Assembly: GCA_964473485.1 (NCBI GenBank)
Contig: CAYYPH010000019.1
Location: 2,668 to 66,667, forward strand
DNA from: an uncultured Prolixibacteraceae bacterium
GTDB lineage: Bacteria; Bacteroidota; Bacteroidia; Bacteroidales; FEN-979
Length of the DNA: 64,000 nt
Direction: 5' to 3'
Part shown: positions 1 to 64,000 of the stretch, one piece after another
Numbering within the stretch: position 1 is the stretch's first letter
Layout of the letters: each line of letters opens with the position of its first letter
Translations under genes and position numbers: made by a program
The notes under the pieces: model-generated
The model's input: only the letters and a program-made list of their open reading frames with translations
Told to the model about the DNA's origin: nothing
Databases searched by the model: none

Positions 1-2
1 AC

Positions 3-977
3 CGGTGCCTCGCCACGATCTTTTCCGGGTTTGAAAAGGTCAGCGCCGGGCTTCCCCGGCCTGCCGACGCCATCAGCTTCGCCTTTCCGGGCCCGGCCGA
101 CTACGCCCTGGGGATCATCGGCGACCTCCCCAATTTCAGGGCCTTCAACGGCGGCGTTCCCCTGGGCCCCATGCTTGAAGAGCGTTTCGGGTTGCCGGTG
201 TTCATCAACAACGACGGGAACCTGTTCGCATACGGTGAAGCCCTGGCCGGTTTCCTTCCCGACCTGAACCGCCGGATCATCGAAAAAGGCGGCATCAAGC
301 AATTCCGCAACCTCGTCGGGCTCACCCTCGGCACAGGTTTCGGCTGCGGCATCGTGCTCAACAACATCCTGCTGGCCGGCGACAACTCGAACGACGCGGG
401 CATTCACAACACCTCCAACCTCTTCAACCCCGGCTGGAACGCCGAGGAGAGCGTCAGCACCCGTGCCATACAGCGGGTTTATTGCGAAGGTGCGATACTT
501 GATTCAACAACGCTGATGCCCAAAGACATTTACGATATCGCCAAAGGCGCCAAGGAAGGCAACCGCGAAGCAGCGCTCCGCTCCTTCAGGATTTTCGGTG
601 AAGCGCTGGGCAACTCGGTCGCCAACATGCTGACGCTGATCGACGGCATCGTGGTCATTGGCGGAGGACTGGCTGCGGCCTGGGACCTTTTTGCCCCCGC
701 CATGTTCAGGGAGATCGACAGGCAGTATGTGAATCCCGCCGGTGAAAAATTTTCAAGGGTCTCCGGGAAAGTATACAACCTGGAGGATGAACAGAACTTC
801 GGTGAATTTGCCCTCGGATCGGTCAGGTCGCTCCAACTCCCTTCATCCGGCAGGGTGATCGTTTACGATGAACTGCAGCGCAACGGGGTCGGGCTGTCGA
901 AACTCAGCGCCAGCCGGGCCATCGCCATAGGGGCAAACGCCTTTGCCGTTCAAAAACTGGGATCGGGAGGAAATTGA
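3..977 (+). CDS. ROK-family sugar kinase (glucokinase-like), 5' end cut by window edge
   Basis: Frame 3 is open from base 3. Translation ISFAFPGPADYALGIIGDLPNF...LPVFINNDGNLFAYGEA...GLTLGTGFGCGIV fits ROK kinases. Listed ORF 171..977 is only the part after an internal Met. Confidence 0.8.
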   Translation, partial: RCLATIFSGFEKVSAGLPRPADAISFAFPGPADYALGIIGDLPNFRAFNGGVPLGPMLEERFGLPVFINNDGNLFAYGEALAGFLPDLNRRIIEKGGIKQFRNLVGLTLGTGFGCGIVLNNILLAGDNSNDAGIHNTSNLFNPGWNAEESVSTRAIQRVYCEGAILDSTTLMPKDIYDIAKGAKEGNREAALRSFRIFGEALGNSVANMLTLIDGIVVIGGGLAAAWDLFAPAMFREIDRQYVNPAGEKFSRVSGKVYNLEDEQNFGEFALGSVRSLQLPSSGRVIVYDELQRNGVGLSKLSASRAIAIGANAFAVQKLGSGGN

Positions 978-1056
978 AAATTGAAAACGGAAAATTGAAA
1001 ACGGAATTTTGAATTTTGACATTTGACATTTGAATTTTGAATTTTGAATTTTGAAC
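972..1056. repeat. Mosaic tandem array: (GAAAATTGAAAACG)x2 then (TTTGAAT/TTTGACA)x7
   Basis: Read directly. It begins at the ROK stop codon (AAATTGA). It shares ATTGAAAATTGAAAACGGAAAA with 54931.. and TTTTGAATTTTGACATTTG with 35710.. and 60379... Confidence 0.9.
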
Positions 1057-1072
1057 TAATCCCCCAACGACC

Positions 1073-2200
1073 ATGACCGGAAAAATCCTTTTCACCTTCC
1101 TCCTGCTGCTGGCTGGCCTGTTTACAGATCCTGCCCTGGCCCAGGAGCCATCCCCTTCATCCAAAGTTCCTGAAGCGCCTTACGACCGAAAATTCATGAA
1201 GATGTTCGCACGCGACTGCTGCGGGGTGACCGGGGCCGACGGCGAATACTCCGTCCTCCTGCCCGACGGTCGCACGGTTTGGATCTTCGGCGATTCCTTC
1301 CTCGGGACTGTCAATCCCGACCGGTCGAGAGAAAAGAGAAAACCCTGGTTCATCCGTAACAGCATGGCCGTGCAGGAAGCCGACACCCTGCGTTCTCTGT
1401 ACCAGTTGATCGACGGGTGGGAATCCTCCCTGGTAATCCCTCCCAACGCCCCCAAAGGGAAGCAGTTCTCGGAGGATTCACTCTGGTACTGGCCTGGCGA
1501 CGGCTTTATCGAGGACGGCAAGCTAAAGGTCTTCATGACAGGATTTTACCAGGCCAAACCGGGCGACTGGGGATTTGCCTGGACCAGCGCCAACATCGCC
1601 ACATTTTCGCTACCGGAGATCAAACTCGAACGGATCGACCATTTCAATTACCCCGGTCAACTTGAAATCCACTGGGGGCATGCGGTGTGCGACGGTGACG
1701 AAAAACACACCTACATTTACGGCGCTGAAGATAAGAGCAAGAACCTTTACGTGGCCCGGGCCCCCAAGGGAAACATCCTCGCCCCCTGGGAATTCTTTGA
1801 CGGCCGTGAATGGGTCAAGGATTCAAAACTGTCAAAACCCATGTTAGCCATCCAGGGATCGGAACAATTCAGTGTCTTTAAATTGAACGACAAATATGTC
1901 CTGGTGGTCCAGGAAGGCGGCTTCATGACCGGTGAGGTGGTTTCCTACATCTCCGATTTGCCGTGGACCGGGTGGAAGAACCGCAAAATCCTCTGCCATA
2001 CACGCCTGCCGGATGATGTGGCATCCACGGCCAACCTTTTTGCCTATAACAGCCTGGCACACCCCCAGTTCATCGAAAACGGACAGCTGCTGATCTCTTC
2101 CTGCATCAACAGTTTTGTGGTCGAGGATGTCTTCAGGGATGCCAGCAAGTACCGGCCGGTTTTCCTGAGAGTGCCGGTCAGCAGGATTTTTACGGAATAA
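1073..2200 (+). CDS. Secreted DUF4185-like protein (putative glycoside hydrolase fold), no T9SS tail
   Basis: Signal peptide MTGKILFTFLLLLAGLFTDPALAQ. Motifs DGRTVWIFGDSFLG and YRPVFLRVPV are shared with the paralog at 3687..5102. The family name is recalled from motif only. Confidence 0.55.
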   Translation: MTGKILFTFLLLLAGLFTDPALAQEPSPSSKVPEAPYDRKFMKMFARDCCGVTGADGEYSVLLPDGRTVWIFGDSFLGTVNPDRSREKRKPWFIRNSMAVQEADTLRSLYQLIDGWESSLVIPPNAPKGKQFSEDSLWYWPGDGFIEDGKLKVFMTGFYQAKPGDWGFAWTSANIATFSLPEIKLERIDHFNYPGQLEIHWGHAVCDGDEKHTYIYGAEDKSKNLYVARAPKGNILAPWEFFDGREWVKDSKLSKPMLAIQGSEQFSVFKLNDKYVLVVQEGGFMTGEVVSYISDLPWTGWKNRKILCHTRLPDDVASTANLFAYNSLAHPQFIENGQLLISSCINSFVVEDVFRDASKYRPVFLRVPVSRIFTE

Positions 2201-2279
2201 CTATGTTATCAGAAATGTCAGGGATTGACGCCTCAGTTGAACCCGCCCGGTTCTCCATCGTCAAACACAACCTTTGGAA

Positions 2280-2768
2280 ATGATAATACCACTTCACATC
2301 AGCCTTCGAGGAGTTACCATTGTTTCCATAATAATTTTAGGATTGGGCATATTTGTAATTGTTAATAACTCGAGGGAAAAATCAGATTACAACAAGTCTG
2401 CAGGGACAATCGAGTATTTTGATCGAGAATTTCAGAATCTACCGACAAGGCACAAGGGAGACTTCAGATACCTGAAAATCGACAGTTACTCCTATATATT
2501 TGAAATATACAAGCCTAATAGCGAACATACAGACAAATCAATTGACGATTTAAAGGTTGGAGACTATATTGAAATTTACTATTATGAGACAGCAGATACA
2601 AAAAGTAGTGGTCTCAATCGGTTCATCCAATTCATTGACTGCAAGGGACAACCTTATTTCATCAGAAGTGGTTTTCAAAAGCAACTTGGTTTTGCGCTCA
2701 TAGGACTGTCCTTATTGATAATCCTGTTGGCTTACATACTCTGGAAAAAAGGCAAGTTGCGTTTCTAG
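2280..2768 (+). CDS. Small membrane protein with N- and C-terminal TM helices (DUF3592-like topology), orphan
   Basis: ORF track 2274..2768 begins at TTG; the first ATG is 2280. Hydrophobic segments VTIVSIIILGLGIFVIV and FALIGLSLLIILLAYILW. The gene sits in a markedly AT-rich islet. Confidence 0.5.
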   Translation: MIIPLHISLRGVTIVSIIILGLGIFVIVNNSREKSDYNKSAGTIEYFDREFQNLPTRHKGDFRYLKIDSYSYIFEIYKPNSEHTDKSIDDLKVGDYIEIYYYETADTKSSGLNRFIQFIDCKGQPYFIRSGFQKQLGFALIGLSLLIILLAYILWKKGKLRF

Positions 2769-2824
2769 AACAATAGTCTGTTCTTACTGAAGATTGAATA
2801 TTGACACCTTACGAAAATTATCCT

Positions 2825-3631
2825 ATGCCACGTTTTATTTACATTCTTGCGCTGCTGGTCACCATCAGCTCAAGTCCCAGGGCCCAGCAACAGCACGTCC
2901 TGAAGTCGACCCACCTTGCAGTCGCCGACACGGTGTGGGTTTTCACTCCGTCCGATTACGGCAAGGACCCGGCACAACGGTTTCCGCTGGTTTACCTGCT
3001 GCACGGCTGGATGGGATCCTATCACCAGTGGAACGACATCACCTCCTGCCAGTCGTTGGCCGACCAGTACGGGTTTATCCTTGCCTGTCCCGACGGGCTG
3101 ACCGACTCCTGGTATATCAACAGCCCGGCGATCCATGAAAGCCAGTATGCCGATTTCTTCTTTTTCGACCTGGTTCCCTTCATGGCAAAGAACTACCGCA
3201 CCGATCCGGACAATGTCTTCATCACCGGGCTGAGCATGGGAGGCCACGGCGCCCTCTACCTCTTTGCCCGGGAACCCGGCCTCTTCAGGAGTGCGGGAAG
3301 CCTCAGCGGGGTGACCGACCTTGGCTTCTGCTGGAACGAATACGGGATCAGCCGGCAGCTGGGGATCCGTGACAGGGAATCCGGAAGCCAGCTTTTGAAA
3401 ACTTTCTCGGTGACGGGGAACCTGGATAAAATTGCCGGATCGGGAAAGAAGATCTTTTTCTCCTGCGGCAGCTCCGACCGTTTTTATGAACTCAACAACC
3501 GGTTCAAACGCCTGTGCGACGAGCACAGGATCGATGCGACCTACCTCATCAGCCCGGGTGGCCACGATTATCCCTACTGGAGATCAGCCATCGGGGCTCA
3601 CCTCGACTTTTTCACGAAGATGGTCAAATAG
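2825..3631 (+). CDS. Putative esterase (esterase D / PF00756-like alpha/beta hydrolase)
   Basis: Signal peptide MPRFIYILALLVTISSSPRAQQ starts from the ATG at 2825. Has LLHGWMGSYHQW and the nucleophile elbow GLSMGGHGA. The longer antisense ORF 2870..3565 has no recognisable motifs. Confidence 0.75.
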   Translation: MPRFIYILALLVTISSSPRAQQQHVLKSTHLAVADTVWVFTPSDYGKDPAQRFPLVYLLHGWMGSYHQWNDITSCQSLADQYGFILACPDGLTDSWYINSPAIHESQYADFFFFDLVPFMAKNYRTDPDNVFITGLSMGGHGALYLFAREPGLFRSAGSLSGVTDLGFCWNEYGISRQLGIRDRESGSQLLKTFSVTGNLDKIAGSGKKIFFSCGSSDRFYELNNRFKRLCDEHRIDATYLISPGGHDYPYWRSAIGAHLDFFTKMVK

Positions 3632-3686
3632 CCAGGTCCATCCCGGATGATCCGGTCATAAAAACAGCATGCCGGGAGCCTGGTGA

Positions 3687-5102
3687 CTATTCGACCACCA
3701 GTTTGATCGCCTTGCTGCAGCCGGAATCACCGGTGAATTCAAGAAAATAGATGCCGCTCTGGAGTGGGGCGGTCAGATGCAGCGCACCATTCGCCGGCGG
3801 AAGGTCAAGCGCCCTGGCATCGAGGGTCCTTCCGGAAACATCCGTGATCCTGAGCTTACCCGTCCAGGCCCTTTCCGCATTCAACTCCACCCTGAAGGTA
3901 TCGCCCCGGCCAACCGGCTGCGGGACCATCCTTACATCCATGCAACCGCCGACAGGCTGGCTCTGTGACGGACCACCCGAGGTGATCAGCCCCACGGGGA
4001 CGCGGATGAACTTGGGCCGGTACGTGTCGGCATCGAGCCGGTCGGTCCAGATATCCTTGCATTGCGAAGGACAAACGTGAGGCGCCAGGGTATCCACCCG
4101 GTCGTTCACGTTATAGCAGACGAGAAGTTCATCGTTCTCAATATTCCAGGGATGAGCCTGGGCGTTGTAGGTGAGCAGGTATTCCCCGTTGAATTTGCTC
4201 TCCTCGGTGTAAAGCAGGGTTTTCCCGGTAAAGGGGCCCCACGGATGATCGCCGGAATAGGAATAGATCTCACGGCCAAGACCGCACTCCAGGTAGCCGT
4301 TCTCCTGGGTGACCAGGTAATACCTGCTGTTGCGCTTGAAAACACTGAAACCCGGCGATACCGGGTCGTTGCAGATCTTTTGGGCCTGTACCGGATTGGC
4401 CGACCACCCGGTGCCGGTATAAAATTCCCAGGGCAGGAACGGGTTGGAGAGGTCGCACCGGGCCAGCACCGGTTCCCATACGATCCAGTTCAGCTTGTTC
4501 CCGTAGATATAAAGCCGGTTCTCAGCGCTGTCGACCAGCACGGCCCGTCCCATGAAATGGTCGGTCCCCACCTGGATCACTTGCTGCATCGGCACCTGGT
4601 GCAGTTCAGGATAGGTAAGCCGGGCGATATAGCAACCCTCGTAATCGAGGTTTGAGCTTTTGTAGCGTTCCTGGAAAATGTAAACCGTGTCGTTGTAAAC
4701 ATAGCCGTGCCCGGGCCAGAAAATGGAGGTATCGTTCGGCCGCAGTTTGAAGGTGGTCCGGTTGACCCCGGTCTGGGTGGTGTCGAGGATGGTCCTGAAT
4801 ACGGCAGGGTTAACGGAATCCTGCACCATGAAACAGTTACGCACCTGGAACAGGCAGGGCAGGGTGTTGTTCGTGGTGTTCACGTTTACCGTGTAACTGT
4901 CGCCGAAAAGCCAAATCACCCGGCCGTCGGGCAGCGGCACCGAGATGGTTGCATCGCCGGCGGTCCATCCGCCGCTGTTGAGCCTGAAATAGCCGGTGTA
5001 CACGCTGTCGAACCGCGCTTCGCCCATGGGTTGTGCAAAACAGTTCAATGAGATCACCAGCAGGATGGTCAGTAATACGGGTAGCTTTTTCTGCATTTTC
5101 AT
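3687..5102 (-). CDS. DUF4185-like secreted protein with T9SS C-terminal sorting domain
   Basis: The start is trimmed to MKMQKKLPVLLTILLVISLNCFAQP (signal peptide). DGRVIWLFGDSYTV and YRPKFIRVPV are paralogous to 1073..2200. The C-terminus ...LQSGIYFLEFTGDSGCSKAIKLVVE is Por-tail-like. Confidence 0.6.
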   Translation of the reverse strand: MKMQKKLPVLLTILLVISLNCFAQPMGEARFDSVYTGYFRLNSGGWTAGDATISVPLPDGRVIWLFGDSYTVNVNTTNNTLPCLFQVRNCFMVQDSVNPAVFRTILDTTQTGVNRTTFKLRPNDTSIFWPGHGYVYNDTVYIFQERYKSSNLDYEGCYIARLTYPELHQVPMQQVIQVGTDHFMGRAVLVDSAENRLYIYGNKLNWIVWEPVLARCDLSNPFLPWEFYTGTGWSANPVQAQKICNDPVSPGFSVFKRNSRYYLVTQENGYLECGLGREIYSYSGDHPWGPFTGKTLLYTEESKFNGEYLLTYNAQAHPWNIENDELLVCYNVNDRVDTLAPHVCPSQCKDIWTDRLDADTYRPKFIRVPVGLITSGGPSQSQPVGGCMDVRMVPQPVGRGDTFRVELNAERAWTGKLRITDVSGRTLDARALDLPPANGALHLTAPLQSGIYFLEFTGDSGCSKAIKLVVE

Positions 5103-5143
5103 ACGTTGAGAAACAGGGGTTAAATGTACAAGTTCCATTGATT

Positions 5144-6304
5144 CTATTTGATAATCTTCCCTTCCCACAGTTCGGAAAGAAATTTCCGGTAAGGTATGAT
5201 CCGGATATGCTCATGGATTCTTTCCGTTCTTTCATTGCATACAACAATTGTTTTTGAGTTCGGAAACTCCTTTGCAAAAACTGAAAGGGGATAAAGATCC
5301 TTATTTTCCAAACGACTTGTTCCTTTGACCTCTATGGCAAGCTCTCCGTTTCCCAGTATAAAATCCACCTCAAGTCCCGATTTGGTTCTCCAGAAATTGA
5401 TATCATAATACAATTCCTGATAGGAGCTGTAAGCCATCAATTCCATCAATATAAAGTGCTCAAAAGCCTTTCCGAATAATTCACCCTTTTCTTCTGTAAG
5501 GTGCCTTTTTGTGATTGCGCCGGCAACCCCCACATCAAACAAATAAAATTTAGGTGACTTACTGATGACCTGCCTGTTTTGCCTTTTTTTAAAGGGTTCT
5601 ATCATCTTACCCATCAGTGTGTCAACAAGTATCTGATAATACTCCCTTACGGTCTTGGAGTCGACCCCGCAATCACGCGCAATATTTGAATAATTCACCA
5701 GTTCCCCGTGGGAATATCCCATGGCATCAAAAAATCTTGAAAATGCCGGGATGTTACGGATAATCCCCTCGGCAAAGACCTCTTCCTTCAGGTAATCCTG
5801 AGTGTACGCCCGCAACGAACGCGAATGGTTTTCATCGAGATAGTGGCTGGGTATCAATCCGCGGTTCAAAATTGTTAACAGGTCATAATCCTTCATTTCA
5901 GGAGTGGATAACGGGAACATTTCAAAGCGCCACGCACGTCCGCCCAAAAGGTTTGCACCTCCTCTTTTCAATTTCCTGGCGCTCGATCCGCATAAAATGA
6001 ACCTGATTCCCTTGTTTTCAATCAACCAGTGAACCTCATCCATGATCTGTGGAATTTTCTGAACTTCATCCAGTATGACCGGCTGAGACAACGATGTTTG
6101 ATCTTTGGCAAGCAGTTGCTCCCTTAGCAGGGAAGGTTTCTTGGAAAATTCCAAAAAAAGATCTGTTTCCAGAAAATCATAAATGATGCTACCCGGAAAC
6201 CTGGATCTCAAATAGGTAGTCTTCCCCGTTTTTCTTGGTCCCCATAAAAACGCAGACTGCTTTTCAGGCAACTCAAGGTTTAATAATCGTTTCAAAATTT
6301 GCAT
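5144..6304 (-). CDS. AAA-family ATPase with DUF4143 (AAA_14/DUF4143 type)
   Basis: Walker A GPRKTGKTT, Walker B-like VILDEVQ, and a C-terminal DUF4143-like region (YLFDVGVAG). The gene is AT-rich relative to its neighbours. Confidence 0.8.
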   Translation of the reverse strand: MQILKRLLNLELPEKQSAFLWGPRKTGKTTYLRSRFPGSIIYDFLETDLFLEFSKKPSLLREQLLAKDQTSLSQPVILDEVQKIPQIMDEVHWLIENKGIRFILCGSSARKLKRGGANLLGGRAWRFEMFPLSTPEMKDYDLLTILNRGLIPSHYLDENHSRSLRAYTQDYLKEEVFAEGIIRNIPAFSRFFDAMGYSHGELVNYSNIARDCGVDSKTVREYYQILVDTLMGKMIEPFKKRQNRQVISKSPKFYLFDVGVAGAITKRHLTEEKGELFGKAFEHFILMELMAYSSYQELYYDINFWRTKSGLEVDFILGNGELAIEVKGTSRLENKDLYPLSVFAKEFPNSKTIVVCNERTERIHEHIRIIPYRKFLSELWEGKIIK

Positions 6305-6477
6305 AACGCCCCAAATTAGTTTAACTTTTTCGGAATCATACGCAAAAATAGCAAAATTCTATTTGTTTTTTCCTGAACAAGAAACTTATTATCAACTGAC
6401 ATGGATAAGCATTATGACAAAGAGGTCTATGGTCTCTACAGTCCATGACATCTTGCGCTGACCGGAAGCATCTGCCT

Positions 6478-6530
6478 GTAAAATACGACGAAATGCGTAT
6501 TGACCGGCCAGTTAGAGGGTAATACCTTTG
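6478..6530 (+). promoter_or_regulatory. Box A operator-promoter, copy 1 (upstream of beta-helix/HK1)
   Basis: GTAAAATACGACGAAATGCGTATTGAC contains the dyad AATACG-N8-CGTATT. It is followed after 18 nt by TACCTTTG (TAnnTTTG -7 box) at 6523, with the ATG at 6556. Confidence 0.55.
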
Positions 6531-6555
6531 GTACAGAAATTAAATCACCTGATCC

Positions 6556-9417
6556 ATGAAAACCATTCTGATGGTTGCCGTTATTGGCCTGTTGGCCGCA
6601 GCAACACAGGCTCAGATCATCCACATTCCCGATGATTATCCCACCATCCAGCAAGGGATCGATGCTACAAATAATGGGGATACCGTTCTTGTATCACCCG
6701 GAACCTATGTTGAAGGCATCTCTTTTAACGGGAAGAATATTACCGTTGCCTCTCTGGTCCTGACTACCCAGGATACCTCATACATTTCCAGGACCATCAT
6801 CGACGGCAACCAGTATGGCTTTGTTGTTGCATTCTGGCAGGAGGAAGATATTACGGCAATCCTTTGCGGATTCACCATTAAAAATGGAAATGGCGGGATT
6901 TATTGTGACCATTCCAGCCCTACCCTGTGCAACCTGATCATCAGGGAAAATTCGACTCCTGTGGGTGGTTGGGGACCTTCGCCGGGTGGTGCAGGTATAA
7001 GTTGCATCAATGCAAATCCAGTGATTAAAGATGTCATCATTACAAATAATACGTGTTCGGTTTTCGGAGGTGGGATGTCCTGCAGGCAAAACTCCTATCC
7101 TTTTCTGTCAAACATAACCATCAAGCATAACACATCTCATTCACAGGGGGGAGGGATCTTTTGCAGTGGATCCGCCCCTGTTTTTGATACCCTGAACCGT
7201 TGCAATATTTTTAATAATAGCGCATTGGAAGGGAATGACCTCTATACCGACACGTTGCTGGCTGTTACTGTAGATACCTTTAGCGTTGGGAATCCCACCG
7301 ACTTCCATGCTGCCCCTATTGCCGACTTTTCGTTCAAAATCCTGCACGGAAGGTCGGTTCAGGTAAATGCCGACCTCTATGTATCGCCCGGAGGGGATGA
7401 CAATAACAGCGGCCTTACTGCTGCAGATCCACTTAAGTCGGTTCAGTATGCCTTTTCAATCATCCGGGCCGATAGCCTGAACCGGAACACGGTCCGCCTG
7501 CTCGAAGGAATATATACTCCTTTTTCCTGTCCCGGTCTTTTTCCTCTGGACGTTCCGGATTATATTGATTTGAAAGGTGTCTCCAGAACAGCAGTCATCC
7601 TTGATGCCAAAGACGCTTCAAGGGTTCTCCAGGTAATGGACAATACATCCAATCATATTTCAGGCATGACCATTACCGGAGGATATATTTTGGGTTGCGG
7701 CGGGGGTGGGATCCTCTGCGATCAATCAAAACCCGTTTTCGAAGATTTGATTATAACCGGGAATACGGCCCAGGCAGGAGGCATCGGGATGAATATTTGC
7801 GGTATAGGTGGAGGAGGGATTCTTTGCCTTGACTCCGATCCTATTTTCAAGGATGTGATCGTTACCGGGAATTATTCTTTCATGGAAGTTGATGGATCCA
7901 CCGGTTTATTTGGAGGCCATGGAGGAGGATTGTATTTTAAAAATTCAACCCCCTTATTGCAAAATGTAACAGTAACTGCCAATGGAGCCTCATATCATGG
8001 CGGGGGCATCAGTTTCATGGGATCAGAACCACGGTTCGACTCCATCAATCGTTGTAACATATACGGCAACGTGGCATCAGGTCATCCTGGTCAGTTTGGC
8101 GGCAGCGACCTCTATGCCGATACCTTCATTGAACTTGTTGTAGATACTTTTACAGTAAGCGTTCCCAATGCGTTTCATGCACTCCCGCTAAGCAACTTCT
8201 CCTTCGACATTATCCATGGGTTACATCAGCAAATCAGCGCCAACCTCTATATTTCACCCTGGGGAGATAACCGGAACAGCGGATTGACACCGGGTGAACC
8301 CCTCAGGAACATCCAATGCGCGTTCTCTTTCATGCAATCCGACAGTCTGAATCCGCGTACGATCCATCTGCTTGAAGGCACTTACAGCAGGATGAACAGC
8401 GGGGAATTTTACCCGCTCAGGCTCCCCGGATATACCAGTATCGAAGGGATCTCTCAACAATCGGTCATCCTGGATGCCGACAGTACAAAATATGAGGCCA
8501 TTCAACTTATAAACAGTCCGGGTGTTCGTATTACAGGGATAACAATTAATGGTGGGTCGCATCATATCGGAAGCTCCACGGGTATAACCTCTTACAATGC
8601 AAATCCTTCCATCCGGGATGTCATTTTTTCAAACAATACCCTTGGAATAAACTGCTTATTTTCAGATCTGGCCCTTGAAAACGTGATCATTTCCAGCGAT
8701 GATGCTTCAAACGGGGGAAGTGGTATTTATTGTGGCTATTTTCCTTCCTCAGATAAAATCAGCCTGAAAAATGTTACAATGGTCAATGCAAGGCCTACCA
8801 GCGGTTATGCCATTTCCGGTGCGGGAGCAAATACCATGATCGTGAATTCCATTCTCAGGAATCACATTCCCTATGAAATCATTGGAGGCACTCCTGTTGT
8901 CAATTATTCGAATGTAGAGGGAGGGTGGCCGGGAGAAGGCAATATAGATGCCGACCCTCTTTTTGATACAACTGGCATCTATCCATTGGCATTAAGAAAC
9001 GGGTCTCCCTGCATCAATGCCGGCACGCCTGATACAACAGGTTATAATTTCCCGCTTACTGACCTTGCAGGAAATCCAAGAATATGGGGAGGAAGAATTG
9101 ATATGGGGGCGTATGAGTGGAATAATGTGGGGAGTGCAGAAATTCGATTTCCGAATTATGAATTACAAGTAAAGAATTTTCCGAACCCAACAAGTCAATC
9201 AACCTCTATCTCTTATAACCTCAAAGAATCAGGGAATGTGACAATCCGGGTGTTCGACAGCTACGGACAGTTCGTTGAAAAACCTTTGAGCGCTCATCAG
9301 GCAAAGGGCGAGCAGCAAGTGCCCTGGGATGCCGGGAACCTGCCGGCAGGGATATATTTCTATCGGATACAGGCCGGGAGGGAAGTGGGAGGAGGAAAGA
9401 TACTGTTAGTGAAATGA
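6556..9417 (+). CDS. Secreted right-handed beta-helix repeat protein with T9SS C-terminal sorting domain
   Basis: Signal peptide MKTILMVAVIGLLAAATQAQ and repeated N-x-G-G-G-I beta-helix turns. Has the DADPLF...GSPCINAG...GNPR...DMGAYE module and the tail FPNPTSQSTSISY...LPAGIYFYRIQ...KILLVK. Confidence 0.75.
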   Translation: MKTILMVAVIGLLAAATQAQIIHIPDDYPTIQQGIDATNNGDTVLVSPGTYVEGISFNGKNITVASLVLTTQDTSYISRTIIDGNQYGFVVAFWQEEDITAILCGFTIKNGNGGIYCDHSSPTLCNLIIRENSTPVGGWGPSPGGAGISCINANPVIKDVIITNNTCSVFGGGMSCRQNSYPFLSNITIKHNTSHSQGGGIFCSGSAPVFDTLNRCNIFNNSALEGNDLYTDTLLAVTVDTFSVGNPTDFHAAPIADFSFKILHGRSVQVNADLYVSPGGDDNNSGLTAADPLKSVQYAFSIIRADSLNRNTVRLLEGIYTPFSCPGLFPLDVPDYIDLKGVSRTAVILDAKDASRVLQVMDNTSNHISGMTITGGYILGCGGGGILCDQSKPVFEDLIITGNTAQAGGIGMNICGIGGGGILCLDSDPIFKDVIVTGNYSFMEVDGSTGLFGGHGGGLYFKNSTPLLQNVTVTANGASYHGGGISFMGSEPRFDSINRCNIYGNVASGHPGQFGGSDLYADTFIELVVDTFTVSVPNAFHALPLSNFSFDIIHGLHQQISANLYISPWGDNRNSGLTPGEPLRNIQCAFSFMQSDSLNPRTIHLLEGTYSRMNSGEFYPLRLPGYTSIEGISQQSVILDADSTKYEAIQLINSPGVRITGITINGGSHHIGSSTGITSYNANPSIRDVIFSNNTLGINCLFSDLALENVIISSDDASNGGSGIYCGYFPSSDKISLKNVTMVNARPTSGYAISGAGANTMIVNSILRNHIPYEIIGGTPVVNYSNVEGGWPGEGNIDADPLFDTTGIYPLALRNGSPCINAGTPDTTGYNFPLTDLAGNPRIWGGRIDMGAYEWNNVGSAEIRFPNYELQVKNFPNPTSQSTSISYNLKESGNVTIRVFDSYGQFVEKPLSAHQAKGEQQVPWDAGNLPAGIYFYRIQAGREVGGGKILLVK

Positions 9418-9504
9418 GTTCCCAGTTTCATCAAGAAATTTTCTGACAGAAGGGTGACCGCCTCTAAAATCGACCTATCTTTATATCGCTATTCCCTTCT
9501 TTTC

Positions 9505-11817
9505 ATGACCACTTTGAAGCAAGCCATCGCGAGGATCCCTTTTTGGGCTTACTTGGTTGTACTTGTATCAATGTTTGTGAACACCGTGTACTTTGTATTT
9601 ACATACGCGGCAATCGTTGTTTATTCAGAATCTCCCGTCACTCCGGTGTTTTCCTGGGCGGTGTACCTTACAACCATTCTGTTTGGTACCGGCAGTCTCT
9701 ATCTTCTATACAAAAAGCCTGGTGATCGCCCGGTCAGGATTTTCTTTTTCTACGTACAGTTTTTTGTAATTATGATCAATGCAGGAAACCTTTTTGTGCT
9801 GAATCCTTTGATCAATATTGTGAATATTGTCTTCCATACAACCTGTTTTATTGGTTCAGTTCTAATCAGTTTCCATCTCGTATTTCCGAAAACGGTAAAA
9901 TATTACAACACATTAAGGAGCGTTTCATGGATCATCTATGTATTTACCACAATAGTTGTTAGTTGTTATTCAGCAAGTTATATTTACTCTGTTTATAATG
10001 AATTAACGCCTGACTCCTTTTTTTTCGTTGCTGAACGAATCGCTTTATGGTGGCTCACATTAACTTATATAGGTGCCTTGGCAATTGCTGTTTACCAGTA
10101 TGCTACTTTGAAAGACACACTCTTAAAAAACCAGGTGTTCATTGTCTGTATAGGATCTCTTTTCGGATTAATCACACCAATGTGCCTGGCTTTGTTCTAT
10201 GATTTTATCCTTCCTTTAACTTTTAAAAATCCCAATCCAATTGTTATTTCCCAAGGTATTTGCAGTTTAATCACCATCTGCTGCATCCTCACCGCCATCT
10301 TCCGTTACCGCATCTGGGATATCGAGGTCGTCATCCGGAAAGCCTTGCTGTACCTGGGAGCCACCGCCATCATCATCTTGTCGTACCTCTTCCTGGTCTG
10401 GCTCATTGATCAGTTCACGGCCGGAGCCACCGATCTGATCCGCTTTGCCGCCCTGGGCATTTCCGTAATCCTCTTCCTCGTTCTCCGCGACCGCATCCAG
10501 CGGCTGATCGACCGGATCTTTCACCGCGAGACCTACGACTCTGCCACGGTAGTATCCGATTTTGAAGCAAAACTGGCGGGGATTTACAGGTTTGATGAGT
10601 TGAAACAGAAAATTGTCCAGAGTCTTGATGAGATCTTCCATTTTAAATCCTTTGTTTTTAACCTGAAGAAAAACAACCAGATCTATGAACCCGCTTATGC
10701 TTTAGGGATCGATGATACGGACATTCCAGCAGAATATGAGATCTCCGCCGAAATTGAAGACAGACTCAGGAAATCAAAGGTCTTTTCCCCTCAAGAGTTG
10801 AATGTGACGTCCCCTGTGCTTGAAACGATCAAAGGAGACCTCATTGTTCCGATGGTATCCGAAGGTCAACCGGAAGGGTTTTTTATCTGCGGACAGAAAA
10901 AGTCGGAGCGGATCTATTCCCGGCAGGACATCAACGTGCTCTCATTGCTTGCGAGAAGAGTGGTTGCCATGCTTCATACCGCCAGCCTTTACCAGAAAGA
11001 TCTTGACCGCCAACTGATGCTTGAACGTGAACGCGCCCGCATCGCCCAGGACATGCACGACGACATCGGCGCGGGACTGACAAAAATCGCCATGATCAGC
11101 GAAGCGCCTGTTCAAGTTCCCGGTCAGCAGTCACTTACTGCAAACTTACTCTCAGATCGCTTGAAGAAGATTGCAACATCTTCCCGCGACATGATCTCCC
11201 GCCTGAACGTGATCGTCTGGGCGCTGAATCCCCGGTATGACAATCTTGAAAGCCTGGTCAGCTATCTTCGGAGATATTTCGGGGAATACCTTGAAAACTT
11301 CGGAATTCAATTCAGCACCGGATTTCTGGAAGAGGTACCCGAACGTGCCATCACACCCGACACCCGGCGTAACATCTTCTATATCATTCAGGAGGCCATT
11401 CACAATGCGGTCAAGCACAGCGGCTGCACAGAGATCGGCCTTGACATTGCATTCTACTCCGGGTCGCCGCACAATTCCACGGGCTTTAAACTTCAATCCC
11501 CCCTTGAAACCAATGACTGCACTTCCCTGCCACGCCATAATACCAATGACCTCATGCCACCACTGCATCACACGACCGGTGACTCCCTCACACTACAACC
11601 TCCTCGCCCTGAAGGAGAGGGGAAGAAGGAAAAGAGGCGCTATACCTTAACCTTCATCATCATCGACAACGGTAAGGGATTTGACCAGGTCAAAACCGGT
11701 TCCGGCGGAAACGGTCTGCTGAACATGAAAAAGCGGGCGGAGGAACTGTCGGGGACTTGCGAAGTTCAAAGTTCACCGGGGAAAGGGACCAAAATTACAG
11801 TACGGGTAAACATTTAA
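9505..11817 (+). CDS. Sensor histidine kinase HK1: multi-pass membrane, GAF-like, HisKA_3, HATPase_c (no PDZ)
   Basis: The start is trimmed to MTTLKQAIARIPFWAYL by analogy with the paralog N-termini. H-box ERERARIAQDMHDDIGAGL, N-box EAIHNAVKHS, G-box DNGKGFD...GNGLLNMKKR. Has a long insertion between the N and G1 boxes. Confidence 0.85.
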   Translation: MTTLKQAIARIPFWAYLVVLVSMFVNTVYFVFTYAAIVVYSESPVTPVFSWAVYLTTILFGTGSLYLLYKKPGDRPVRIFFFYVQFFVIMINAGNLFVLNPLINIVNIVFHTTCFIGSVLISFHLVFPKTVKYYNTLRSVSWIIYVFTTIVVSCYSASYIYSVYNELTPDSFFFVAERIALWWLTLTYIGALAIAVYQYATLKDTLLKNQVFIVCIGSLFGLITPMCLALFYDFILPLTFKNPNPIVISQGICSLITICCILTAIFRYRIWDIEVVIRKALLYLGATAIIILSYLFLVWLIDQFTAGATDLIRFAALGISVILFLVLRDRIQRLIDRIFHRETYDSATVVSDFEAKLAGIYRFDELKQKIVQSLDEIFHFKSFVFNLKKNNQIYEPAYALGIDDTDIPAEYEISAEIEDRLRKSKVFSPQELNVTSPVLETIKGDLIVPMVSEGQPEGFFICGQKKSERIYSRQDINVLSLLARRVVAMLHTASLYQKDLDRQLMLERERARIAQDMHDDIGAGLTKIAMISEAPVQVPGQQSLTANLLSDRLKKIATSSRDMISRLNVIVWALNPRYDNLESLVSYLRRYFGEYLENFGIQFSTGFLEEVPERAITPDTRRNIFYIIQEAIHNAVKHSGCTEIGLDIAFYSGSPHNSTGFKLQSPLETNDCTSLPRHNTNDLMPPLHHTTGDSLTLQPPRPEGEGKKEKRRYTLTFIIIDNGKGFDQVKTGSGGNGLLNMKKRAEELSGTCEVQSSPGKGTKITVRVNI

Positions 11818-11904
11818 TTTTTTTCGACTGTGTTCGAAATCAACTGTGATCGAAATGTTACCGTTAACTCCAAAGGGTTTGGCTTTGCCTGGTTGCCTCT
11901 TATT

Positions 11905-11957
11905 GTGAAATACGACGAAATGCGTATTGACGGAGACCTGCTTTCTTATTACTTTTG
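11905..11957 (+). promoter_or_regulatory. Box A operator-promoter, copy 2 (upstream of RR1)
   Basis: GTGAAATACGACGAAATGCGTATTGAC matches copy 1 at 26 of 27 nt. It is followed after 18 nt by TACTTTTG at 11950. The RR1 ATG is at 11962, so the mRNA is leaderless or uses the ATG at 11992. Confidence 0.55.
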
Positions 11958-11961
11958 AATC

Positions 11962-12603
11962 ATGCCAGGATCATCAGGTAAAATCAAAATCATGATCGTC
12001 GAAGACGACCGGGAGATGCGGGAAGGGCTGGAACTGATCGTCCGCTCAAATCCGGCCCTGGAATGCATTGGATCCTGTTCCTCGGGAGAGGAGGCGGTCG
12101 AAACCATTCCGGATCATGTACCCGACATTGTTCTGATGGACATTCACCTTCCCGGGCTCTCGGGAATTGATTGCGTAAAGCAGTTAAAACCACTCATGCC
12201 GTTCACACAGTTCATGATGTGCACGGTATACGAAGATAATGAAAACGTCTTTGATTCACTCTGCGCGGGAGCTACCGGCTACCTGTTGAAAAACAGCCCT
12301 CCGTCAAAAATAACGGAGGCCATCGTCGACCTCTACCAGGGCGGTTCTCCCATGTCTTCAGTCATCGCGCGGAAAGTGATCCAGACCTTTATTCCCGCCC
12401 CTGAAAAGAGCAGCGAAATTGAAAAACTGACCGTTCGGGAGCGGGAACTGCTCGACCTGCTTTCGAAAGGATATCGTTACAAAGAGATCGCCGACAGGCT
12501 TGGCATCAGCTTTGAGACCGTCCGCACACACATCCACAACATTTACGAGAAACTGCATGTACAGTCGAGGACCGAGGCGCTGAACAAGATCTATCCCAGA
12601 TAA
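11962..12603 (+). CDS. NarL/FixJ (LuxR-type HTH) response regulator RR1
   Basis: Receiver IMIVEDDREMREGL...[12 protein letters not shown] and HTH LTVRERELLDLLSKGYRYKEIADRLGISFETVRTHIHNIYEKL. The start could instead be the ATG at 11992 if the adjacent -7 box is the promoter. Confidence 0.9.
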   Translation: MPGSSGKIKIMIVEDDREMREGLELIVRSNPALECIGSCSSGEEAVETIPDHVPDIVLMDIHLPGLSGIDCVKQLKPLMPFTQFMMCTVYEDNENVFDSLCAGATGYLLKNSPPSKITEAIVDLYQGGSPMSSVIARKVIQTFIPAPEKSSEIEKLTVRERELLDLLSKGYRYKEIADRLGISFETVRTHIHNIYEKLHVQSRTEALNKIYPR

Positions 12604-12613
12604 AAACCATCCC

Positions 12614-12667
12614 CTACTGCCTACTGCAAACTGCCTACTGCAAACTACCAACTGCAAACTGCCAACT
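12614..12667. repeat. Heptamer array WACTGCM x ~7 (CTACTGCCTACTGCAAACTGCC...)
   Basis: Read directly. Lies between the RR1 stop and the HK2 start. Confidence 0.9.
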
Positions 12668-12706
12668 TCTTCATATCTTTACTCAACCTTTTTTCATACC
12701 CTCTCC

Positions 12707-15079
12707 ATGGGCAACCTGAGGCATTCGCTCCGCCGGATTCCCTATTGGGCCTACCTGCTCGTGCTGGCAGTTATCGGCATAAACACCGCCTGGCTGATTT
12801 ACCGGGGCAGGATACCGCTAGGAGGAGCGACCCTGAAGATGGAACAGGGATATTACATCCACGATTTTGTAAATCCACGGGGTTCAGTATACGAAGCGGG
12901 AATACGCCCCGGAGACACACTTGTTTCGATGGATGCTGTTGCCATTGAAAAATGGCAATATAACCTGAAGACAGGAGATACCGTGATTGCAGGGATTCTA
13001 AGGAATGGCAAAGAAACTGCAATGCCCGTGATCATAGATTCCATCCACTCATATGCCCCCTGGTTTTTCTGGTCCGTCTACATCATTGTGATACTTGTCA
13101 CCATCGGGAGCCTCTGGTTGCTGTATAAAAAACCAAATGATAAATCGGCAGTGTTATTTTTTATCGTTATTCAAATGTTCATGATTGTGATAAATGCAAT
13201 CAGTTATCAGGATAATGCTCCTTTGGGAATGATTGCCGTGTTTGCGTTTCATTTTAGCAGTTGCTTTATAGGTACGGCGCTGATCCATTTTCACCTGCTT
13301 TTCCCAAAACCTGCAACGTTTTTCAACCAGGGTAAAAGATGGCTTATTTTATTCTATATACTGAGCTTCATACTACTGACCGCTTATTTTACGTCCTATT
13401 ACTTTCTTCACTATCCTGGGTTTATGACCGGAAAATACTATGGGCTATTTGACAGGATCGTTGTGTCGTGGATGACGCTGACTTTCTTATTGGCGTTAGT
13501 TGTTGCCGTATTTCAATTCCGGACAATAAAAGACACCCTTTCGCGTAACCAGTTACGTCTCGTAATAACAGGTTCAGCGTTCGGCTTTATAGGCCCCGCG
13601 GCTTTTTCACTGTTTTATAAAAGTGTCGGCGATATTTCAGCGAAGTATCCCCTGATGGTGCCTGTTTCCCAGGGAACTGCGACCATGATCCTGATCTGCT
13701 GCATCCTGGTCGCCATCTTCCGTTACCGGATCTGGGATATTGAAATCTTTATCCGCAGGGCAATGCTTTACCTGGGAGCGACAATGGTCATCATGTTGTC
13801 GTATTTGTTGCTTCTTTACCTTGTCGATCTGTTTACGCTCCGTGAATCAAGTCTCACCCGATTTGTGATGCTGGCGCTTTCGGTCATCATTTTCCTGGCG
13901 GTCAGGGATTGGCTCCAGCGTATGTTAGAAAGAGTGTTTTTCAGGGAAAAGTATGATCCGACCACCGTTGTTTCCCGATTTGAAGAGAAGCTTGCCGGCA
14001 TATACAGGGCCGATGAGCTTAAATCAGGCATCGTAATGAGAATGGATGAGATATTTCATTTTTCGCACATCGCATTTCTCTTGAAAAAAAATGAACTTGT
14101 TTATGAAACGGTATTTTCGGCAGGACTTGATCATCAGAGAGTGAAAGGCGAATTTATGGTCACCCGGGAGCTGGAGAACAGGCTTCAGAAGCAGAAAGTA
14201 TTTACTCCGGGCGAAATGGAACAAATGCCTGTTTTCATTGAAGAAACCCATGCTGAACTGGTGGTTCCGGTGCTGAAAGATGAACACCCTTTCGGGTTTT
14301 TTCTTTGCGGACCAAAGAAATCGGAGAAACCCTATTCCATGCAGGACATCCGGCTCCTTTCGCTGATCGCCAGGCGGGTCAACGCATTGTTCCATACGGC
14401 GGCACTCTATCAGAAAGACCTCGACCGTCAGCTCATGCTCGAACGCGAACGAGCAAGGATTTCGCAGGACATGCACGACGATATCGGGGCCAGCCTTACC
14501 CGGATCTCTATGATGAGCGATCTGGTCAATAACAGGACCGATGTCGGGGATGGTGCCAGGCAATGGTTGGCGAAGATCAGCAACGCATCACGGGGATTGA
14601 TGGAAGAGATGAACCAGATCATCTGGGCACTGAATCCAAGGAACGATAACCTCGAAGGACTCGTAACATACATTCGTCGTTTCGCATTCGAATACCTGGA
14701 ACCTACAACGGTGGACTGTGTTTTCGATCTCCCGGCAGAGATGCCGCACCTGGCCCTGAGCGTGGAGGTACGCAGGAATGTTTACCTTGTATCCCGCGAA
14801 GCCGTTCACAACGTTGTGAAGCATTCAGGAGCCACCAAGGTGGTGATTACGTTCACCCCCCAAACCCCTCTCTGTGAAGGAGAAAGATGGGGGGAGGAAA
14901 GGTCGTTTAAAATCTCCATTCACGACAACGGGAAAGGATTTGATCCCGGGAAGTTCGAATTTCAGGGGAATGGGCTGATCAATATGAAGAAGAGAATGCA
15001 TGAAATAGGTGGAGCATTGGTGATTCACTCCATCATTGGCAGGGGAACGGAAATCGAACTGGAAGTGCCTGTGAGATAA
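12707..15079 (+). CDS. Sensor histidine kinase HK2: TM1, PDZ, ~9 TM, GAF-like, HisKA_3, HATPase_c
   Basis: PDZ-like GIRPGDTLVSMDAVAIEKW...GDTVIAGILRNGKE lies between TM1 and TM2. H-box ERERARISQDMHDDIGASL, EAVHNVVKHS, DNGKGFD...GNGLINMKKR. Confidence 0.85.
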   Translation: MGNLRHSLRRIPYWAYLLVLAVIGINTAWLIYRGRIPLGGATLKMEQGYYIHDFVNPRGSVYEAGIRPGDTLVSMDAVAIEKWQYNLKTGDTVIAGILRNGKETAMPVIIDSIHSYAPWFFWSVYIIVILVTIGSLWLLYKKPNDKSAVLFFIVIQMFMIVINAISYQDNAPLGMIAVFAFHFSSCFIGTALIHFHLLFPKPATFFNQGKRWLILFYILSFILLTAYFTSYYFLHYPGFMTGKYYGLFDRIVVSWMTLTFLLALVVAVFQFRTIKDTLSRNQLRLVITGSAFGFIGPAAFSLFYKSVGDISAKYPLMVPVSQGTATMILICCILVAIFRYRIWDIEIFIRRAMLYLGATMVIMLSYLLLLYLVDLFTLRESSLTRFVMLALSVIIFLAVRDWLQRMLERVFFREKYDPTTVVSRFEEKLAGIYRADELKSGIVMRMDEIFHFSHIAFLLKKNELVYETVFSAGLDHQRVKGEFMVTRELENRLQKQKVFTPGEMEQMPVFIEETHAELVVPVLKDEHPFGFFLCGPKKSEKPYSMQDIRLLSLIARRVNALFHTAALYQKDLDRQLMLERERARISQDMHDDIGASLTRISMMSDLVNNRTDVGDGARQWLAKISNASRGLMEEMNQIIWALNPRNDNLEGLVTYIRRFAFEYLEPTTVDCVFDLPAEMPHLALSVEVRRNVYLVSREAVHNVVKHSGATKVVITFTPQTPLCEGERWGEERSFKISIHDNGKGFDPGKFEFQGNGLINMKKRMHEIGGALVIHSIIGRGTEIELEVPVR

Positions 15080-15143
15080 CACTGCACCGCATTTCATGTG
15101 AATGGGCAGCCAGGCTCCCGGTAACCATTTCAGCACAATGTGA

Positions 15144-15190
15144 TAACACGAAAAGGGGATACCTTTTAGCAATTCTTCGTTGTACTTTAG
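15144..15190 (+). promoter_or_regulatory. Box C operator-promoter, copy 1 (upstream of RR2)
   Basis: TAACACGAAAAGGGGATACC, then TACTTTAG at 15183, 39 nt from the hexamer. The -7 box deviates at position 7. GATACCTTTT inside the box is an alternative -7. Confidence 0.4.
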
Positions 15191-15207
15191 CCGCTCATTA
15201 TCCATCG

Positions 15208-15861
15208 ATGTCAGAAACATTCAAATTACCCGGTAATCCCATCCGGATTGCGGTGGTGGAAGACGATAAAATGGTCAGGGAAGTGCTGGAGATTCTTCTC
15301 AGCGGTTCTCCCGGGTTTACGTGTGCCGCAGCCTATGAAGACGGTGAATCCGCTCTCGCCGGCCTCCCGGAAGTGAGTCCCAACGTTGTATTAATGGACA
15401 TCCACCTGCCGGGCATCAGCGGTATCGAATGCATAACAAGGCTTAAAGCGATGAATCTGTCAATGTTGTTCATCATGCTGACCATCTTTGAAGATTCCGA
15501 TGCCGTGTTTCATTCGCTGGCTGCAGGTGCATCCGGGTACCTGGTTAAACAAACCCCGCCGGCAAAATTGCTTGAAGCCATCCAGGATGTTTACCTTGGC
15601 GGTTCGCCCATGTCGCGGGAAATTGCCCGAAAAGTAGTTCAATCCTTCCAACACCCGGTTACAGCAGCCGATCCTGATATCAACCTGACCAAACGGGAAG
15701 ACGAAATCCTGTTATACCTTGTAAAAGGGATGCTGTACAAGGAGATAGCCGCTTTATTGTCCATCAGCGTGGAAACCGTCCGAACACACCTCCGTCATAT
15801 CTACGAAAAACTCCAGGTACGTACACGCAGCGAGGCCATCGTAAAGTATCTTACAAAATAA
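15208..15861 (+). CDS. NarL/FixJ (LuxR-type HTH) response regulator RR2
   Basis: [14 protein letters not shown]...[12 protein letters not shown]; [46 protein letters not shown]. Confidence 0.9.
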
Positions 15862-16036
15862 GTTTTAAGTTTTCAGTTCACAGTTTCCAGTTTAACCAAC
15901 TACCGACTGACATGCGGACTAGTGAGCAAGTGGACAAGCGGACAAGTTACCTTAACTGCAAACTGCCTAATGCCTACTGTCTATTGCCTACTGCCAATTG
16001 CCTATTGCCTATTGCCTATTGCCTTCTGCCTACTTG
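15862..16036. repeat. Mosaic array: (AGTTTTM)n, (GACAAGYG)n, (TGCCTAY)n
   Basis: Read directly. It starts at the RR2 stop codon (AAATAAGTTTTAAGTTTT) and ends with TGCCTATTGCCTATTGCCTATTGCCTTCTGCCTAC. Confidence 0.9.
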
Positions 16037-16084
16037 TAACACCAAATGGGGATTGACTTACTCGTTTCTGTAATCGTACATTTG
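16037..16084 (+). promoter_or_regulatory. Box C operator-promoter, copy 2 (upstream of Ycf48-like copy 1)
   Basis: TAACACCAAATGGGGATTGAC, then TACATTTG at 16077, 40 nt from the hexamer. Confidence 0.45.
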
Positions 16085-16177
16085 GAACAACAATGAGCAG
16101 GCGATAAGCACCAGGCAGTCAACGGTTAAATATTCTCGCCTAAACCCAACCTATAAATTATAGAAACGGAGGTTAAA

Positions 16178-18238
16178 ATGAAAAAAATCCATCTTGTAAT
16201 GTTAACCTTGATTATTGTAAACGGAACAATGGCCCAATGGACCTGGCAAAATCCTTTGCCAACAGGATACCGGCATAATTCCGTTTATTTCACCGATGTC
16301 AATACAGGGTATGCAGCAAGTTCATATGGGACCATTCTAAAGACAATTGACGGGGGCATAACCTGGAGCGCATTGTCAACTGGAACAACCCAGAAATTAA
16401 ATTCCATTTATTTCACGGATGCAAATACGGGCTATGCAGTTGGGGACAATGGAACAATCATAAAAACCTTAGATGGCGGTACAACGTGGACACTATTACC
16501 CAGCGGAAAGACTACTTATTTAACCTCAATTTACTTTCCCGATGCCAATACAGGGTATGTTGTGGGTGCATCCGATGGCAGTGGAATGGCAACCATTCTG
16601 AAAACTACCGATGGTGGCTCAAATTGGACTTCTTTTAATGGACCTGCCGGTTGGTTGTATTCGGTTTTTTTTCTCGATGCCAATACAGGCTATGCGGCAG
16701 GTAATAATGGGATCATCATTAAAACAATAAATGGTGGCGCAACATGGGGTGACATATCTTATGGAACGGGCAGCACGGTACATAATTCGATTTATTTCAC
16801 AGATACCTATACTGGTTATTCGGTAGGAACCGGCGGATTAGTTTTGAAAACCACCGATGGCGGTATAAACTGGACGCCACTATCAACCGGAGCGACCGGT
16901 GTTCTGTGTTCGATTTTCTTTAACAGTTCCAGCACCGGTTATATTGTCGGAGACGACGGAACCATTATAAAGACCATTGATGCCGGTACAACCTGGACGA
17001 CTTTGTCAAGCGGAACAACATATGATTTGTCTACGGTTCACTTTCCGGATGCCACAACCGGATACGCATTAGGCGCCCATGGAATCATAATAAAAACCAT
17101 AGATGGTGGCATGACCTGGTCTGAATTATCAAGCGGGTCATCGTATTTTTTTACATCTGTTTACTTTCCTGACAAAAATACGGGCTATGTGGCAGGTCGC
17201 GATGGAATCATTTTCAAAACCAATAACGGAGGTACACATTGGACTCCTTTATCAAGCGGAACGACCCAATGGTTGAATTCGGTTGCTTTTACCGATAGCC
17301 TGACCGGTTATGTAGTAGGTAATAATGGAACCATTTTAAAATCAATCGATGGCGGCATAAACTGGGTTCCTTTATCAAGCGGAACTACCAACTACATGAA
17401 TTCAGTCGACTTTCCCAATGCCAGCATCGGCTATGTTGTGGGATCCGGCGGAATCATTTTGAAAACCATTGATGGAGGCACAAATTGGAATACACTAACA
17501 AGCGGAACGACCGAATGGTTGAATTCAGTTTTTTTTATTGATGTCAATACAGGTTTTGCAGTGGGTAACATGGGAATCATCATTAAAACCATTAATGGAG
17601 GAACAACATGGAGTACTGTCTTTAGCGGCACACCGGGAGACTATTTAAATTCGGTTTACTTTCCCGATGCTAATACAGGTTATGCGGTCGGGAATGATCA
17701 TGTTGTTTTAAAAACCGTCGATGGAGGCACAAATTGGACTATTATTTACCTTGGTATGAACAGCGCTACATTTAACTCAGTTTACTTTACCGATGCTGAT
17801 AGTGGTTATATTGTTGGGGACGATGCCTTCCTCATGAAAACAACTGACGGAGGCATGACCTGGGAATGGCTGTATCTTGGAGCCAGTGAACTATATTCTA
17901 TTTTCTTTACTGATGCCAGCACTAGTTATATTGTTGGTTCTTTTGGTACTATAATGAAAACAACAAATGGAGGGGGCTACCCAGTATGGGTTAGTGAATA
18001 TTCTCATATACCATCCTCCTTGAAGATTTACCCGAATCCATCTTTCGATAAAATCACCATCGAAACATCTGCTGAAGGCCATCTATCGATTCAAAATCTA
18101 AGCTGCCAGGAACTTATTAACCAATACATAGCAAAAAAAGTCACTCAGATTGATATAACAACCTTACCTGCGGGGATTTATATAATACGGGTTACAAATA
18201 ATAAGTCAGTGCAGGTGGGGAAATTCATTAAACAATAA
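16178..18238 (+). CDS. Ycf48/BNR-like beta-propeller repeat protein (about 13-14 blades) with T9SS tail, copy 1
   Basis: Signal peptide, then a tandem ~45-aa unit ...GTIxKTxDGGxxWxxLxSGTTxxLNSIYFxDxNTGYxVG. Tail YPNPSFDKITIET...LPAGIYIIRV...GKFIKQ. AT-rich coding sequence. Confidence 0.75.
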   Translation: MKKIHLVMLTLIIVNGTMAQWTWQNPLPTGYRHNSVYFTDVNTGYAASSYGTILKTIDGGITWSALSTGTTQKLNSIYFTDANTGYAVGDNGTIIKTLDGGTTWTLLPSGKTTYLTSIYFPDANTGYVVGASDGSGMATILKTTDGGSNWTSFNGPAGWLYSVFFLDANTGYAAGNNGIIIKTINGGATWGDISYGTGSTVHNSIYFTDTYTGYSVGTGGLVLKTTDGGINWTPLSTGATGVLCSIFFNSSSTGYIVGDDGTIIKTIDAGTTWTTLSSGTTYDLSTVHFPDATTGYALGAHGIIIKTIDGGMTWSELSSGSSYFFTSVYFPDKNTGYVAGRDGIIFKTNNGGTHWTPLSSGTTQWLNSVAFTDSLTGYVVGNNGTILKSIDGGINWVPLSSGTTNYMNSVDFPNASIGYVVGSGGIILKTIDGGTNWNTLTSGTTEWLNSVFFIDVNTGFAVGNMGIIIKTINGGTTWSTVFSGTPGDYLNSVYFPDANTGYAVGNDHVVLKTVDGGTNWTIIYLGMNSATFNSVYFTDADSGYIVGDDAFLMKTTDGGMTWEWLYLGASELYSIFFTDASTSYIVGSFGTIMKTTNGGGYPVWVSEYSHIPSSLKIYPNPSFDKITIETSAEGHLSIQNLSCQELINQYIAKKVTQIDITTLPAGIYIIRVTNNKSVQVGKFIKQ

Positions 18239-18360
18239 TGCCCTGCCCCTTGAATATGAATTAATCAATGGGGGAGCATAAAGTAACCCATATACTGTCG
18301 ATAAACCTGTTCTTTTCCAATAAATAAACTATCTTTACCTGTCTGTTTTATGGCAGATCC

Positions 18361-20769
18361 ATGAAGAAAATACTGCCTGTTTTCCGCCGGATCACCTATT
18401 GGGCCTACCTCCTTGTGGCGCTCGTACTGGCGGCGAACACCATTAACCTGATTTATCAGTATAAAGCCGCTCGCAGCGGGGAACACTTCAGCCTGAACAA
18501 CGGTTTTTATATCATCGATTTTATCGGGGAGGATACGCCGGTTGGCCGGACAGAGATAAAAACGGGGGATACCATTGTTTCCTGCAACGGCATTTCGATT
18601 CCGGAATGGACATCGTTTTATCACGGCCAGGTGGCAGGCGATACGCTCATCTTCGGGATCCTAAGGAATAACGTGGAGATTGGGATCCCGGTGATCGAGG
18701 ATTCTTACTTTTCGGAAGGGGCCGGGTATATATGGGCCAGCTACCTTGTTTCAATCCTGGTCAGCATCGGGAGCCTGTATCTGCTGGTCAGGCGTCCGAA
18801 GGATAAGGAGGTCAAATTGTTTTTCATTTATCTGCTTTTAGTGGCGCTCATAAGCGCCCAGCCGAATTTTATACCTTTTCCGCTTCTTCTCCCTGTACTG
18901 GCCAAATCGTTATTCATCATGTTGGGTTCCTTGTATGGCGCCGTCCTGATCCACTTTCACCTTATCTTTCCGCGCCGGGCCTTGATCCTTCAGAAGTTCA
19001 GGCATCTTCCGGTGGTTTTTTACGGAACCGGTGTCGTTGGTTCGTTATTTTTCCTGGTCCGGTACATTCAATGGGTCTATTTTCCGTCCGGTGAAACAGA
19101 TGAACTTTTTTTGACGGCAATACGTATCTCGCTTTATTCCAATACCGCGTTTTTTACGATAGCGCTGGTCATTGCCATCTATCAGTATATCACAATAAAA
19201 AATACCCTTGCAAGGAATCAGCTTATGCTTCTGCTTACCGGATCTTTTTTCGTATTCCTGCCACTTTTCACGTTGGCATTTTTTTACAATTGGGTTACAA
19301 GCATCCCATGGCCTTTTACGGTTGACGTGGCTTCTGCTGCGGGTAACCTGATATTGGTCCTGTGTATCCTGATCGCCGTTTTCCGGTACCGGATCTGGAA
19401 CGTTGAAGTGGTGGTCAGGAAGGCACTGCTTTACCTGACAGCCACCGCAATGATCATCCTGGTCTATTTTTCATTGGTCTGGATCGTTGACCGTCTCCTG
19501 GTCCGTGAGAACAACCTTTCCCGTTTCCTGATACTGGCTGTTTCCGTTACGGCATTCCTGCTTCTCAGGGACCGGATGCAGCGGATGATCGACCGGATAT
19601 TTCACCGTGAAACCTATGATTCGGCCACCGTGGTTTCCGAGTTTGAATCTAAACTGGCGGGCATCTACCGGTTGGATGAACTTACCGCCAGGATCGTTCA
19701 ATCGCTTGACGAGATATTCCATTTCAGGAGCTTTGCCTTCAACCTGAGAAAAGAGGGGCTGGTCTACCGTACGGTCACTTTTCAGGGGACCGGGTATGTC
19801 CCCGACGGTCATGAATTCACCGTCACACGGGAGTTTGATGAAAAGCTGCGAAGATCCGGCGTATTTGCTCCTGCTGAACTCATTAACCCGCAAGAACTCC
19901 CAGGAATACGGGACGAGGAGCTGATCGTGCCGGTCACGAAGGATCATGACCCGCAGGGTTTCTTCCTGTGCGGCCCTAAAAAGTCGGAGCGAATCTATTC
20001 GCAGCAGGATATCCGGGTTCTGTCACTTCTTGCCCAAAGGGTGATCGCATTGCTTCACACCGCTTCGCTCTACCAGAAAGACCTGGACCGCCAGGTCATG
20101 CTGGAACGTGAACGCCATCGCATCTCGCAGGACATGCACGATGATGTCGGTGCAAGCCTTACCAGGATCTCGATTTTAAGCGAGCTGGCCAGGAACAGGC
20201 CGGATTTATCAGGTGAAACCCGTCAATGGCTGGGCCAGATCAGCGAGACCAGCAGGGAGGTGATGGAGGAGATGAGCCAGATCATCTGGGCGCTGAATCC
20301 GAAAAATGATACGTTGAACGGGCTGATCGCTTACATCCGGAGATTTGCCAACGAGTATTTCGAACCAACTTCCATCGCCTGCCGGTTCAACCTGCCTGAA
20401 TCCTTACCCGATTTTACGCTGACCGTCGAGGTCCGCCGAAACATCTACCTGGTCGTAAGGGAAGCCCTGCATAATGCGGTGAAGCATTCCGGGGCCGCTG
20501 AGGTGATGATTGAACTCACCCCCCAATACCTCGGAGCTTCATTGATCTCACCCCCCAACCCCATCTCCTTCAAGGAGAGGGGGAGTAAGGGAGAGAGGTC
20601 CTTCACCCTATCCATCCGCGACAACGGCAAAGGGTTCGATCCCTCCGCCCCGGAATTCCCCGGCAACGGGCTGGTCAACATGAAGAAGAGGATGGAGGAG
20701 ATCGACGGGAGGCTTGAGTTGAAGAGTGTACCAGGTGAAGGAACAATGGTAAAACTTGTGATTCCGTGA
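18361..20769 (+). CDS. Sensor histidine kinase HK3 (PDZ, multi-TM, GAF-like, HisKA_3, HATPase_c), no adjacent regulator
   Basis: PDZ-like IKTGDTIVSCNGISIPEW...GDTLIFGILRNNVE. H-box ERERHRISQDMHDDVGASL, EALHNAVKHS, DNGKGFD...GNGLVNMKKR. The next gene is a FISUMP protein, not a regulator. Confidence 0.85.
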   Translation: MKKILPVFRRITYWAYLLVALVLAANTINLIYQYKAARSGEHFSLNNGFYIIDFIGEDTPVGRTEIKTGDTIVSCNGISIPEWTSFYHGQVAGDTLIFGILRNNVEIGIPVIEDSYFSEGAGYIWASYLVSILVSIGSLYLLVRRPKDKEVKLFFIYLLLVALISAQPNFIPFPLLLPVLAKSLFIMLGSLYGAVLIHFHLIFPRRALILQKFRHLPVVFYGTGVVGSLFFLVRYIQWVYFPSGETDELFLTAIRISLYSNTAFFTIALVIAIYQYITIKNTLARNQLMLLLTGSFFVFLPLFTLAFFYNWVTSIPWPFTVDVASAAGNLILVLCILIAVFRYRIWNVEVVVRKALLYLTATAMIILVYFSLVWIVDRLLVRENNLSRFLILAVSVTAFLLLRDRMQRMIDRIFHRETYDSATVVSEFESKLAGIYRLDELTARIVQSLDEIFHFRSFAFNLRKEGLVYRTVTFQGTGYVPDGHEFTVTREFDEKLRRSGVFAPAELINPQELPGIRDEELIVPVTKDHDPQGFFLCGPKKSERIYSQQDIRVLSLLAQRVIALLHTASLYQKDLDRQVMLERERHRISQDMHDDVGASLTRISILSELARNRPDLSGETRQWLGQISETSREVMEEMSQIIWALNPKNDTLNGLIAYIRRFANEYFEPTSIACRFNLPESLPDFTLTVEVRRNIYLVVREALHNAVKHSGAAEVMIELTPQYLGASLISPPNPISFKERGSKGERSFTLSIRDNGKGFDPSAPEFPGNGLVNMKKRMEEIDGRLELKSVPGEGTMVKLVIP
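20547..20598 (+). repeat. In-frame G/C-rich palindromic element inside the HK3 ATPase domain
   Basis: CTCACCCCCCAACCCCATCTCCTTCAAGGAGAGGGGGAGTAAGGGAGAGAGG encodes ISPPNPISFKERGSKGER. Confidence 0.7.
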
Positions 20770-20796
20770 TATCTCCACCTTTCAGGTCATCCATGT

Positions 20797-20846
20797 AATT
20801 ACTACTTTTTGGTGATACCGCCTGCATTTTTCCCGGAATAACTTTG
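20797..20846 (+). promoter_or_regulatory. Box B operator-promoter, copy 1 (upstream of FISUMP gene)
   Basis: AATTACTACTTTTTGGTGATACC, then TAACTTTG at 20839, 39 nt from TACTAC. ATG at 20861. Confidence 0.55.
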
Positions 20847-20860
20847 ATGGAAAAAACGCC

Positions 20861-22198
20861 ATGAAAAAGACCGTTCTGTTTTCAGCGGTGATGATCCTGT
20901 TTATTCTTCATGTCCCAGGTCAGCGATCATCCCTTAATCTGACATTTACAGCCATCGACAGTGCTGCCTATACCGTTCTCGACCGTATTAAAGTAATGAA
21001 CCGGTCGGGCGGGGGCGATACCGTACTGAACTGGCCCGACACGGTTTTGTCGCTCATTCCGGTATCAATCAGAAATCTCACAAGAGAAAACGACCCGTTC
21101 AGGGTCTTTCAGAACTATCCGAATCCTGTCTTCGATCAGACAATTGTTTCCATTTACATCCCCGGCAAAGACCTTGTGGAGATAAAGATCATTGATCCGT
21201 CGGGCCGTGTTCTGTTAACGGATAAACGAGAACTTGATAAAGGGATCCACTCTTTCCGGTTTATTCCAGGAAGCGGATCCTTTTTTTTCTTCTCTGTCCG
21301 GTGGAGAGACCAACATGGGAGTATCAGGATGTTACGGACAACCGAAGGGTCTTCCGCAAAGACCTCGCTGCACTACCTGGGTCTAAAGGGTTCCAACCCT
21401 CGTTTCAAATCGGCTGCTGCAATTCAGCAATTTTGTTTCTACCCTGGCGATACTTTGCTTTGCATCGGATATGCCGGCGCTTTTGAGTCAGGGATCCTTC
21501 GTGCTCCGGCTACCTCCGAAACACTCACCTTCCGGTTTGCCTCAGGCATCCCCTGTCCGGGTATGCCCACGGTTATTTACGAAGGCCAGGTTTACAACAC
21601 CATCCAGGTGTTCAGCCAGTGCTGGCTGAAGGAGAACCTCAACGTAGGTGCCATGATCAGCGGTAACCAGAACCAGACCAACAACGGGATTATCGAAAAG
21701 TACTGTCACAACAACCAGCCCGACAGCTGCAGCAAATACGGCGGGTTGTACCAATGGGACGAAATGATGCAGTATGCTACGCAGCAGGGTTCACAGGGTA
21801 TCTGCCCCCCGGGCTGGCATATCCCGGCCGATGAGGAGTGGAAAGTGCTGGAAGGAGCCGTAGACAGCCAATACGGGATCGGTCACAGCGTTTGGAACAG
21901 CCAGGGCCTGCGAGGATCTGACGCCGGGAAAAACCTGAAGACCACAGTCGGCTGGAACAACAACGGCAACGGTACCGACCTTTTCGGATTTTCCGCGTTG
22001 CCGGCTGCTTACCGGCTTACCAATGGAACATTTGAGGTAACCGGGATCGAAGCGGTCTGGTGGAACTCCACTCCCTTCATTCCCGACTATGCGTGGTACC
22101 GTAATATCCACCATTTCTCGACGAAAGCCGGCCGTTTTGCCGACTCCTGGAGTTATAAGAATTACGGTTTCAGCGTGAGATGCCTGCGGAATGAATGA
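20861..22198 (+). CDS. Secreted FISUMP-domain (Fibrobacter succinogenes major paralogous domain) protein with an internal Por-tail-like domain
   Basis: Signal peptide MKKTVLFSAVMILFILHVPGQ. C-terminal half has YEGQVYNTIQVFSQCWLKENLNV...GGLYQWDEMM...CPPGWHIPADEEWKVLE...GFSALPAAYR...YGFSVRCL. Confidence 0.75.
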   Translation: MKKTVLFSAVMILFILHVPGQRSSLNLTFTAIDSAAYTVLDRIKVMNRSGGGDTVLNWPDTVLSLIPVSIRNLTRENDPFRVFQNYPNPVFDQTIVSIYIPGKDLVEIKIIDPSGRVLLTDKRELDKGIHSFRFIPGSGSFFFFSVRWRDQHGSIRMLRTTEGSSAKTSLHYLGLKGSNPRFKSAAAIQQFCFYPGDTLLCIGYAGAFESGILRAPATSETLTFRFASGIPCPGMPTVIYEGQVYNTIQVFSQCWLKENLNVGAMISGNQNQTNNGIIEKYCHNNQPDSCSKYGGLYQWDEMMQYATQQGSQGICPPGWHIPADEEWKVLEGAVDSQYGIGHSVWNSQGLRGSDAGKNLKTTVGWNNNGNGTDLFGFSALPAAYRLTNGTFEVTGIEAVWWNSTPFIPDYAWYRNIHHFSTKAGRFADSWSYKNYGFSVRCLRNE

Positions 22199-22207
22199 TT
22201 TCTGGTC

Positions 22208-22259
22208 AAATTACTACTTTTTGGTGATTGAATCCGGCAAGCGGTTGGTGATACCTTTG
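22208..22259 (+). promoter_or_regulatory. Box B operator-promoter, copy 2 (upstream of GH-like propeller/M28)
   Basis: AAATTACTACTTTTTGGTGATTGA, then TACCTTTG at 22252, 40 nt from TACTAC. ATG at 22280. Confidence 0.55.
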
Positions 22260-22279
22260 GTGGAAAAAAAGGAGGTCAT

Positions 22280-23602
22280 ATGAAAAACACATCTACAATT
22301 GTCACAACCTGTGCCTTACTCTGTATCATCATGGGATGGAACAGGGCCGGCGCACAGGATCCGCTTGAGTTCACCGGATCGATCTTCAATCCGGTCCTTG
22401 TACACGGTGGACCTGGTTCGTACGATGAAAACCTGCTCGTCGGATCCAATATTACCTGGTCAGACGGTATTTTCTACCTCTATTATGTGGGGATCGGAAT
22501 GAACGAGCAGGGTGTCTGTCTGGCCACCTCTGTTGATGGTTATATATTTGACAAATCAGAAGATAATCCGCTGCTTACCCCATCAGGCACGGGATTTGAT
22601 TCCCTGGGGGCAGGTAGCGGCCCTGTTGTAAAAGACGGGCAGACCTGGGTCATGTACTACAATGCACGTCAATATCCAGGATGGGGGCCCGGTGAATCTA
22701 CCGGCAGGGCGACCGCCCAGGATCTTACCGGTCCATGGCAGAGGTCGGCGGGGCCTGTGATCACAGTGGGAAGTCCCGGGGAATGGGATGCCGCATTGAT
22801 CAGCACCACTTCTGTTCTTCCCCTTGATACCGGAGGCTTCATCATGTATTACTATGCTTCTGATGACTTCAACAATGCGTGGCTGATGGGGATGGCGACC
22901 TCCCCTGACGGCATCACCTGGAACAAATACAATGACCCGAACACCACCGATCCCCCATATGCCGAAAGCGACCCCATCCTCCCGGCCGGTGCGGCGGGCG
23001 AATTTGATGAATGGGGGGTTGTGGGTTCAGGCGTTGTAAGAATGCACGGTTTTTATCATATGTATTATGCCGGATTGGGTCCGGGTCCCGGCGGATTTCG
23101 CACGGATGTCGGATATGCATACAGTACCGACGGTATCACCTGGGAGAAGTGGCCGGAGAATCCGGTCTATGTGCAGGAGAATGACCCTTACTTTGATCCC
23201 TCCACAATGATCTTCGAAAACAACGCGATCCTGGTCCATGGCGCCTACGTTTACATGTATTATGATTACGGGACAGTTGAGAACGCCATCGGGTTAGCCA
23301 CGGCGCCTAACATCTGGGAAGGCATCGGAGACAGAACGACGAATGACGGATTACGTATGACGAATTATCCCAACCCGGTCCGACAGTCAACCGTTTTCTG
23401 CTATTACCTTGATGAATACACCCATGTGAAACTCGAGGTTTTCGATGGTTACGGTAACAGGATTGCTATACCTGCGGATGAGAGCCAGACGGCCGGAGAA
23501 CAACGGATATTGTGGAATGCCCGCGATCTTCCAGCGGGAATATACAACTACAGGCTGACTGCTAAAGGAATACAGGAAACAGGGAAACTCATCAAACTCT
23601 AA
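22280..23602 (+). CDS. Five-bladed beta-propeller glycoside-hydrolase-like protein (GH43/GH130-type fold) with T9SS tail
   Basis: Signal peptide. Repeated W-x-MYY / DGxxW blade motifs (DGQTWVMYYNA, GGFIMYYYAS, SPDGITWNK, STDGITWEKW). Tail YPNPVRQSTVFCYYL...LPAGIYNYRL...GKLIKL. The exact GH family is not determinable by eye. Confidence 0.55.
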   Translation: MKNTSTIVTTCALLCIIMGWNRAGAQDPLEFTGSIFNPVLVHGGPGSYDENLLVGSNITWSDGIFYLYYVGIGMNEQGVCLATSVDGYIFDKSEDNPLLTPSGTGFDSLGAGSGPVVKDGQTWVMYYNARQYPGWGPGESTGRATAQDLTGPWQRSAGPVITVGSPGEWDAALISTTSVLPLDTGGFIMYYYASDDFNNAWLMGMATSPDGITWNKYNDPNTTDPPYAESDPILPAGAAGEFDEWGVVGSGVVRMHGFYHMYYAGLGPGPGGFRTDVGYAYSTDGITWEKWPENPVYVQENDPYFDPSTMIFENNAILVHGAYVYMYYDYGTVENAIGLATAPNIWEGIGDRTTNDGLRMTNYPNPVRQSTVFCYYLDEYTHVKLEVFDGYGNRIAIPADESQTAGEQRILWNARDLPAGIYNYRLTAKGIQETGKLIKL

Positions 23603-23634
23603 GTGTAGATACTTTGCCCAATTGCCTGAAACAC

Positions 23635-25785
23635 ATGAGATCAATCTTGTATATTATCCTTTTCTTTCCGTTACTGGCTGGTAAAGTTGAAGGCCAGAAT
23701 CCGGTGATTCAGGCTTGCCTGGCAGAGGTGAATGCCGACAGTATCAAGGCAACCATGCAGCGCCTGCAGGATTACGGAACACGTTACTTCATGGCAGGAA
23801 ACCGTAAGGAGATCGCCACCTGGATCATGAACAGGTTCATGGGTTACGGATACACGGCGGCGGCGCTGGATTCGGTACAGATGAAAAATTCCGATACTAC
23901 GCTCTGGCAATACAACGTGGTTTGTACTATTCCCGGCATTAGCGCGCCCGGTGAGATCACTGTCGTCGGAGGTCATTACGACTCTTTCAATACCATCGAC
24001 CCGATGGCCAGCGCCCCGGGAGCGGATGACAATGCTTCGGCCGTTGCGGCTACACTTGAAATGGCAAGGGTGATAAAGGTGACTGGTTACCAGCCCGTAT
24101 CCACCATCCGGTTCGTTCTCTTTGCAGCGGAAGAGTCCGGATTTGTAGGATCCTGGCATCAGGCCGGAAGGTCTGCCGATATGGGTGAAGACATACGGTT
24201 GATGTACAACATGGATATGATCGCCTTCGACACCGGTAACGTCAATACTGTTTTCCTGTTCAATTACAGGGGAGCTGAAAGTGCTTATAATCTGGCTTCC
24301 CGGGCTATTCAGCAATATACCGGACTCGATGTTCTTCCCGGACCCGCTGACCACCAGAACAGATCCGATTCCTATGTTTACCGGGAGAAAGGATACCAGG
24401 TAACCTGGGCGAGAGAAAAAGTATTCAACGTCCATTATCATTCATCTGAGGATATCGTGGCCAACTGCAACCTGTCCTATTGCGCGGAGGTGACCCGCGG
24501 AGTTCTTGCCGGTGTCCTGGAAATGCAGTACCGGCCCTTTCCACAGGGCATGGCTGCTGTCTCGTCTGAAAATGCCGTATCGGTTCACTGGAAACCCTGC
24601 CGCAACGGCAACCTGAAAGGCTTCAACATCTACCGGTCGGAAAACGACAGCAACGCTTTTCAGAGACTAAACACAACGATGGTCAGGGATACGTTTTTTG
24701 TGGATCATTCCGTTCATCTGTCAAGAGATTATTATTACTATGTAACGCTTGTTAACGATTCCATGCAGGAAAGCGTCCCTTCTCCAACGGTCAATGGGGC
24801 GCGGTTCAGATTCACCGACACACTTCTCGTGGTGGCCTGCCTGAAAGGTGAACAAAACACGCCCGATTCAATCCGGAACTTCTATGATTCCGTTCTCGAC
24901 AGCATCCCTCACCGGTGGTTCGAAATGAACAAAAGTTCGCACCTCACCCTGGCCACAATGTCACATTACCGGAATATGCTGTGGGTGATCAATTCCCTGG
25001 AATACGATAAGATTACCGTTCAGGTTGCACACGACCTTGAAGTCTTCTTCGCCAACCACGGAAACATGATGTTCGCTGGATTTTCATTTGCCCGGTTCAT
25101 GTTGGGCAACATTGGATTTCCGTCAAAGATCCCTGAAACTTCAATCCCTTTCCGATATTTCAGGGCCGACTCGGTCGATAAAAGGATCTACAGCTATATG
25201 TACCGGACTTACCCGGATGATGAGGACTATGATACCTTGTATGTGGACACCCTGAAGAGTTTCAAACCGGGTTTCCCCGGGGAACTTTACAATATTGAGG
25301 TCTGTACCCCTGCCTTCGGAGGAAATCCAATTTACCGGTTCGATTCGAAGTACGATCCAGGAACCACCCAGGGCGCCCAGCAGGGAAAGATTGTGGGAAT
25401 GGAATATATGGGCAATGACTTCCGTACGTTACTCCTTAGCTTCCCACTCTTTTACCTGGATACTTCCGATGCAAGGAGGCTGATGACCTACGTAGTAAGG
25501 AGCAGGTTTGCAAATCAAACGGGGGAACCAGAGGCCGGACGCCCGGCATGGTCATCCCTTCAAATCTATCCGAATCCCTCCCCTGATTTGATTACCATTG
25601 CCGGCAATGAAGTCAGTATCCGCGGAGAGTTGTCGGTGATCCATATGAGCGGCCGGTTGGCGCTCAGGCAGCCCATCGGCCCTGGCAGATCCACCCTGAA
25701 CATCGGTTCATTGCCGGCAGGTATCTATATCGTGAAGATCGTTTATGAAAATGGTTGTTTCGCAGGCAAATTCATCAAAAATTAG
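23635..25785 (+). CDS. M28-family metallopeptidase with extra domains and T9SS tail
   Basis: The start is trimmed to MRSILYIILFFPLLAGKVEGQ. Has GGHYDS, GADDNASAVAATLEMARV and FAAEESGFVGSW, then an FN3-like segment (VHWKPCRNGNLKGFNIYRS). Tail YPNPSPDLITIAG...LPAGIYIVKI...GKFIKN. Confidence 0.8.
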   Translation: MRSILYIILFFPLLAGKVEGQNPVIQACLAEVNADSIKATMQRLQDYGTRYFMAGNRKEIATWIMNRFMGYGYTAAALDSVQMKNSDTTLWQYNVVCTIPGISAPGEITVVGGHYDSFNTIDPMASAPGADDNASAVAATLEMARVIKVTGYQPVSTIRFVLFAAEESGFVGSWHQAGRSADMGEDIRLMYNMDMIAFDTGNVNTVFLFNYRGAESAYNLASRAIQQYTGLDVLPGPADHQNRSDSYVYREKGYQVTWAREKVFNVHYHSSEDIVANCNLSYCAEVTRGVLAGVLEMQYRPFPQGMAAVSSENAVSVHWKPCRNGNLKGFNIYRSENDSNAFQRLNTTMVRDTFFVDHSVHLSRDYYYYVTLVNDSMQESVPSPTVNGARFRFTDTLLVVACLKGEQNTPDSIRNFYDSVLDSIPHRWFEMNKSSHLTLATMSHYRNMLWVINSLEYDKITVQVAHDLEVFFANHGNMMFAGFSFARFMLGNIGFPSKIPETSIPFRYFRADSVDKRIYSYMYRTYPDDEDYDTLYVDTLKSFKPGFPGELYNIEVCTPAFGGNPIYRFDSKYDPGTTQGAQQGKIVGMEYMGNDFRTLLLSFPLFYLDTSDARRLMTYVVRSRFANQTGEPEAGRPAWSSLQIYPNPSPDLITIAGNEVSIRGELSVIHMSGRLALRQPIGPGRSTLNIGSLPAGIYIVKIVYENGCFAGKFIKN

Positions 25786-25803
25786 GCGGTAGAACTGTTC
25801 ACC

Positions 25804-25846
25804 GGCGAGGGGCAATTCAACAATTTGCCTCTCGCCACCTTTTTTC
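25804..25846 (+). terminator. Rho-independent terminator after the M28 peptidase gene
   Basis: GGCGAGGGGCAA / TTGCCTCTCGCC forms a 12-bp stem (one G-U) with an 8-nt loop, followed by ACCTTTTTTC. Confidence 0.7.
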
Positions 25847-25876
25847 ATACATTTACTACGGCCAACATCACCTTCC

Positions 25877-28276
25877 ATGTCGGTAATGTTCAGTTCTCTC
25901 CGCCTGATACCTTTCCGGGCATATCTGCTGGTATTCCTTGTCATTCTGGTCAATTCCATTTACTTCTGTTACAAAGGCAAATATCCGGACGACGGAATGA
26001 TCCTTCGATCAGAAAATGGCCGGTGGATCGCTGATCAATTCAGGCATGGCAGTCCTGCGTATAACGCGGGTGTCAGATCCGGTGACATCATACGTTCCAT
26101 TGGTGGAGGGTCGGTTGAAGCCTGGCTCAACAATAATTCAGGGCTGAAGGCCGGCGAAACAGTCATTTACCGGATTGAAAGAAACGGCCGTCCTCTCCAG
26201 ATAAGGGTTACAATGACTTCCTATTTTTCAGAGGCGGCCGGTTTTTTCTGGCTGATCCTTATTCTACCCACCATGTTCAGCATTGCATCGCTTTACCTGC
26301 TGTGGAAAAAACCGAAAGAAAAGGCCGCCTGGCTGTTTTTCATCTTTCTACAGTTGTTCGCGGTAAACACAAACGCATTATCCCTGCATTTTCCGGAATT
26401 TTTATCCATCCTGGCTTGCAATGTCTTTTTATTGTCCGGGACATTGCTTGGCCCTGTCCTGATCCATTTCCACCTGGTTTTCCCCAAACCTGCCAGCCTC
26501 CTCAGGCGCTTTACATGGCTCCCGCTCGTTTTCTACCTCGCGGGTATCCTGATTTTCATTCCCTATTCCATCATTCAATACCATTGGGCAATTTCTGATC
26601 TGCGCATCGGCACCATGTACGGTGATATGGACCGGATTGGTCTTACCTGGATGGCGCTGGCCTATACGATTGCTTTGCTTACAGCCATCTATCAGTTATT
26701 GACCAGCAGGGATACCTTGTCGCGGAATCAGCAACGAATGGTCATTATCGGTTCATTTTTTGGGTTTTTCACCCCGGTAGGATATGCCTTGTTCTATCAT
26801 TCGGTCAACCAACTGAACAATTATATCCTTTTCATCATGGTTCCCCATGGAACCGGGAGTCTGATCATGATCTGCTGCATCCTGGTGGCCATCTTTCGTT
26901 TCCACATCTGGGATATGGAGTTGATCATCCGCAAGGCCCTGCTCTACCTTGTTGCAACGGCATTCATCATCCTTTCTTATCTGCTGCTGATCTGGTTAGT
27001 GGATCTGATCGTCCTGAAGGAGTCGGATCTCAGCCGTTTTCTTGTTCTGGGCATTTCGGTGATCCTTTTCCTCGTACTGCGCGACCGGCTGCAGCGGTTT
27101 ACCGACCTGCTTTTTCACCGTGAAAGCTACGATTCAGCCACCGTCGTTTCCGGATTTGAAACCAGTCTCGCAGGGATATACCGCTTTGATGAACTGAAAG
27201 AAAAGATCGCACAAAGCATCGACGCGATCTTTCATTTCAAATCCTTTGCCTTTAATCTGAAGAAGAAAGGGCTGATCTATGACCCGGTATTTGTCCTCGG
27301 CGCCGGCAGTTCCGTCGAGGGGCAGGAATATGGGATAGACCGGGAGTTTGAAGACAGACTTCGGAAATCGAAGGTCTTTTCCCCGAAAGAAATAACCAAC
27401 AAACCTCAAATATTTGAAAAAATCAACGGCGAACTGGTCATTCCCATGGTGTCCGGCGGGCAACCGAACGGTTTCTTCATATGCGGGCAGAAGAGGTCGG
27501 AAAGGATCTACTCGAGACAGGACATCCAGTTGCTGCATCTGCTTGCACAGCGGGTGATTGCACTGCTGCATACGGCCGGTCTTTTTCAAAAAGACCTGGA
27601 CCGTCAGCTCATGCTTGAAAGGGAAAGGGCGAGGATCTCGCACGACATGCACGATGACGTAGGAGCCAGTCTTACCCGTATCTCCATCCTAAGCGAACTC
27701 GCAAAAAACAAGGCAGAAACAGACAAGGAGACCAGGCAATGGCTTGAACAGATCTCCTCCACGTCGCGCAGCGTCACCGAGGAGATGAGCCAGATCATCT
27801 GGGCGCTGAACCCGAAGAATGACACACTGGAAGGCCTGATCGCCTACATCCGGCGTTTCGTCGGCGAATACCTCGAACCGACCTCCGTTTCCTGCCGGTT
27901 CAACCTGCCTGATTGCCTGCCGGACCTGCCGCTGACCGTTGAAGTTCGCCGGAATATTTACCTGGTCGTCAGGGAGGCATTGCACAATGTGGTCAAGCAT
28001 TCAGAGGCGAGTGAGGTTGTCATAGGCCTCACCTCCGTTGGAGATTCTTTGACCTCACCCCCCAGCCCCCTCTCCTTCAAGGAGAGGGGGAGTAAGGGGG
28101 AGAAGTCATTTACTATCTCCATCTCCGACAACGGCAAAGGGTTCGATCCCTCCGCCCTGGAATTCCCAGGCAACGGGCTGGTCAACATGAAAAAGAGGAT
28201 GGAAGAAACCGGCGGGAGGCTTGACTTGAAGAGTGTACCAGGTGAAGGAACAATGGTAAAACTTGAGATTCCGTGA
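25877..28276 (+). CDS. Sensor histidine kinase HK4 (PDZ, multi-TM, GAF-like, HisKA_3, HATPase_c)
   Basis: PDZ-like GVRSGDIIRSIGGGSVEAW...GETVIYRIERNGRP. H-box ERERARISHDMHDDVGASL, EALHNVVKHS, DNGKGFD...GNGLVNMKKR. Confidence 0.85.
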   Translation: MSVMFSSLRLIPFRAYLLVFLVILVNSIYFCYKGKYPDDGMILRSENGRWIADQFRHGSPAYNAGVRSGDIIRSIGGGSVEAWLNNNSGLKAGETVIYRIERNGRPLQIRVTMTSYFSEAAGFFWLILILPTMFSIASLYLLWKKPKEKAAWLFFIFLQLFAVNTNALSLHFPEFLSILACNVFLLSGTLLGPVLIHFHLVFPKPASLLRRFTWLPLVFYLAGILIFIPYSIIQYHWAISDLRIGTMYGDMDRIGLTWMALAYTIALLTAIYQLLTSRDTLSRNQQRMVIIGSFFGFFTPVGYALFYHSVNQLNNYILFIMVPHGTGSLIMICCILVAIFRFHIWDMELIIRKALLYLVATAFIILSYLLLIWLVDLIVLKESDLSRFLVLGISVILFLVLRDRLQRFTDLLFHRESYDSATVVSGFETSLAGIYRFDELKEKIAQSIDAIFHFKSFAFNLKKKGLIYDPVFVLGAGSSVEGQEYGIDREFEDRLRKSKVFSPKEITNKPQIFEKINGELVIPMVSGGQPNGFFICGQKRSERIYSRQDIQLLHLLAQRVIALLHTAGLFQKDLDRQLMLERERARISHDMHDDVGASLTRISILSELAKNKAETDKETRQWLEQISSTSRSVTEEMSQIIWALNPKNDTLEGLIAYIRRFVGEYLEPTSVSCRFNLPDCLPDLPLTVEVRRNIYLVVREALHNVVKHSEASEVVIGLTSVGDSLTSPPSPLSFKERGSKGEKSFTISISDNGKGFDPSALEFPGNGLVNMKKRMEETGGRLDLKSVPGEGTMVKLEIP
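28054..28100 (+). repeat. In-frame G/C-rich palindromic element inside the HK4 ATPase domain
   Basis: A perfect 9-bp stem CCCCTCTCC-ttcaa-GGAGAGGGG (28067..28089) followed by GAGTAAG; encodes SPPSPLSFKERGSKGE. Confidence 0.75.
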
Positions 28277-28303
28277 TACACACCCTCTCAGGGTGCAGGT
28301 AAG

Positions 28304-28353
28304 AAATACTACTTTTTGGTGATACCTTTTCTCTTGCGATCATTGTAATTTAG
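28304..28353 (+). promoter_or_regulatory. Box B operator-promoter, copy 3 (upstream of RR3)
   Basis: AAATACTACTTTTTGGTGATACC, then TAATTTAG at 28346 (39 nt; an imperfect -7 box). ATG at 28371. Confidence 0.45.
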
Positions 28354-28370
28354 CTGTTAATTAATATCGG

Positions 28371-29024
28371 ATGAAATACACGGGAAATGAATATACAGAA
28401 CCTATCCGGATTGCCCTGGTAGAAGATGATAAAACCGTCAGGGAAGGATTGCAGATGCTCCTCAATGGCTCCCCCGGATTCACCTGCGTGGCTGCATACA
28501 ACAGCGGGGAAGATGCCCTTGCAGGGATTCCTGATATGCTGCCGGAAGTGACGCTTATGGACATCAACCTTCCCGGCATCAACGGTATCGAATGTATACT
28601 TAAGCTCAAGGAACAGCAATTACCCATTCTCTTCATCATGCTGACGGTTTTCGAAGACGCCGACGCCATCTTCCGGTCGCTTTCAGCAGGTGCATGCGGA
28701 TATTTACTCAAACATACCCCACCCGCAAAACTGCTGGAAGCCATCCAGGATGTCTACCGGGGCGGTTCTCCCATGTCGGGGGAGATCGCACGAAAGGTGG
28801 TTCAGTCATTTCAGCAGGTACCCGCAAAAAACCATGACCAGGCCAACCTGACGAAACGGGAAGAGGAGATCCTCAACCTCCTGTCGCAAGGATATTTTTA
28901 CAAAGAGATCGCCCATTCTCTTTCCATCAGCGTCGAAACCGTCCGCACCCACATTCGCAACATCTACGAAAAGCTACAGGTCAGGACCCGGACGGAGGCA
29001 ATTCTGAAGTACTTGGGAAAGTAG
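28371..29024 (+). CDS. NarL/FixJ (LuxR-type HTH) response regulator RR3
   Basis: IALVEDDKTVREGL...TLMDINLPGING; [46 protein letters not shown]. By eye about 70% identical to RR2. Confidence 0.9.
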   Translation: MKYTGNEYTEPIRIALVEDDKTVREGLQMLLNGSPGFTCVAAYNSGEDALAGIPDMLPEVTLMDINLPGINGIECILKLKEQQLPILFIMLTVFEDADAIFRSLSAGACGYLLKHTPPAKLLEAIQDVYRGGSPMSGEIARKVVQSFQQVPAKNHDQANLTKREEEILNLLSQGYFYKEIAHSLSISVETVRTHIRNIYEKLQVRTRTEAILKYLGK

Positions 29025-29064
29025 GCAGTAGGCAGTTTCAAGTTGGCAGTTGCCAGTTGGCAGT
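29021..29064. repeat. Heptamer array GTAGGCAG/AGTTGGCAG (reverse complement of the 12614 unit family)
   Basis: Read directly. The RR3 stop TAG is inside the first unit (AAGTAGGCAGTAGGCAG). Confidence 0.9.
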
Positions 29065-29096
29065 CGATCGTAAACGGGAGTCACCAGAAAAAATAT

Positions 29097-30449
29097 ATGG
29101 CCATGAAAACAAAATGTTCATTATTTGCGATTTTCCTTTTTGCCACCATTTTTACCATGGGGCAATGGACCACCACCTATTTTTCGCAGGCAGTCATTCG
29201 AACGGGTGGTGTGAAACTCGGCAACAAAGCTTGTTTCGCGGGGGGCTCGTCGGCCAACGCGGGAAACTGGTTTGATACCGACAATATCGAGATCTACGAC
29301 ATGGCAACCGGGACCTGGGAGATCGACCATCTGACCCAGGCACGAGCCTATGCCGTCGGGGTGACCTGCGGCGACAAGGCTTTTTTCGCCGGGGGGTTGA
29401 TGAGCTATCCTTTTCCTTCATCAAGAGTGGATATCATTACCACTGCAGGGATATGGGATTATTACGACCTCTCCATCCCCAGGTTTTCCCTTGCTGCGGT
29501 GGCCAACGACACCCTGGCATTGTTTGCAGGCGGTGTGGATATCAGCCTGAACCAGGTTTATGATGTGGTCGACATGTACCATGCGAACACAAATACCTGG
29601 ACGCTTTCAAACCTCTCGGTACCGCGGTGCGCAATGGGATTTGCGGCGGTCGGCGGCCGGGCCTTCTTTGCCGGGGGCATGAATGTCGACAACAGCATGG
29701 TTTACAACAGGGTCGACATCTACAATTTTTCCGACGGAACCTGGGACACGGCTTCCCTCTCGCAGGCAAGGGGCCATATCGGGACCACTGTGGTCGGCCA
29801 GAAGGTGATCTTTGCCGGGGGCAGCCTGGCAAACAGCGTGGTGAGCGACCGGGTCGACATCTTTGACCTGGGCACAGGCCAATGGAGCACTACGACCATG
29901 CCCGCGCCCAAGGCATTTTCCATCCATCAATCGGTTACCTTCGGCGATAAAGCCTGGTTCGTTGCAGGATCCGTCTTCAACAACGGCTGGGATACCGATT
30001 CGGATACCATCGACATCTTTGACCCGGCCGACAACACCTGGTCGGTTTTGATCATGCCGAGCCGGCTCAACGACCATACGGTGATTGTGATGGACACCTC
30101 GGTGCTGATCGGGGGCGGCTGGACATTCACAACCTACCCCTGGGGAAATCCACAGGACGAGATGTATATCTACAGTGATCCCTCCGTTGGCACCGGCCGC
30201 AACCATCCAAATAGCAAAGATATGGTGCTGTATCCCAATCCTGCCAGGGGAACGATTACGATCGAAACACGGAGGGTTCCGGCAGGAACAAGTCTAATCA
30301 TCTCCGGCATTCAGGGTCGCCCCCATATGGTTGTACCCATCACCCAGGGAAGAGCGACGGCCGACATCCGGGAGTTGCCGGCAGGCATCTATATTGTGCA
30401 GCTGACAACCGCAAACTCTTCATTGGTCGCAAAGTTTGTCAAGGAGTGA
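29097..30449 (+). CDS. Kelch-repeat (six-blade) protein with T9SS tail
   Basis: The start is trimmed to MAMKTKCSLFAIFLFATIFTMGQW. Six units of the form FFAGG...V(D)IY(D)...G(T)W. Tail YPNPARGTITIET...LPAGIYIVQL...AKFVKE. Confidence 0.75.
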   Translation: MAMKTKCSLFAIFLFATIFTMGQWTTTYFSQAVIRTGGVKLGNKACFAGGSSANAGNWFDTDNIEIYDMATGTWEIDHLTQARAYAVGVTCGDKAFFAGGLMSYPFPSSRVDIITTAGIWDYYDLSIPRFSLAAVANDTLALFAGGVDISLNQVYDVVDMYHANTNTWTLSNLSVPRCAMGFAAVGGRAFFAGGMNVDNSMVYNRVDIYNFSDGTWDTASLSQARGHIGTTVVGQKVIFAGGSLANSVVSDRVDIFDLGTGQWSTTTMPAPKAFSIHQSVTFGDKAWFVAGSVFNNGWDTDSDTIDIFDPADNTWSVLIMPSRLNDHTVIVMDTSVLIGGGWTFTTYPWGNPQDEMYIYSDPSVGTGRNHPNSKDMVLYPNPARGTITIETRRVPAGTSLIISGIQGRPHMVVPITQGRATADIRELPAGIYIVQLTTANSSLVAKFVKE

Positions 30450-30463
30450 CCGGCCATACCCAG

Positions 30464-30513
30464 AAATACTACTAATTGGTGATTGATTCCCCCTCGTCAC
30501 AAAAGTAACTTTG
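30464..30513 (+). promoter_or_regulatory. Box B operator-promoter, copy 4 (upstream of Ycf48-like copy 2)
   Basis: AAATACTACTAATTGGTGATTGA, then TAACTTTG at 30506, 39 nt from TACTAC. Confidence 0.5.
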
Positions 30514-30669
30514 TTCGTCGGTTATCAACTGCACTGCCCGGATACCTGATAAGACTGATCATCCACCGGACACCGCGCTGATCGATATTCCCCAATGGCG
30601 ACAGGACATCATTTGTCAAAATTTCATAAGACCATGAAAAATATTGGTTCGAAGAAACACAAACCGAAT

Positions 30670-32736
30670 ATGAAAAGAATTAACCTCCTGATGATGGCAC
30701 TCTGGCTGACCGGGGTGAATGCCATCGCCCAATGGCAAACGGTCAATCCGCTGCCGACCGGGCAAAGTTTATACGGCCAATGCTTTACGGATGAAAACAC
30801 CGGGTACCTGGTTGGTTACAACGGGGTTATCTTTAAAACTGTGGATGGTGGCGACAGTTGGAAAAGCAAGGAATCAGCAACCACCGAAGTGCTCTGCAGT
30901 GTCTCCTTCCCCGATGCACTCAACGGCTACGCAGCCGGCGAGCACGGAACCATCGTAAAAACGACCGATGGCGGGAATACCTGGGTTTCGCTTAACACGG
31001 GTTCATACGTCGATCTTTCATCCATATGTTTTACGGATGCAACTACCGGTTATGCAGCCGGGTTTGGAGGGACCATCCTGAAAACCACCGACGGGGGCGT
31101 CACCTGGCTGTCCAAACAGGCCGGGACCACGCGGTGGCTCCGTTCCGTTTGCTTTCCTACCGCGTCGACTGGCTATGCAGTGGGCGACAGCGGAACCATC
31201 CTCAAGACCGTCAACGGAGGAAACAGCTGGAATCTGCTCTCTTCCAACACCACGCATCGCCTGTATTCTGTTGACTTTGTGGATGAAATCCGGGGATTTG
31301 CAGTGGGGGGCACCGAGGCGGCCGCATTGCAGGGGGTCATCCTCCGGACCACGGATGGCGGGCAGTCGTGGGGAATCTATCCAACGTCATTCAACCAGGT
31401 ACTGACATCGGTCTCCTTTCCTTCTGCAAATACCGCTTATGCCGTCGGTTTCAACGGTAAAATGGTCAGAACCACCGATGCTGGAGTGACCTGGAATGCC
31501 GTTTCCACCGGGAATCCGAATCAGTTGAACTCAGTCTTATTCACCAGCGCATCAAACGGCAGGATTATTGGCAATGACGGTACCATAATCTATACAGCCA
31601 ACGGCGGAGATGCATGGACACGGCAAGGAGCTGTCACCGCAAAGGGACTCCGGGATCTCTGCTTCCCCACTCCATCGGTGGGGTATACCGCCGGCCTTTC
31701 GGGAACCATTCTTAAAACGACCGATGGCGGAAACAGCTGGAACCGCCTGGAGTCGGGCACTCCGGCCGACTTCTTTGCCATCGATTTCCCGGAACCGGGC
31801 GTTGGGTATGTTACAGGCTGGAGTGGCAGGATCTTAAAAACCACCGACGGAGGATTAACGTGGGTCTCATTGCCCGTTGGGCCTCAGCCGCCCCTGTTTT
31901 GCGTCCGTTTCCAGGATGTTAACACCGGTTATGCCGCCGGGATGAATGGAGTCATCCTGAAGACCACGAATGGAGGGACGAGCTGGACCCCACTGGCCAC
32001 CGGGGTCACGGAATGGATCTTCACCCTCTGTTTCCCTGATCCGGCCACCGGGTATGCCTTTACCTATGATGGATCGGTACTAAAGACGACCGATAGCGGC
32101 GTAACCTGGAGCAAGATCTACGCTTCCGAAGACCTGAGCCTGATCTCGGCAGATTTCACCGATACCGCCACCGGTTGTGCGGTGGGCACCAACGGTACCA
32201 TCCTCAGGACCACCGACGGAGGTGCGACCTGGACCAGCATACCATCGGGAACCAATTACAGGCTGATGGATGTGCAGTTCCTGGATGACGACCGGGGTTT
32301 TATCTCGGGTGATCACGGAATGATCTTAAAGACTGTGAACGGAGGACTATCCTGGTCAAGCCAGAACTCAGGAACCAGCTATGATCTTCCGGCTGTTTGT
32401 TTTTATGATGCCAACCACGGATGTGCCGTGGGTGACTTTGGCACGATCCTGACCGGGCTGGATTACGGGGTCGGCAATTACGAGAATGCGCAACAGGCCG
32501 GTCTTTTCATCTTCCCCAATCCTGCCACTGATTGGGTATCCATCGGAGCCCCGGATGCATCCGTTTCATTCCCGGCTGAAGTATCCATTTTCGGGATCGA
32601 CGGGAAGGAAGTGATCCGATGGGAAACCAGTAAAAGGACCGTTAAAACCGATGTCCGGACATTACCCCCCGGGCTTTATTTCGTTCGATACCGGGCTGAT
32701 GACAGGGCCTTTACGGGAAAATTCGTCAGGCCTTGA
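30670..32736 (+). CDS. Ycf48/BNR-like beta-propeller repeat protein with T9SS tail, copy 2
   Basis: The start is trimmed to MKRINLLMMALWLTGVNAIAQW (ATGs at 30595 and 30634 are also possible). Same GTIxKTTDGGxxW repeat as 16178..18238 but GC-rich. Tail FPNPATDWVSIG...LPPGLYFVRY...GKFVRP. Confidence 0.75.
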   Translation: MKRINLLMMALWLTGVNAIAQWQTVNPLPTGQSLYGQCFTDENTGYLVGYNGVIFKTVDGGDSWKSKESATTEVLCSVSFPDALNGYAAGEHGTIVKTTDGGNTWVSLNTGSYVDLSSICFTDATTGYAAGFGGTILKTTDGGVTWLSKQAGTTRWLRSVCFPTASTGYAVGDSGTILKTVNGGNSWNLLSSNTTHRLYSVDFVDEIRGFAVGGTEAAALQGVILRTTDGGQSWGIYPTSFNQVLTSVSFPSANTAYAVGFNGKMVRTTDAGVTWNAVSTGNPNQLNSVLFTSASNGRIIGNDGTIIYTANGGDAWTRQGAVTAKGLRDLCFPTPSVGYTAGLSGTILKTTDGGNSWNRLESGTPADFFAIDFPEPGVGYVTGWSGRILKTTDGGLTWVSLPVGPQPPLFCVRFQDVNTGYAAGMNGVILKTTNGGTSWTPLATGVTEWIFTLCFPDPATGYAFTYDGSVLKTTDSGVTWSKIYASEDLSLISADFTDTATGCAVGTNGTILRTTDGGATWTSIPSGTNYRLMDVQFLDDDRGFISGDHGMILKTVNGGLSWSSQNSGTSYDLPAVCFYDANHGCAVGDFGTILTGLDYGVGNYENAQQAGLFIFPNPATDWVSIGAPDASVSFPAEVSIFGIDGKEVIRWETSKRTVKTDVRTLPPGLYFVRYRADDRAFTGKFVRP

Positions 32737-32867
32737 ATCGGATCCGTGCCCGGCAGTTCAGGATGATTTTGAACACGGGAGAATTCCGGCATGTTGGAAC
32801 AAGCATCAGACCAAGCATCAACGACTGAATCAAAACAAGACAAAATGAAATAATAATTCCCCTTGCC

Positions 32868-34541
32868 ATGAAAAAGAACATCATCGCTATAATGCCCGGC
32901 CTCCTCGTGGTTCTTCTGTTGATGCCGGCATCCGCCCTAACGCAAGTCTTAAACAACGCCGCTGACAAGATTATCGTGAAATTCATTGAACCGATTGATC
33001 CGGTTATTTCCAGGAACAGTGACCAGGTCATCCGGTTTAACCTTCCGGAGGTAGATGAATTGAATACCCGGTATGGTTGTCAGGAAGCACGCAGGCTGCT
33101 CCAGGGGCCGAAGAGTATGAACCGGTCCCGAATCTGGTTACTGAGGTTCAGGGGCGCACCCGATATTGCCACATTAATCCGTGAATACCAGGCAACCGGC
33201 CATTTCCGTTATGTAGAACCTGACTGGACCGGCACGTTGGCCGGGACCCATTCACCGGATGATCCACCCAGCGACCTCTATTTTTACCGCCAATGGTCTT
33301 TGTTTAACGACGGGACCTTCCCATACATGCCCGCCAAAATCGGGGCGGATATCGACATGCTGCCGGCGTGGGAGATTGAAGAAGGCGACTCCGCCCTCAT
33401 AGCCGGCATCCTCGACACCGGGTGCAAACTGGATCATCCCGAGTTTTCAGGCAGGATCTGGACAAACGATGGCGAAATTCCGGGTAACGGGATCGATGAT
33501 GACAACAATGGTTTCATTGACGACGTGCATGGGTGGAACTTCGCCTATGGGAACAATGATCCTACCGACGACAACGGGCACGGGACCTGTGTTGCCGGTG
33601 TCCTGGGTGCGAATGGAAACAACGGGATGGGTTACGCCGGCGTGAACTGGCACTGCAAGCTGCTGAATATGAAAGTGCAGGACAATATGGGCTACGGCTA
33701 TTACTCCGCCTGGATCGATGCCATTCACTACTGCGTTGAAAACGGTGCCAGGGTGCTGAACATGTCGCTCGGCGGAACCCAGAACTCAAATGCGCTGCAC
33801 GATGCCATCGATTATGCCTTGTCGCACAACGTGGCCATCGTGGCGGCCATGGGGAACAACAACACGGTTTTGCCGTTGTATCCGGCCGCATACCCGGGTG
33901 TGATCGCAGCCGGGTCAACCGATCCCGACGACACCCGGTCCTTGCCATTTGTTGGTGGAGAGGCAGGCAGCAATTATGGTCAGCACATCTCGGTGGTCGC
34001 CCCCGGAAACTATATTTTCGGCCTCGATTACCTCCATGACTATGAATATTACTGGGCGTGGTCAGGTACCTCGTTTGCCACGCCGCATATTGCCGGGGTA
34101 GCCTCCCTCCTGTTCTCCCAGGATCCAGGCAGGACGCCCGCCGCGGTCAAGTCCATCATGGAAAATACCGCCGATGACCTGGTGGGCAATCCCTACGAAG
34201 ATACACCGGGCTGGGACCAGTATTATGGCTATGGACGGCTCAATGCCTTCCAGGCTTTATCGGGGGATAAATCGTTAAGGATGCATGCGTTGGCTGTGGA
34301 GCCGATACTCATCTTCCCAAACCCAACCAGCGGACCCGTGACCATCACACAAAGGACTTCTTCACCCGGATTGCCTTCCGAGATCATCATCACCGACATC
34401 CTGGGCAGGGAACATTCCCGAACACCTGCGTCTACCGCGTCAACGCACCTAAACCTGGGTTCTGAGCCCGCGGGGATCTACCAGGTGACCGTTACCGACG
34501 GTAAAAAGATCTGGAGGGGGAACGTGGCAGTGGTCAGGTAA
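32868..34541 (+). CDS. Subtilisin-like S8 serine peptidase with T9SS tail
   Basis: Catalytic triad contexts ILDTGCKLDHPEF, HGTCVAGVLGA, GTSFATPHIAGVASLL. Tail FPNPTSGPVTIT...EPAGIYQVTV. Confidence 0.9.
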   Translation: MKKNIIAIMPGLLVVLLLMPASALTQVLNNAADKIIVKFIEPIDPVISRNSDQVIRFNLPEVDELNTRYGCQEARRLLQGPKSMNRSRIWLLRFRGAPDIATLIREYQATGHFRYVEPDWTGTLAGTHSPDDPPSDLYFYRQWSLFNDGTFPYMPAKIGADIDMLPAWEIEEGDSALIAGILDTGCKLDHPEFSGRIWTNDGEIPGNGIDDDNNGFIDDVHGWNFAYGNNDPTDDNGHGTCVAGVLGANGNNGMGYAGVNWHCKLLNMKVQDNMGYGYYSAWIDAIHYCVENGARVLNMSLGGTQNSNALHDAIDYALSHNVAIVAAMGNNNTVLPLYPAAYPGVIAAGSTDPDDTRSLPFVGGEAGSNYGQHISVVAPGNYIFGLDYLHDYEYYWAWSGTSFATPHIAGVASLLFSQDPGRTPAAVKSIMENTADDLVGNPYEDTPGWDQYYGYGRLNAFQALSGDKSLRMHALAVEPILIFPNPTSGPVTITQRTSSPGLPSEIIITDILGREHSRTPASTASTHLNLGSEPAGIYQVTVTDGKKIWRGNVAVVR

Positions 34542-34734
34542 TGCCCGTCCAGCTTAGTCCGCTGGTCTGTATAGTCGGCGACGGGGAGGCAACAGGAGTG
34601 ACACCGGAGATCGTTGCAATACGATGGGCATACCCGATCCTGTCGTCCTCGTTGTTAACGGTCCCTGGAAACTGGCCACCCAAAAATCCGCGGTATTTCA
34701 AAAAAAATCGGACCTTTGTATAAAAGTTTCGATC

Positions 34735-35511
34735 ATGCCCGGCTTTCTCTTTCACGACATCATATTCGGCCCTGTGCGCAGCAGGCGCCTCGGCCTTTCA
34801 TTAGGCATCAACCTGCTGCCCACCCATACAAAACTTTGCTCCTTCAATTGCATCTATTGTGAATGCGGCTGGACCCCGGAACAGACAGGAGATCATCATC
34901 TGCCATCCAGGGAGGAGATCGCCTCATTCCTTGAAATGCGCCTTCGCGAACTGGCTGCTGAATCCTACTTTCCTGACGCGCTGACCTACGCCGGCAATGG
35001 CGAACCAACGCTCCATCCCGACTTTGAAGGGATCGTGGATGACACCATCGCACTGCGCGACCGCTACACCCCCGGGTCAAAAGTCTCCGTGCTTTCAAAT
35101 TCAAGCAGGATCCATAAAGAAGATGTATTCCGCGCCCTGCTTAAACTCGATAACAACATTTTAAAGCTGGATGCGGGCAGTCCCGAAATGTTCCGGTTGA
35201 TCAACCAGCCCGCTGCCTCGGTCGACTTTGAACAGATGATCGGCAACCTTTGCAGGTTCAACGGAAAACTGATCATTCAAAGCCTGTTCCTGAGGGGTAG
35301 CTACAACGGCCAAAAGGTCGACAATACCATGCCGGAAGAGGTAGACCTGTGGATCGGCCATCTGTTGAAGATACGCCCACAACTGGTTATGATCTACCCC
35401 ATCGCCCGCGAAACGCCGGCACACGACCTGGAAAAGATCCCGCTGGATGAGTTGAACCACATCGCCGCACAAGTCGAAGCCGCTGGGATCAGGGCACAGG
35501 TATATCCGTGA
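34735..35511 (+). CDS. Radical SAM protein
   Basis: The start is trimmed to the ATG at 34735 (MPGFLFHDIIFGPVRSRRLG). Has the CxxxCxxC cluster CSFNCIYC. The subfamily is not assignable by eye. Confidence 0.8.
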   Translation: MPGFLFHDIIFGPVRSRRLGLSLGINLLPTHTKLCSFNCIYCECGWTPEQTGDHHLPSREEIASFLEMRLRELAAESYFPDALTYAGNGEPTLHPDFEGIVDDTIALRDRYTPGSKVSVLSNSSRIHKEDVFRALLKLDNNILKLDAGSPEMFRLINQPAASVDFEQMIGNLCRFNGKLIIQSLFLRGSYNGQKVDNTMPEEVDLWIGHLLKIRPQLVMIYPIARETPAHDLEKIPLDELNHIAAQVEAAGIRAQVYP

Positions 35512-35747
35512 CGCGGGACGCGTGACTGGTGACGAAATCGTGACGCGTGACGCGTGACAGGGGATAAAATCGTGACGGGTGACGAAATCGTGACAGGTGA
35601 CGCGTGACTGGTGACGGGAAAAGGATTGACTGAATGATTGAATGATTGATTGATTGATTGATTGGCTGAATCTTTTCCCTATTGCCTATTGCCTAATGCC
35701 TATTACCTGATTTTGAATTTTGACATTTGAACTTTGAATTTTGACTT
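35507..35747. repeat. 240-bp mosaic array: (GTGACGC/GTGACGG)n, (GATTGAAT/GATT)n, (TGCCTAT)n, (TTTGAAT/TTTGACA)n
   Basis: Read directly. The radical SAM stop TGA is part of the first GTGACGC unit. The array ends 3 nt before the ATG of 35751. Confidence 0.95.
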
Positions 35748-35750
35748 CCC

Positions 35751-36155
35751 ATGGACGGTCTCTATTACCCGGCAAAAATCTGGCTGGCCTTTGGTGAGGC
35801 GGTGAACGGAAATACCGAAATCACCGGCTGGCTGCTGAAAAACAGCTACCCTGAAGTGGCAGCCCTGGCGCATGCCATCAGGGGAAGCGAGGAGGCCACC
35901 ACGTGGCTGTTTGCCAATAAATTCTTCCATCTTGCAGCACTCGATGCCGCCATCGATGAGAACATGCAGGCCTATGAATGGCTAAACCGGCACAACCATC
36001 CATTCCTGATCGTATTTGCCGATGCCTGCCGGGGAAAAGAAGCAGCCATCCGCTGGTTCCTGCAGAATAACCTGGAGACTTTTGTCGTCATCGCGAAAAG
36101 AATCAAGTACCTGCGCGACAACACGACATTCGATTATCACAAGAAGCATTTCTAG
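35751..36155 (+). CDS. Hypothetical protein (134 aa) with an internal A-x-x-WL repeat
   Basis: An ATG-initiated ORF directly after a tandem-repeat array. Repeated segments EITGWLLKNSYPEVAALAHAIRGSEEATTWL and QAYEWL...GKEAAIRWFL. No recognisable family. Confidence 0.5.
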   Translation: MDGLYYPAKIWLAFGEAVNGNTEITGWLLKNSYPEVAALAHAIRGSEEATTWLFANKFFHLAALDAAIDENMQAYEWLNRHNHPFLIVFADACRGKEAAIRWFLQNNLETFVVIAKRIKYLRDNTTFDYHKKHF

Positions 36156-36245
36156 TGAATTCAGCACAGCTCAAAGGGCGCTGATAACCTGACCCTGCTG
36201 TTCCTGACTGCTGAACACAATGGCGAGGTCGCCATCAATGCCTGA

Positions 36246-38918
36246 TTAACCGCACTTGGAATACCCGCAGCTCTTGCACACCAGGCATCCTTCCTGGTAA
36301 ACCAGGCCGTTCTGGTCGTTGCACTTGGGACAGGCATGTTCGGCTGCCTTCGTGCCATCGGGGATGAACTTCTTTAGCGCCCGCTCCACGCCGTTCTTCC
36401 AGGTGTTGATCGAGTCAACCTCGAAATGGAGCTTCGAAATGATGTTGACAACAAAGGGGAGCGGCATCCCGTGACGCAGAATTCCTGAGATCAGCTTGGC
36501 ATAATTCCAGTACTCCTTGTTGAATGACCGCGACAAACCTTCGATGGTAATCTTGTAACCCTGGCGGTCCTGGAACTGGAAATCGTAGCGCGACGAAACG
36601 CCGTCGGGCCGCGACTTCACGATCCACCCTTTCTGCACCCACGAAGGAATCCAGAAATCTTCGGCCACCCCGGTGAATATTTCGTATGGTCTACCGTTGA
36701 GAATACCCACCACGGCCACCCATTTTTCATGGTCATTCTGGAATCGCACGATGTCGGCTTCCAGACGGTCGGGCCTGTGCGGGGCACGGGTTTCGCGGAA
36801 TTCGTCGGCATCTTCCTTCTTCTTCTCCTTCTTATCATTGTTCACGAGTACCCCCGCCCTGGAGCCATCGCGGTAAACGGTCATCCCTTTGCATCCAACT
36901 TTCCAGGCGGTTTCATAAATGGTGCCGATAAGCTCCTCCTTAGTGTCGTTGGGAACATTCACCGTAACACTGATCGAATGGTCGACCCATTTCTGGACCG
37001 CCCCTTGCATCTTCACCTTGGCAACCCAGTCGACATCGTTGGCGGTCGCTTTGAAGAAGGGCGACTTGCGGATGATGTTCTTCAGGTCCTTCTCATCCAT
37101 CCGCGACACTTCGTCAACATCGTAACCGTTAACAGTCAGCCAGGTTACGAATTTATGATGAAAGACGTTATACTCCTCCCAGGTATCTCCGACCTCGTCC
37201 TTGAAAGTGATCCTCACATTCTTGTCGTTGGGATTCACTTTCCTGCGCCGTTTGTACGAAACCGCGAAGACCGGCTCAAGCCCCGAGGTGGTCTGGGTAA
37301 GGATGCTCACCGATCCGGTGGGAGCAATGGTTAACATGGCCACATTCCTGCGGCCGTATTTCGCCATATCCTCATACACATCGGGCGCCGCCTCTTTCAT
37401 CCGCATGATGAAGGGATTGTTCTTCTCTCTTTCAGTGGTATAAAGAGGAAAAGGTCCCCTTTCTCGGGCCATAGTAACTGACGAACGGTAGGCTTCGATG
37501 GTCAGTATCTTGTGAACCTCCACCGAGAAATCGGTGGCTTCATCCGATCCGTAACGGGTGCCCAGCGCAGCCAGCATGTCACCTTCGGCGGTGATGCCAA
37601 AACCGGTGCGCCTTCCCTGGATAGCCTTCTTCTTGATATTCAGCCACATATTGCGTTCGCGCGCCTTGATCTCTTCATTCTCGGGATCCGAATCGATCTT
37701 TGCCAGGATCCGGTCGATCTTTTCCAGCTCGAGGTCGATAATGTCGTCCATGATCCGCTGGGCCTTGTGAACATGCTTGATAAAGAGCGCCGAATCAAAA
37801 CTTGCCTCGGCGGTAAAGGGTCTGTCAACGTAATTGTAAAGGTTGATGGCCAGCAGGCGGCAACTGTCGTAGGTGCACAGTGGGATTTCACCGCAGGGAT
37901 TGGTGGAAACGGTGCGGAATCCCAGGTCGGCATAACAATCGGGGATCGACTCTCGGATGATGGTATCCCAGAAAAGGATGCCCGGCTCGGCCGATTTCCA
38001 GGCGTTATGTACGATCTTGCTCCATAGATCACGCGCCCTGATCGGCTTCTTAACGGCGGGATCATCCGAATCGATGGGATAATGCTGTACATACTCACCG
38101 TCATTGATCACCGCCTGCATGAATTCGTCGGTAATCTTCACCGAGATGTTGGCGCCGGTCACCTTGCCCGCCTCCAGTTTGGCATCAATGAAGTGTTCGG
38201 CATCGGGATGCACCACCGAAATGCTGAGCATCAGCGCTCCCCGTCGGCCCTCCTGGGCCACCTCCCGGGTCGAATTCGAATAACGCTCCATGAAGGGAAC
38301 AATGCCTGTCGAAGTGAGCGCCGAATTCTTTACCATGCTGTTCTTTGGCCTGATGTGCGAAAGGTCGTGACCAACCCCCCCACGGCGTTTCATCAACTGA
38401 ACCTGCTCCTCGTCGGTCTTCATGATGGCGCCGTACGAATCCGACGGGCCTTCATTGCCGATCACGAAACAGTTCGACAACGACCCGATCTGGAAATCAT
38501 TACCGATCCCGGCCATCGGACTACCCTGCGGCACAATGTACCGGAAATCGCGCATGAGTTCGAAGAGCTCTTCCTCGCTCATGGGATTGGGATACTTCTT
38601 CTCAATCCTCGCAATCTCCCGGGCAATCCTGCGATGCATGTCATCGGGGGTAAGCTCGAAAAACTGGCCGTCAGAATTTTTCAGGGCATATTTGTTGGCC
38701 CATACATTGGCAGCCAGGCTGTCACCCTTGAAATATTCGGTCGACTTTGCAATTACTTCATCATAGGTATATACCGGACGGTCTTTCTCCGTTGTGTTCA
38801 TCTCCTTCATTTCGTATTCTTCAATCGCAATTTTCGGCCGGATCCTTTTGGCAAGAACCGATTGATAATAATCGGTTTTCGAATCCGTTTCTGTGACTGT
38901 AACCGGATTTTTTTCCAT
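36246..38918 (-). CDS. nrdJ: Class II (adenosylcobalamin-dependent) ribonucleotide reductase
   Basis: About 890 aa with the active-site STNPCGEIPL, ALMLSISVVHPD and TIAPTGSVS. C-terminal Cys-rich tail CPKCNDQNGLVYQEGCLVCKSCGYSKCG. The start may be an internal Met (MKEMNTTEK). Confidence 0.9.
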   Translation of the reverse strand: MEKNPVTVTETDSKTDYYQSVLAKRIRPKIAIEEYEMKEMNTTEKDRPVYTYDEVIAKSTEYFKGDSLAANVWANKYALKNSDGQFFELTPDDMHRRIAREIARIEKKYPNPMSEEELFELMRDFRYIVPQGSPMAGIGNDFQIGSLSNCFVIGNEGPSDSYGAIMKTDEEQVQLMKRRGGVGHDLSHIRPKNSMVKNSALTSTGIVPFMERYSNSTREVAQEGRRGALMLSISVVHPDAEHFIDAKLEAGKVTGANISVKITDEFMQAVINDGEYVQHYPIDSDDPAVKKPIRARDLWSKIVHNAWKSAEPGILFWDTIIRESIPDCYADLGFRTVSTNPCGEIPLCTYDSCRLLAINLYNYVDRPFTAEASFDSALFIKHVHKAQRIMDDIIDLELEKIDRILAKIDSDPENEEIKARERNMWLNIKKKAIQGRRTGFGITAEGDMLAALGTRYGSDEATDFSVEVHKILTIEAYRSSVTMARERGPFPLYTTEREKNNPFIMRMKEAAPDVYEDMAKYGRRNVAMLTIAPTGSVSILTQTTSGLEPVFAVSYKRRRKVNPNDKNVRITFKDEVGDTWEEYNVFHHKFVTWLTVNGYDVDEVSRMDEKDLKNIIRKSPFFKATANDVDWVAKVKMQGAVQKWVDHSISVTVNVPNDTKEELIGTIYETAWKVGCKGMTVYRDGSRAGVLVNNDKKEKKKEDADEFRETRAPHRPDRLEADIVRFQNDHEKWVAVVGILNGRPYEIFTGVAEDFWIPSWVQKGWIVKSRPDGVSSRYDFQFQDRQGYKITIEGLSRSFNKEYWNYAKLISGILRHGMPLPFVVNIISKLHFEVDSINTWKNGVERALKKFIPDGTKAAEHACPKCNDQNGLVYQEGCLVCKSCGYSKCG

Positions 38919-39147
38919 GCAAGAACAGGGTTACGTGATTAATTGCTACTTTTATAAAATCTTGATTATGAATTCTTCCTGAAAAAAAAGCTGGAAGAAA
39001 TTTGGAAGAGCAATTTACAACGAAGTCTGGCGTAACCTCAATTTAGTTATTAACACGGCAAGTGTCTGTCCGGTTAATTTGCTGACTTAAAAAAACATAT
39101 ACCTTAATAATTCAGGGATCAGGCTTCAATGCTGGATTTTCAGTTAC

Positions 39148-39585
39148 CTATGACGGCCAGTGCAGTTTTTTTCCAAAACCGAGACGGTTGTCAGTGAATT
39201 TCAGAACCGAAGGAACGAGCAGCCAGAGATGCAGTTCAGGAGCCAGGCGGGCTATGGGAAACCTTTTATAATAAACTTTTGTATACCTCGACACCTGATC
39301 GGTCGAGACCTTTGAAAGGAGCCCCTGAAACTGAATCCCCCTAATCTTCCCGACCAGCCTTGTTTCAAGCGCAATCGCCCCTGCCACCAGGTTCTGCCCC
39401 CCTTCTTCCACATCCCGGATGTGACGGGTCTCAGGGCCTGAAGTGAATAAAAACCGGTTCTCATCCTGCAGGTAAACATAATAACAGGTGGCGCACCAGG
39501 GAACGTTATCCCTGCAAACGGCCAGGGTGAGAATATGGTGATCGAGAATGAACTCAACCATTCGCTGATCGGGTGATTCCATCAT
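39148..39585 (-). CDS. Pyridoxamine 5'-phosphate oxidase-like (YhbP/general stress 26-like) FMN-binding family protein
   Basis: 145 aa; HILTLAVCRDNVPWCATCYYV...FLFTSGPETRHI resembles the split-barrel PNPOx fold family. Its start overlaps the upstream stop (TAATG). Confidence 0.55.
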   Translation of the reverse strand: MMESPDQRMVEFILDHHILTLAVCRDNVPWCATCYYVYLQDENRFLFTSGPETRHIRDVEEGGQNLVAGAIALETRLVGKIRGIQFQGLLSKVSTDQVSRYTKVYYKRFPIARLAPELHLWLLVPSVLKFTDNRLGFGKKLHWPS

Positions 39586-42500
39586 TAAAAATCAAGACTT
39601 AAGGAAAAATAAAAAACCGGCTTCCTGATCCGCCCATCTTCCACTCCCCAGGCCAGGTCACCCCTGAGAAAATAACCGAACAGCCGGGTACGGGCGCCGA
39701 ACCCGAACCCCTCCACAATGGGATCCTTGATCATCTCCACCTTGATGAATAAAGGATTCCTGTAAATGTACCGGGTAAAAAGCTGGTTATCTTCCGACCA
39801 GGGCGAGGTGCCGGTCCACGCCGTGCCGACATCCCCGAAAGCCACGATCTGGAAATTGTTGATAAAGTCGCTCCTTATCGGTCGGTTGAAGAGATAACGA
39901 AATACCGGCCACCTTATCTCGGTATTGAAAACAAAGAAGCTGTTCCCGTTGCGGATATTCTGACTGAACCCGCGCATGTTGGTGGCAAGCGTCTGGAAGG
40001 CATAATTCTGGTCAAAGGCAACCGGAGTGTTGGCATCGAACGAGGGTATCAACCAGTTGTCGACACCGCCCAGGTAATACAGCAGTTTGTTGCTGCCCCA
40101 CGAAGTGCTGATGGCGAAACGGTTCGCCCATATCAGCATCCGGTGCAACCGCTGGTAGTTCCTGAAATCGGCACCCACCACGGTCACGTTGTTCCCACGG
40201 CTGTTCACCATCTGGTAATACTCCCCGAAGATCTTGTAACGGGTTCCCTTGAAGAGATTGACGCCGAGACTCCTGGTGTTATCGTAGGTCAGCTCTCCCT
40301 TTATGCTTCCCCATACATTGTGAATGTCAGGCTGTTCCAGATTCACCGGATCGGTCGAAAGATAAACGGCCCTATCGTACCTTACCGATGCCGTTCCTTT
40401 GATGTTCAAAACAGGGTTGAACGGGTAGGTGGCCACATAGTATAATTCATGTATCCGGTGCCGGATCAGCGAATAATAACCCGTCTCCTCCACCGATTTG
40501 CGGTGAAATACGATCTGGTGGTCGAGCCGTCTCTTGTAATTTCCATAACTGAACAGGTATTCGTTATTGATGAGGCTGATGTTTAACCGCACCCCGCCAC
40601 TGATCCTGTGATCCTCCATCAGGTCGGTGACCCCGATCATAAAGAGCGCATTCAGACCGGGATTCACGAATACCGGGGTAGCGCTTCCCGTGAATGGCTG
40701 GTAGGCAAAGTTCAGGTAGGTAAAATCGATCTGGGTGACCATCTGGTCGATATAATATTCCACATTGTAATTCAGCTGTTTGGCATTCCGGTATTTGTTG
40801 GCAGTATCCTTGGAAGCCTCACCTCCCTTGCGTGGTTGCGGGAAAAATATCTGGTACCGGTTAAGAAGTGTACGTCCGGTGCTGTCATCAGTCAGCTCCT
40901 CCAGGGTAAAGGTGCTGTCGCGGCCAACCCCGCTCGTATCAAGCTGTGCCATGATCTGGTTGACCACATCGCTCCGTCTTACAATATAAAAATGTCTTTT
41001 GCCCGATGTACGGAATGGTTCAGCCAGCTTAAGCGGTTGTTCTGGTACTGAATCCTGAATGATAATACCCGGTGCAGGAACAGCCGCAGGTTTCATTGGC
41101 CTCACCGGGGGGAGGTCAACCTTCTGAACATGTTTCGGCCTCACCAGGTCGTCGGTGAACATCCGGTAATTGCCACCGGTGAAAATAATCTCGCCCATCC
41201 GTCCGGCCTTGACCGAGACATCCTGCTCAAGGATATTCCGGTTGTAATTCGTCACAGGGAAGGTAGTGGTGAAATACCTGTAATGGGTCGTGGTGTCAAT
41301 ATAGGCAATGGTGCTGTCGTACCTCCCCAGGTAACGCGAAATAATGCCCGACTGATCGCTGAGGAAGGTGAAATAATTCTCTCCGTATGGCATGGGCTGG
41401 ATCTCATGCACCCCTGCAGTGGCGGTCAAACGCTGAAGAGTGGGTCGCCGGGCGGCGTAATGGTATATGAAGAGATCGTGGTCGTACCGCAATGAGTCGA
41501 TCCGGTAAGGTTCATTGAAACGGATGGTGTCGCCAGGGCGGTTGGAGGAAAAAATAATGTCAGCCGAATGATTGAAAAACCTGGGATTCAGATCATTGTA
41601 AATATCTTTGGTGATCTGTTCGTGAGATCCGGATGCGATGTTGTAAACAAATATGTCCGACTGCCCTTGCTGCACTGCCGACATTACCAGGCGGGTCCCG
41701 TCATCGGAATAGGAGATGTCGAGCACCTTCTGGAAATTGACGAGCAACTGGTACTCCTTCGACTTGTCTTCGAGGCTGTAAAATCCCAGCCACACGCCGC
41801 CCTTTCGTTCAATGATATAAGCCAGGGCCCTGCCCGACGGATGCCATGCCAGCAGGGGATAACTGTAATCGGGGCGGTCGGCCAGGCGGTATCCGCCCCT
41901 GTACACCCGCTTCTTTTTCCCGGTTTCGGCATCCTGTATGAATATTTTATAGATGCCCAGGTTGTGTACGGCATACGCTATCTTCTCACCCGCCGGATCG
42001 ATCTTCAGAGAGTGATAGACCCGGTCGGGCTTGTTTCGTTTATTCACCGGCGTACCCTGCCTTTGCATCCTCACCGAATCTTGGTAAGCATAATGCTGGC
42101 GGTAATAATTCATCCATTCCTGCAAAAGGTTTGCAAAACTGATACCCAGCACAGCCTGGAACCCCTTCTCCACATTCCTGCTCAGCCGCGCCATATATAC
42201 AATATTGGGGATGGTCTGGGCCCCGTAATTCTTTTCCACATAATTCCACAGGCTGTGACCGGCATTCGTGGCATCCATCCCGCTGAGGCTGTTGAATTTG
42301 TCGTACTTCCGGCTCACGATGGCGTCATGTACATAGTTCTCGATGTCGGCATCCCATTTCCGCGAGATAAAGGATATCAGTCCGTAAAGATACCAGTCGG
42401 GAACCGTGAACAAGGCGGTATTCTTGATCTGCGACCCGATACCGGTGCCGTAGATCATGTTGTTGAGGATCACCTGGGCAATTCCTGCTCTGATCTGCTG

Positions 42501-42944
42501 GTCGAAATGTTCGTAATTGCCGTCGAAAAATAGCAACACCCGTCCGCCGATGATCCTCGTCACTCCGCCGGTGTTATAATACTCCCAGTCGCCAAACAGG
42601 CCGATATTGCTCTGCTTCAGGTCCGACAACGAATTGAAGATGATGAACTGCACCTTCTCCTCAAGGTTCGATTGCAGCGACAATTCAATCTCCCGGATAT
42701 GCTTGTCGGCATATTCGGCCGTGTACAGGGCCAGTTCACGGCCATTCAGATAATAATAGGTGTCGAATTTGTCGAACCTGAAGTGAAGCCATAGAAAATT
42801 GTTGTACTGTACCCGGCTTTTCCCGAACGTGAGCTGCGAACCATTGTAAAACTGAGCAAATGAGGGGACATTGAAGAGCAGCATCAAAAAAAATCCTGCA
42901 ACTATCCATTTTCTGATATGCAGCAACCCCGTGCGGTTCGTCAT
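39585..42944 (-). CDS. Large outer-membrane protein: N-terminal domain, TolB-like PD40 propeller repeats and C-terminal Omp85-type beta-barrel
   Basis: Signal peptide ...LLFNVPSFAQ. PD40-like LAWHPSGRALAYIIERKGG, ISYSDDGTRLVMSAVQQGQSDIFVYN and NPRFFNHSADIIFSSNR. The C-terminal third has alternating beta pattern and ends ...FYFSLSLDF (terminal Phe). Confidence 0.55.
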   Translation of the reverse strand: MTNRTGLLHIRKWIVAGFFLMLLFNVPSFAQFYNGSQLTFGKSRVQYNNFLWLHFRFDKFDTYYYLNGRELALYTAEYADKHIREIELSLQSNLEEKVQFIIFNSLSDLKQSNIGLFGDWEYYNTGGVTRIIGGRVLLFFDGNYEHFDQQIRAGIAQVILNNMIYGTGIGSQIKNTALFTVPDWYLYGLISFISRKWDADIENYVHDAIVSRKYDKFNSLSGMDATNAGHSLWNYVEKNYGAQTIPNIVYMARLSRNVEKGFQAVLGISFANLLQEWMNYYRQHYAYQDSVRMQRQGTPVNKRNKPDRVYHSLKIDPAGEKIAYAVHNLGIYKIFIQDAETGKKKRVYRGGYRLADRPDYSYPLLAWHPSGRALAYIIERKGGVWLGFYSLEDKSKEYQLLVNFQKVLDISYSDDGTRLVMSAVQQGQSDIFVYNIASGSHEQITKDIYNDLNPRFFNHSADIIFSSNRPGDTIRFNEPYRIDSLRYDHDLFIYHYAARRPTLQRLTATAGVHEIQPMPYGENYFTFLSDQSGIISRYLGRYDSTIAYIDTTTHYRYFTTTFPVTNYNRNILEQDVSVKAGRMGEIIFTGGNYRMFTDDLVRPKHVQKVDLPPVRPMKPAAVPAPGIIIQDSVPEQPLKLAEPFRTSGKRHFYIVRRSDVVNQIMAQLDTSGVGRDSTFTLEELTDDSTGRTLLNRYQIFFPQPRKGGEASKDTANKYRNAKQLNYNVEYYIDQMVTQIDFTYLNFAYQPFTGSATPVFVNPGLNALFMIGVTDLMEDHRISGGVRLNISLINNEYLFSYGNYKRRLDHQIVFHRKSVEETGYYSLIRHRIHELYYVATYPFNPVLNIKGTASVRYDRAVYLSTDPVNLEQPDIHNVWGSIKGELTYDNTRSLGVNLFKGTRYKIFGEYYQMVNSRGNNVTVVGADFRNYQRLHRMLIWANRFAISTSWGSNKLLYYLGGVDNWLIPSFDANTPVAFDQNYAFQTLATNMRGFSQNIRNGNSFFVFNTEIRWPVFRYLFNRPIRSDFINNFQIVAFGDVGTAWTGTSPWSEDNQLFTRYIYRNPLFIKVEMIKDPIVEGFGFGARTRLFGYFLRGDLAWGVEDGRIRKPVFYFSLSLDF

Positions 42945-43102
42945 GGTTCGTTTAGAAAAGCTGGAAAAAATGACGCCGTAAAAGTAAAGAAAATAAGGGT
43001 ACGGTAGAAATATCTATTTTTGCAGGGCCGTGTCAGGTGGGTCAGTTAGCCAGGAATAGGCTGCCGGCTCCTGAACCGGTGCACGCTCAGAAATACCCGC
43101 CT

Positions 43103-43741
43103 ATGATAAGCATTAAAAGATTCACCTTCAACACCTTCATGGTCAACACCTATCTTTTGTGGGATGAAACCAAACAGTGCATTGTGATCGATGCAGCTTG
43201 TTACGACCCGGGAGAACAGGCCGAACTGGCCGCTTTCATCCGCAACGAGGGATTGATCCTGAAAAGGAACCTCAACACGCACTGCCACATCGACCACGTG
43301 CTTGGTAACGGATTTATCCACCATGAATTTGGCATCGCTCCCGAATACCATGCCGGTTCCGTTCCCTTTTTCGAGACTGCCCTTGAGATAGGGTACTCCT
43401 TTGGTTTCCGCATCGACTCAATCCCATCACCCGCCCGGTTCCTGGCCGACGGGGAAACGGTTTCATGGGGGAATTCAACGCTCACGGTGCTGTACACCCC
43501 CGGTCACGCCGAAGGAAGTGTCTGTTTTTACAGTGCCGGCGATGGATTCGTCATTACAGGCGATGTCCTTTTCAAAGATACCATTGGCAGGACTGACCTG
43601 CCGTCGGGCGACTTCGACCAGCTGATGAACAGTATCAGGACCAGGCTCTTCACCCTGCCCCCCGAAACCATTGTTTATCCGGGTCACGGTCCCGAAACGA
43701 CCATCGGTTACGAGATGGCCAACAACCCCTTCATCCGGTGA
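43103..43741 (+). CDS. MBL-fold metallo-hydrolase (glyoxalase II-like)
   Basis: The start is trimmed to MISIKRFTFNTF. HxHxDH motif NTHCHIDHVLG; also TPGHAEGS and GDVLF. Confidence 0.85.
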   Translation: MISIKRFTFNTFMVNTYLLWDETKQCIVIDAACYDPGEQAELAAFIRNEGLILKRNLNTHCHIDHVLGNGFIHHEFGIAPEYHAGSVPFFETALEIGYSFGFRIDSIPSPARFLADGETVSWGNSTLTVLYTPGHAEGSVCFYSAGDGFVITGDVLFKDTIGRTDLPSGDFDQLMNSIRTRLFTLPPETIVYPGHGPETTIGYEMANNPFIR

Positions 43742-44751
43742 AACCTGCCGTCAGAAAAGTCCTCATCATCCGCCTGAGTTCCATTGGCGATATTGTTCTC
43801 ACCACACCGGTGGTACGGTGCATCCGGAAGCAATTCCCCTCTGCCGAGATTCACTACCTTACCAAAAGCCGGTATGCCATGCTTATCGAAGCCAATCCTT
43901 ACATCGACAGGATCTGGCGGTTTAATGATAATCTCGGTGAACTGATCGCGCTGCTGAAAAAAGAAAAGTTCAGTTTCATCGTCGACCTGCACCGGAACCT
44001 CCGGTCGCACTACCTGCGGTTAATGATCGCGGCACCGGGGGCAACCTTTCCCAAACTGAATCTTCTGAAATGGCTGATCGTTAACCTGAAGATCAACCGG
44101 CTGCCGGAGGTACACATCGTCGACCGTTACTTCAGGGCCTGCGCTCCCCTCAGAGTAAAAAACGACGGCCAGGGGCTCGATTACTTTATCCCGGCGGGCA
44201 GCGAAGTAAAACCTGAAGAACTGCCTCCCGCTCACCGCGAAGGCTTTGTTGCTGTGGTTACAGGAGGAAAACATGGTACCAAGATCTTTCCGGCCGGCAA
44301 GATCATTGAAGTGTGCCGGGAACTTAAACGCCCCGTTGTCATCCTCGGCGGACCCGAAGACCGCCACCGTGGCGAGGAGGTTGCAGCTTCCCTTGGACCC
44401 ATGATCTTCAACGCATGCGGCAAATTCGACCTGAACCAGTCTGCATCATTGATCCGGCAATCACTCGCAGTGCTCACGAACGACACCGGACTGATGCACA
44501 TAGCAGCCGCCTTCCGTAAACCCATCGTGTCGGTATGGGGAAATACCATACCGGCGTTCGGAATGTACCCGTATATGCCCGGAAAATCCGCCGGTTCTTA
44601 CCTTGCCGAAGTCAGCGGCCTTGGCTGCCGGCCATGCAGCAAACTGGGATATGAACGGTGTCCCAGGCAACACTTTCGCTGCATGAATGATATCGGCAGC
44701 CATGAAATCGCCATTACGCTTCAACGGATGATAAACAAGCAAACAGGCTGA
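43738..44751 (+). CDS. Glycosyltransferase family 9 (LPS heptosyltransferase-like)
   Basis: KVLIIRLSSIGDIVLTTPVVRCIRKQFP...NDTGLMHIAAAFRKPIVSVWG. The GTG start overlaps the upstream stop (GTGA). Confidence 0.8.
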   Translation: MKPAVRKVLIIRLSSIGDIVLTTPVVRCIRKQFPSAEIHYLTKSRYAMLIEANPYIDRIWRFNDNLGELIALLKKEKFSFIVDLHRNLRSHYLRLMIAAPGATFPKLNLLKWLIVNLKINRLPEVHIVDRYFRACAPLRVKNDGQGLDYFIPAGSEVKPEELPPAHREGFVAVVTGGKHGTKIFPAGKIIEVCRELKRPVVILGGPEDRHRGEEVAASLGPMIFNACGKFDLNQSASLIRQSLAVLTNDTGLMHIAAAFRKPIVSVWGNTIPAFGMYPYMPGKSAGSYLAEVSGLGCRPCSKLGYERCPRQHFRCMNDIGSHEIAITLQRMINKQTG

Positions 44752-45530
44752 TGACATTCACCGATACCCATAACCACTGTTATGCCGGGGAGTTCGACGC
44801 CGACCGTCCGGCAATGATCCGGCGGGCCATTGATGCTGGCGTGTCATACATGTTCCTGCCGGCCATCGATTCGGGGCATACCGACAGGCTACTCGAAATG
44901 GCAGGAAATTATCCGCAACATTGTTTTCCGATGATGGGGCTGCATCCGACCTCGGTCAGGGAGAATTACCCTGAAGAGCTGGCTCACGTGGAAGAAATGC
45001 TTGCAAAACCAGGTGTTATTTTTTACGCCATCGGCGAGATCGGCATTGATCTTTACTGGGACCGGACCTTTGAACAACAGCAGGTGGAGGTCTTCAGGCG
45101 ACAGCTCAAACTTGCGGTTGAATACGACCTTCCGGTGGTCATCCACACCCGGAATTCGATGGATATCGCCCTGCAGATCGTCAGCGAGTGGCCGGGAAAT
45201 CCGCTCCGGGGTATTTTTCATTGCTTCAGCGGCAATGCGGTTCAGGCAGCACAGGCCATCAGGCTGGGGTTTAAGCTGGGCATCGGGGGGGTTATCACCT
45301 ACAGGAATTCCGGGCTCCAGAAGGTGGTCGAACACACCCCGGTCGAACATCTTGTCCTCGAAACCGATGCACCGTGGCTTCCCCCGGTTCCCCACCGGGG
45401 CGAAAGGAACGAACCTTCCTATATCCCGCTCATAGCTCAGAAGATCGCGGAAATTAAAAACCTATCTCTGGAGACGGTCGCAGAGATCACAACAAATAAT
45501 GCTGTTGACCTTTTCAGGATCGACCGGTAA
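44751..45530 (+). CDS. tatD: TatD-family metal-dependent hydrolase/DNase
   Basis: DTHNHCY, GEIGIDLYW, VVIHTRNS, HCFSG, LETDAPWL. The start overlaps the upstream stop (ATGA). Confidence 0.9.
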   Translation: MTFTDTHNHCYAGEFDADRPAMIRRAIDAGVSYMFLPAIDSGHTDRLLEMAGNYPQHCFPMMGLHPTSVRENYPEELAHVEEMLAKPGVIFYAIGEIGIDLYWDRTFEQQQVEVFRRQLKLAVEYDLPVVIHTRNSMDIALQIVSEWPGNPLRGIFHCFSGNAVQAAQAIRLGFKLGIGGVITYRNSGLQKVVEHTPVEHLVLETDAPWLPPVPHRGERNEPSYIPLIAQKIAEIKNLSLETVAEITTNNAVDLFRIDR

Positions 45531-45534
45531 CTTT

Positions 45535-46200
45535 CTATAAAAGGTCCGGAATCCTTGCGATCACACCCTCGTGGTCATTGACGGGCGAATTGACCAGCTT
45601 CGATATGGGCCAGGCCTCCATCAGTTCTGCGGGAAATGGTTGCAGCAGTCCGGTCAGGTTGTCGTCAGGACCGGCCTGTATCCAGCGCGATTCCTCGCTG
45701 CGTGGCAGAATTACAGGCATGCGGTCGTGAATGGCAGCCATCAGTCTGTTGGGAACGGTGGTGAGGATGGTGAAAGAATGTACAGGTATACCCCCGGGGT
45801 CGTTCCACGTATCCCACAACCCGGCAAATGCAAACGGATCGCCGCTTTTCAGCCGGATGTTATAAGGGGTCTTTTCACTGTTGCGCTTCCACTCATAAAA
45901 GCCGGTTGCCGGCACAAGGCATCTCCTGCTCCTGAAGGAATTACGAAATGAGGGTTTTTCGGTCACGGTCTCCGCCCTGGCATTGATCATCTTGTTACCG
46001 ATGGCAGCCTCTTTGGCCCAGGCGGGTATCAGCCCCCACCGGAAGAACTGAAGCGTTTCCGGTTCCCGGTTTGTGATCACCGCCAGATTCTGGGTCGGCG
46101 CACAGTTGTATCGCGCTTTGTATATGGCAGTTCTTACCCTGATCCCGAACCGCTCCTGGATCAGGGCATCCTCCATCACAAATGAAAAACGTCCGCACAT
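45535..46200 (-). CDS. SOS response-associated peptidase (SRAP/YedK family)
   Basis: N-terminal MCGRFS with catalytic Cys2; also APTQ, RWGLIPAW, NARAET, FYEW. Confidence 0.9.
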   Translation of the reverse strand: MCGRFSFVMEDALIQERFGIRVRTAIYKARYNCAPTQNLAVITNREPETLQFFRWGLIPAWAKEAAIGNKMINARAETVTEKPSFRNSFRSRRCLVPATGFYEWKRNSEKTPYNIRLKSGDPFAFAGLWDTWNDPGGIPVHSFTILTTVPNRLMAAIHDRMPVILPRSEESRWIQAGPDDNLTGLLQPFPAELMEAWPISKLVNSPVNDHEGVIARIPDLL

Positions 46201-46296
46201 AGATAAAAAATTTATGGTAAAGATACGTGTACTGATTTTTTTTTACTCTTTTGTTGAATTTACTGTTTTTTGTTATATTTTTGAGAAAAAAATTCA

Positions 46297-46590
46297 ATGT
46301 CACCGGTCAAGCATCTAAATATTACCCTAACAGGCAAAGTACAGCAGGTCGGGTTCCGCTTCACTGCGATGGAGGTCGCCCACCGGCATGATATCAGGGG
46401 AATCGTTATGAACTCCGGCAGTAACATGGTCTACATTGAGGCAGAGGGCAAACCGGACGACCTTGATATGTTCCTTAAATGGTGTGCCCGGGGACCGCTC
46501 GGTGCAAGGGTCGACAAGGTGGAGGTGGCGGAAGCCGGGCTGAAGGATTATACCCGTTTTGATATAATGAGCCGGTCTGCTGCGCTCTAA
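46297..46590 (+). CDS. acyP: Acylphosphatase
   Basis: 97 aa; ITLTGKVQQVGFRFTAMEVA...GIVMNSGSNMVYIEAEG...FLKWCARGP. Confidence 0.85.
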   Translation: MSPVKHLNITLTGKVQQVGFRFTAMEVAHRHDIRGIVMNSGSNMVYIEAEGKPDDLDMFLKWCARGPLGARVDKVEVAEAGLKDYTRFDIMSRSAAL

Positions 46591-46595
46591 GTTGT

Positions 46596-47282
46596 TCATG
46601 GCTCTGTGCAGCCTGCAACAATGATTACGATTTCACCTTTCACGGTCTTGCTCCTAAAGTGTGTTAACAGTTCCTCTATTGTTCCGCGCACAGTCTCTTC
46701 ATGGATCTTGGAAATTTCCCTGCACACACAGGCTGCTCTTTCGGTACCGAAATATTCCGACATTTGTTCCAAAGTTCTGGTCAGCCGGTGCGGTGACTCG
46801 TAAAAAACCATCGTCCTCGGTTCATTCTGCAGCGAGAGCAACCTGGAGTGCCGGCCCTTCTTGTGGGGCAGGAATCCTTCGAAAATGAACCGTTCGCACG
46901 GGAGTCCTGAATCGACCAGCGCCGGTACGAAGGCGGTGGGTCCGGGCAGACATTCCACTGCTATTTCCGACCTGATGCATTCCCTCACCAGTAGGAATCC
47001 CGGATCGCTGATAGCCGGGGTTCCGGCATCGGAGACCAGGGCACAGGTTTCACCTGCAAGGATCCGGTCAACCACCCACCGCAGGGTTTTGTGCTCATTG
47101 AACTGGTGATGGGCCCAAAGCTTTTTTTCAATGTTATAGTGCCTGAGCAGGTTGCCGGTTGTCCGGGTGTCCTCGGCAAGAATAAAATCTGCCTCTTTCA
47201 ACAACCGCAAGGCCCTGAAAGTTATGTCTTCAAGGTTACCCACCGGGGTGGGGACAACATATAGTTTCCCTGTGGCACTCAT
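46596..47282 (-). CDS. rsmI: 16S rRNA (cytidine1402-2'-O)-methyltransferase
   Basis: LYVVPTPVGNLEDITFRALRLLKEADFILAEDTRTT...SDAGTPAISDPG...YESPHR. Its start overlaps the stop of the upstream regulator gene. Confidence 0.9.
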   Translation of the reverse strand: MSATGKLYVVPTPVGNLEDITFRALRLLKEADFILAEDTRTTGNLLRHYNIEKKLWAHHQFNEHKTLRWVVDRILAGETCALVSDAGTPAISDPGFLLVRECIRSEIAVECLPGPTAFVPALVDSGLPCERFIFEGFLPHKKGRHSRLLSLQNEPRTMVFYESPHRLTRTLEQMSEYFGTERAACVCREISKIHEETVRGTIEELLTHFRSKTVKGEIVIIVAGCTEP

Positions 47283-47980
47283 GTATTCATCACCAGTTTG
47301 AACCCGATACCGTGAACATTGATCAGCTCCACCCTCGGATCGTGCTTAAGATATTTCCTGAGTTTGACTATATATACATCCATGCTCCGGGCATTGAAAT
47401 AACTATCGTCATTCCATATCTCCTTCAGCGCAGTCTTCCGGTCGAGCACCTCGTTGGGCCGCTGGCAAAGCAGTTTCAGCAGGCTGGCCTCCTTCGACGT
47501 GAGCTTCTGTTCCTTGTTACGGTAAGTGAGCGTCTGCCGGTTGTAGTCGAAGACATACCCCCCAAGCGAGAACACATTCTCCGACCCTCCCTGCTTTTCC
47601 CTGCCATCAGTCCTCCTGAGAATGGCCTGCATCCGCATCAGCAACTCCTCCATACTGAAAGGCTTGGTTAGATAATCATCGGCCCCGGCCTCAAAGCCCT
47701 TCAGCTTGTCTTCCTGCATCGACCGGGCTGTCAGAAAAAGCACCGGCACTTTCTTATCCAACGCACGGATCTCGCTTGCTGCCTCAAAACCATCCTTCAC
47801 CGGCATCATAATATCCAGTATGCAAAAATCAAACTCTTTCATCTGGAACATGTCGACAGCCTCCTGCCCGTTGACAGCCATGGTGGTATTGTATCCTTTG
47901 GCCTCCAGGTAATTCTTCAGGATGTTGCCCAGGTTACGGTCATCCTCGGCAAGCAGCACCCTCACCTGTTCTTTCTCCAT
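47279..47980 (-). CDS. OmpR/PhoB-type response regulator (RprY-like)
   Basis: VLLAEDDRNLGNIL...ILDIMMPVKDGFE...LTAR. Winged-helix C-terminus LTSKEASLLKLL...VHGIGFKL. Confidence 0.9.
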   Translation of the reverse strand: MEKEQVRVLLAEDDRNLGNILKNYLEAKGYNTTMAVNGQEAVDMFQMKEFDFCILDIMMPVKDGFEAASEIRALDKKVPVLFLTARSMQEDKLKGFEAGADDYLTKPFSMEELLMRMQAILRRTDGREKQGGSENVFSLGGYVFDYNRQTLTYRNKEQKLTSKEASLLKLLCQRPNEVLDRKTALKEIWNDDSYFNARSMDVYIVKLRKYLKHDPRVELINVHGIGFKLVMNT

Positions 47981-48004
47981 ACATCATAAATTAGCAACAA
48001 GTTT

Positions 48005-49288
48005 TTACTCCGTGAGTATAAAAGGCAGGAACACCCTGAACCGTGAACCCTTGCCGACCTCGCTCTCCAGCGTGATCCTGCCCTTATGTTGATTGACAAT
48101 CGCCTTCACATAACTGAGCCCCAGTCCGAAGCCCCTCACCTCGTGTATGTTCCCGGTCGGCACCCGATACAGTTTGTCAAAGATCTTCTTCTGTTCATGT
48201 TTGCCGATTCCGATCCCGTTGTCTTCGATGGTCATGACGATCCCGTTGCTTACGTTATCGGTCACAATCCTGATGAGGGGTTTCTTCGGGGTATATTTAT
48301 TGGCATTGTCAAGCAGGTTATAAACCAGGTTGGTGATGTGCACACGGTCGCCTTCAATGGTGGTCATCCGGGCATTCAGATCGGTAACGATCACACCATC
48401 CTTGATCTCCACCTGTATCCGGATATTTTTAGCCACATCCCTGATGATTTCATGAAGATCAATGGTCTGTACATTCATTTTCAGATGACCCTTGTCGATA
48501 ACCGCGGTTTGCAGGATCTTTTCCGACATCACGGCCAGACGCCTGTTCTCCTCCCTGATCATCTCCAGGTAACTATCGACCATCCCCTCCGTCCTCCGCA
48601 GATCCTTGTCGGTAAGTGCCTCGCACGCGAGACTGATGGTAGAGATCGGCGTTTTGAACTCATGGGTCATGTTGTTGATGAAATCGTTCTTCATCTCCGC
48701 GAAGCGTCGCTGCCTGAATACCGTGGCAATGGTGTAGGTGAACGAATACACGATGACAATGATGAGAATTATGGAAATCAACAGCATACCCCAGATCTCG
48801 GTGAGCAGGAACTGCTTCTCGTACGGAAAAAAGATCAACAGGTACTCCGGGCTTGAGTAAATATCGGCCTGGAAAAGTATAAAAGCATTTCCCTTTTCGA
48901 TCAGCTCCTTCCTGTGATTGGGCGATTGTTCGATGATAAATTGCTGGTTCTCGGGTTTGTATACACAGAACACGAAACGGGTGTCTACCCCCCTGATATT
49001 CAATTCAAGCCTGATCATCGAATCAAGCTCTTCGCCTTTCAGGAAACTGTCTATCGGAAGATGCCGGGTAATCAGGATGTTCTGACCCTGGTTCATCAGC
49101 ATCGATTTGGTCTTCTCAAGCCTCTCGACCTTGGCTACCACGCGGGCCATGGCCTCGTTGACACTCCGCCTGAAGTTGGCCTCCTTGATCGACGAAGCGC
49201 TCTGTATCCAGTATATCTGAATGACCATAAGCCCGATAAGGGCAATGGTCATGGCCACGATGGTAATAAGTATGATCCTGCGGTTCAT
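48005..49288 (-). CDS. Sensor histidine kinase (HisKA/HATPase_c, RprX-like)
   Basis: Two TM segments. H-box NNMTHEFKTPISTI, N-box LLDNANKYT, DNGIGI, GFGLGLSYV. Confidence 0.85.
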   Translation of the reverse strand: MNRRIILITIVAMTIALIGLMVIQIYWIQSASSIKEANFRRSVNEAMARVVAKVERLEKTKSMLMNQGQNILITRHLPIDSFLKGEELDSMIRLELNIRGVDTRFVFCVYKPENQQFIIEQSPNHRKELIEKGNAFILFQADIYSSPEYLLIFFPYEKQFLLTEIWGMLLISIILIIVIVYSFTYTIATVFRQRRFAEMKNDFINNMTHEFKTPISTISLACEALTDKDLRRTEGMVDSYLEMIREENRRLAVMSEKILQTAVIDKGHLKMNVQTIDLHEIIRDVAKNIRIQVEIKDGVIVTDLNARMTTIEGDRVHITNLVYNLLDNANKYTPKKPLIRIVTDNVSNGIVMTIEDNGIGIGKHEQKKIFDKLYRVPTGNIHEVRGFGLGLSYVKAIVNQHKGRITLESEVGKGSRFRVFLPFILTE

Positions 49289-49546
49289 CGTGACAAAAAT
49301 ACCGAAAATGCAGGTACCTGTTTAACAATTTTTAACGTATATTAATAAACCTTAACATTTTCCGCGATTATATCGCGCTATCTTTGCAATGCAAGTTTTC
49401 AAACCCGCTTCTTATATACGGGCCAGACGGATTTTAACCTGCAAAGGTTATCTATCGATTTCTGAAAATGTGTCGCCTGCGGCGGCACATTTTTTTTTGC
49501 AGGCAATGCCAATTCTGGTAACTTCGTAATCGAAAAAAATAAAGCC

Positions 49547-50890
49547 ATGATACAACTGAAGATTGATACCAGTAAAACAAGTCCGTTTGTTGGTGAAAAA
49601 TGCCTGCCCCGCTTCCAGGAAGAAATCAGCAAATGCCATCATGCCTTGGTGGCTGGCAATGGAAAAGGCAATGATTTTCTCGGGTGGAGAGACCTTCCGG
49701 TCATGATCGGCGGGGACCTGCTCCAAAGAATCATCAGCGATGCAGAAAAAATCAGGAAACAAGCCGAAATATTTGTTGTGATCGGCATCGGTGGCTCATA
49801 CCTGGGAGCCCGCGCCGTGATCGACGCCCTGTCGGATCCGTTTGAACATGTGCACCATGCGAACACAGGTCCGCTGATCGTTTATGCGGGCGAAAATTTG
49901 AGCGAGGATTATCATGCACGACTGATGACCCTGCTCGATAAAAAAGATTATGCCGTCGCCGTCATTTCCAAGTCAGGCACCACCACCGAACCTGCCGTGG
50001 CCTTCAGGCTCATCCGCAACCACATCGAATCAAAATACGGTAAAGAGGGGGCCCGCCAAAGAATCTACGCCGTTACCGATGCCCGCCGGGGAGCGCTGAA
50101 GACCCTTGCCGATACCGAGGGTTATTCCACCTACGTGATCCCCGATGATGTCGGTGGCAGGTATTCTGTTCTTACCCCGGTCGGACTGCTGCCGATCGCC
50201 GTGGCAGGCTTCGACATCCGGTCGCTGATCGAAGGCGCGCGCGCCATGCGCGAAGTCGCCATGTCAACGGACGACTGTGAGAAAAATCCCTGTACCCTCT
50301 ATGCAGCCGTAAGGAATATCCTTTACCGCAACGGCAAATTCGTCGAGATCATGGTCTCATACGAACCCGGGATGCTCTATTTCATCGAATGGTGGAAACA
50401 GCTTTACGGCGAAAGTGAAGGCAAAGAAAAGATGGGGATCTTTCCTGCAGGTGTCACCTTTACCAGCGATCTTCATTCTATGGGACAGTACATCCAGGAG
50501 GGTTCCCGCATTCTCTTCGAAACCGTTGTCTCGGTAAGCAATCCCAGGCATGAACTGACCATCCCGGTGGATCCTGAAAATCTCGACGGACTTAATTTCC
50601 TCTCTGGAAAACGGATGAGTGAAGTAAACCTGCAGGCTGAGCTCGGAACCTTGCTGGCCCATGTCGACGGCGGAGTTCCCAACATCCGGATATCCATCCC
50701 GGCCATCAATGAACGCAGCCTCGGCGAACTGATCTATTTTTACGAATTTTCCTGCGCAATAAGCGGATATGCCCTGGGGGTCAACCCGTTCGATCAGCCG
50801 GGTGTGGAAGCATACAAGAAAAATATGTTCGCCCTTCTCGGAAAACCTGGGTTCGAAAAAGAGACGGAAATTTTACGCGGAAGGCTTTGA
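49547..50890 (+). CDS. pgi: Glucose-6-phosphate isomerase
   Basis: GIGGSYLGARAV, ISKSGTTTEP, GGRYSVLT, ESEGK, NPFDQPGVE. Confidence 0.9.
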   Translation: MIQLKIDTSKTSPFVGEKCLPRFQEEISKCHHALVAGNGKGNDFLGWRDLPVMIGGDLLQRIISDAEKIRKQAEIFVVIGIGGSYLGARAVIDALSDPFEHVHHANTGPLIVYAGENLSEDYHARLMTLLDKKDYAVAVISKSGTTTEPAVAFRLIRNHIESKYGKEGARQRIYAVTDARRGALKTLADTEGYSTYVIPDDVGGRYSVLTPVGLLPIAVAGFDIRSLIEGARAMREVAMSTDDCEKNPCTLYAAVRNILYRNGKFVEIMVSYEPGMLYFIEWWKQLYGESEGKEKMGIFPAGVTFTSDLHSMGQYIQEGSRILFETVVSVSNPRHELTIPVDPENLDGLNFLSGKRMSEVNLQAELGTLLAHVDGGVPNIRISIPAINERSLGELIYFYEFSCAISGYALGVNPFDQPGVEAYKKNMFALLGKPGFEKETEILRGRL

Positions 50891-50891
50891 T

Positions 50892-51485
50892 CTAAGCAGG
50901 GATATCCCCCTCTGTCTTTTTTCCCAGGACCAGCTGTTCAATAACCACGGGGAAATGCCGGTACTCGAGCTGGTGTATCCTGCCGGCCAGCGTCTCAGCG
51001 GTGTCTCCCTGCAATACGGGGCAACGGGCCTGAAAAACAACGGATCCTTCGTCGTACCGTTCATTCACATGGTGGATGGTAATTCCTGATTCATGGTCGC
51101 CTGAATCAAGAACGGCCTGGTGAACTTTCATTCCGTACATCCCCTTTCCTCCGTATCTGGGAAGGAGTGCCGGATGGATATTGACGATACGCCCTGCGAA
51201 ATGATGCAGAATATTGGCAGGTACCAGCCAGAGAAACCCTGCCAGGATAATGTAGCTTACATTCTGCACCGTCAGCAGGTCAAGCACATAATCGGTATCG
51301 TATAACTCCTCACGCGAAAACACCACGTGGGGTATGTGAAGTTTTTGTGCCCTTTCGAGGACTAACGCGCCTGGATTGTTACTTAATATCAGGTCAACCC
51401 TGATCCGGGGATGATCCCTGAAATACTCGGCGATACGCTGTGCGTTGGTTCCGCTCCCGGAGGCGAAGATGGCAAGTCGGTGCAT
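50892..51485 (-). CDS. purN: Phosphoribosylglycinamide formyltransferase
   Basis: IFASGSGTNAQ...AGFLWLVP...NIHPALLPRYGGKGMYG...HESGITIH. Confidence 0.9.
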   Translation of the reverse strand: MHRLAIFASGSGTNAQRIAEYFRDHPRIRVDLILSNNPGALVLERAQKLHIPHVVFSREELYDTDYVLDLLTVQNVSYIILAGFLWLVPANILHHFAGRIVNIHPALLPRYGGKGMYGMKVHQAVLDSGDHESGITIHHVNERYDEGSVVFQARCPVLQGDTAETLAGRIHQLEYRHFPVVIEQLVLGKKTEGDIPA

Positions 51486-51668
51486 GATGGGCGTGTTGAT
51501 GATCTGTTATGGGCCTGGCAAGATACAAAAAGTAAATGACAGGCAGATAGTCATTTCTGAACATTGCTTACCCATACAAGCCGAACTGTTAAAAATTCTT
51601 AAATTTTATTGCTGAGATAAAATATATTCTTTTCTTTGCATTCCGTTTAACCAAAAAAGAAATTTAAC

Positions 51669-51905
51669 ATGTCTGACATTGCAGCAAAAGTAAAAGCTAT
51701 CATCGTTGATAAGCTTGGCGTTGACGAAAGTGAAGTTACCAACGAAGCCAGCTTCACCAATGATCTTGGTGCTGATTCTCTTGATACGGTCGAACTGATC
51801 ATGGAATTCGAAAAGGAATTCGACATTGCCATCCCCGACGATCAGGCCGAAAAAATCAGTACTGTTGGAGAAGCCATTGCTTACATCGAGAACAACACCA
51901 AATAA
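51669..51905 (+). CDS. acpP: Acyl carrier protein
   Basis: 78 aa with the phosphopantetheine site [16 protein letters not shown]. Confidence 0.95.
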
Positions 51906-51968
51906 GTACGCCTCATCAATGGTGAAGCCCTTATTGGAAGTTTTCACAAAAAATTTTTAGCTTAATTT

Positions 51969-51989
51969 AACCCCGCCCCCGGCGGGGTT
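51969..51989 (+). terminator. GC-rich hairpin between acpP and fabF (possible attenuator)
   Basis: AACCCCGCC-ccc-GGCGGGGTT forms a 9-bp stem, but no clear T-tract follows. Confidence 0.35.
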
Positions 51990-52022
51990 ATCCGTTAAAC
52001 GATGAACCTAAATCTATAGCAC

Positions 52023-53273
52023 GTGGAATTAAGGCGAGTTGTCATTACCGGTCTGGGGGCACTTACCCCGATTGGTAACTCACACCAGGAGTACTGGAAA
52101 AACCTGATAAGCGGGGCCAATGGCGCAGGACCCATCACCCGTTTCGATGCCTCACGTTTCAAATCACAGTTTGCCTGTGAGGTTAAAAACTTTAACCCCG
52201 AAAATTATTTCGACCGCAAAGAGGTCAGGAAATACGACCGTTGTTCGCATTTCGGGATTGTTTGTGCCGATGAAGCCGTTAAGGACGCAGGTTTCGATCC
52301 GGCTGCAATAAATTACGATAAAGTAGGCGTGATCTGGGCCTCCGGCATAGGAGGCCTGGAGACCTTCCTGACCGAAGTTGCAGCCTATGCAACAGGTGAT
52401 GGTACGCCCCGGTTCAACCCCTTCTTTATTCCCAAAATGATCTCCGACATCACGGCCGGACATATTTCAATGAAACATGGCTTCAGGGGGCCCAATTTTG
52501 CCACGGTTTCCGCATGTGCCTCCTCCGCCAATGCCCTCGTTGACGCCTTCAACTATATCCGGCTTGGAAAAGCCGTTGCCATGGTTGCAGGCGGTTCCGA
52601 AGCTGCCATTACTCCGGTGGGCGTCGGCGGATTCAACGCCATGCACGCAATCTCCACCCGGAACGATGATCCTGCCACCGGGTCAAGGCCTTTCGACAAA
52701 GACCGAGACGGTTTTGTGATGGGCGAAGGAGCCGGTGCCCTGATCCTCGAAGATCTTGAACATGCCCTGGCAAGAGGCGCCAGGATCTACGGAGAATTCG
52801 TGGGAGGCGGCTTGTCAGCCGATGCCCACCATATGACCTCCCCTCACCCCGATGGACTCGGCGCCGTTCTTTCAATGCGTTCGGCCCTTGAAGACGCCGG
52901 GATCCCCCTGGAGATGATCGACCATATCAACACCCACGGCACTTCCACCCCTGCTGGCGATATCGCCGAACCCAAGGCCATTGTGACCCTCTTCGGCGAC
53001 CATGCCTACAAGATCAGTATCAACTCGACCAAATCAATGACCGGTCACCTGCTGGGAGCCGCCGGCGCCATCGAAGCCATCGCAACCCTTTATGCTGTGA
53101 TGAACGATGCTATTCCGCCTACCATAAACCACTTCACCGACGATCCCGACATCGCCCCGCTCGATTTCACTTTCAACCAGCCCCGTCAACGGGTGGTTAA
53201 CTACGCCCTGAGCAACACCTTCGGCTTCGGTGGTCATAACGCTTCACTCATTTTTACGAAATACAAGCCATAA
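52023..53273 (+). CDS. fabF: Beta-ketoacyl-ACP synthase II
   Basis: RRVVITGLG, active-site ACASS, HGTSTP, GHLLGAAG, FGFGGHNASL. GTG start. Confidence 0.95.
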   Translation: MELRRVVITGLGALTPIGNSHQEYWKNLISGANGAGPITRFDASRFKSQFACEVKNFNPENYFDRKEVRKYDRCSHFGIVCADEAVKDAGFDPAAINYDKVGVIWASGIGGLETFLTEVAAYATGDGTPRFNPFFIPKMISDITAGHISMKHGFRGPNFATVSACASSANALVDAFNYIRLGKAVAMVAGGSEAAITPVGVGGFNAMHAISTRNDDPATGSRPFDKDRDGFVMGEGAGALILEDLEHALARGARIYGEFVGGGLSADAHHMTSPHPDGLGAVLSMRSALEDAGIPLEMIDHINTHGTSTPAGDIAEPKAIVTLFGDHAYKISINSTKSMTGHLLGAAGAIEAIATLYAVMNDAIPPTINHFTDDPDIAPLDFTFNQPRQRVVNYALSNTFGFGGHNASLIFTKYKP

Positions 53274-53279
53274 AAAGCT

Positions 53280-54026
53280 TTGAGGATCAGACCAGCAAAA
53301 CCGGTCGTTTCTGAATACTTTTCCGATAAAACTCTCAGACAGGCCATAAAAAGTATTTTCGGGTACAAACCCGGAAATATCTTTTTGTACCACCAGGCCT
53401 TCCTGCACCGCTCAGCCAGCCAGGAATCTGGTAACGGCATCAGGATCAACAACGAACGTCTTGAATTCCTTGGCGACGCCATCCTCGATGCCGTTTCAGC
53501 CGACTACCTCTTCAAAACCTTCCCAACGCGCGACGAAGGATTCCTGACCGAGATGCGGTCGAAGATCGTCAGCCGCAACATGCTGAACAAACTCAGCCAG
53601 AAACTTGGCATCGATAAGCTGGTGCTGGTCGACAACGCCTCATCCGGAGCCTTCAAGTCGTTCAGAGGCGATGCCTTCGAAGCCCTCATCGGGGCGATGT
53701 ACCTCGACAAGGGGTATGAATTCACCCGCAAGGTCCTGCTTGAACGAATCATCCGCCAGTATTTCGACATGGATGACCTTGTAAACCAGGAGGTCAATTT
53801 TAAAAGCCGTATCATCGAATGGGCCCAGCGCGAAAAAAAACAGGTGCAGTTCATCGTGGCCGAAGAGGTGGGATCAGGGTACAAAAAACAGTATATCGTC
53901 GACCTGGTGGTCGACGGAACCACCATTGCCTCCGGCAGGGATTACTCCATCAAAGGAGCGGAACAAAACAGCAGTGAAAAAGCCTGGCAAAAAATAAATG
54001 GAGAAACCATTGACCTTAAAGGCTAA
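53280..54026 (+). CDS. rnc: Ribonuclease III
   Basis: Signature ERLEFLGDAIL and a C-terminal dsRBD-like region. The start is TTG per the ORF track and there is no upstream in-frame ATG. Confidence 0.9.
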   Translation: MRIRPAKPVVSEYFSDKTLRQAIKSIFGYKPGNIFLYHQAFLHRSASQESGNGIRINNERLEFLGDAILDAVSADYLFKTFPTRDEGFLTEMRSKIVSRNMLNKLSQKLGIDKLVLVDNASSGAFKSFRGDAFEALIGAMYLDKGYEFTRKVLLERIIRQYFDMDDLVNQEVNFKSRIIEWAQREKKQVQFIVAEEVGSGYKKQYIVDLVVDGTTIASGRDYSIKGAEQNSSEKAWQKINGETIDLKG

Positions 54027-54065
54027 AACGCTTATCTTTGTTAAAATGAACAAAGATTTTGCACC

Positions 54066-54536
54066 ATGCCCAGGAAGTTCATCCACTCCTCTTCACCCGA
54101 TTCCCCATCCTATACCATTTTGGGGATCTCCTGTCACCTGAAAGATTACCGGCTTTCGTTTATGCTCAACAGGCAGGCGGGTTTCGAACTCTCGAAGCTG
54201 GATGATTTCAATGGATTTTCGTTCTATTCCTGCCGGGATGACGATACATTCAACACCTATTTCCTTCTTGCAAACCGGAATACCGAGGGGGTGCTCCTGC
54301 CCGAACTCAAACAAACCGACTACATGCTGATTGTGGAAGGGCCATACAAGAAAACCCGGAAAGAGAAACTACTCGAGAATATCCGCGCAATCCAGAACAT
54401 TCTCACTGCCTTCGAAATCCGCTTCGAAACCATCCGTAACTGGGAGACTCTCCTTAACGACCTTGAACTGCATTATATAAAATTAAACAAAGAAGCAAAA
54501 ACCACATTTTCTCACCTTAAAAAACAGGAGGATTAA
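54066..54536 (+). CDS. Probable IPExxxVDY-family protein (Bacteroidota-specific small protein)
   Basis: 156 aa immediately after rnc and contains LPELKQTDY, matching the [IL]PExxx[VT]DY pattern. The family is recalled from memory only. Confidence 0.45.
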   Translation: MPRKFIHSSSPDSPSYTILGISCHLKDYRLSFMLNRQAGFELSKLDDFNGFSFYSCRDDDTFNTYFLLANRNTEGVLLPELKQTDYMLIVEGPYKKTRKEKLLENIRAIQNILTAFEIRFETIRNWETLLNDLELHYIKLNKEAKTTFSHLKKQED

Positions 54537-54538
54537 CC

Positions 54539-54889
54539 ATGCTCGAAGAATTGAAAAAATCAATCGACAAAGGTCTTGACTATGCATTCATGACCGGCGA
54601 AAAACTGGCCCAGGCCGCCAAAGACATGGCCAAGGAAAACAAGCTTACCAAGGAAGAAGCGAAAAAACTGCTGGACCACCTGAAGGCCAAATCGGATGAA
54701 ACCCGCAAAAACATTGAAAACGAACTCCAGGAAGCCATCAGGAACACCCTGAAAAAGATGAATGTCGCCACCCTCGAGGACCTGAAAAAAATGGAAGCCC
54801 GCATTAAAAAACTGGAAAGCGCCAAAAAACCACCCGCAAAGCCAAAAGCGAAACCGGCGGGAGCACCTGTGGCCAAGGTGAAGAAGTAG
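54539..54889 (+). CDS. Coiled-coil, Lys-rich small protein (phasin-like)
   Basis: 116 aa, predicted helical/charged (KEEAKKLLDHLKAKSDETRKNIENELQE), with tail AKKPPAKPKAKPAGAPVAKVKK. Its stop codon is the first base triplet of a tandem-repeat array. Confidence 0.5.
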   Translation: MLEELKKSIDKGLDYAFMTGEKLAQAAKDMAKENKLTKEEAKKLLDHLKAKSDETRKNIENELQEAIRNTLKKMNVATLEDLKKMEARIKKLESAKKPPAKPKAKPAGAPVAKVKK

Positions 54890-55090
54890 GAGAAGGGAGA
54901 AGGGAGAAGGGAGAAGGGAGAAGGGAGAATTGAAAATTGAAAACGGAAAACGAATTGACAATTGACAATTGACAATGGACAATTGAAAATGAATTGAAAA
55001 TTGAAAATTCACTCATTCACTCATTCACTCACTCTTTTATTTCACGCGTCACGCGTCACGATTTTTTCCCCGTCACGCGTCACGATTTTC
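54887..55090. repeat. Mosaic array, left arm of the inverted pair flanking the ubiB-like gene
   Basis: (GGAGAAG)x5, GAAAATTGAAAACGG, (ATTGACA)x4, GAAAATT, (TTCACTCA)x3, CTCTTTTATTTCAC, (GCGTCAC)n. Confidence 0.95.
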
Positions 55091-55128
55091 TCTTCGCCGT
55101 ATAGTTTTTTAACGTTTATCTGCCTGCC

Positions 55129-56778
55129 ATGAAAAAGTCCAGGATCGGTCTCGCGGTTCATGAAATCGGCCGTGCCCGCGAGATTGTCGGAATTGTTGTG
55201 AAATACGGCCTCAGCGAATGGGTGACCAGTTCCGGGTTCGGGAAGCTTTTTGTGTCGAAGAAGCGTTTGATGCGTCTTGAACAATACAACCAGTGGGAAC
55301 GCATCAGGATGGCCATCGAAGAGTTGGGGCCTACTTTCATCAAATTCGGCCAGATACTGGCCGACCGGCCCGATATTATCCCCGAGGGGTTACGTGAGGA
55401 GCTGAAAAAGTTGCAGGATGAGGCCCAGCCCATGGCCGATGAACTCGCCATTGCCGAAATCGAAAAGGAACTTGGCCGGCCGGTTAGTGAAGTATTCAGG
55501 GAATTCGACAAAAACCGCATCGCGTCGGCCTCAATCGCACAGACGTATAAGGCGGTGCTCCTCAACGGCGAAGCGGTTTGCGTCAAGATCCAGCGCCCGG
55601 GTATCGAGAAAAAGATCGAACTGGACCTGAACCTGATGAGCTTCTTTGCGAACAGGATGCAGCACAACAATCCCGAAATAGAAGCCATCAACCTGAAAGG
55701 CGTGGTCAGGGAATTCGGCAAAACCATCCGAAAAGAGATCGATTTCCACAATGAGGCGGCCAATGTGATCAGGTTTTTACACAACTTCGCGAACGATCCC
55801 GATATCCGCGTTCCAAAGGTGTATACCAATTACACCACCCGCAGAATCCTCATCGAAGAGTGGATCCAGGGCATCAAGGTTCGGGATCTTGAAAGCCTGC
55901 TACGGTCAGGGAACGATCCGAAAATACTTGCGAAAAAGGGAATGAGGCTGGTCTTCGAACAGATTTTCAACCACGGGTTCTTCCATGCCGATCCGCACCC
56001 GGGGAATATCTTCGTGCTGGAAAATAACGTGGTCTCATTTATCGACTTCGGTATGATGGGAACCCTTCGACCCGATCACCTGCGCTTTATCGGGAAATAT
56101 GTACTGGGATACCTCGACCGCGACGCCTACGCCATGAGTGAAGCGCTCGTCATGATGTCGGGCAAGCGCAATTTCCATGGCTTTAAAGACCTCGAATTCA
56201 GGATCGGCGACATGCTCGCCCAATATAAATTTCTCAGCATTGAGGAGATGGATTTCTCAAGGATCCTGAACGAATCGATCGACATTCTGGTGCATTACGG
56301 TTTACGAATCCCTTCGGATATTTACCTGTTGCTGAAGGCGCTGATGGCGATCGAACGGGTGGCCGTCATGCTCGATCCGCACATCGATTTTGCGCTTGAA
56401 ATGAGACCCTACGCCATCGACCTGATCGCCAAACAATTCAGTCCGAAGTTTATCGCCCGCGAAATTTTCGAATCCCTGAAAGAATACTATAAACTGATCC
56501 GCGAACTCCCCTCCGATCTTAATGAGATCATTTACGACATCAAGGATGGAAGGTTCAAGACCCAGATCGAAGTAAAGGGACTTGAACCCCTGATCAACCA
56601 TATCGACAGCGCCAGCAACCGCATGGCCGTCGCCGTTGTACTGGCCGCCCTGATCATCGGCGGCTCCATCATCTCACAATGGGATCAGACCAGGCTCGTC
56701 GGAGCGATTGTTTTCGGCCTGGCAGGAATCCTCGGTTTTTATCTGCTCATCACCCTTTTCAGAAGAAACAAGTTCTGA
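55129..56778 (+). CDS. ABC1/UbiB-family atypical kinase
   Basis: FIKFGQILADRPD, ASIAQTYKA, HADPHPGNIF, IDFGMMG, and two C-terminal TM helices. Confidence 0.85.
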   Translation: MKKSRIGLAVHEIGRAREIVGIVVKYGLSEWVTSSGFGKLFVSKKRLMRLEQYNQWERIRMAIEELGPTFIKFGQILADRPDIIPEGLREELKKLQDEAQPMADELAIAEIEKELGRPVSEVFREFDKNRIASASIAQTYKAVLLNGEAVCVKIQRPGIEKKIELDLNLMSFFANRMQHNNPEIEAINLKGVVREFGKTIRKEIDFHNEAANVIRFLHNFANDPDIRVPKVYTNYTTRRILIEEWIQGIKVRDLESLLRSGNDPKILAKKGMRLVFEQIFNHGFFHADPHPGNIFVLENNVVSFIDFGMMGTLRPDHLRFIGKYVLGYLDRDAYAMSEALVMMSGKRNFHGFKDLEFRIGDMLAQYKFLSIEEMDFSRILNESIDILVHYGLRIPSDIYLLLKALMAIERVAVMLDPHIDFALEMRPYAIDLIAKQFSPKFIAREIFESLKEYYKLIRELPSDLNEIIYDIKDGRFKTQIEVKGLEPLINHIDSASNRMAVAVVLAALIIGGSIISQWDQTRLVGAIVFGLAGILGFYLLITLFRRNKF

Positions 56779-56783
56779 AAAAC

Positions 56784-56916
56784 CGTGACAAAATCGTGAC
56801 GGGTGAAGCGTGACGCGTGACGGGTGAAATAAAAGAGTGAGTGAATGAGTGAATGAGTGAATTTTCCGTTTTCAATTTTCAATTGTCAATTGTCAATTGT
56901 CAATTGTCAATTGTTA
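56784..56916. repeat. Mosaic array, right arm (reverse complement of the left arm)
   Basis: (GTGACNN)n, GTGAAATAAAAGAG, (TGAGTGAA)x3, TTTTCCGTTTTCAATTTTC, (AATTGTC)x5. 56824..56865 is the exact reverse complement of 55004..55045. Confidence 0.95.
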
Positions 56917-56933
56917 ATTTTTCTTTCCCGGCG

Positions 56934-57974
56934 CTAAAGTGCTCCTGTAAACTGGCGGAGAAACCTTACGTCGTTCTCAAAGAACAGCCTCAGGTCGCGG
57001 ATCTGGTATTTCAGCATCGTGATGCGTTCGATGCCCATACCGAAGGCATAACCGGTGTACTTCCGGCTGTCGATCCCGCAATTCTCAAGCACATTGGGAT
57101 CAACCATACCGCATCCCAGGATCTCGACCCAGCCGGTGTTCTTGCAGATGTTGCACCCCTTGCCACCGCATATATTACAGCTCACATCCATCTCGCCCGA
57201 TGGCTCGGTGAAGGGGAAATAACTGGGCCGCAGCCGGATCTGCGTCTGCTCCCCGAACATCTCACGGGCAAAATGCAATAGGGTCTGCTTCAGGTCGGCA
57301 AACGACACTTCCCGGTCGATATAGAGCCCTTCCACCTGGTGAAAGATGCAGTGGGCCCGGGCCGAAATGGCCTCGTTGCGGAAAACGCGACCGGGAAAGA
57401 TCTTCCGGATCGGGGGTTGGCTCCTCTCCATGGTGCGTATCTGCACAGAAGATGTGTGTGTACGTAAAAGTATTTCAGGATCCGTGGAGATGAAAAAGGT
57501 GTCCTGCATGTCGCGCGCCGGGTGGTCGTGGGCAAAGTTGAGGGCCGTGAAATTATGCCAGTCGTCTTCGATCTCGGGACCCTCCTCCACAGTAAACCCG
57601 ATCCGCCCGAATATGTCGATGATCTCGTTGCGGACGATCGAAAGGGGATGACGGGATCCTGGCTGCATGTGATCGCTCGGCCTCGTCAGGTCGGCCATCC
57701 CTGAACCCTCTTCCGCTTTCCTTTCAAACTGTTGCTTCAGGCTGCCGATCTTCTCCTGTGCCTGGTTCTTAAGGTCATTCAGCAACAGGCCGATCTCGCG
57801 CTTCTGATCATTCGGCACCGACTTGAAATCATCGAACAGCGCCGGAATCACCCCCTTCTTGCTAAGATAACGTATCCGGAGTTGCTCCACCTCCTCTGCG
57901 TGCTGCGCAGTGAGGCGGCCGATCTCCTCCAGCAGGTCAAGAATCCTCGATTTCATTGATTTGAAATTGGCCAA
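56934..57974 (-). CDS. pheS: Phenylalanine--tRNA ligase alpha subunit
   Basis: HPARDMQDTFF, FRNE, FHQVEG, FPFTEPSGEMDV, GMGIERITML. The track start is TTG at 57974; the ATG at 57956 is an alternative. Confidence 0.95.
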   Translation of the reverse strand: MANFKSMKSRILDLLEEIGRLTAQHAEEVEQLRIRYLSKKGVIPALFDDFKSVPNDQKREIGLLLNDLKNQAQEKIGSLKQQFERKAEEGSGMADLTRPSDHMQPGSRHPLSIVRNEIIDIFGRIGFTVEEGPEIEDDWHNFTALNFAHDHPARDMQDTFFISTDPEILLRTHTSSVQIRTMERSQPPIRKIFPGRVFRNEAISARAHCIFHQVEGLYIDREVSFADLKQTLLHFAREMFGEQTQIRLRPSYFPFTEPSGEMDVSCNICGGKGCNICKNTGWVEILGCGMVDPNVLENCGIDSRKYTGYAFGMGIERITMLKYQIRDLRLFFENDVRFLRQFTGAL

Positions 57975-58078
57975 GCCACCTGCGCGCTATCGTGGGGAAC
58001 ACGCTACGCGATCAGGCGGACCGGCAGATAATAAATACGGTTGATTTTCACGGTTGAATGGCAACCTCCACTCAGGCT

Positions 58079-58729
58079 TTATTCAACGATCCTGATCGTC
58101 ATTTTGATATCCTTTGCCGGACGGTCGCCGGGACCCTTTTCACAGGCAGCGATCTTGTCGATCACATCGAGACCCTCGGTGATCTCGCCGTAAACGGTGT
58201 ATTGGTTATCCAGAAAAGGGGTTCCGCCGACCGTCTCATAGATCTTCTTCTGCTCCGGGGTGTAATTGCCGGTAAGCTGGGCGGCACTCATCTTTTTACC
58301 CTGGACAATGTAAAACTGCGATCCCGAGGAAGCCTTGGCCGGGTTTACCTGGTCGCCCTGGCGGGCTGCTGCAAGCGCACCTTTCTTGTGAATGAACTTC
58401 GTATTGAATTCGGCAGGAACCGTATATCCCGGACCTCCCACTCCCAATTGCTGACCGGGTTTCGCATTTTTCGAATCGGGGTCGCCGCCCTGGATCATGA
58501 AACCGCTGATAACGCGGTGAAACAGGAGGCCATCGTAAAAGCCTGATTTGGCAAGCTTCACAAAATTATCACGGTGCTTCGGGGTCTCGTTGTAAAGGAT
58601 CCCCGTCATGTCGCCATAATCGGTATGAATGACAAATTTTACCACTTTTTGTTCTGATTTGGTCTGTGACATCAAGGTAAGATTAAAAATGAAAACTGTT
58701 GCAAGTAAGGTTAATGCGATTCTTTTCAT
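58079..58729 (-). CDS. Cyclophilin-type peptidyl-prolyl cis-trans isomerase, secreted
   Basis: Signal peptide MKRIALTLLATVFIFNLTLMSQ. FHRVISGFMIQGGDP...GSQFYIV. Confidence 0.9.
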   Translation of the reverse strand: MKRIALTLLATVFIFNLTLMSQTKSEQKVVKFVIHTDYGDMTGILYNETPKHRDNFVKLAKSGFYDGLLFHRVISGFMIQGGDPDSKNAKPGQQLGVGGPGYTVPAEFNTKFIHKKGALAAARQGDQVNPAKASSGSQFYIVQGKKMSAAQLTGNYTPEQKKIYETVGGTPFLDNQYTVYGEITEGLDVIDKIAACEKGPGDRPAKDIKMTIRIVE

Positions 58730-59022
58730 GGTTAATGGTTTTGGTCGTGCAAAAGTACGGAATTTCTTTCACCCGGCAGGCTCGTTCACCGGGAATTCTC
58801 CAATTTTCGTCTGGCCTGAACGCCTTCCGGTCGACTTCCACTCAACAAATCCCTTCTCCTGCCATAATTTTGCCGCCCGAACGTCAAAATAGCACCTTAG
58901 CCCCATGTTTTGGCAGGTTTTGAAATGATCTGATTTAATTTATGCTATGGGTGAGTACCCGTACTGACAAGCTTCCTGATAACTGAAAGTTCATTTATTG
59001 AGGAATTAAAAAGTGAAAAAAG

Positions 59023-59589
59023 ATGAAAAACGCAATGTATGGAAATGACATGGACCGGATGCCCGACTGGGCATTCAAAACCATGGCCTTCTTGTTCCGG
59101 GTCACCGACCTGTTCAAATCACCGGCCGGGAAACTCAATCCCTTTAACATTCAAAAGGGCCAGACCGTGGTCGATTACGGTTCGGGAACCGGCAGGTACC
59201 TGGAACAGGCAGCGATGCTGGTCGGTCCGGGCGGAGTCGTGTACGCAGTTGACATTCAACCACTCGCAGTTGAAGCGGCAAAAAAAGTGGCCGTAAACTG
59301 CTCACTTCCCAACATCAGGCCGGTCCTCACCGACGGAAAATCTGTGAACATCCCGGATGGTTCTGCCGACATAATCTATGCCCTCGACATGTTCCACATG
59401 GTCAGTGACCACAAGGGATTCCTGGGCGAACTTAACAGGATCGCCAGACCTGGCGGCCTGTTGTTTCTTGAAGATGGTCACCAGCCGCGCGAAAGATCAA
59501 GAGAAAAAGTCGTAAATTCGGGCCAATGGGAAATCGTGGAAGAGACCAAGGGGTTTATGAAGTGCAGGAAAATCAAAATGAAAAGTTAA
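59023..59589 (+). CDS. Class I SAM-dependent methyltransferase
   Basis: Motif I VVDYGSGTGRY and DIIYALDMFH. The C-terminal codons (KIKMKS) already belong to an A-rich tandem array. Confidence 0.8.
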   Translation: MKNAMYGNDMDRMPDWAFKTMAFLFRVTDLFKSPAGKLNPFNIQKGQTVVDYGSGTGRYLEQAAMLVGPGGVVYAVDIQPLAVEAAKKVAVNCSLPNIRPVLTDGKSVNIPDGSADIIYALDMFHMVSDHKGFLGELNRIARPGGLLFLEDGHQPRERSREKVVNSGQWEIVEETKGFMKCRKIKMKS

Positions 59590-59640
59590 AAAGCAAAGTG
59601 AAAAGTCGAAAATCAAAATCAAAAATCAAAATACAAAACC
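59568..59640. repeat. A-rich degenerate tandem array (AAAATCA / GAAAAGT units)
   Basis: Read directly. It spans the last codons and the stop of the methyltransferase gene. Confidence 0.75.
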
Positions 59641-59641
59641 T

Positions 59642-60280
59642 ATGAAAATTTTGATTCTGGGGGCCACAGGGCGCACAGGCGGCAGGATCGCCACAATGGC
59701 TAACAACTCCGGCCATAAAGTAACAGCCATCGTCAGAAACCTTCAGAAAGCCACGCTGCCGTTTGTGGAGTATATGGAAGGTGCACCTGCCGACGGTGCC
59801 CTGCTCACCCGAACATTGACCGGCATCGACGCCGTGGTGGTTGCGCTGAATATCAACCGGGTATCCGATAATCCATGGGCAAAAGTAGCCTCCCCGCTCA
59901 CCCTGATCTCTGACACCGTCAGCGCGCTCATCCCGGCCATGGAACAGAACGGTGTGAAGCGGATCGTGACCATCAGCGCATCGGGGGTGGGAGATTCGTG
60001 GAGCGATATGCCGTTGGCCGGCAAACTCTTCATCCGGTATTCGAATATCTGGAAAGCCTACCTTGATCACGACCGCCAGGAGAAACTGCTTCGCTCGTCC
60101 GGCCTCGACTGGACCATCGCCCGTCCCGTCATGCTGAATGACAAACCTTCGGAAAACTACCGGACCGCAACAGGAAAAGCGCTTTCACCCTCCATCCCGC
60201 GCAATGCCGTGGCAAAATTCGTGGTCGACACACTGGAGCAGCGAACGCACATCAGGGAGATAGTGGCATTGTTTGAATGA
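59642..60280 (+). CDS. NAD(P)H-binding (atypical SDR / NmrA-like) protein
   Basis: N-terminal Rossmann motif MKILILGATGRTGGRI. The stop TGA is part of the first unit of a repeat array. Confidence 0.8.
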   Translation: MKILILGATGRTGGRIATMANNSGHKVTAIVRNLQKATLPFVEYMEGAPADGALLTRTLTGIDAVVVALNINRVSDNPWAKVASPLTLISDTVSALIPAMEQNGVKRIVTISASGVGDSWSDMPLAGKLFIRYSNIWKAYLDHDRQEKLLRSSGLDWTIARPVMLNDKPSENYRTATGKALSPSIPRNAVAKFVVDTLEQRTHIREIVALFE

Positions 60281-60416
60281 GTGATTGAGTGAATGAGTGA
60301 ATGAAAAATTGATTGAATGATTGATTGATTGATTGATCTATTTTTCCCTAATCGCTAATCCCTAATCCCCAATCCCTAATTTTGAATTTTGACATTTGCA
60401 TTTTGAATTTTGAATT
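60275..60416. repeat. Mosaic array: (GAGTGAAT)n, (GATTGAAT/GATT)n, (CCTAATC)n, (TTTGAAT/TTTGACA)n
   Basis: Read directly. It lies between the convergent SDR and tdk genes, and its module order parallels 35624..35747. Confidence 0.95.
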
Positions 60417-60420
60417 ATCT

Positions 60421-61005
60421 TCATCCCTCCTCTTCCCTCCTTTTTTCAGTGTAGCATCTGCGGCAAAGCGGTTCATAGGTGTCGGTGGCGCCGAGCATCA
60501 CCAGGTGGTCGTCGTGGATCTTGCGGTGGGTGTATTGGGCCAGGTCGCCGCAGTTCATGCAGATGGCGTGCACCTTGGTCACATCCTCGGCGATGGCGAT
60601 CAGCTCGGGCATGGGGCCGAAGGGTTTTCCGAGGTAGTCCATGTCAAGGCCCGCCACGATGACGCGGATTCCATTGGCGGCAAGGGTATTGCAAACTGCG
60701 GGCAATTCGCTGTCGAAAAACTGCGCCTCATCGATCCCCACCACGTTGACATCATTGGTAAGCAGCAGGATTTGGGAAGCCGACTGGACAGGCGTCGACA
60801 GGATCGCATTTTCATCATGCGACACCACGTTCAGCTCATCGTACCGCTTATCCACCTCCGGCTTGAAAATCTCCACCTTCTGGCGGGCTATCCTGGCACG
60901 TTTCAGCCGCCGTATCAGCTCCTCGGTCTTGCCCGAGAACATCGAACCGCAGATCACCTCGATCCATCCCAGGCGGTCTACCTGATTATTTTTCTCAATC
61001 TGCAT
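60421..61005 (-). CDS. tdk: Thymidine kinase
   Basis: P-loop [24 protein letters not shown], and zinc ribbon CMNCG...CRRCY. Confidence 0.95.
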
Positions 61006-61094
61006 CCGGCAGGGGTAAAAATTGTAATTTTATGGCTGTTTTGAGACAAAGATACAACTTTTAGCGGTTCTGTAGATCGAACGGGCAGGAATGG

Positions 61095-61160
61095 GGTGAA
61101 CAGGTGAGCAGGTGAACAGGTGAACAGGTAAGCAGGTGAACAGGTGAGCGGGTGAGCAGG
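61095..61160. repeat. Octamer array (CAGGTGAA/CAGGTGAG) x ~8
   Basis: Read directly. It lies in the divergent region between tdk and 61168. Confidence 0.9.
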
Positions 61161-61167
61161 GAAACGG

Positions 61168-62364
61168 ATGGACAGAATTTTGGTTAAAACTTCGAATCAG
61201 GCCACTGGCCGTGATATCCATATCAAAATGAACAAACTGATCATCAAGGAAGAGCTGAAATGGCTCATCGAGGCCATCAATGAACAGTTCGCGACCGTCC
61301 GCGAGTACGAGGACCGGATCCCGCAGATCGAATTTGACATCCTGATGGAAAATGTCAGGAAGTTCTATGACGATCTTCGTAAACTGCAGCGGATCAACGA
61401 TATGCACCTGTTGCCGGAACCCGGGGAAAGCCACGGTTCGCACAAGGTCTTTGCCGGTCCCGGGGGTTCCGTTGTAAAGGCTGAACCGCCTTCGCCGAAG
61501 CCCTTCGCGGGATCCGGGAACGTTCAGCCTTCCCGGTCATCCGTTCAGGGACCCCAGGCAGGCCAGGCCGGTTTTTCGCCCGAAAAAACCAACCCCGGTT
61601 CAGCCCACAACACCGTATCAACCTCCCGGCCCACAACCATTGCCGGCACGGAACGCCCGCATGGCCATGCCGGTGAAACCATGGCTGCACCGGGTGTCAG
61701 TGCATCCGCATTGCCCCCTGATTCACATTACTACCCGCAGCAAACGGATGACGCCAATTCGCCACCTGGCACGAAGGGGCACATTCATGCACTGAAGTAC
61801 GACAGGGAAGAGTGGAATGAGTCGCGGAAATTGCAAAAGGAAGGACCAGGCAGCGACATTCCGCCGCAGCCGGCATCCGGGAACCTGGTGCCGGAACCTG
61901 AAGCCGGAACCTTTTTAGCACCTGATAACCTGGAGACCGGAACGCCATCCGAACCATATCCATCTTTCAAAGTGACATTCGAGCCTCCGTCCCGTCAACC
62001 GAAAGAACAGCTGACTGCGCCGAAGAAACCGAAAAAACAGCCCGAAATTGACCTGTTTGCCGCTGCAGAGCCCGAATTCAGCATCAAACTGAAGGAGGCG
62101 CGCGAAAAGACGCTGCCGAAAGGCGGTTCCGCCCGGATCGACAACCTCAAAAGTGCCATCACCATCAACGACAAGTTCATGTTCATCAACGAACTGTTCG
62201 ACGGCAACCTGCGCGAGTACAACGAGACCATCGAGACGCTGAACGGCTTCAAGACCCTCGACCAGGCGGGCGATTACCTCGACCTGATGCGCCGTAAAAA
62301 CTTCTGGGACACCGGCTCGAACGCGTTTAAAAAACTCCAGGAGCTGGTGGAGAAAAAGTTCTGA
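61168..62364 (+). CDS. Hypothetical protein with helical ends and a long Pro/Ser/Gly-rich low-complexity linker
   Basis: 398-aa ORF. N-terminal LIIKEELKWLIEAINEQF, a central ~230 aa that are P/S/G/A rich, and a conserved-looking C-terminus ITINDKFMFINELFDGNLREYNETIETLN. The start is uncertain (the Met at MNKLII is also possible). Confidence 0.5.
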   Translation: MDRILVKTSNQATGRDIHIKMNKLIIKEELKWLIEAINEQFATVREYEDRIPQIEFDILMENVRKFYDDLRKLQRINDMHLLPEPGESHGSHKVFAGPGGSVVKAEPPSPKPFAGSGNVQPSRSSVQGPQAGQAGFSPEKTNPGSAHNTVSTSRPTTIAGTERPHGHAGETMAAPGVSASALPPDSHYYPQQTDDANSPPGTKGHIHALKYDREEWNESRKLQKEGPGSDIPPQPASGNLVPEPEAGTFLAPDNLETGTPSEPYPSFKVTFEPPSRQPKEQLTAPKKPKKQPEIDLFAAAEPEFSIKLKEAREKTLPKGGSARIDNLKSAITINDKFMFINELFDGNLREYNETIETLNGFKTLDQAGDYLDLMRRKNFWDTGSNAFKKLQELVEKKF

Positions 62365-62374
62365 AGCGGGAATG

Positions 62375-62412
62375 GCCCCCTCCCAACCTCCCCCAATCGG
62401 GGGAGGAGTAAG
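62375..62412. repeat. G/C-rich hairpin element L (probable terminator of 61168..62364)
   Basis: CCTCCCCC-aatc-GGGGGAGG (62387..62406) followed by AGTAAG. Confidence 0.7.
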
Positions 62413-62469
62413 CGCTCTGAAATGAAATGGTTTAAGACAGGTTATATTGACATACAAGAATCTTTGAAT

Positions 62470-62514
62470 CCCATCTCCCTTCCCCCGACTTGGGGGAAGG
62501 GCCGGGGATGGGGG
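62470..62514. repeat. G/C-rich hairpin element R, inverted copy of L (probable terminator of dusB)
   Basis: CCCTTCCCCC-gactt-GGGGGAAGGG (62477..62501), nested in CCCATC...GATGGG. Its reverse complement aligns with element L. Confidence 0.7.
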
Positions 62515-63501
62515 CTAATCAAGCTCTGAAAGTATGCTCTCCACCTCCTCCAGACTTCCGGCCGTCACCAGCCGCATCCGGTGTTTCCTGAAATCGGGAA
62601 CTCCCCTGAAATAGCCGCTGTACATCTTCCGGATCTCGAGCAGCGTGGCCCGTTCGCCTTTGTAGGGGATCGATGTGCCCAGGTGTTCGCGCAACACCGC
62701 GATGCGTTCGTGCAGACCGGGCGGATCAGCCGGGGGATTGCCGGCCAACGCATTTTTGATCTCACGGAATATCCATGGGTTGCCGGTGGCCGCGCGGCCG
62801 ACAAGGATGCCGTCGACGCCCCAGCGGTTCTTCATCTCCACGGCCTTCGCCCCCGAATCGATGTCGCCGTTGCCGAACACCGGGATCTTCATCCGGGGAT
62901 TGTCCTTCACCGCGCCGATCAGGGTCCAGTCGGCCACTCCGCCGTAAAGCTGGGCGCGGGTGCGTCCGTGAATGGCCAGGGCGCTTATACCAACATCCTG
63001 CAGATGTTCGGCAATGGTCACGATCTCTTTGTGCTCCTCATCCCACCCCAGGCGGGTTTTGGCAGTCACCGGCAGGCGGGTCGACCTGACCACCGCCTCC
63101 GCAATCCCGATCATCTTCGGGATGTCCTGCAAAAGGGCCGCCCCACCGCCCTTCATGACGATCTTGCGGACCGGGCATCCGAAGTTGAGGTCGATGTAAT
63201 CTGGATTGGCCTCCTGGGCCACTTCGGCCGCCTGCATCATGGTTTCGGCCGAACTCCCGAAGATCTGGATCCCCACCGGCCGTTCCTCCGGTTCGAACTG
63301 CAGCTTGATGCGGCTCTTCCAGGCGTCGCGGATCAGGCCGTCGGCCGAAATGAATTCAGTGACCACCACATCGGCGCCAAACCGCCTGCAGATGCGCCGG
63401 AAAGGCGAATCGGTGACATCCTCCATGGGCGCCAGGATCACGGGGAACTCCCCGGCTTCAACGTTTCCGATCCTTACCAAAATATCGTAATTTAGCCGCA
63501 A
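62515..63501 (-). CDS. dusB: tRNA-dihydrouridine synthase
   Basis: VILAPMEDVTD, DLNFGCP, HGRT. The track start is TTG only 15 nt from the divergent downstream ORF, so the true start may be internal. Confidence 0.9.
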   Translation of the reverse strand: MRLNYDILVRIGNVEAGEFPVILAPMEDVTDSPFRRICRRFGADVVVTEFISADGLIRDAWKSRIKLQFEPEERPVGIQIFGSSAETMMQAAEVAQEANPDYIDLNFGCPVRKIVMKGGGAALLQDIPKMIGIAEAVVRSTRLPVTAKTRLGWDEEHKEIVTIAEHLQDVGISALAIHGRTRAQLYGGVADWTLIGAVKDNPRMKIPVFGNGDIDSGAKAVEMKNRWGVDGILVGRAATGNPWIFREIKNALAGNPPADPPGLHERIAVLREHLGTSIPYKGERATLLEIRKMYSGYFRGVPDFRKHRMRLVTAGSLEEVESILSELD

Positions 63502-63516
63502 AAATAGCCAATTTCC

Positions 63517-64000
63517 GTGTACCTTCCCAAACCGCCGCTGCTCGACAGCCTGACCCCCTTTGCCCGGATTCTCTTTGCCATTTTGCTGATCATCAGCTGT
63601 TTTTCCATTTCCTTTCTGGCAGGGCTCCTACTGGTCCAACCGCTCTTCGGATTTTCGGTGAGCGACGTGATGCATTCCCTTGCCAATTATGACGATCCTG
63701 CAACCCTACGGGTGCTCGAGTTTTTCCAGGTCCTCCAGACCATCGGACTGTTCATCCTTCCTCCCCTGCTGGCCTCGTACTGTTTCGGCGCCGGCATCCC
63801 CTCCTACCTGAAGCTCGGCAAACCCTCCAAACCGCTCGTTTACCTGCTCACGGTTTTCCTGCTTTTTGCCTCCCTCCCGGCGATCAACTGGCTGATCGAC
63901 CTCAACGAAGCCATCCGACTGCCCGGTTTCCTGGGCGGCGTGGAAGCCTGGATGAAACAGACGGAGGAAGAGGCTGCGCGGCTTACCGAAGCATTCATGC
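63517..64000 (+). CDS. Partial membrane protein, possibly CPBP-family intramembrane protease (3' end beyond window)
   Basis: An open frame from GTG 63517 to the window end, absent from the ORF track because it has no stop. Translation VYLPKPPLLDSLTPFARILFAILLIISCFSISFLAGLLLV...LQTIGLFILPPLLASY...LLTVFLLFASLPAINWL is multi-TM. The family guess is weak. Confidence 0.4.
   Translation, partial: MYLPKPPLLDSLTPFARILFAILLIISCFSISFLAGLLLVQPLFGFSVSDVMHSLANYDDPATLRVLEFFQVLQTIGLFILPPLLASYCFGAGIPSYLKLGKPSKPLVYLLTVFLLFASLPAINWLIDLNEAIRLPGFLGGVEAWMKQTEEEAARLTEAFM

Follow-up and report, generated by a model that had tools for sequence, protein, structure and literature searches.

Intergenic arrays of short tandem units have been described in several bacterial groups, as 'long SSRs' (Mrazek et al. 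2007), as the STRR sequences of cyanobacteria and as the TAACTGA repeats of Bacteroidetes. They consist of units of 7-8 nt joined head to tail, with several different units per spacer. They are nearly exclusively intergenic and often abut stop or start codons; close relatives lack them in the orthologous spacers; they break short-read assemblies; and they have no known function or mechanism of spreading. Compound assemblages of heptamers, likewise absent from the orthologous spacers of close relatives and disruptive to assembly, occur in the spacers of the Bacteroidetes Gramella, Aequorivita and Elizabethkingia (MacGregor 2015, PMC4679880). The arrays that we describe here share all of these features. 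They come from an uncultured freshwater Bacteroidales whose gene 3'-end spacers are rich in compound arrays of 7-8-nt units. They differ from the earlier examples in their units (AATTGAC, CGTCACG, ATTCACTC, GGAGAAG and others), and in that separate loci share the order of several modules and the junctions between them, so that the loci are homologous composites rather than mere recurrences of the same unit. They differ also in their concentration in convergent 3'-end spacers, and in that one copy is an insertion polymorphism, inverted and 1.7 kb from its closest relative.

Three other classes of repeat resemble the locus in part. The REP and BIME elements of enterobacteria and pseudomonads are, as here, short non-coding repeats of 3'-end spacers, often in inverted pairs and variable between strains, with candidate roles in termination or mRNA stability. 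REP sequences, however, are imperfect palindromes of ~35 bp linked to RAYT genes, whereas here we find tandem 7-8-mers in arms without local fold (z near 0), and no RAYT gene in the sequence analysed. Inverted duplications that arise by template switching, at quasipalindromes or between the arms of a replication fork, resemble the locus in placing a copy near its template, with microhomology at the junctions and no recombinase; the distance involved here, 1.7-1.85 kb, falls within one Okazaki fragment. The classical cases span tens of bases, whereas the copy at this locus differs from its presumed template by ~5% mismatches as well as indels, and so requires either extra steps or another donor. 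Finally, the invertons of Bacteroidales have inverted repeats flanking a segment in a genome of the same order. Their repeats measure ~10-30 bp and enclose promoters on segments a few hundred bp long; a serine or tyrosine recombinase is encoded close by, and populations contain both orientations. Here, by contrast, a whole housekeeping gene is enclosed, no recombinase lies nearby, most strains lack one of the arms and a single orientation is seen.

We analysed a stretch of 64 kb, to which we refer as the window. Its features of interest are collected in Table 1. As a first-pass annotation of the sequence had reported, the arms enclose the ABC1/UbiB reading frame alone, together with a leader of ~40 nt. 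The gene for RNase III, rnc, lies in the same window at 53280-54026.

Table 1. Features of the ubiB locus and related arrays, in window coordinates. L127 is a sister lineage.
Feature	Coordinates	Strand	Remarks
Partial family member A1	971..1055	+	exact 23-mer and (AATTTTG)n module in common
Family member A5	35507..35744	-	same module order on the minus strand; fixed in five strains
Phasin-like gene	54539..54889	+	directly 5' of the left array, stop codon abutting; Pfam PF05597, E 7e-7
(GGAGAAG) x5.9 purine array	54889..54929	+	TRF; 3 units already in the ancestral empty allele
Left arm, strain-specific segment	54912..55101	+	substitutes for 22 nt (GGTTTTCTTTTCTCACAACATG) of the common allele
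23-mer AATTGAAAATTGAAAACGGAAAA, family-wide module	54928..54950	+	exact copies at 972-994 (+) and 56862-56884 (-)
(AATTGAC)n module	54952..54990	+	palindrome CAATTG in each unit; repeat search, TRF
Left copy of the perfect 43-nt core	55003..55045	+	(ATTCACTC)3 and non-periodic junction CTCTTTTATTTCAC
Interrupted (TCACGCG)n module, gene side of left arm	55042..55087	+	TRF
ABC1/UbiB-family kinase gene (ubiB)	55129..56778	+	Pfam PF03109, E 9e-78; sole gene between the arms
(CGTGACN)n module, right arm	56779..56827	+	begins at the ubiB stop codon; TRF; ortholog in L127: initial 50 nt of its right spacer
Right copy of the perfect 43-nt core	56824..56866	-	in every conspecific contig reaching there; 3 or 4 GAGTGAAT units
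(TTTTCAA/TTGTCAA)n module, right arm	56860..56921	+	TRF; unit count strain-variable
Pyrimidine tract TTTTTCTTTCCC	56918..56929	+	complementary to the left-spacer (GGAGAAG)n; full (CTCCCTT)n array in L127
pheS	56934..57974	-	convergent with ubiB; Pfam PF01409, E 2e-98
Family member A9	60268..60416	-	~125-nt homology to A5; (GAATGAGT)n as in the arms

The same annotation had drawn attention to a perfect 42-bp inverted repeat. We re-verified that 55004-55045 is the exact reverse complement of 56824-56865, and the perfect match is in fact one nucleotide longer (43 nt). The imperfect similarity beyond this core is also borne out: a repeat search extends it to 72 nt at 94% complementarity (54992-55063 with 56806-56877), and a gapped local alignment to ~140 nt (54949-55089 with 56779-56915), in which 125 identities fall in 146 columns, or 94.7% when gapped columns are left out. 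The modules are laid out as first described, AATTGAC and GAAAATTGAAAACGG on the outer side and GCGTCAC next to the gene. A non-periodic 20-mer at the junction between modules, CACTCACTCTTTTATTTCAC, is confined to the two arms even when up to three mismatches are allowed, and it occurs in none of 100 shuffles. The inverted arrays around ubiB are thereby confirmed.

The arms are not alone in the window. When its ten array loci are compared pairwise, the two arms form the top pair (score 186), followed by A5 and A9 (score 130, with multi-module homology over ~125 nt); modules are common to the arms, A1, A5 and A9, and one exact 23-mer occurs at three loci. The right spacer of L127 is a mixture of arm, A5 and A9 modules, one of them in the orientation of the left arm. 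The first-pass annotation had held that a special role for the bracket would be undermined if the arms were simply ordinary members of an array family that lie in opposite orientations at many loci. This proves largely true, in that the family is dispersed, with one difference: the three other related members in the window all point the same way, and the exception is the left arm, which is polymorphic.

By TRF, the two arms and eight further loci contain arrays of period 7 and 8, and these two periods are dominant across 81 sequences once the unreliable period-4 count is set aside. Strains that are at least 99% identical differ in the right arm, A5, A9 and A10 by gains or losses of 4-, 7-, 8- and 24-nt units. 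Thus, the arrays behave as slippage-prone SSRs. (For the gene downstream of A1, an exact-protein look-up gave no further strains.) Tandem units of 5-11 nt with 7 as the mode, intergenic placement, polymorphism in unit number, and recurrence across loci and genomes are all found here, as in the LSSR and STRR classes.

We also took a census of the clade, comprising 416 kb in 30 sequences (the window and 29 loci from related species). Although ~85% of this sequence is coding, 89 of the 97 period-7/8 arrays are intergenic. With the flanks of ubiB excluded, the density of arrays per kb of spacer is 5.7 in convergent spacers, 1.3 in tandem spacers and 0.31 in divergent spacers. Two of the units, the heptamer ACGCGTC and the octamer ACATCAGC, were found in five species each. 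We considered whether inverted partners might be the norm for such arrays, and rejected this: a partner within 200 nt is found for 13 of the 97 arrays, against 4 in random controls, which is a real enrichment but not the rule.

Around ubiB itself, 26 related species, the closest with a UbiB 84% identical, have neither a homologous array in the phasin-ubiB spacer nor a matching pair of arms; comparison of the upstream spacer with the reverse-complemented downstream spacer gives scores of 14-29, against 186 in the window. The first pass had suggested checking whether relatives possess ubiB without the arms; these species do. The gene order phasin-ubiB-pheS is kept in most of these species, down to ~65% UbiB identity. 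Mobilisation of ubiB as a cassette between the arms had been proposed, an idea for which the geometry alone argues. The context of the gene does not shift among most of the relatives examined, all of which lack the arms, and strains with an identical UbiB lack one arm. This conserved synteny rules out cassette mobilisation, to which we attach practically no weight.

The left arm varies within the species. By exact-protein look-up of UbiB and phasin we found 11 conspecific assemblies, from other samples, in which the left arm is absent although the flanks are 99.2-99.7% identical to the window. In its place is a phasin-ubiB spacer of 71 nt, identical in all 11 samples (the filled spacer measures 239 nt), and in BLAST comparisons with these strains the homology stops at 54911 and restarts at 55102. 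The sister lineage L127, whose UbiB is 98.5% identical in amino acids and whose DNA is 90-96% identical, has the empty spacer too, with two SNPs. Thus, the empty state is ancestral. The right arm is retained in all 11 empty-allele assemblies and in L127, and is present in every strain examined; among the conspecific contigs that bear it is the JGI contig L083. Among the assemblies, the left arm is carried by the window and by one contig of the Logan collection, L090 (SRR12133403), and by no other. On these comparisons, the left arm is a derived insertion of ~190 nt, the minor allele of the short phasin-ubiB spacer. A simple insertion is, however, insufficient as an explanation, since the filled allele also has eight private substitutions, clustered in the 26 nt that adjoin the right junction on its inner side (55085-55110). 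The segment may also have entered by introgression from a closely related sister species, but a collection of 5.8 billion clusters holds no UbiB between 84% and 98.5% identity, hence no sampled candidate for a donor, and the lineage at 98.5% bears the empty allele.

We also asked whether the left arm could be an assembly artefact, either a chimeric join or a fold-back through the repeats that it shares with the right arm. The outer left arm (54912-55002) is found in the window assembly alone, and Logan contigs of the same haplotype end at 54915-54917, within (GGAGAAG)n, two of the four with a different fourth unit, GAGAAAG. Against this, L090, which is independent of the window assembly and recorded for two samples, joins the left core and the inner left arm to the start codon of ubiB, and its sequence there (GATTTTTTCCCCGTCACGCGTCACGATTTTCTCTTCGCCGTATAG) is absent from the right arm, making a fold-back impossible. 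An artefact is, in our judgement, highly improbable, and marginally more so than the invertible segment discussed below. The upstream haplotype of the window occurs also in SRR28923671/5/6/80.

We therefore favour, with a probability of about 0.7, the reading that the arms are two copies of a compound-array family, that the left arm is a derived insertion produced by ectopic templated copying, and that the bracket is incidental, with no conserved role for ubiB. The family element measures ~150-260 nt. Its sub-arrays, with units 4, 7 or 8 nt long, follow one another in a largely constant order, which begins with a purine tract and continues with AATTGAAAA/AAAATTC, with AATTGAC or AGGCAAT/GGGATTA, with ATTCACTC/AATC, and lastly with CGTCACG. 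The right arm is the resident array of the convergent ubiB-pheS spacer. The left arm would be a copy inserted in the phasin-ubiB spacer, in an orientation opposite to that of the window's other members. The repeat, the family, the polymorphism and its polarity are shown by the sequences, whereas the mode of copying and the lack of function are inferred.

How might such a copy have been made? We infer that it arose by ectopic use of a template, with no dedicated recombinase, and the candidate routes are a replication template switch to the right arm close by, gene conversion by a close family member, or a mixture of the two. At the left junction GGGAGAA matches GGGAAAGAAAAA on the reverse-complemented right arm, and TTTTC/TTTTG is found at both junctions; these microhomologies, purine/pyrimidine and TTTTC, are consistent with templated copying. 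In a leftward fork, a leading strand that had been extended to ~55090 could switch to the lagging template where this is single-stranded, 1.7-1.85 kb behind. The GC skew of the + strand is negative in seven of eight intervals, which fits a leftward fork for such a jump.

The arms differ at ~5% of ungapped positions and by several indels, whereas arrays with counterparts in other strains, such as A5 and the right arm, are almost free of substitutions; thus, the left arm is no recent copy of the right arm in its current form. The outer left arm is closer to the right spacer of L127, in direct orientation, than to the right arm, and the (TCACGCG)n module of the left arm is closer to the array at 35535-35584 than to the right arm (BLAST, 92% over 39 nt to 35546-35584). 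The sequence may instead have come from an older allele, or from a member of the family not yet observed. A BLAST search of the left arm against plasmids and phages returned no match. A metagenome scan with the junction 20-mer returned two unrelated chance matches but also missed the resident right arm, and is hence uninformative for this species. Donors among viral contigs were considered and rejected: arrays of (GAGTGAAT)3 or (CGTGACG)3 are few there, some of them arranged as hairpins, and they lie mostly on unrelated contigs of 40-73% GC, which indicates that such units arise repeatedly.

In strains that carry both arms, the repeat could in principle act on the DNA itself, through homologous or site-specific recombination that inverts the segment and so turns ubiB on or off. 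A perfect core of 43 bp within 72 bp at 94% identity flanks the segment, as in an inverton, and the minimal length for RecA-dependent exchange is shorter than this core. L090, moreover, begins and ends inside the arms, as a contig does when a repeat collapses in the assembly graph. Yet none of the large reading frames of the 64-kb window has a recombinase or transposase domain in Pfam, in agreement with the first-pass annotation, which had seen no recombinase nearby, and the Bacteroidales invertons flip promoters of a few hundred bp between short repeats beside a recombinase gene. All assemblies that span the locus have the single orientation phasin>ubiB><pheS, the two-armed allele being spanned by the window alone. 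UbiB is encoded by a conserved single-copy housekeeping gene in fixed synteny, and the left arm that inversion requires is missing from most strains (the 11 conspecific samples), from L127 and from the 26 related species. Regulation by inversion is therefore very unlikely.

A second possible function concerns the transcript. If the arms were co-transcribed with ubiB, the two UTRs might pair over ~150 bp, and the duplex would be processed by RNase III or would stabilise the mRNA, and would regulate ubiB in this strain. A partial precedent exists in Haemophilus influenzae, where a heptanucleotide SSR lies upstream of a gene and an RNA structure in the 5' UTR is processed by RNase III (PMC12721329). 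The element there is a conserved local part of the 5' UTR, whereas at our locus pairing would have to reach over 1.7 kb to the 3' UTR, and the 5' partner varies even within the species. Cofolding of the arms predicts a net binding energy of ~-117 kcal/mol, compared with -6 +/- 3 for shuffled arms. The predicted duplex is nearly continuous, and it reaches outward to (GGAGAAG)n on the left side and, on the right, to TTTTTCTTTCCC at 56918-56929. Single arms fold no better than their shuffles (z of -0.1 to -0.8), so that local folds would not compete with the long-range pairing, and no terminator-like site lies between ubiB and the right arm.

Several observations weigh against this role. The absence of the left arm from 11 conspecific assemblies, L127 and 26 relatives means that ubiB can do without it, and transcription of the left arm is putative. 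Neither arm matches Rfam at E<=1 and the pairing partner is absent in relatives, unlike a conserved cis-regulatory RNA; a tRNA scan likewise gave no match. We accordingly regard regulation by RNA pairing as unlikely, though less so than inversion. Two simpler signals were considered and rejected. A local terminator is not indicated, because each arm folds no better than shuffles, and in the empty allele the purine/pyrimidine hairpin of 12 bp likewise does not differ significantly from dinucleotide shuffles. As for a promoter, a sigma-70 scan detects only the TTGACA made by AATTGAC units, and the Bacteroidetes-type consensus TTTG-N19-21-TAnnTTTG is in neither allele; a -7 box with one mismatch (TAGTTTTT, at 55102) is present in the filled allele only and was judged too weak.

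The strongest competitor among the specific alternatives is that the compound arrays are true mobile non-coding elements, similar to REP/BIME or MITE sequences, which an enzyme acting in trans copies into hairpin-like targets in spacers, the left arm being a fresh transposition. In its favour, the order of modules is conserved at four or more loci, the left arm is cleanly present or absent, and the insertion splits a 12-bp hairpin that existed beforehand, with the purine arm on one side and the pyrimidine arm on the other; the G/T-rich sub-arrays of A5 and A9 are similarly flanked by short inverted repeats of purines and pyrimidines, and ACGCGTC and ACATCAGC recur across species as noted above. 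But the insertion has no terminal inverted repeats beyond the purine/pyrimidine microhomology and no target-site duplication, unlike a MITE. No copy matching the left arm was found, there is no transposase or RAYT-like gene in the window, and nothing similar occurs in the plasmid and phage databases. Furthermore, the members vary widely in modules and unit number, as slippage and recombination predict, unlike the copying of a defined element. We consider dedicated elements of this kind rather doubtful. A broader proposal, to which we give somewhat more credence while still thinking it tentative, is that the arrays form a self-propagating modular class of non-coding sequence: new copies would start in purine/pyrimidine hairpins at the 3' ends of genes, and whole multi-module cassettes would spread in either orientation. 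Their mechanism could be a dedicated enzyme that targets hairpins or a systematic template switch at forks. If this were true, the left arm at ubiB would be an insertion caught in the act, with matched empty and filled alleles from which to work out the mechanism.

Returning to templated copying between members of an array family, we conclude that the bracket is most likely a by-product of the spread of repeats, and neither a switch nor a mobile cassette. The geometry and the lack of a recombinase described at first pass stand, and the comparative data argue against a designed function. From sequence comparison, the bracket appears to play no conserved part in the expression, inversion or mobility of ubiB. 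Strains that carry it could form a dsRNA of ~150 bp from the arms or undergo RecA-mediated inversion between them, and this potential is more likely a liability than a device.

By itself, then, the bracket says little about ubiB or about DNA switches. The locus does offer a natural before-and-after pair: the same spacer with and without a full multi-module cassette, in genomes ~99.5% identical, with a sister lineage that fixes the order of events. The origin and spread of bacterial heptamer arrays (STRRs, TAACTGA repeats and long SSRs) have been unexplained since their first description. This locus suggests that whole composites, beyond single units, can be copied between spacers, with inversion possible, and the strong bias towards convergent 3'-end spacers in this clade is a testable lead, namely that the arrays may be tied to transcription termination or to encounters between replication and transcription.

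As the first-pass annotation claimed, the 42-mer at 55004-55045 is exactly reverse-complementary to 56824-56865; perfect identity in fact runs one base further, to 43 nt (55003-55045 against 56824-56866). It extends without gaps to 72 nt at 94% (54992-55063 against 56806-56877), and a gapped local alignment pairs 54949-55089 with 56779-56915, with 125 of 146 columns identical (94.7% over ungapped columns). The core is not merely periodic, since it contains a 20-nt non-periodic junction, CACTCACTCTTTTATTTCAC, found nowhere else in the window at up to three mismatches, and in 0 of 100 shuffles. As was also claimed, the two arms (inverted short-tandem-repeat arrays, left and right) enclose a single gene, an ABC1/UbiB-family kinase (ubiB, 55129-56778; PF03109, E 9e-78). 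A phasin-like gene stands upstream and pheS, convergent, downstream; neither Pfam searches of large ORFs nor the gene table of a sibling contig revealed a recombinase or transposase in the 64-kb window. Two large ORFs, 39585-42944 (-, 1119 aa) and 22280-23602 (+, 440 aa), match nothing in Pfam at E<=1e-5. In most relatives examined the phasin-like gene lies directly 5' of the kinase gene across a short spacer (window 54539-56778; contigs L001-L035), which suggests a conserved operon pairing a lipid-granule-type protein with an ABC1 kinase.

The arms belong to a dispersed, modular array family. About ten window spacers are packed with compound arrays of 4-, 7- and 8-nt units, as listed in the table.

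Array loci of the window and the response-regulator paralogues beside some of them
Feature	Position
array A1	971-1055
array	12616-12667
array	15859-16032
array	29019-29064
array A5	35507-35744
arrays, left arm and right arm	around ubiB
array	59569-59638
array A9	60268-60416
array	61095-61160
LuxR/NarL-type response-regulator paralogue	11962-12603
LuxR/NarL-type response-regulator paralogue	15208-15861
LuxR/NarL-type response-regulator paralogue	28371-29024

When all window array loci are aligned locally in pairs, the two arms rank first (score 186, inverted), followed by A5 (35.5 kb) and A9 (60.3 kb), which match directly over ~125 nt, three modules with their junctions (score 130). These two loci lie 24.6 kb apart, and their homologous modules are GATTGA/GATT, then CCTATTG or CCTAATC, then AATTTTGA. 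An exact 23-mer, AATTGAAAATTGAAAACGGAAAA, is common to A1 and both arms. The shared 5'-3' module order is a purine tract, AATTGAAAA/AAAATTC, AATTGAC or AGGCAAT/GGGATTA, ATTCACTC/AATC, and CGTCACG; A5, A9, the right arm and the right spacer of L127, a sister lineage, all have it on the minus strand, and the left arm alone has it on the plus strand. The L127 right spacer (11651-11913, ubiB-pheS, 263 nt) has a module set different from that of the window: its AATTGAAAA/AATTGAC module runs opposite to that of the window's right arm, modules CACGGTC, CCTATTG and AATTTTGA are present as well, and a complete (CTCCCTT)n array adjoins pheS. At ~5% genome divergence, inversion or exchange has affected whole modules.

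By its UbiB relatives the window falls among uncultured freshwater Bacteroidales, with deposited names including Prolixibacteraceae and Draconibacterium MAGs, and the UbiB of the closest other species is 84% identical. Pooling the window with 29 loci of related species (416 kb, 30 sequences), we find that 89 of 97 period-7/8 arrays are intergenic. With the ubiB flanks excluded, there are 5.7 arrays per kb of convergent spacer, 1.3 of tandem and 0.31 of divergent; promoter-only spacers near ubiB hold none. Some units are shared between species; ACGCGTC and ACATCAGC, for example, each recur in 5. An array and its own inverted copy form a local hairpin in the ubiB-pheS spacer of several relatives, a minority arrangement (seen for 13 of 97 arrays, compared with 4 random controls). 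The window arrays fit a known yet unexplained class that includes heptanucleotide long SSRs, cyanobacterial STRRs and the mixed heptamer assemblages described by MacGregor in Bacteroidetes spacers. In close relatives the orthologous spacers lack these assemblages, at which genome assemblies also break (PMC4679880).

Elsewhere in the window, (ACTGCCW)n-type heptamer arrays (12616-12667, 15964-16032 and, inverted relative to these, 29019-29064) lie directly 3' of the three response-regulator paralogues and are followed by genes for HisKA_3 kinases or T9SS-secreted proteins. The surrounding segment (~5200-34600) appears to be strain-specific. It encodes four HisKA_3 kinases, three LuxR-type regulators, several T9SS-tailed proteins (BNR, Kelch and peptidase) and an AAA_14/DUF4143 protein; in ERZ15185028 NODE_519 and JGI Ga0248167_1001065 a DUF5005 gene stands directly 5' of the radical-SAM gene (window start 34624). 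In sibling strains (L082, L083, L127) the 398-aa gene and the Dus gene are separated by a toxin-antitoxin-like pair, DUF6364 and PIN, that the window lacks (62365-62514). The convergent PGI/formyltransferase spacer holds (GTCACGC)n arrays in three related species (L001 ~2026, L012 ~1950, L022 ~2121), that of L012 forming a hairpin; in the window these genes lie ~1 nt apart (50890-50892), with no array. Two viral-classified IMG/VR contigs of unrelated GC content have hairpins composed of units of these same kinds: (GAGTGAAT)n beside other arrays that pair with their inverted copies (L103 ~4278), and (CGTGACG)n that pairs with its own (L112 ~4819). Hairpins from arrays of palindrome-containing heptamers seem to arise repeatedly.

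Exact look-up of the window's UbiB and phasin proteins retrieved strain contigs from many independent samples. Eleven samples share an identical 71-nt phasin-ubiB spacer, TAG GAGAAGGGAGAAAGGAGAAGGGGGTTTTCTTTTCTCACAACATGTAGTTTAAAAACGTTTATCTGCCTGCC ATG, that lacks the left arm. On either side these empty-allele contigs share 99.2-99.7% identity with the window; homology breaks at 54911 and restarts at 55102, so that 190 nt in the window substitute for 22 nt. All of them keep the right arm, varying only in unit numbers. The sole other contig with the left arm is L090, a 1,838-nt Logan contig recorded for two samples, whose ends both fall inside arms, as expected when a repeat exceeds the assembler's k-mer. 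In L127, reached through the UbiB protein cluster (98.5% aa and 90-96% DNA identity), the spacer is empty with two SNPs; the empty state is thus ancestral. The left arm is a rare, derived allele, and this is the decisive finding. Upstream spacers show no similarity to reverse-complemented downstream spacers in 26 of 26 related species (scores 14-29 against 186 in the window). Most of these species keep the order phasin-ubiB-pheS, a synteny that contradicts the proposed mobile cassette. The gene for a 156-aa hypothetical protein contains, in a 69-nt stretch (54324-54392), four SNPs that are private to the window haplotype and recur in four Logan contigs (SRR28923671/5/6/80); this cluster, ~500 nt 5' of the left arm, looks like a short recombination import.

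We infer the following origin for the left arm. At the outer junction, the phasin-spacer purine array GGGAGAA... matches GGGAAAGAAAAA, the reverse complement of the pyrimidine tract (56918-56929) that terminates the right arm; TTTTC/TTTTG is common to both sequences at the inner junction. Plus-strand GC skew is below zero in 7 of 8 8-kb bins, over stretches with genes in both directions, which suggests that the replication fork moves leftward. From ~55090 the nascent leading strand could then jump 1.7-1.85 kb back onto the lagging template, single-stranded at that point, and copy the right arm before returning at the purine tract, which would yield an inverted copy as observed. This simple version meets three problems. 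Between the arms ~5% of aligned bases differ and there are several indels, yet substitutions are almost absent from arrays compared between strains; the inner left arm is closer to A5, and the outer left arm to the L127 right spacer (in direct orientation), than either is to the right arm; and the stretch 55085-55110 holds a cluster of eight private substitutions. An unseen family member may therefore have been the donor, and no candidate was found in the data searched. Alternatively, the left-arm allele could be an older mosaic, which gene conversion among arrays has perhaps reshaped; exchange of this kind is plausible, since GACTGAAT units occur in the A9 arrays of L082 and L127 and, in the window, only at A5. 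G/T-rich sub-arrays also sit between short purine/pyrimidine inverted repeats in A5 (35617-35678, GGAAAAG...CTTTTCC) and A9 (60303-60346, GAAAAAT...ATTTTTC), and the left-arm insertion point is the loop of a 12-bp purine/pyrimidine hairpin, GAGAAAGGAGAA-GGGGG-TTTTCTTTTCTC, in the empty allele (e.g. L081 9930-10000); that hairpin is not significant against shuffles. These repeats may be a clue to array seeding sites, or a coincidence of composition.

On a single transcript the arms are predicted to form a near-continuous duplex of ~150 bp, with net binding near -117 kcal/mol (shuffled arms give -6 +/- 3); neither arm alone folds significantly. At the DNA level, the 43-bp perfect core could support RecA-mediated inversion. 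Duplex and inversion are possible consequences in carriers; neither can be a conserved design, since most strains, and all the relatives examined, have a functioning ubiB but no left arm. The arms come with no Rfam family, no terminator-like site and no convincing promoter. AATTGAC units (54955-54990, 56861-56917) do generate TTGACA, the sigma-70 -35 consensus, at 7-nt intervals along each arm's sense strand, which explains 6 of 8 promoter-like hits in a scan; these boxes are probably irrelevant for a Bacteroidetes sigma factor. The switch, cassette and UTR clamp envisaged in the first-pass annotation are not supported as designs, and we conclude that the bracket around ubiB is an incidental by-product of array spread. 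We speculate that it may be slightly harmful; its low frequency and its orientation, the reverse of that of the fixed family members, would both agree with this. The locus is a new, informative polymorphic instance of a known, poorly understood class of intergenic heptamer arrays; its significance is modest as posed, and would be greater if a specific mechanism turns out to drive the spread of the modular arrays.
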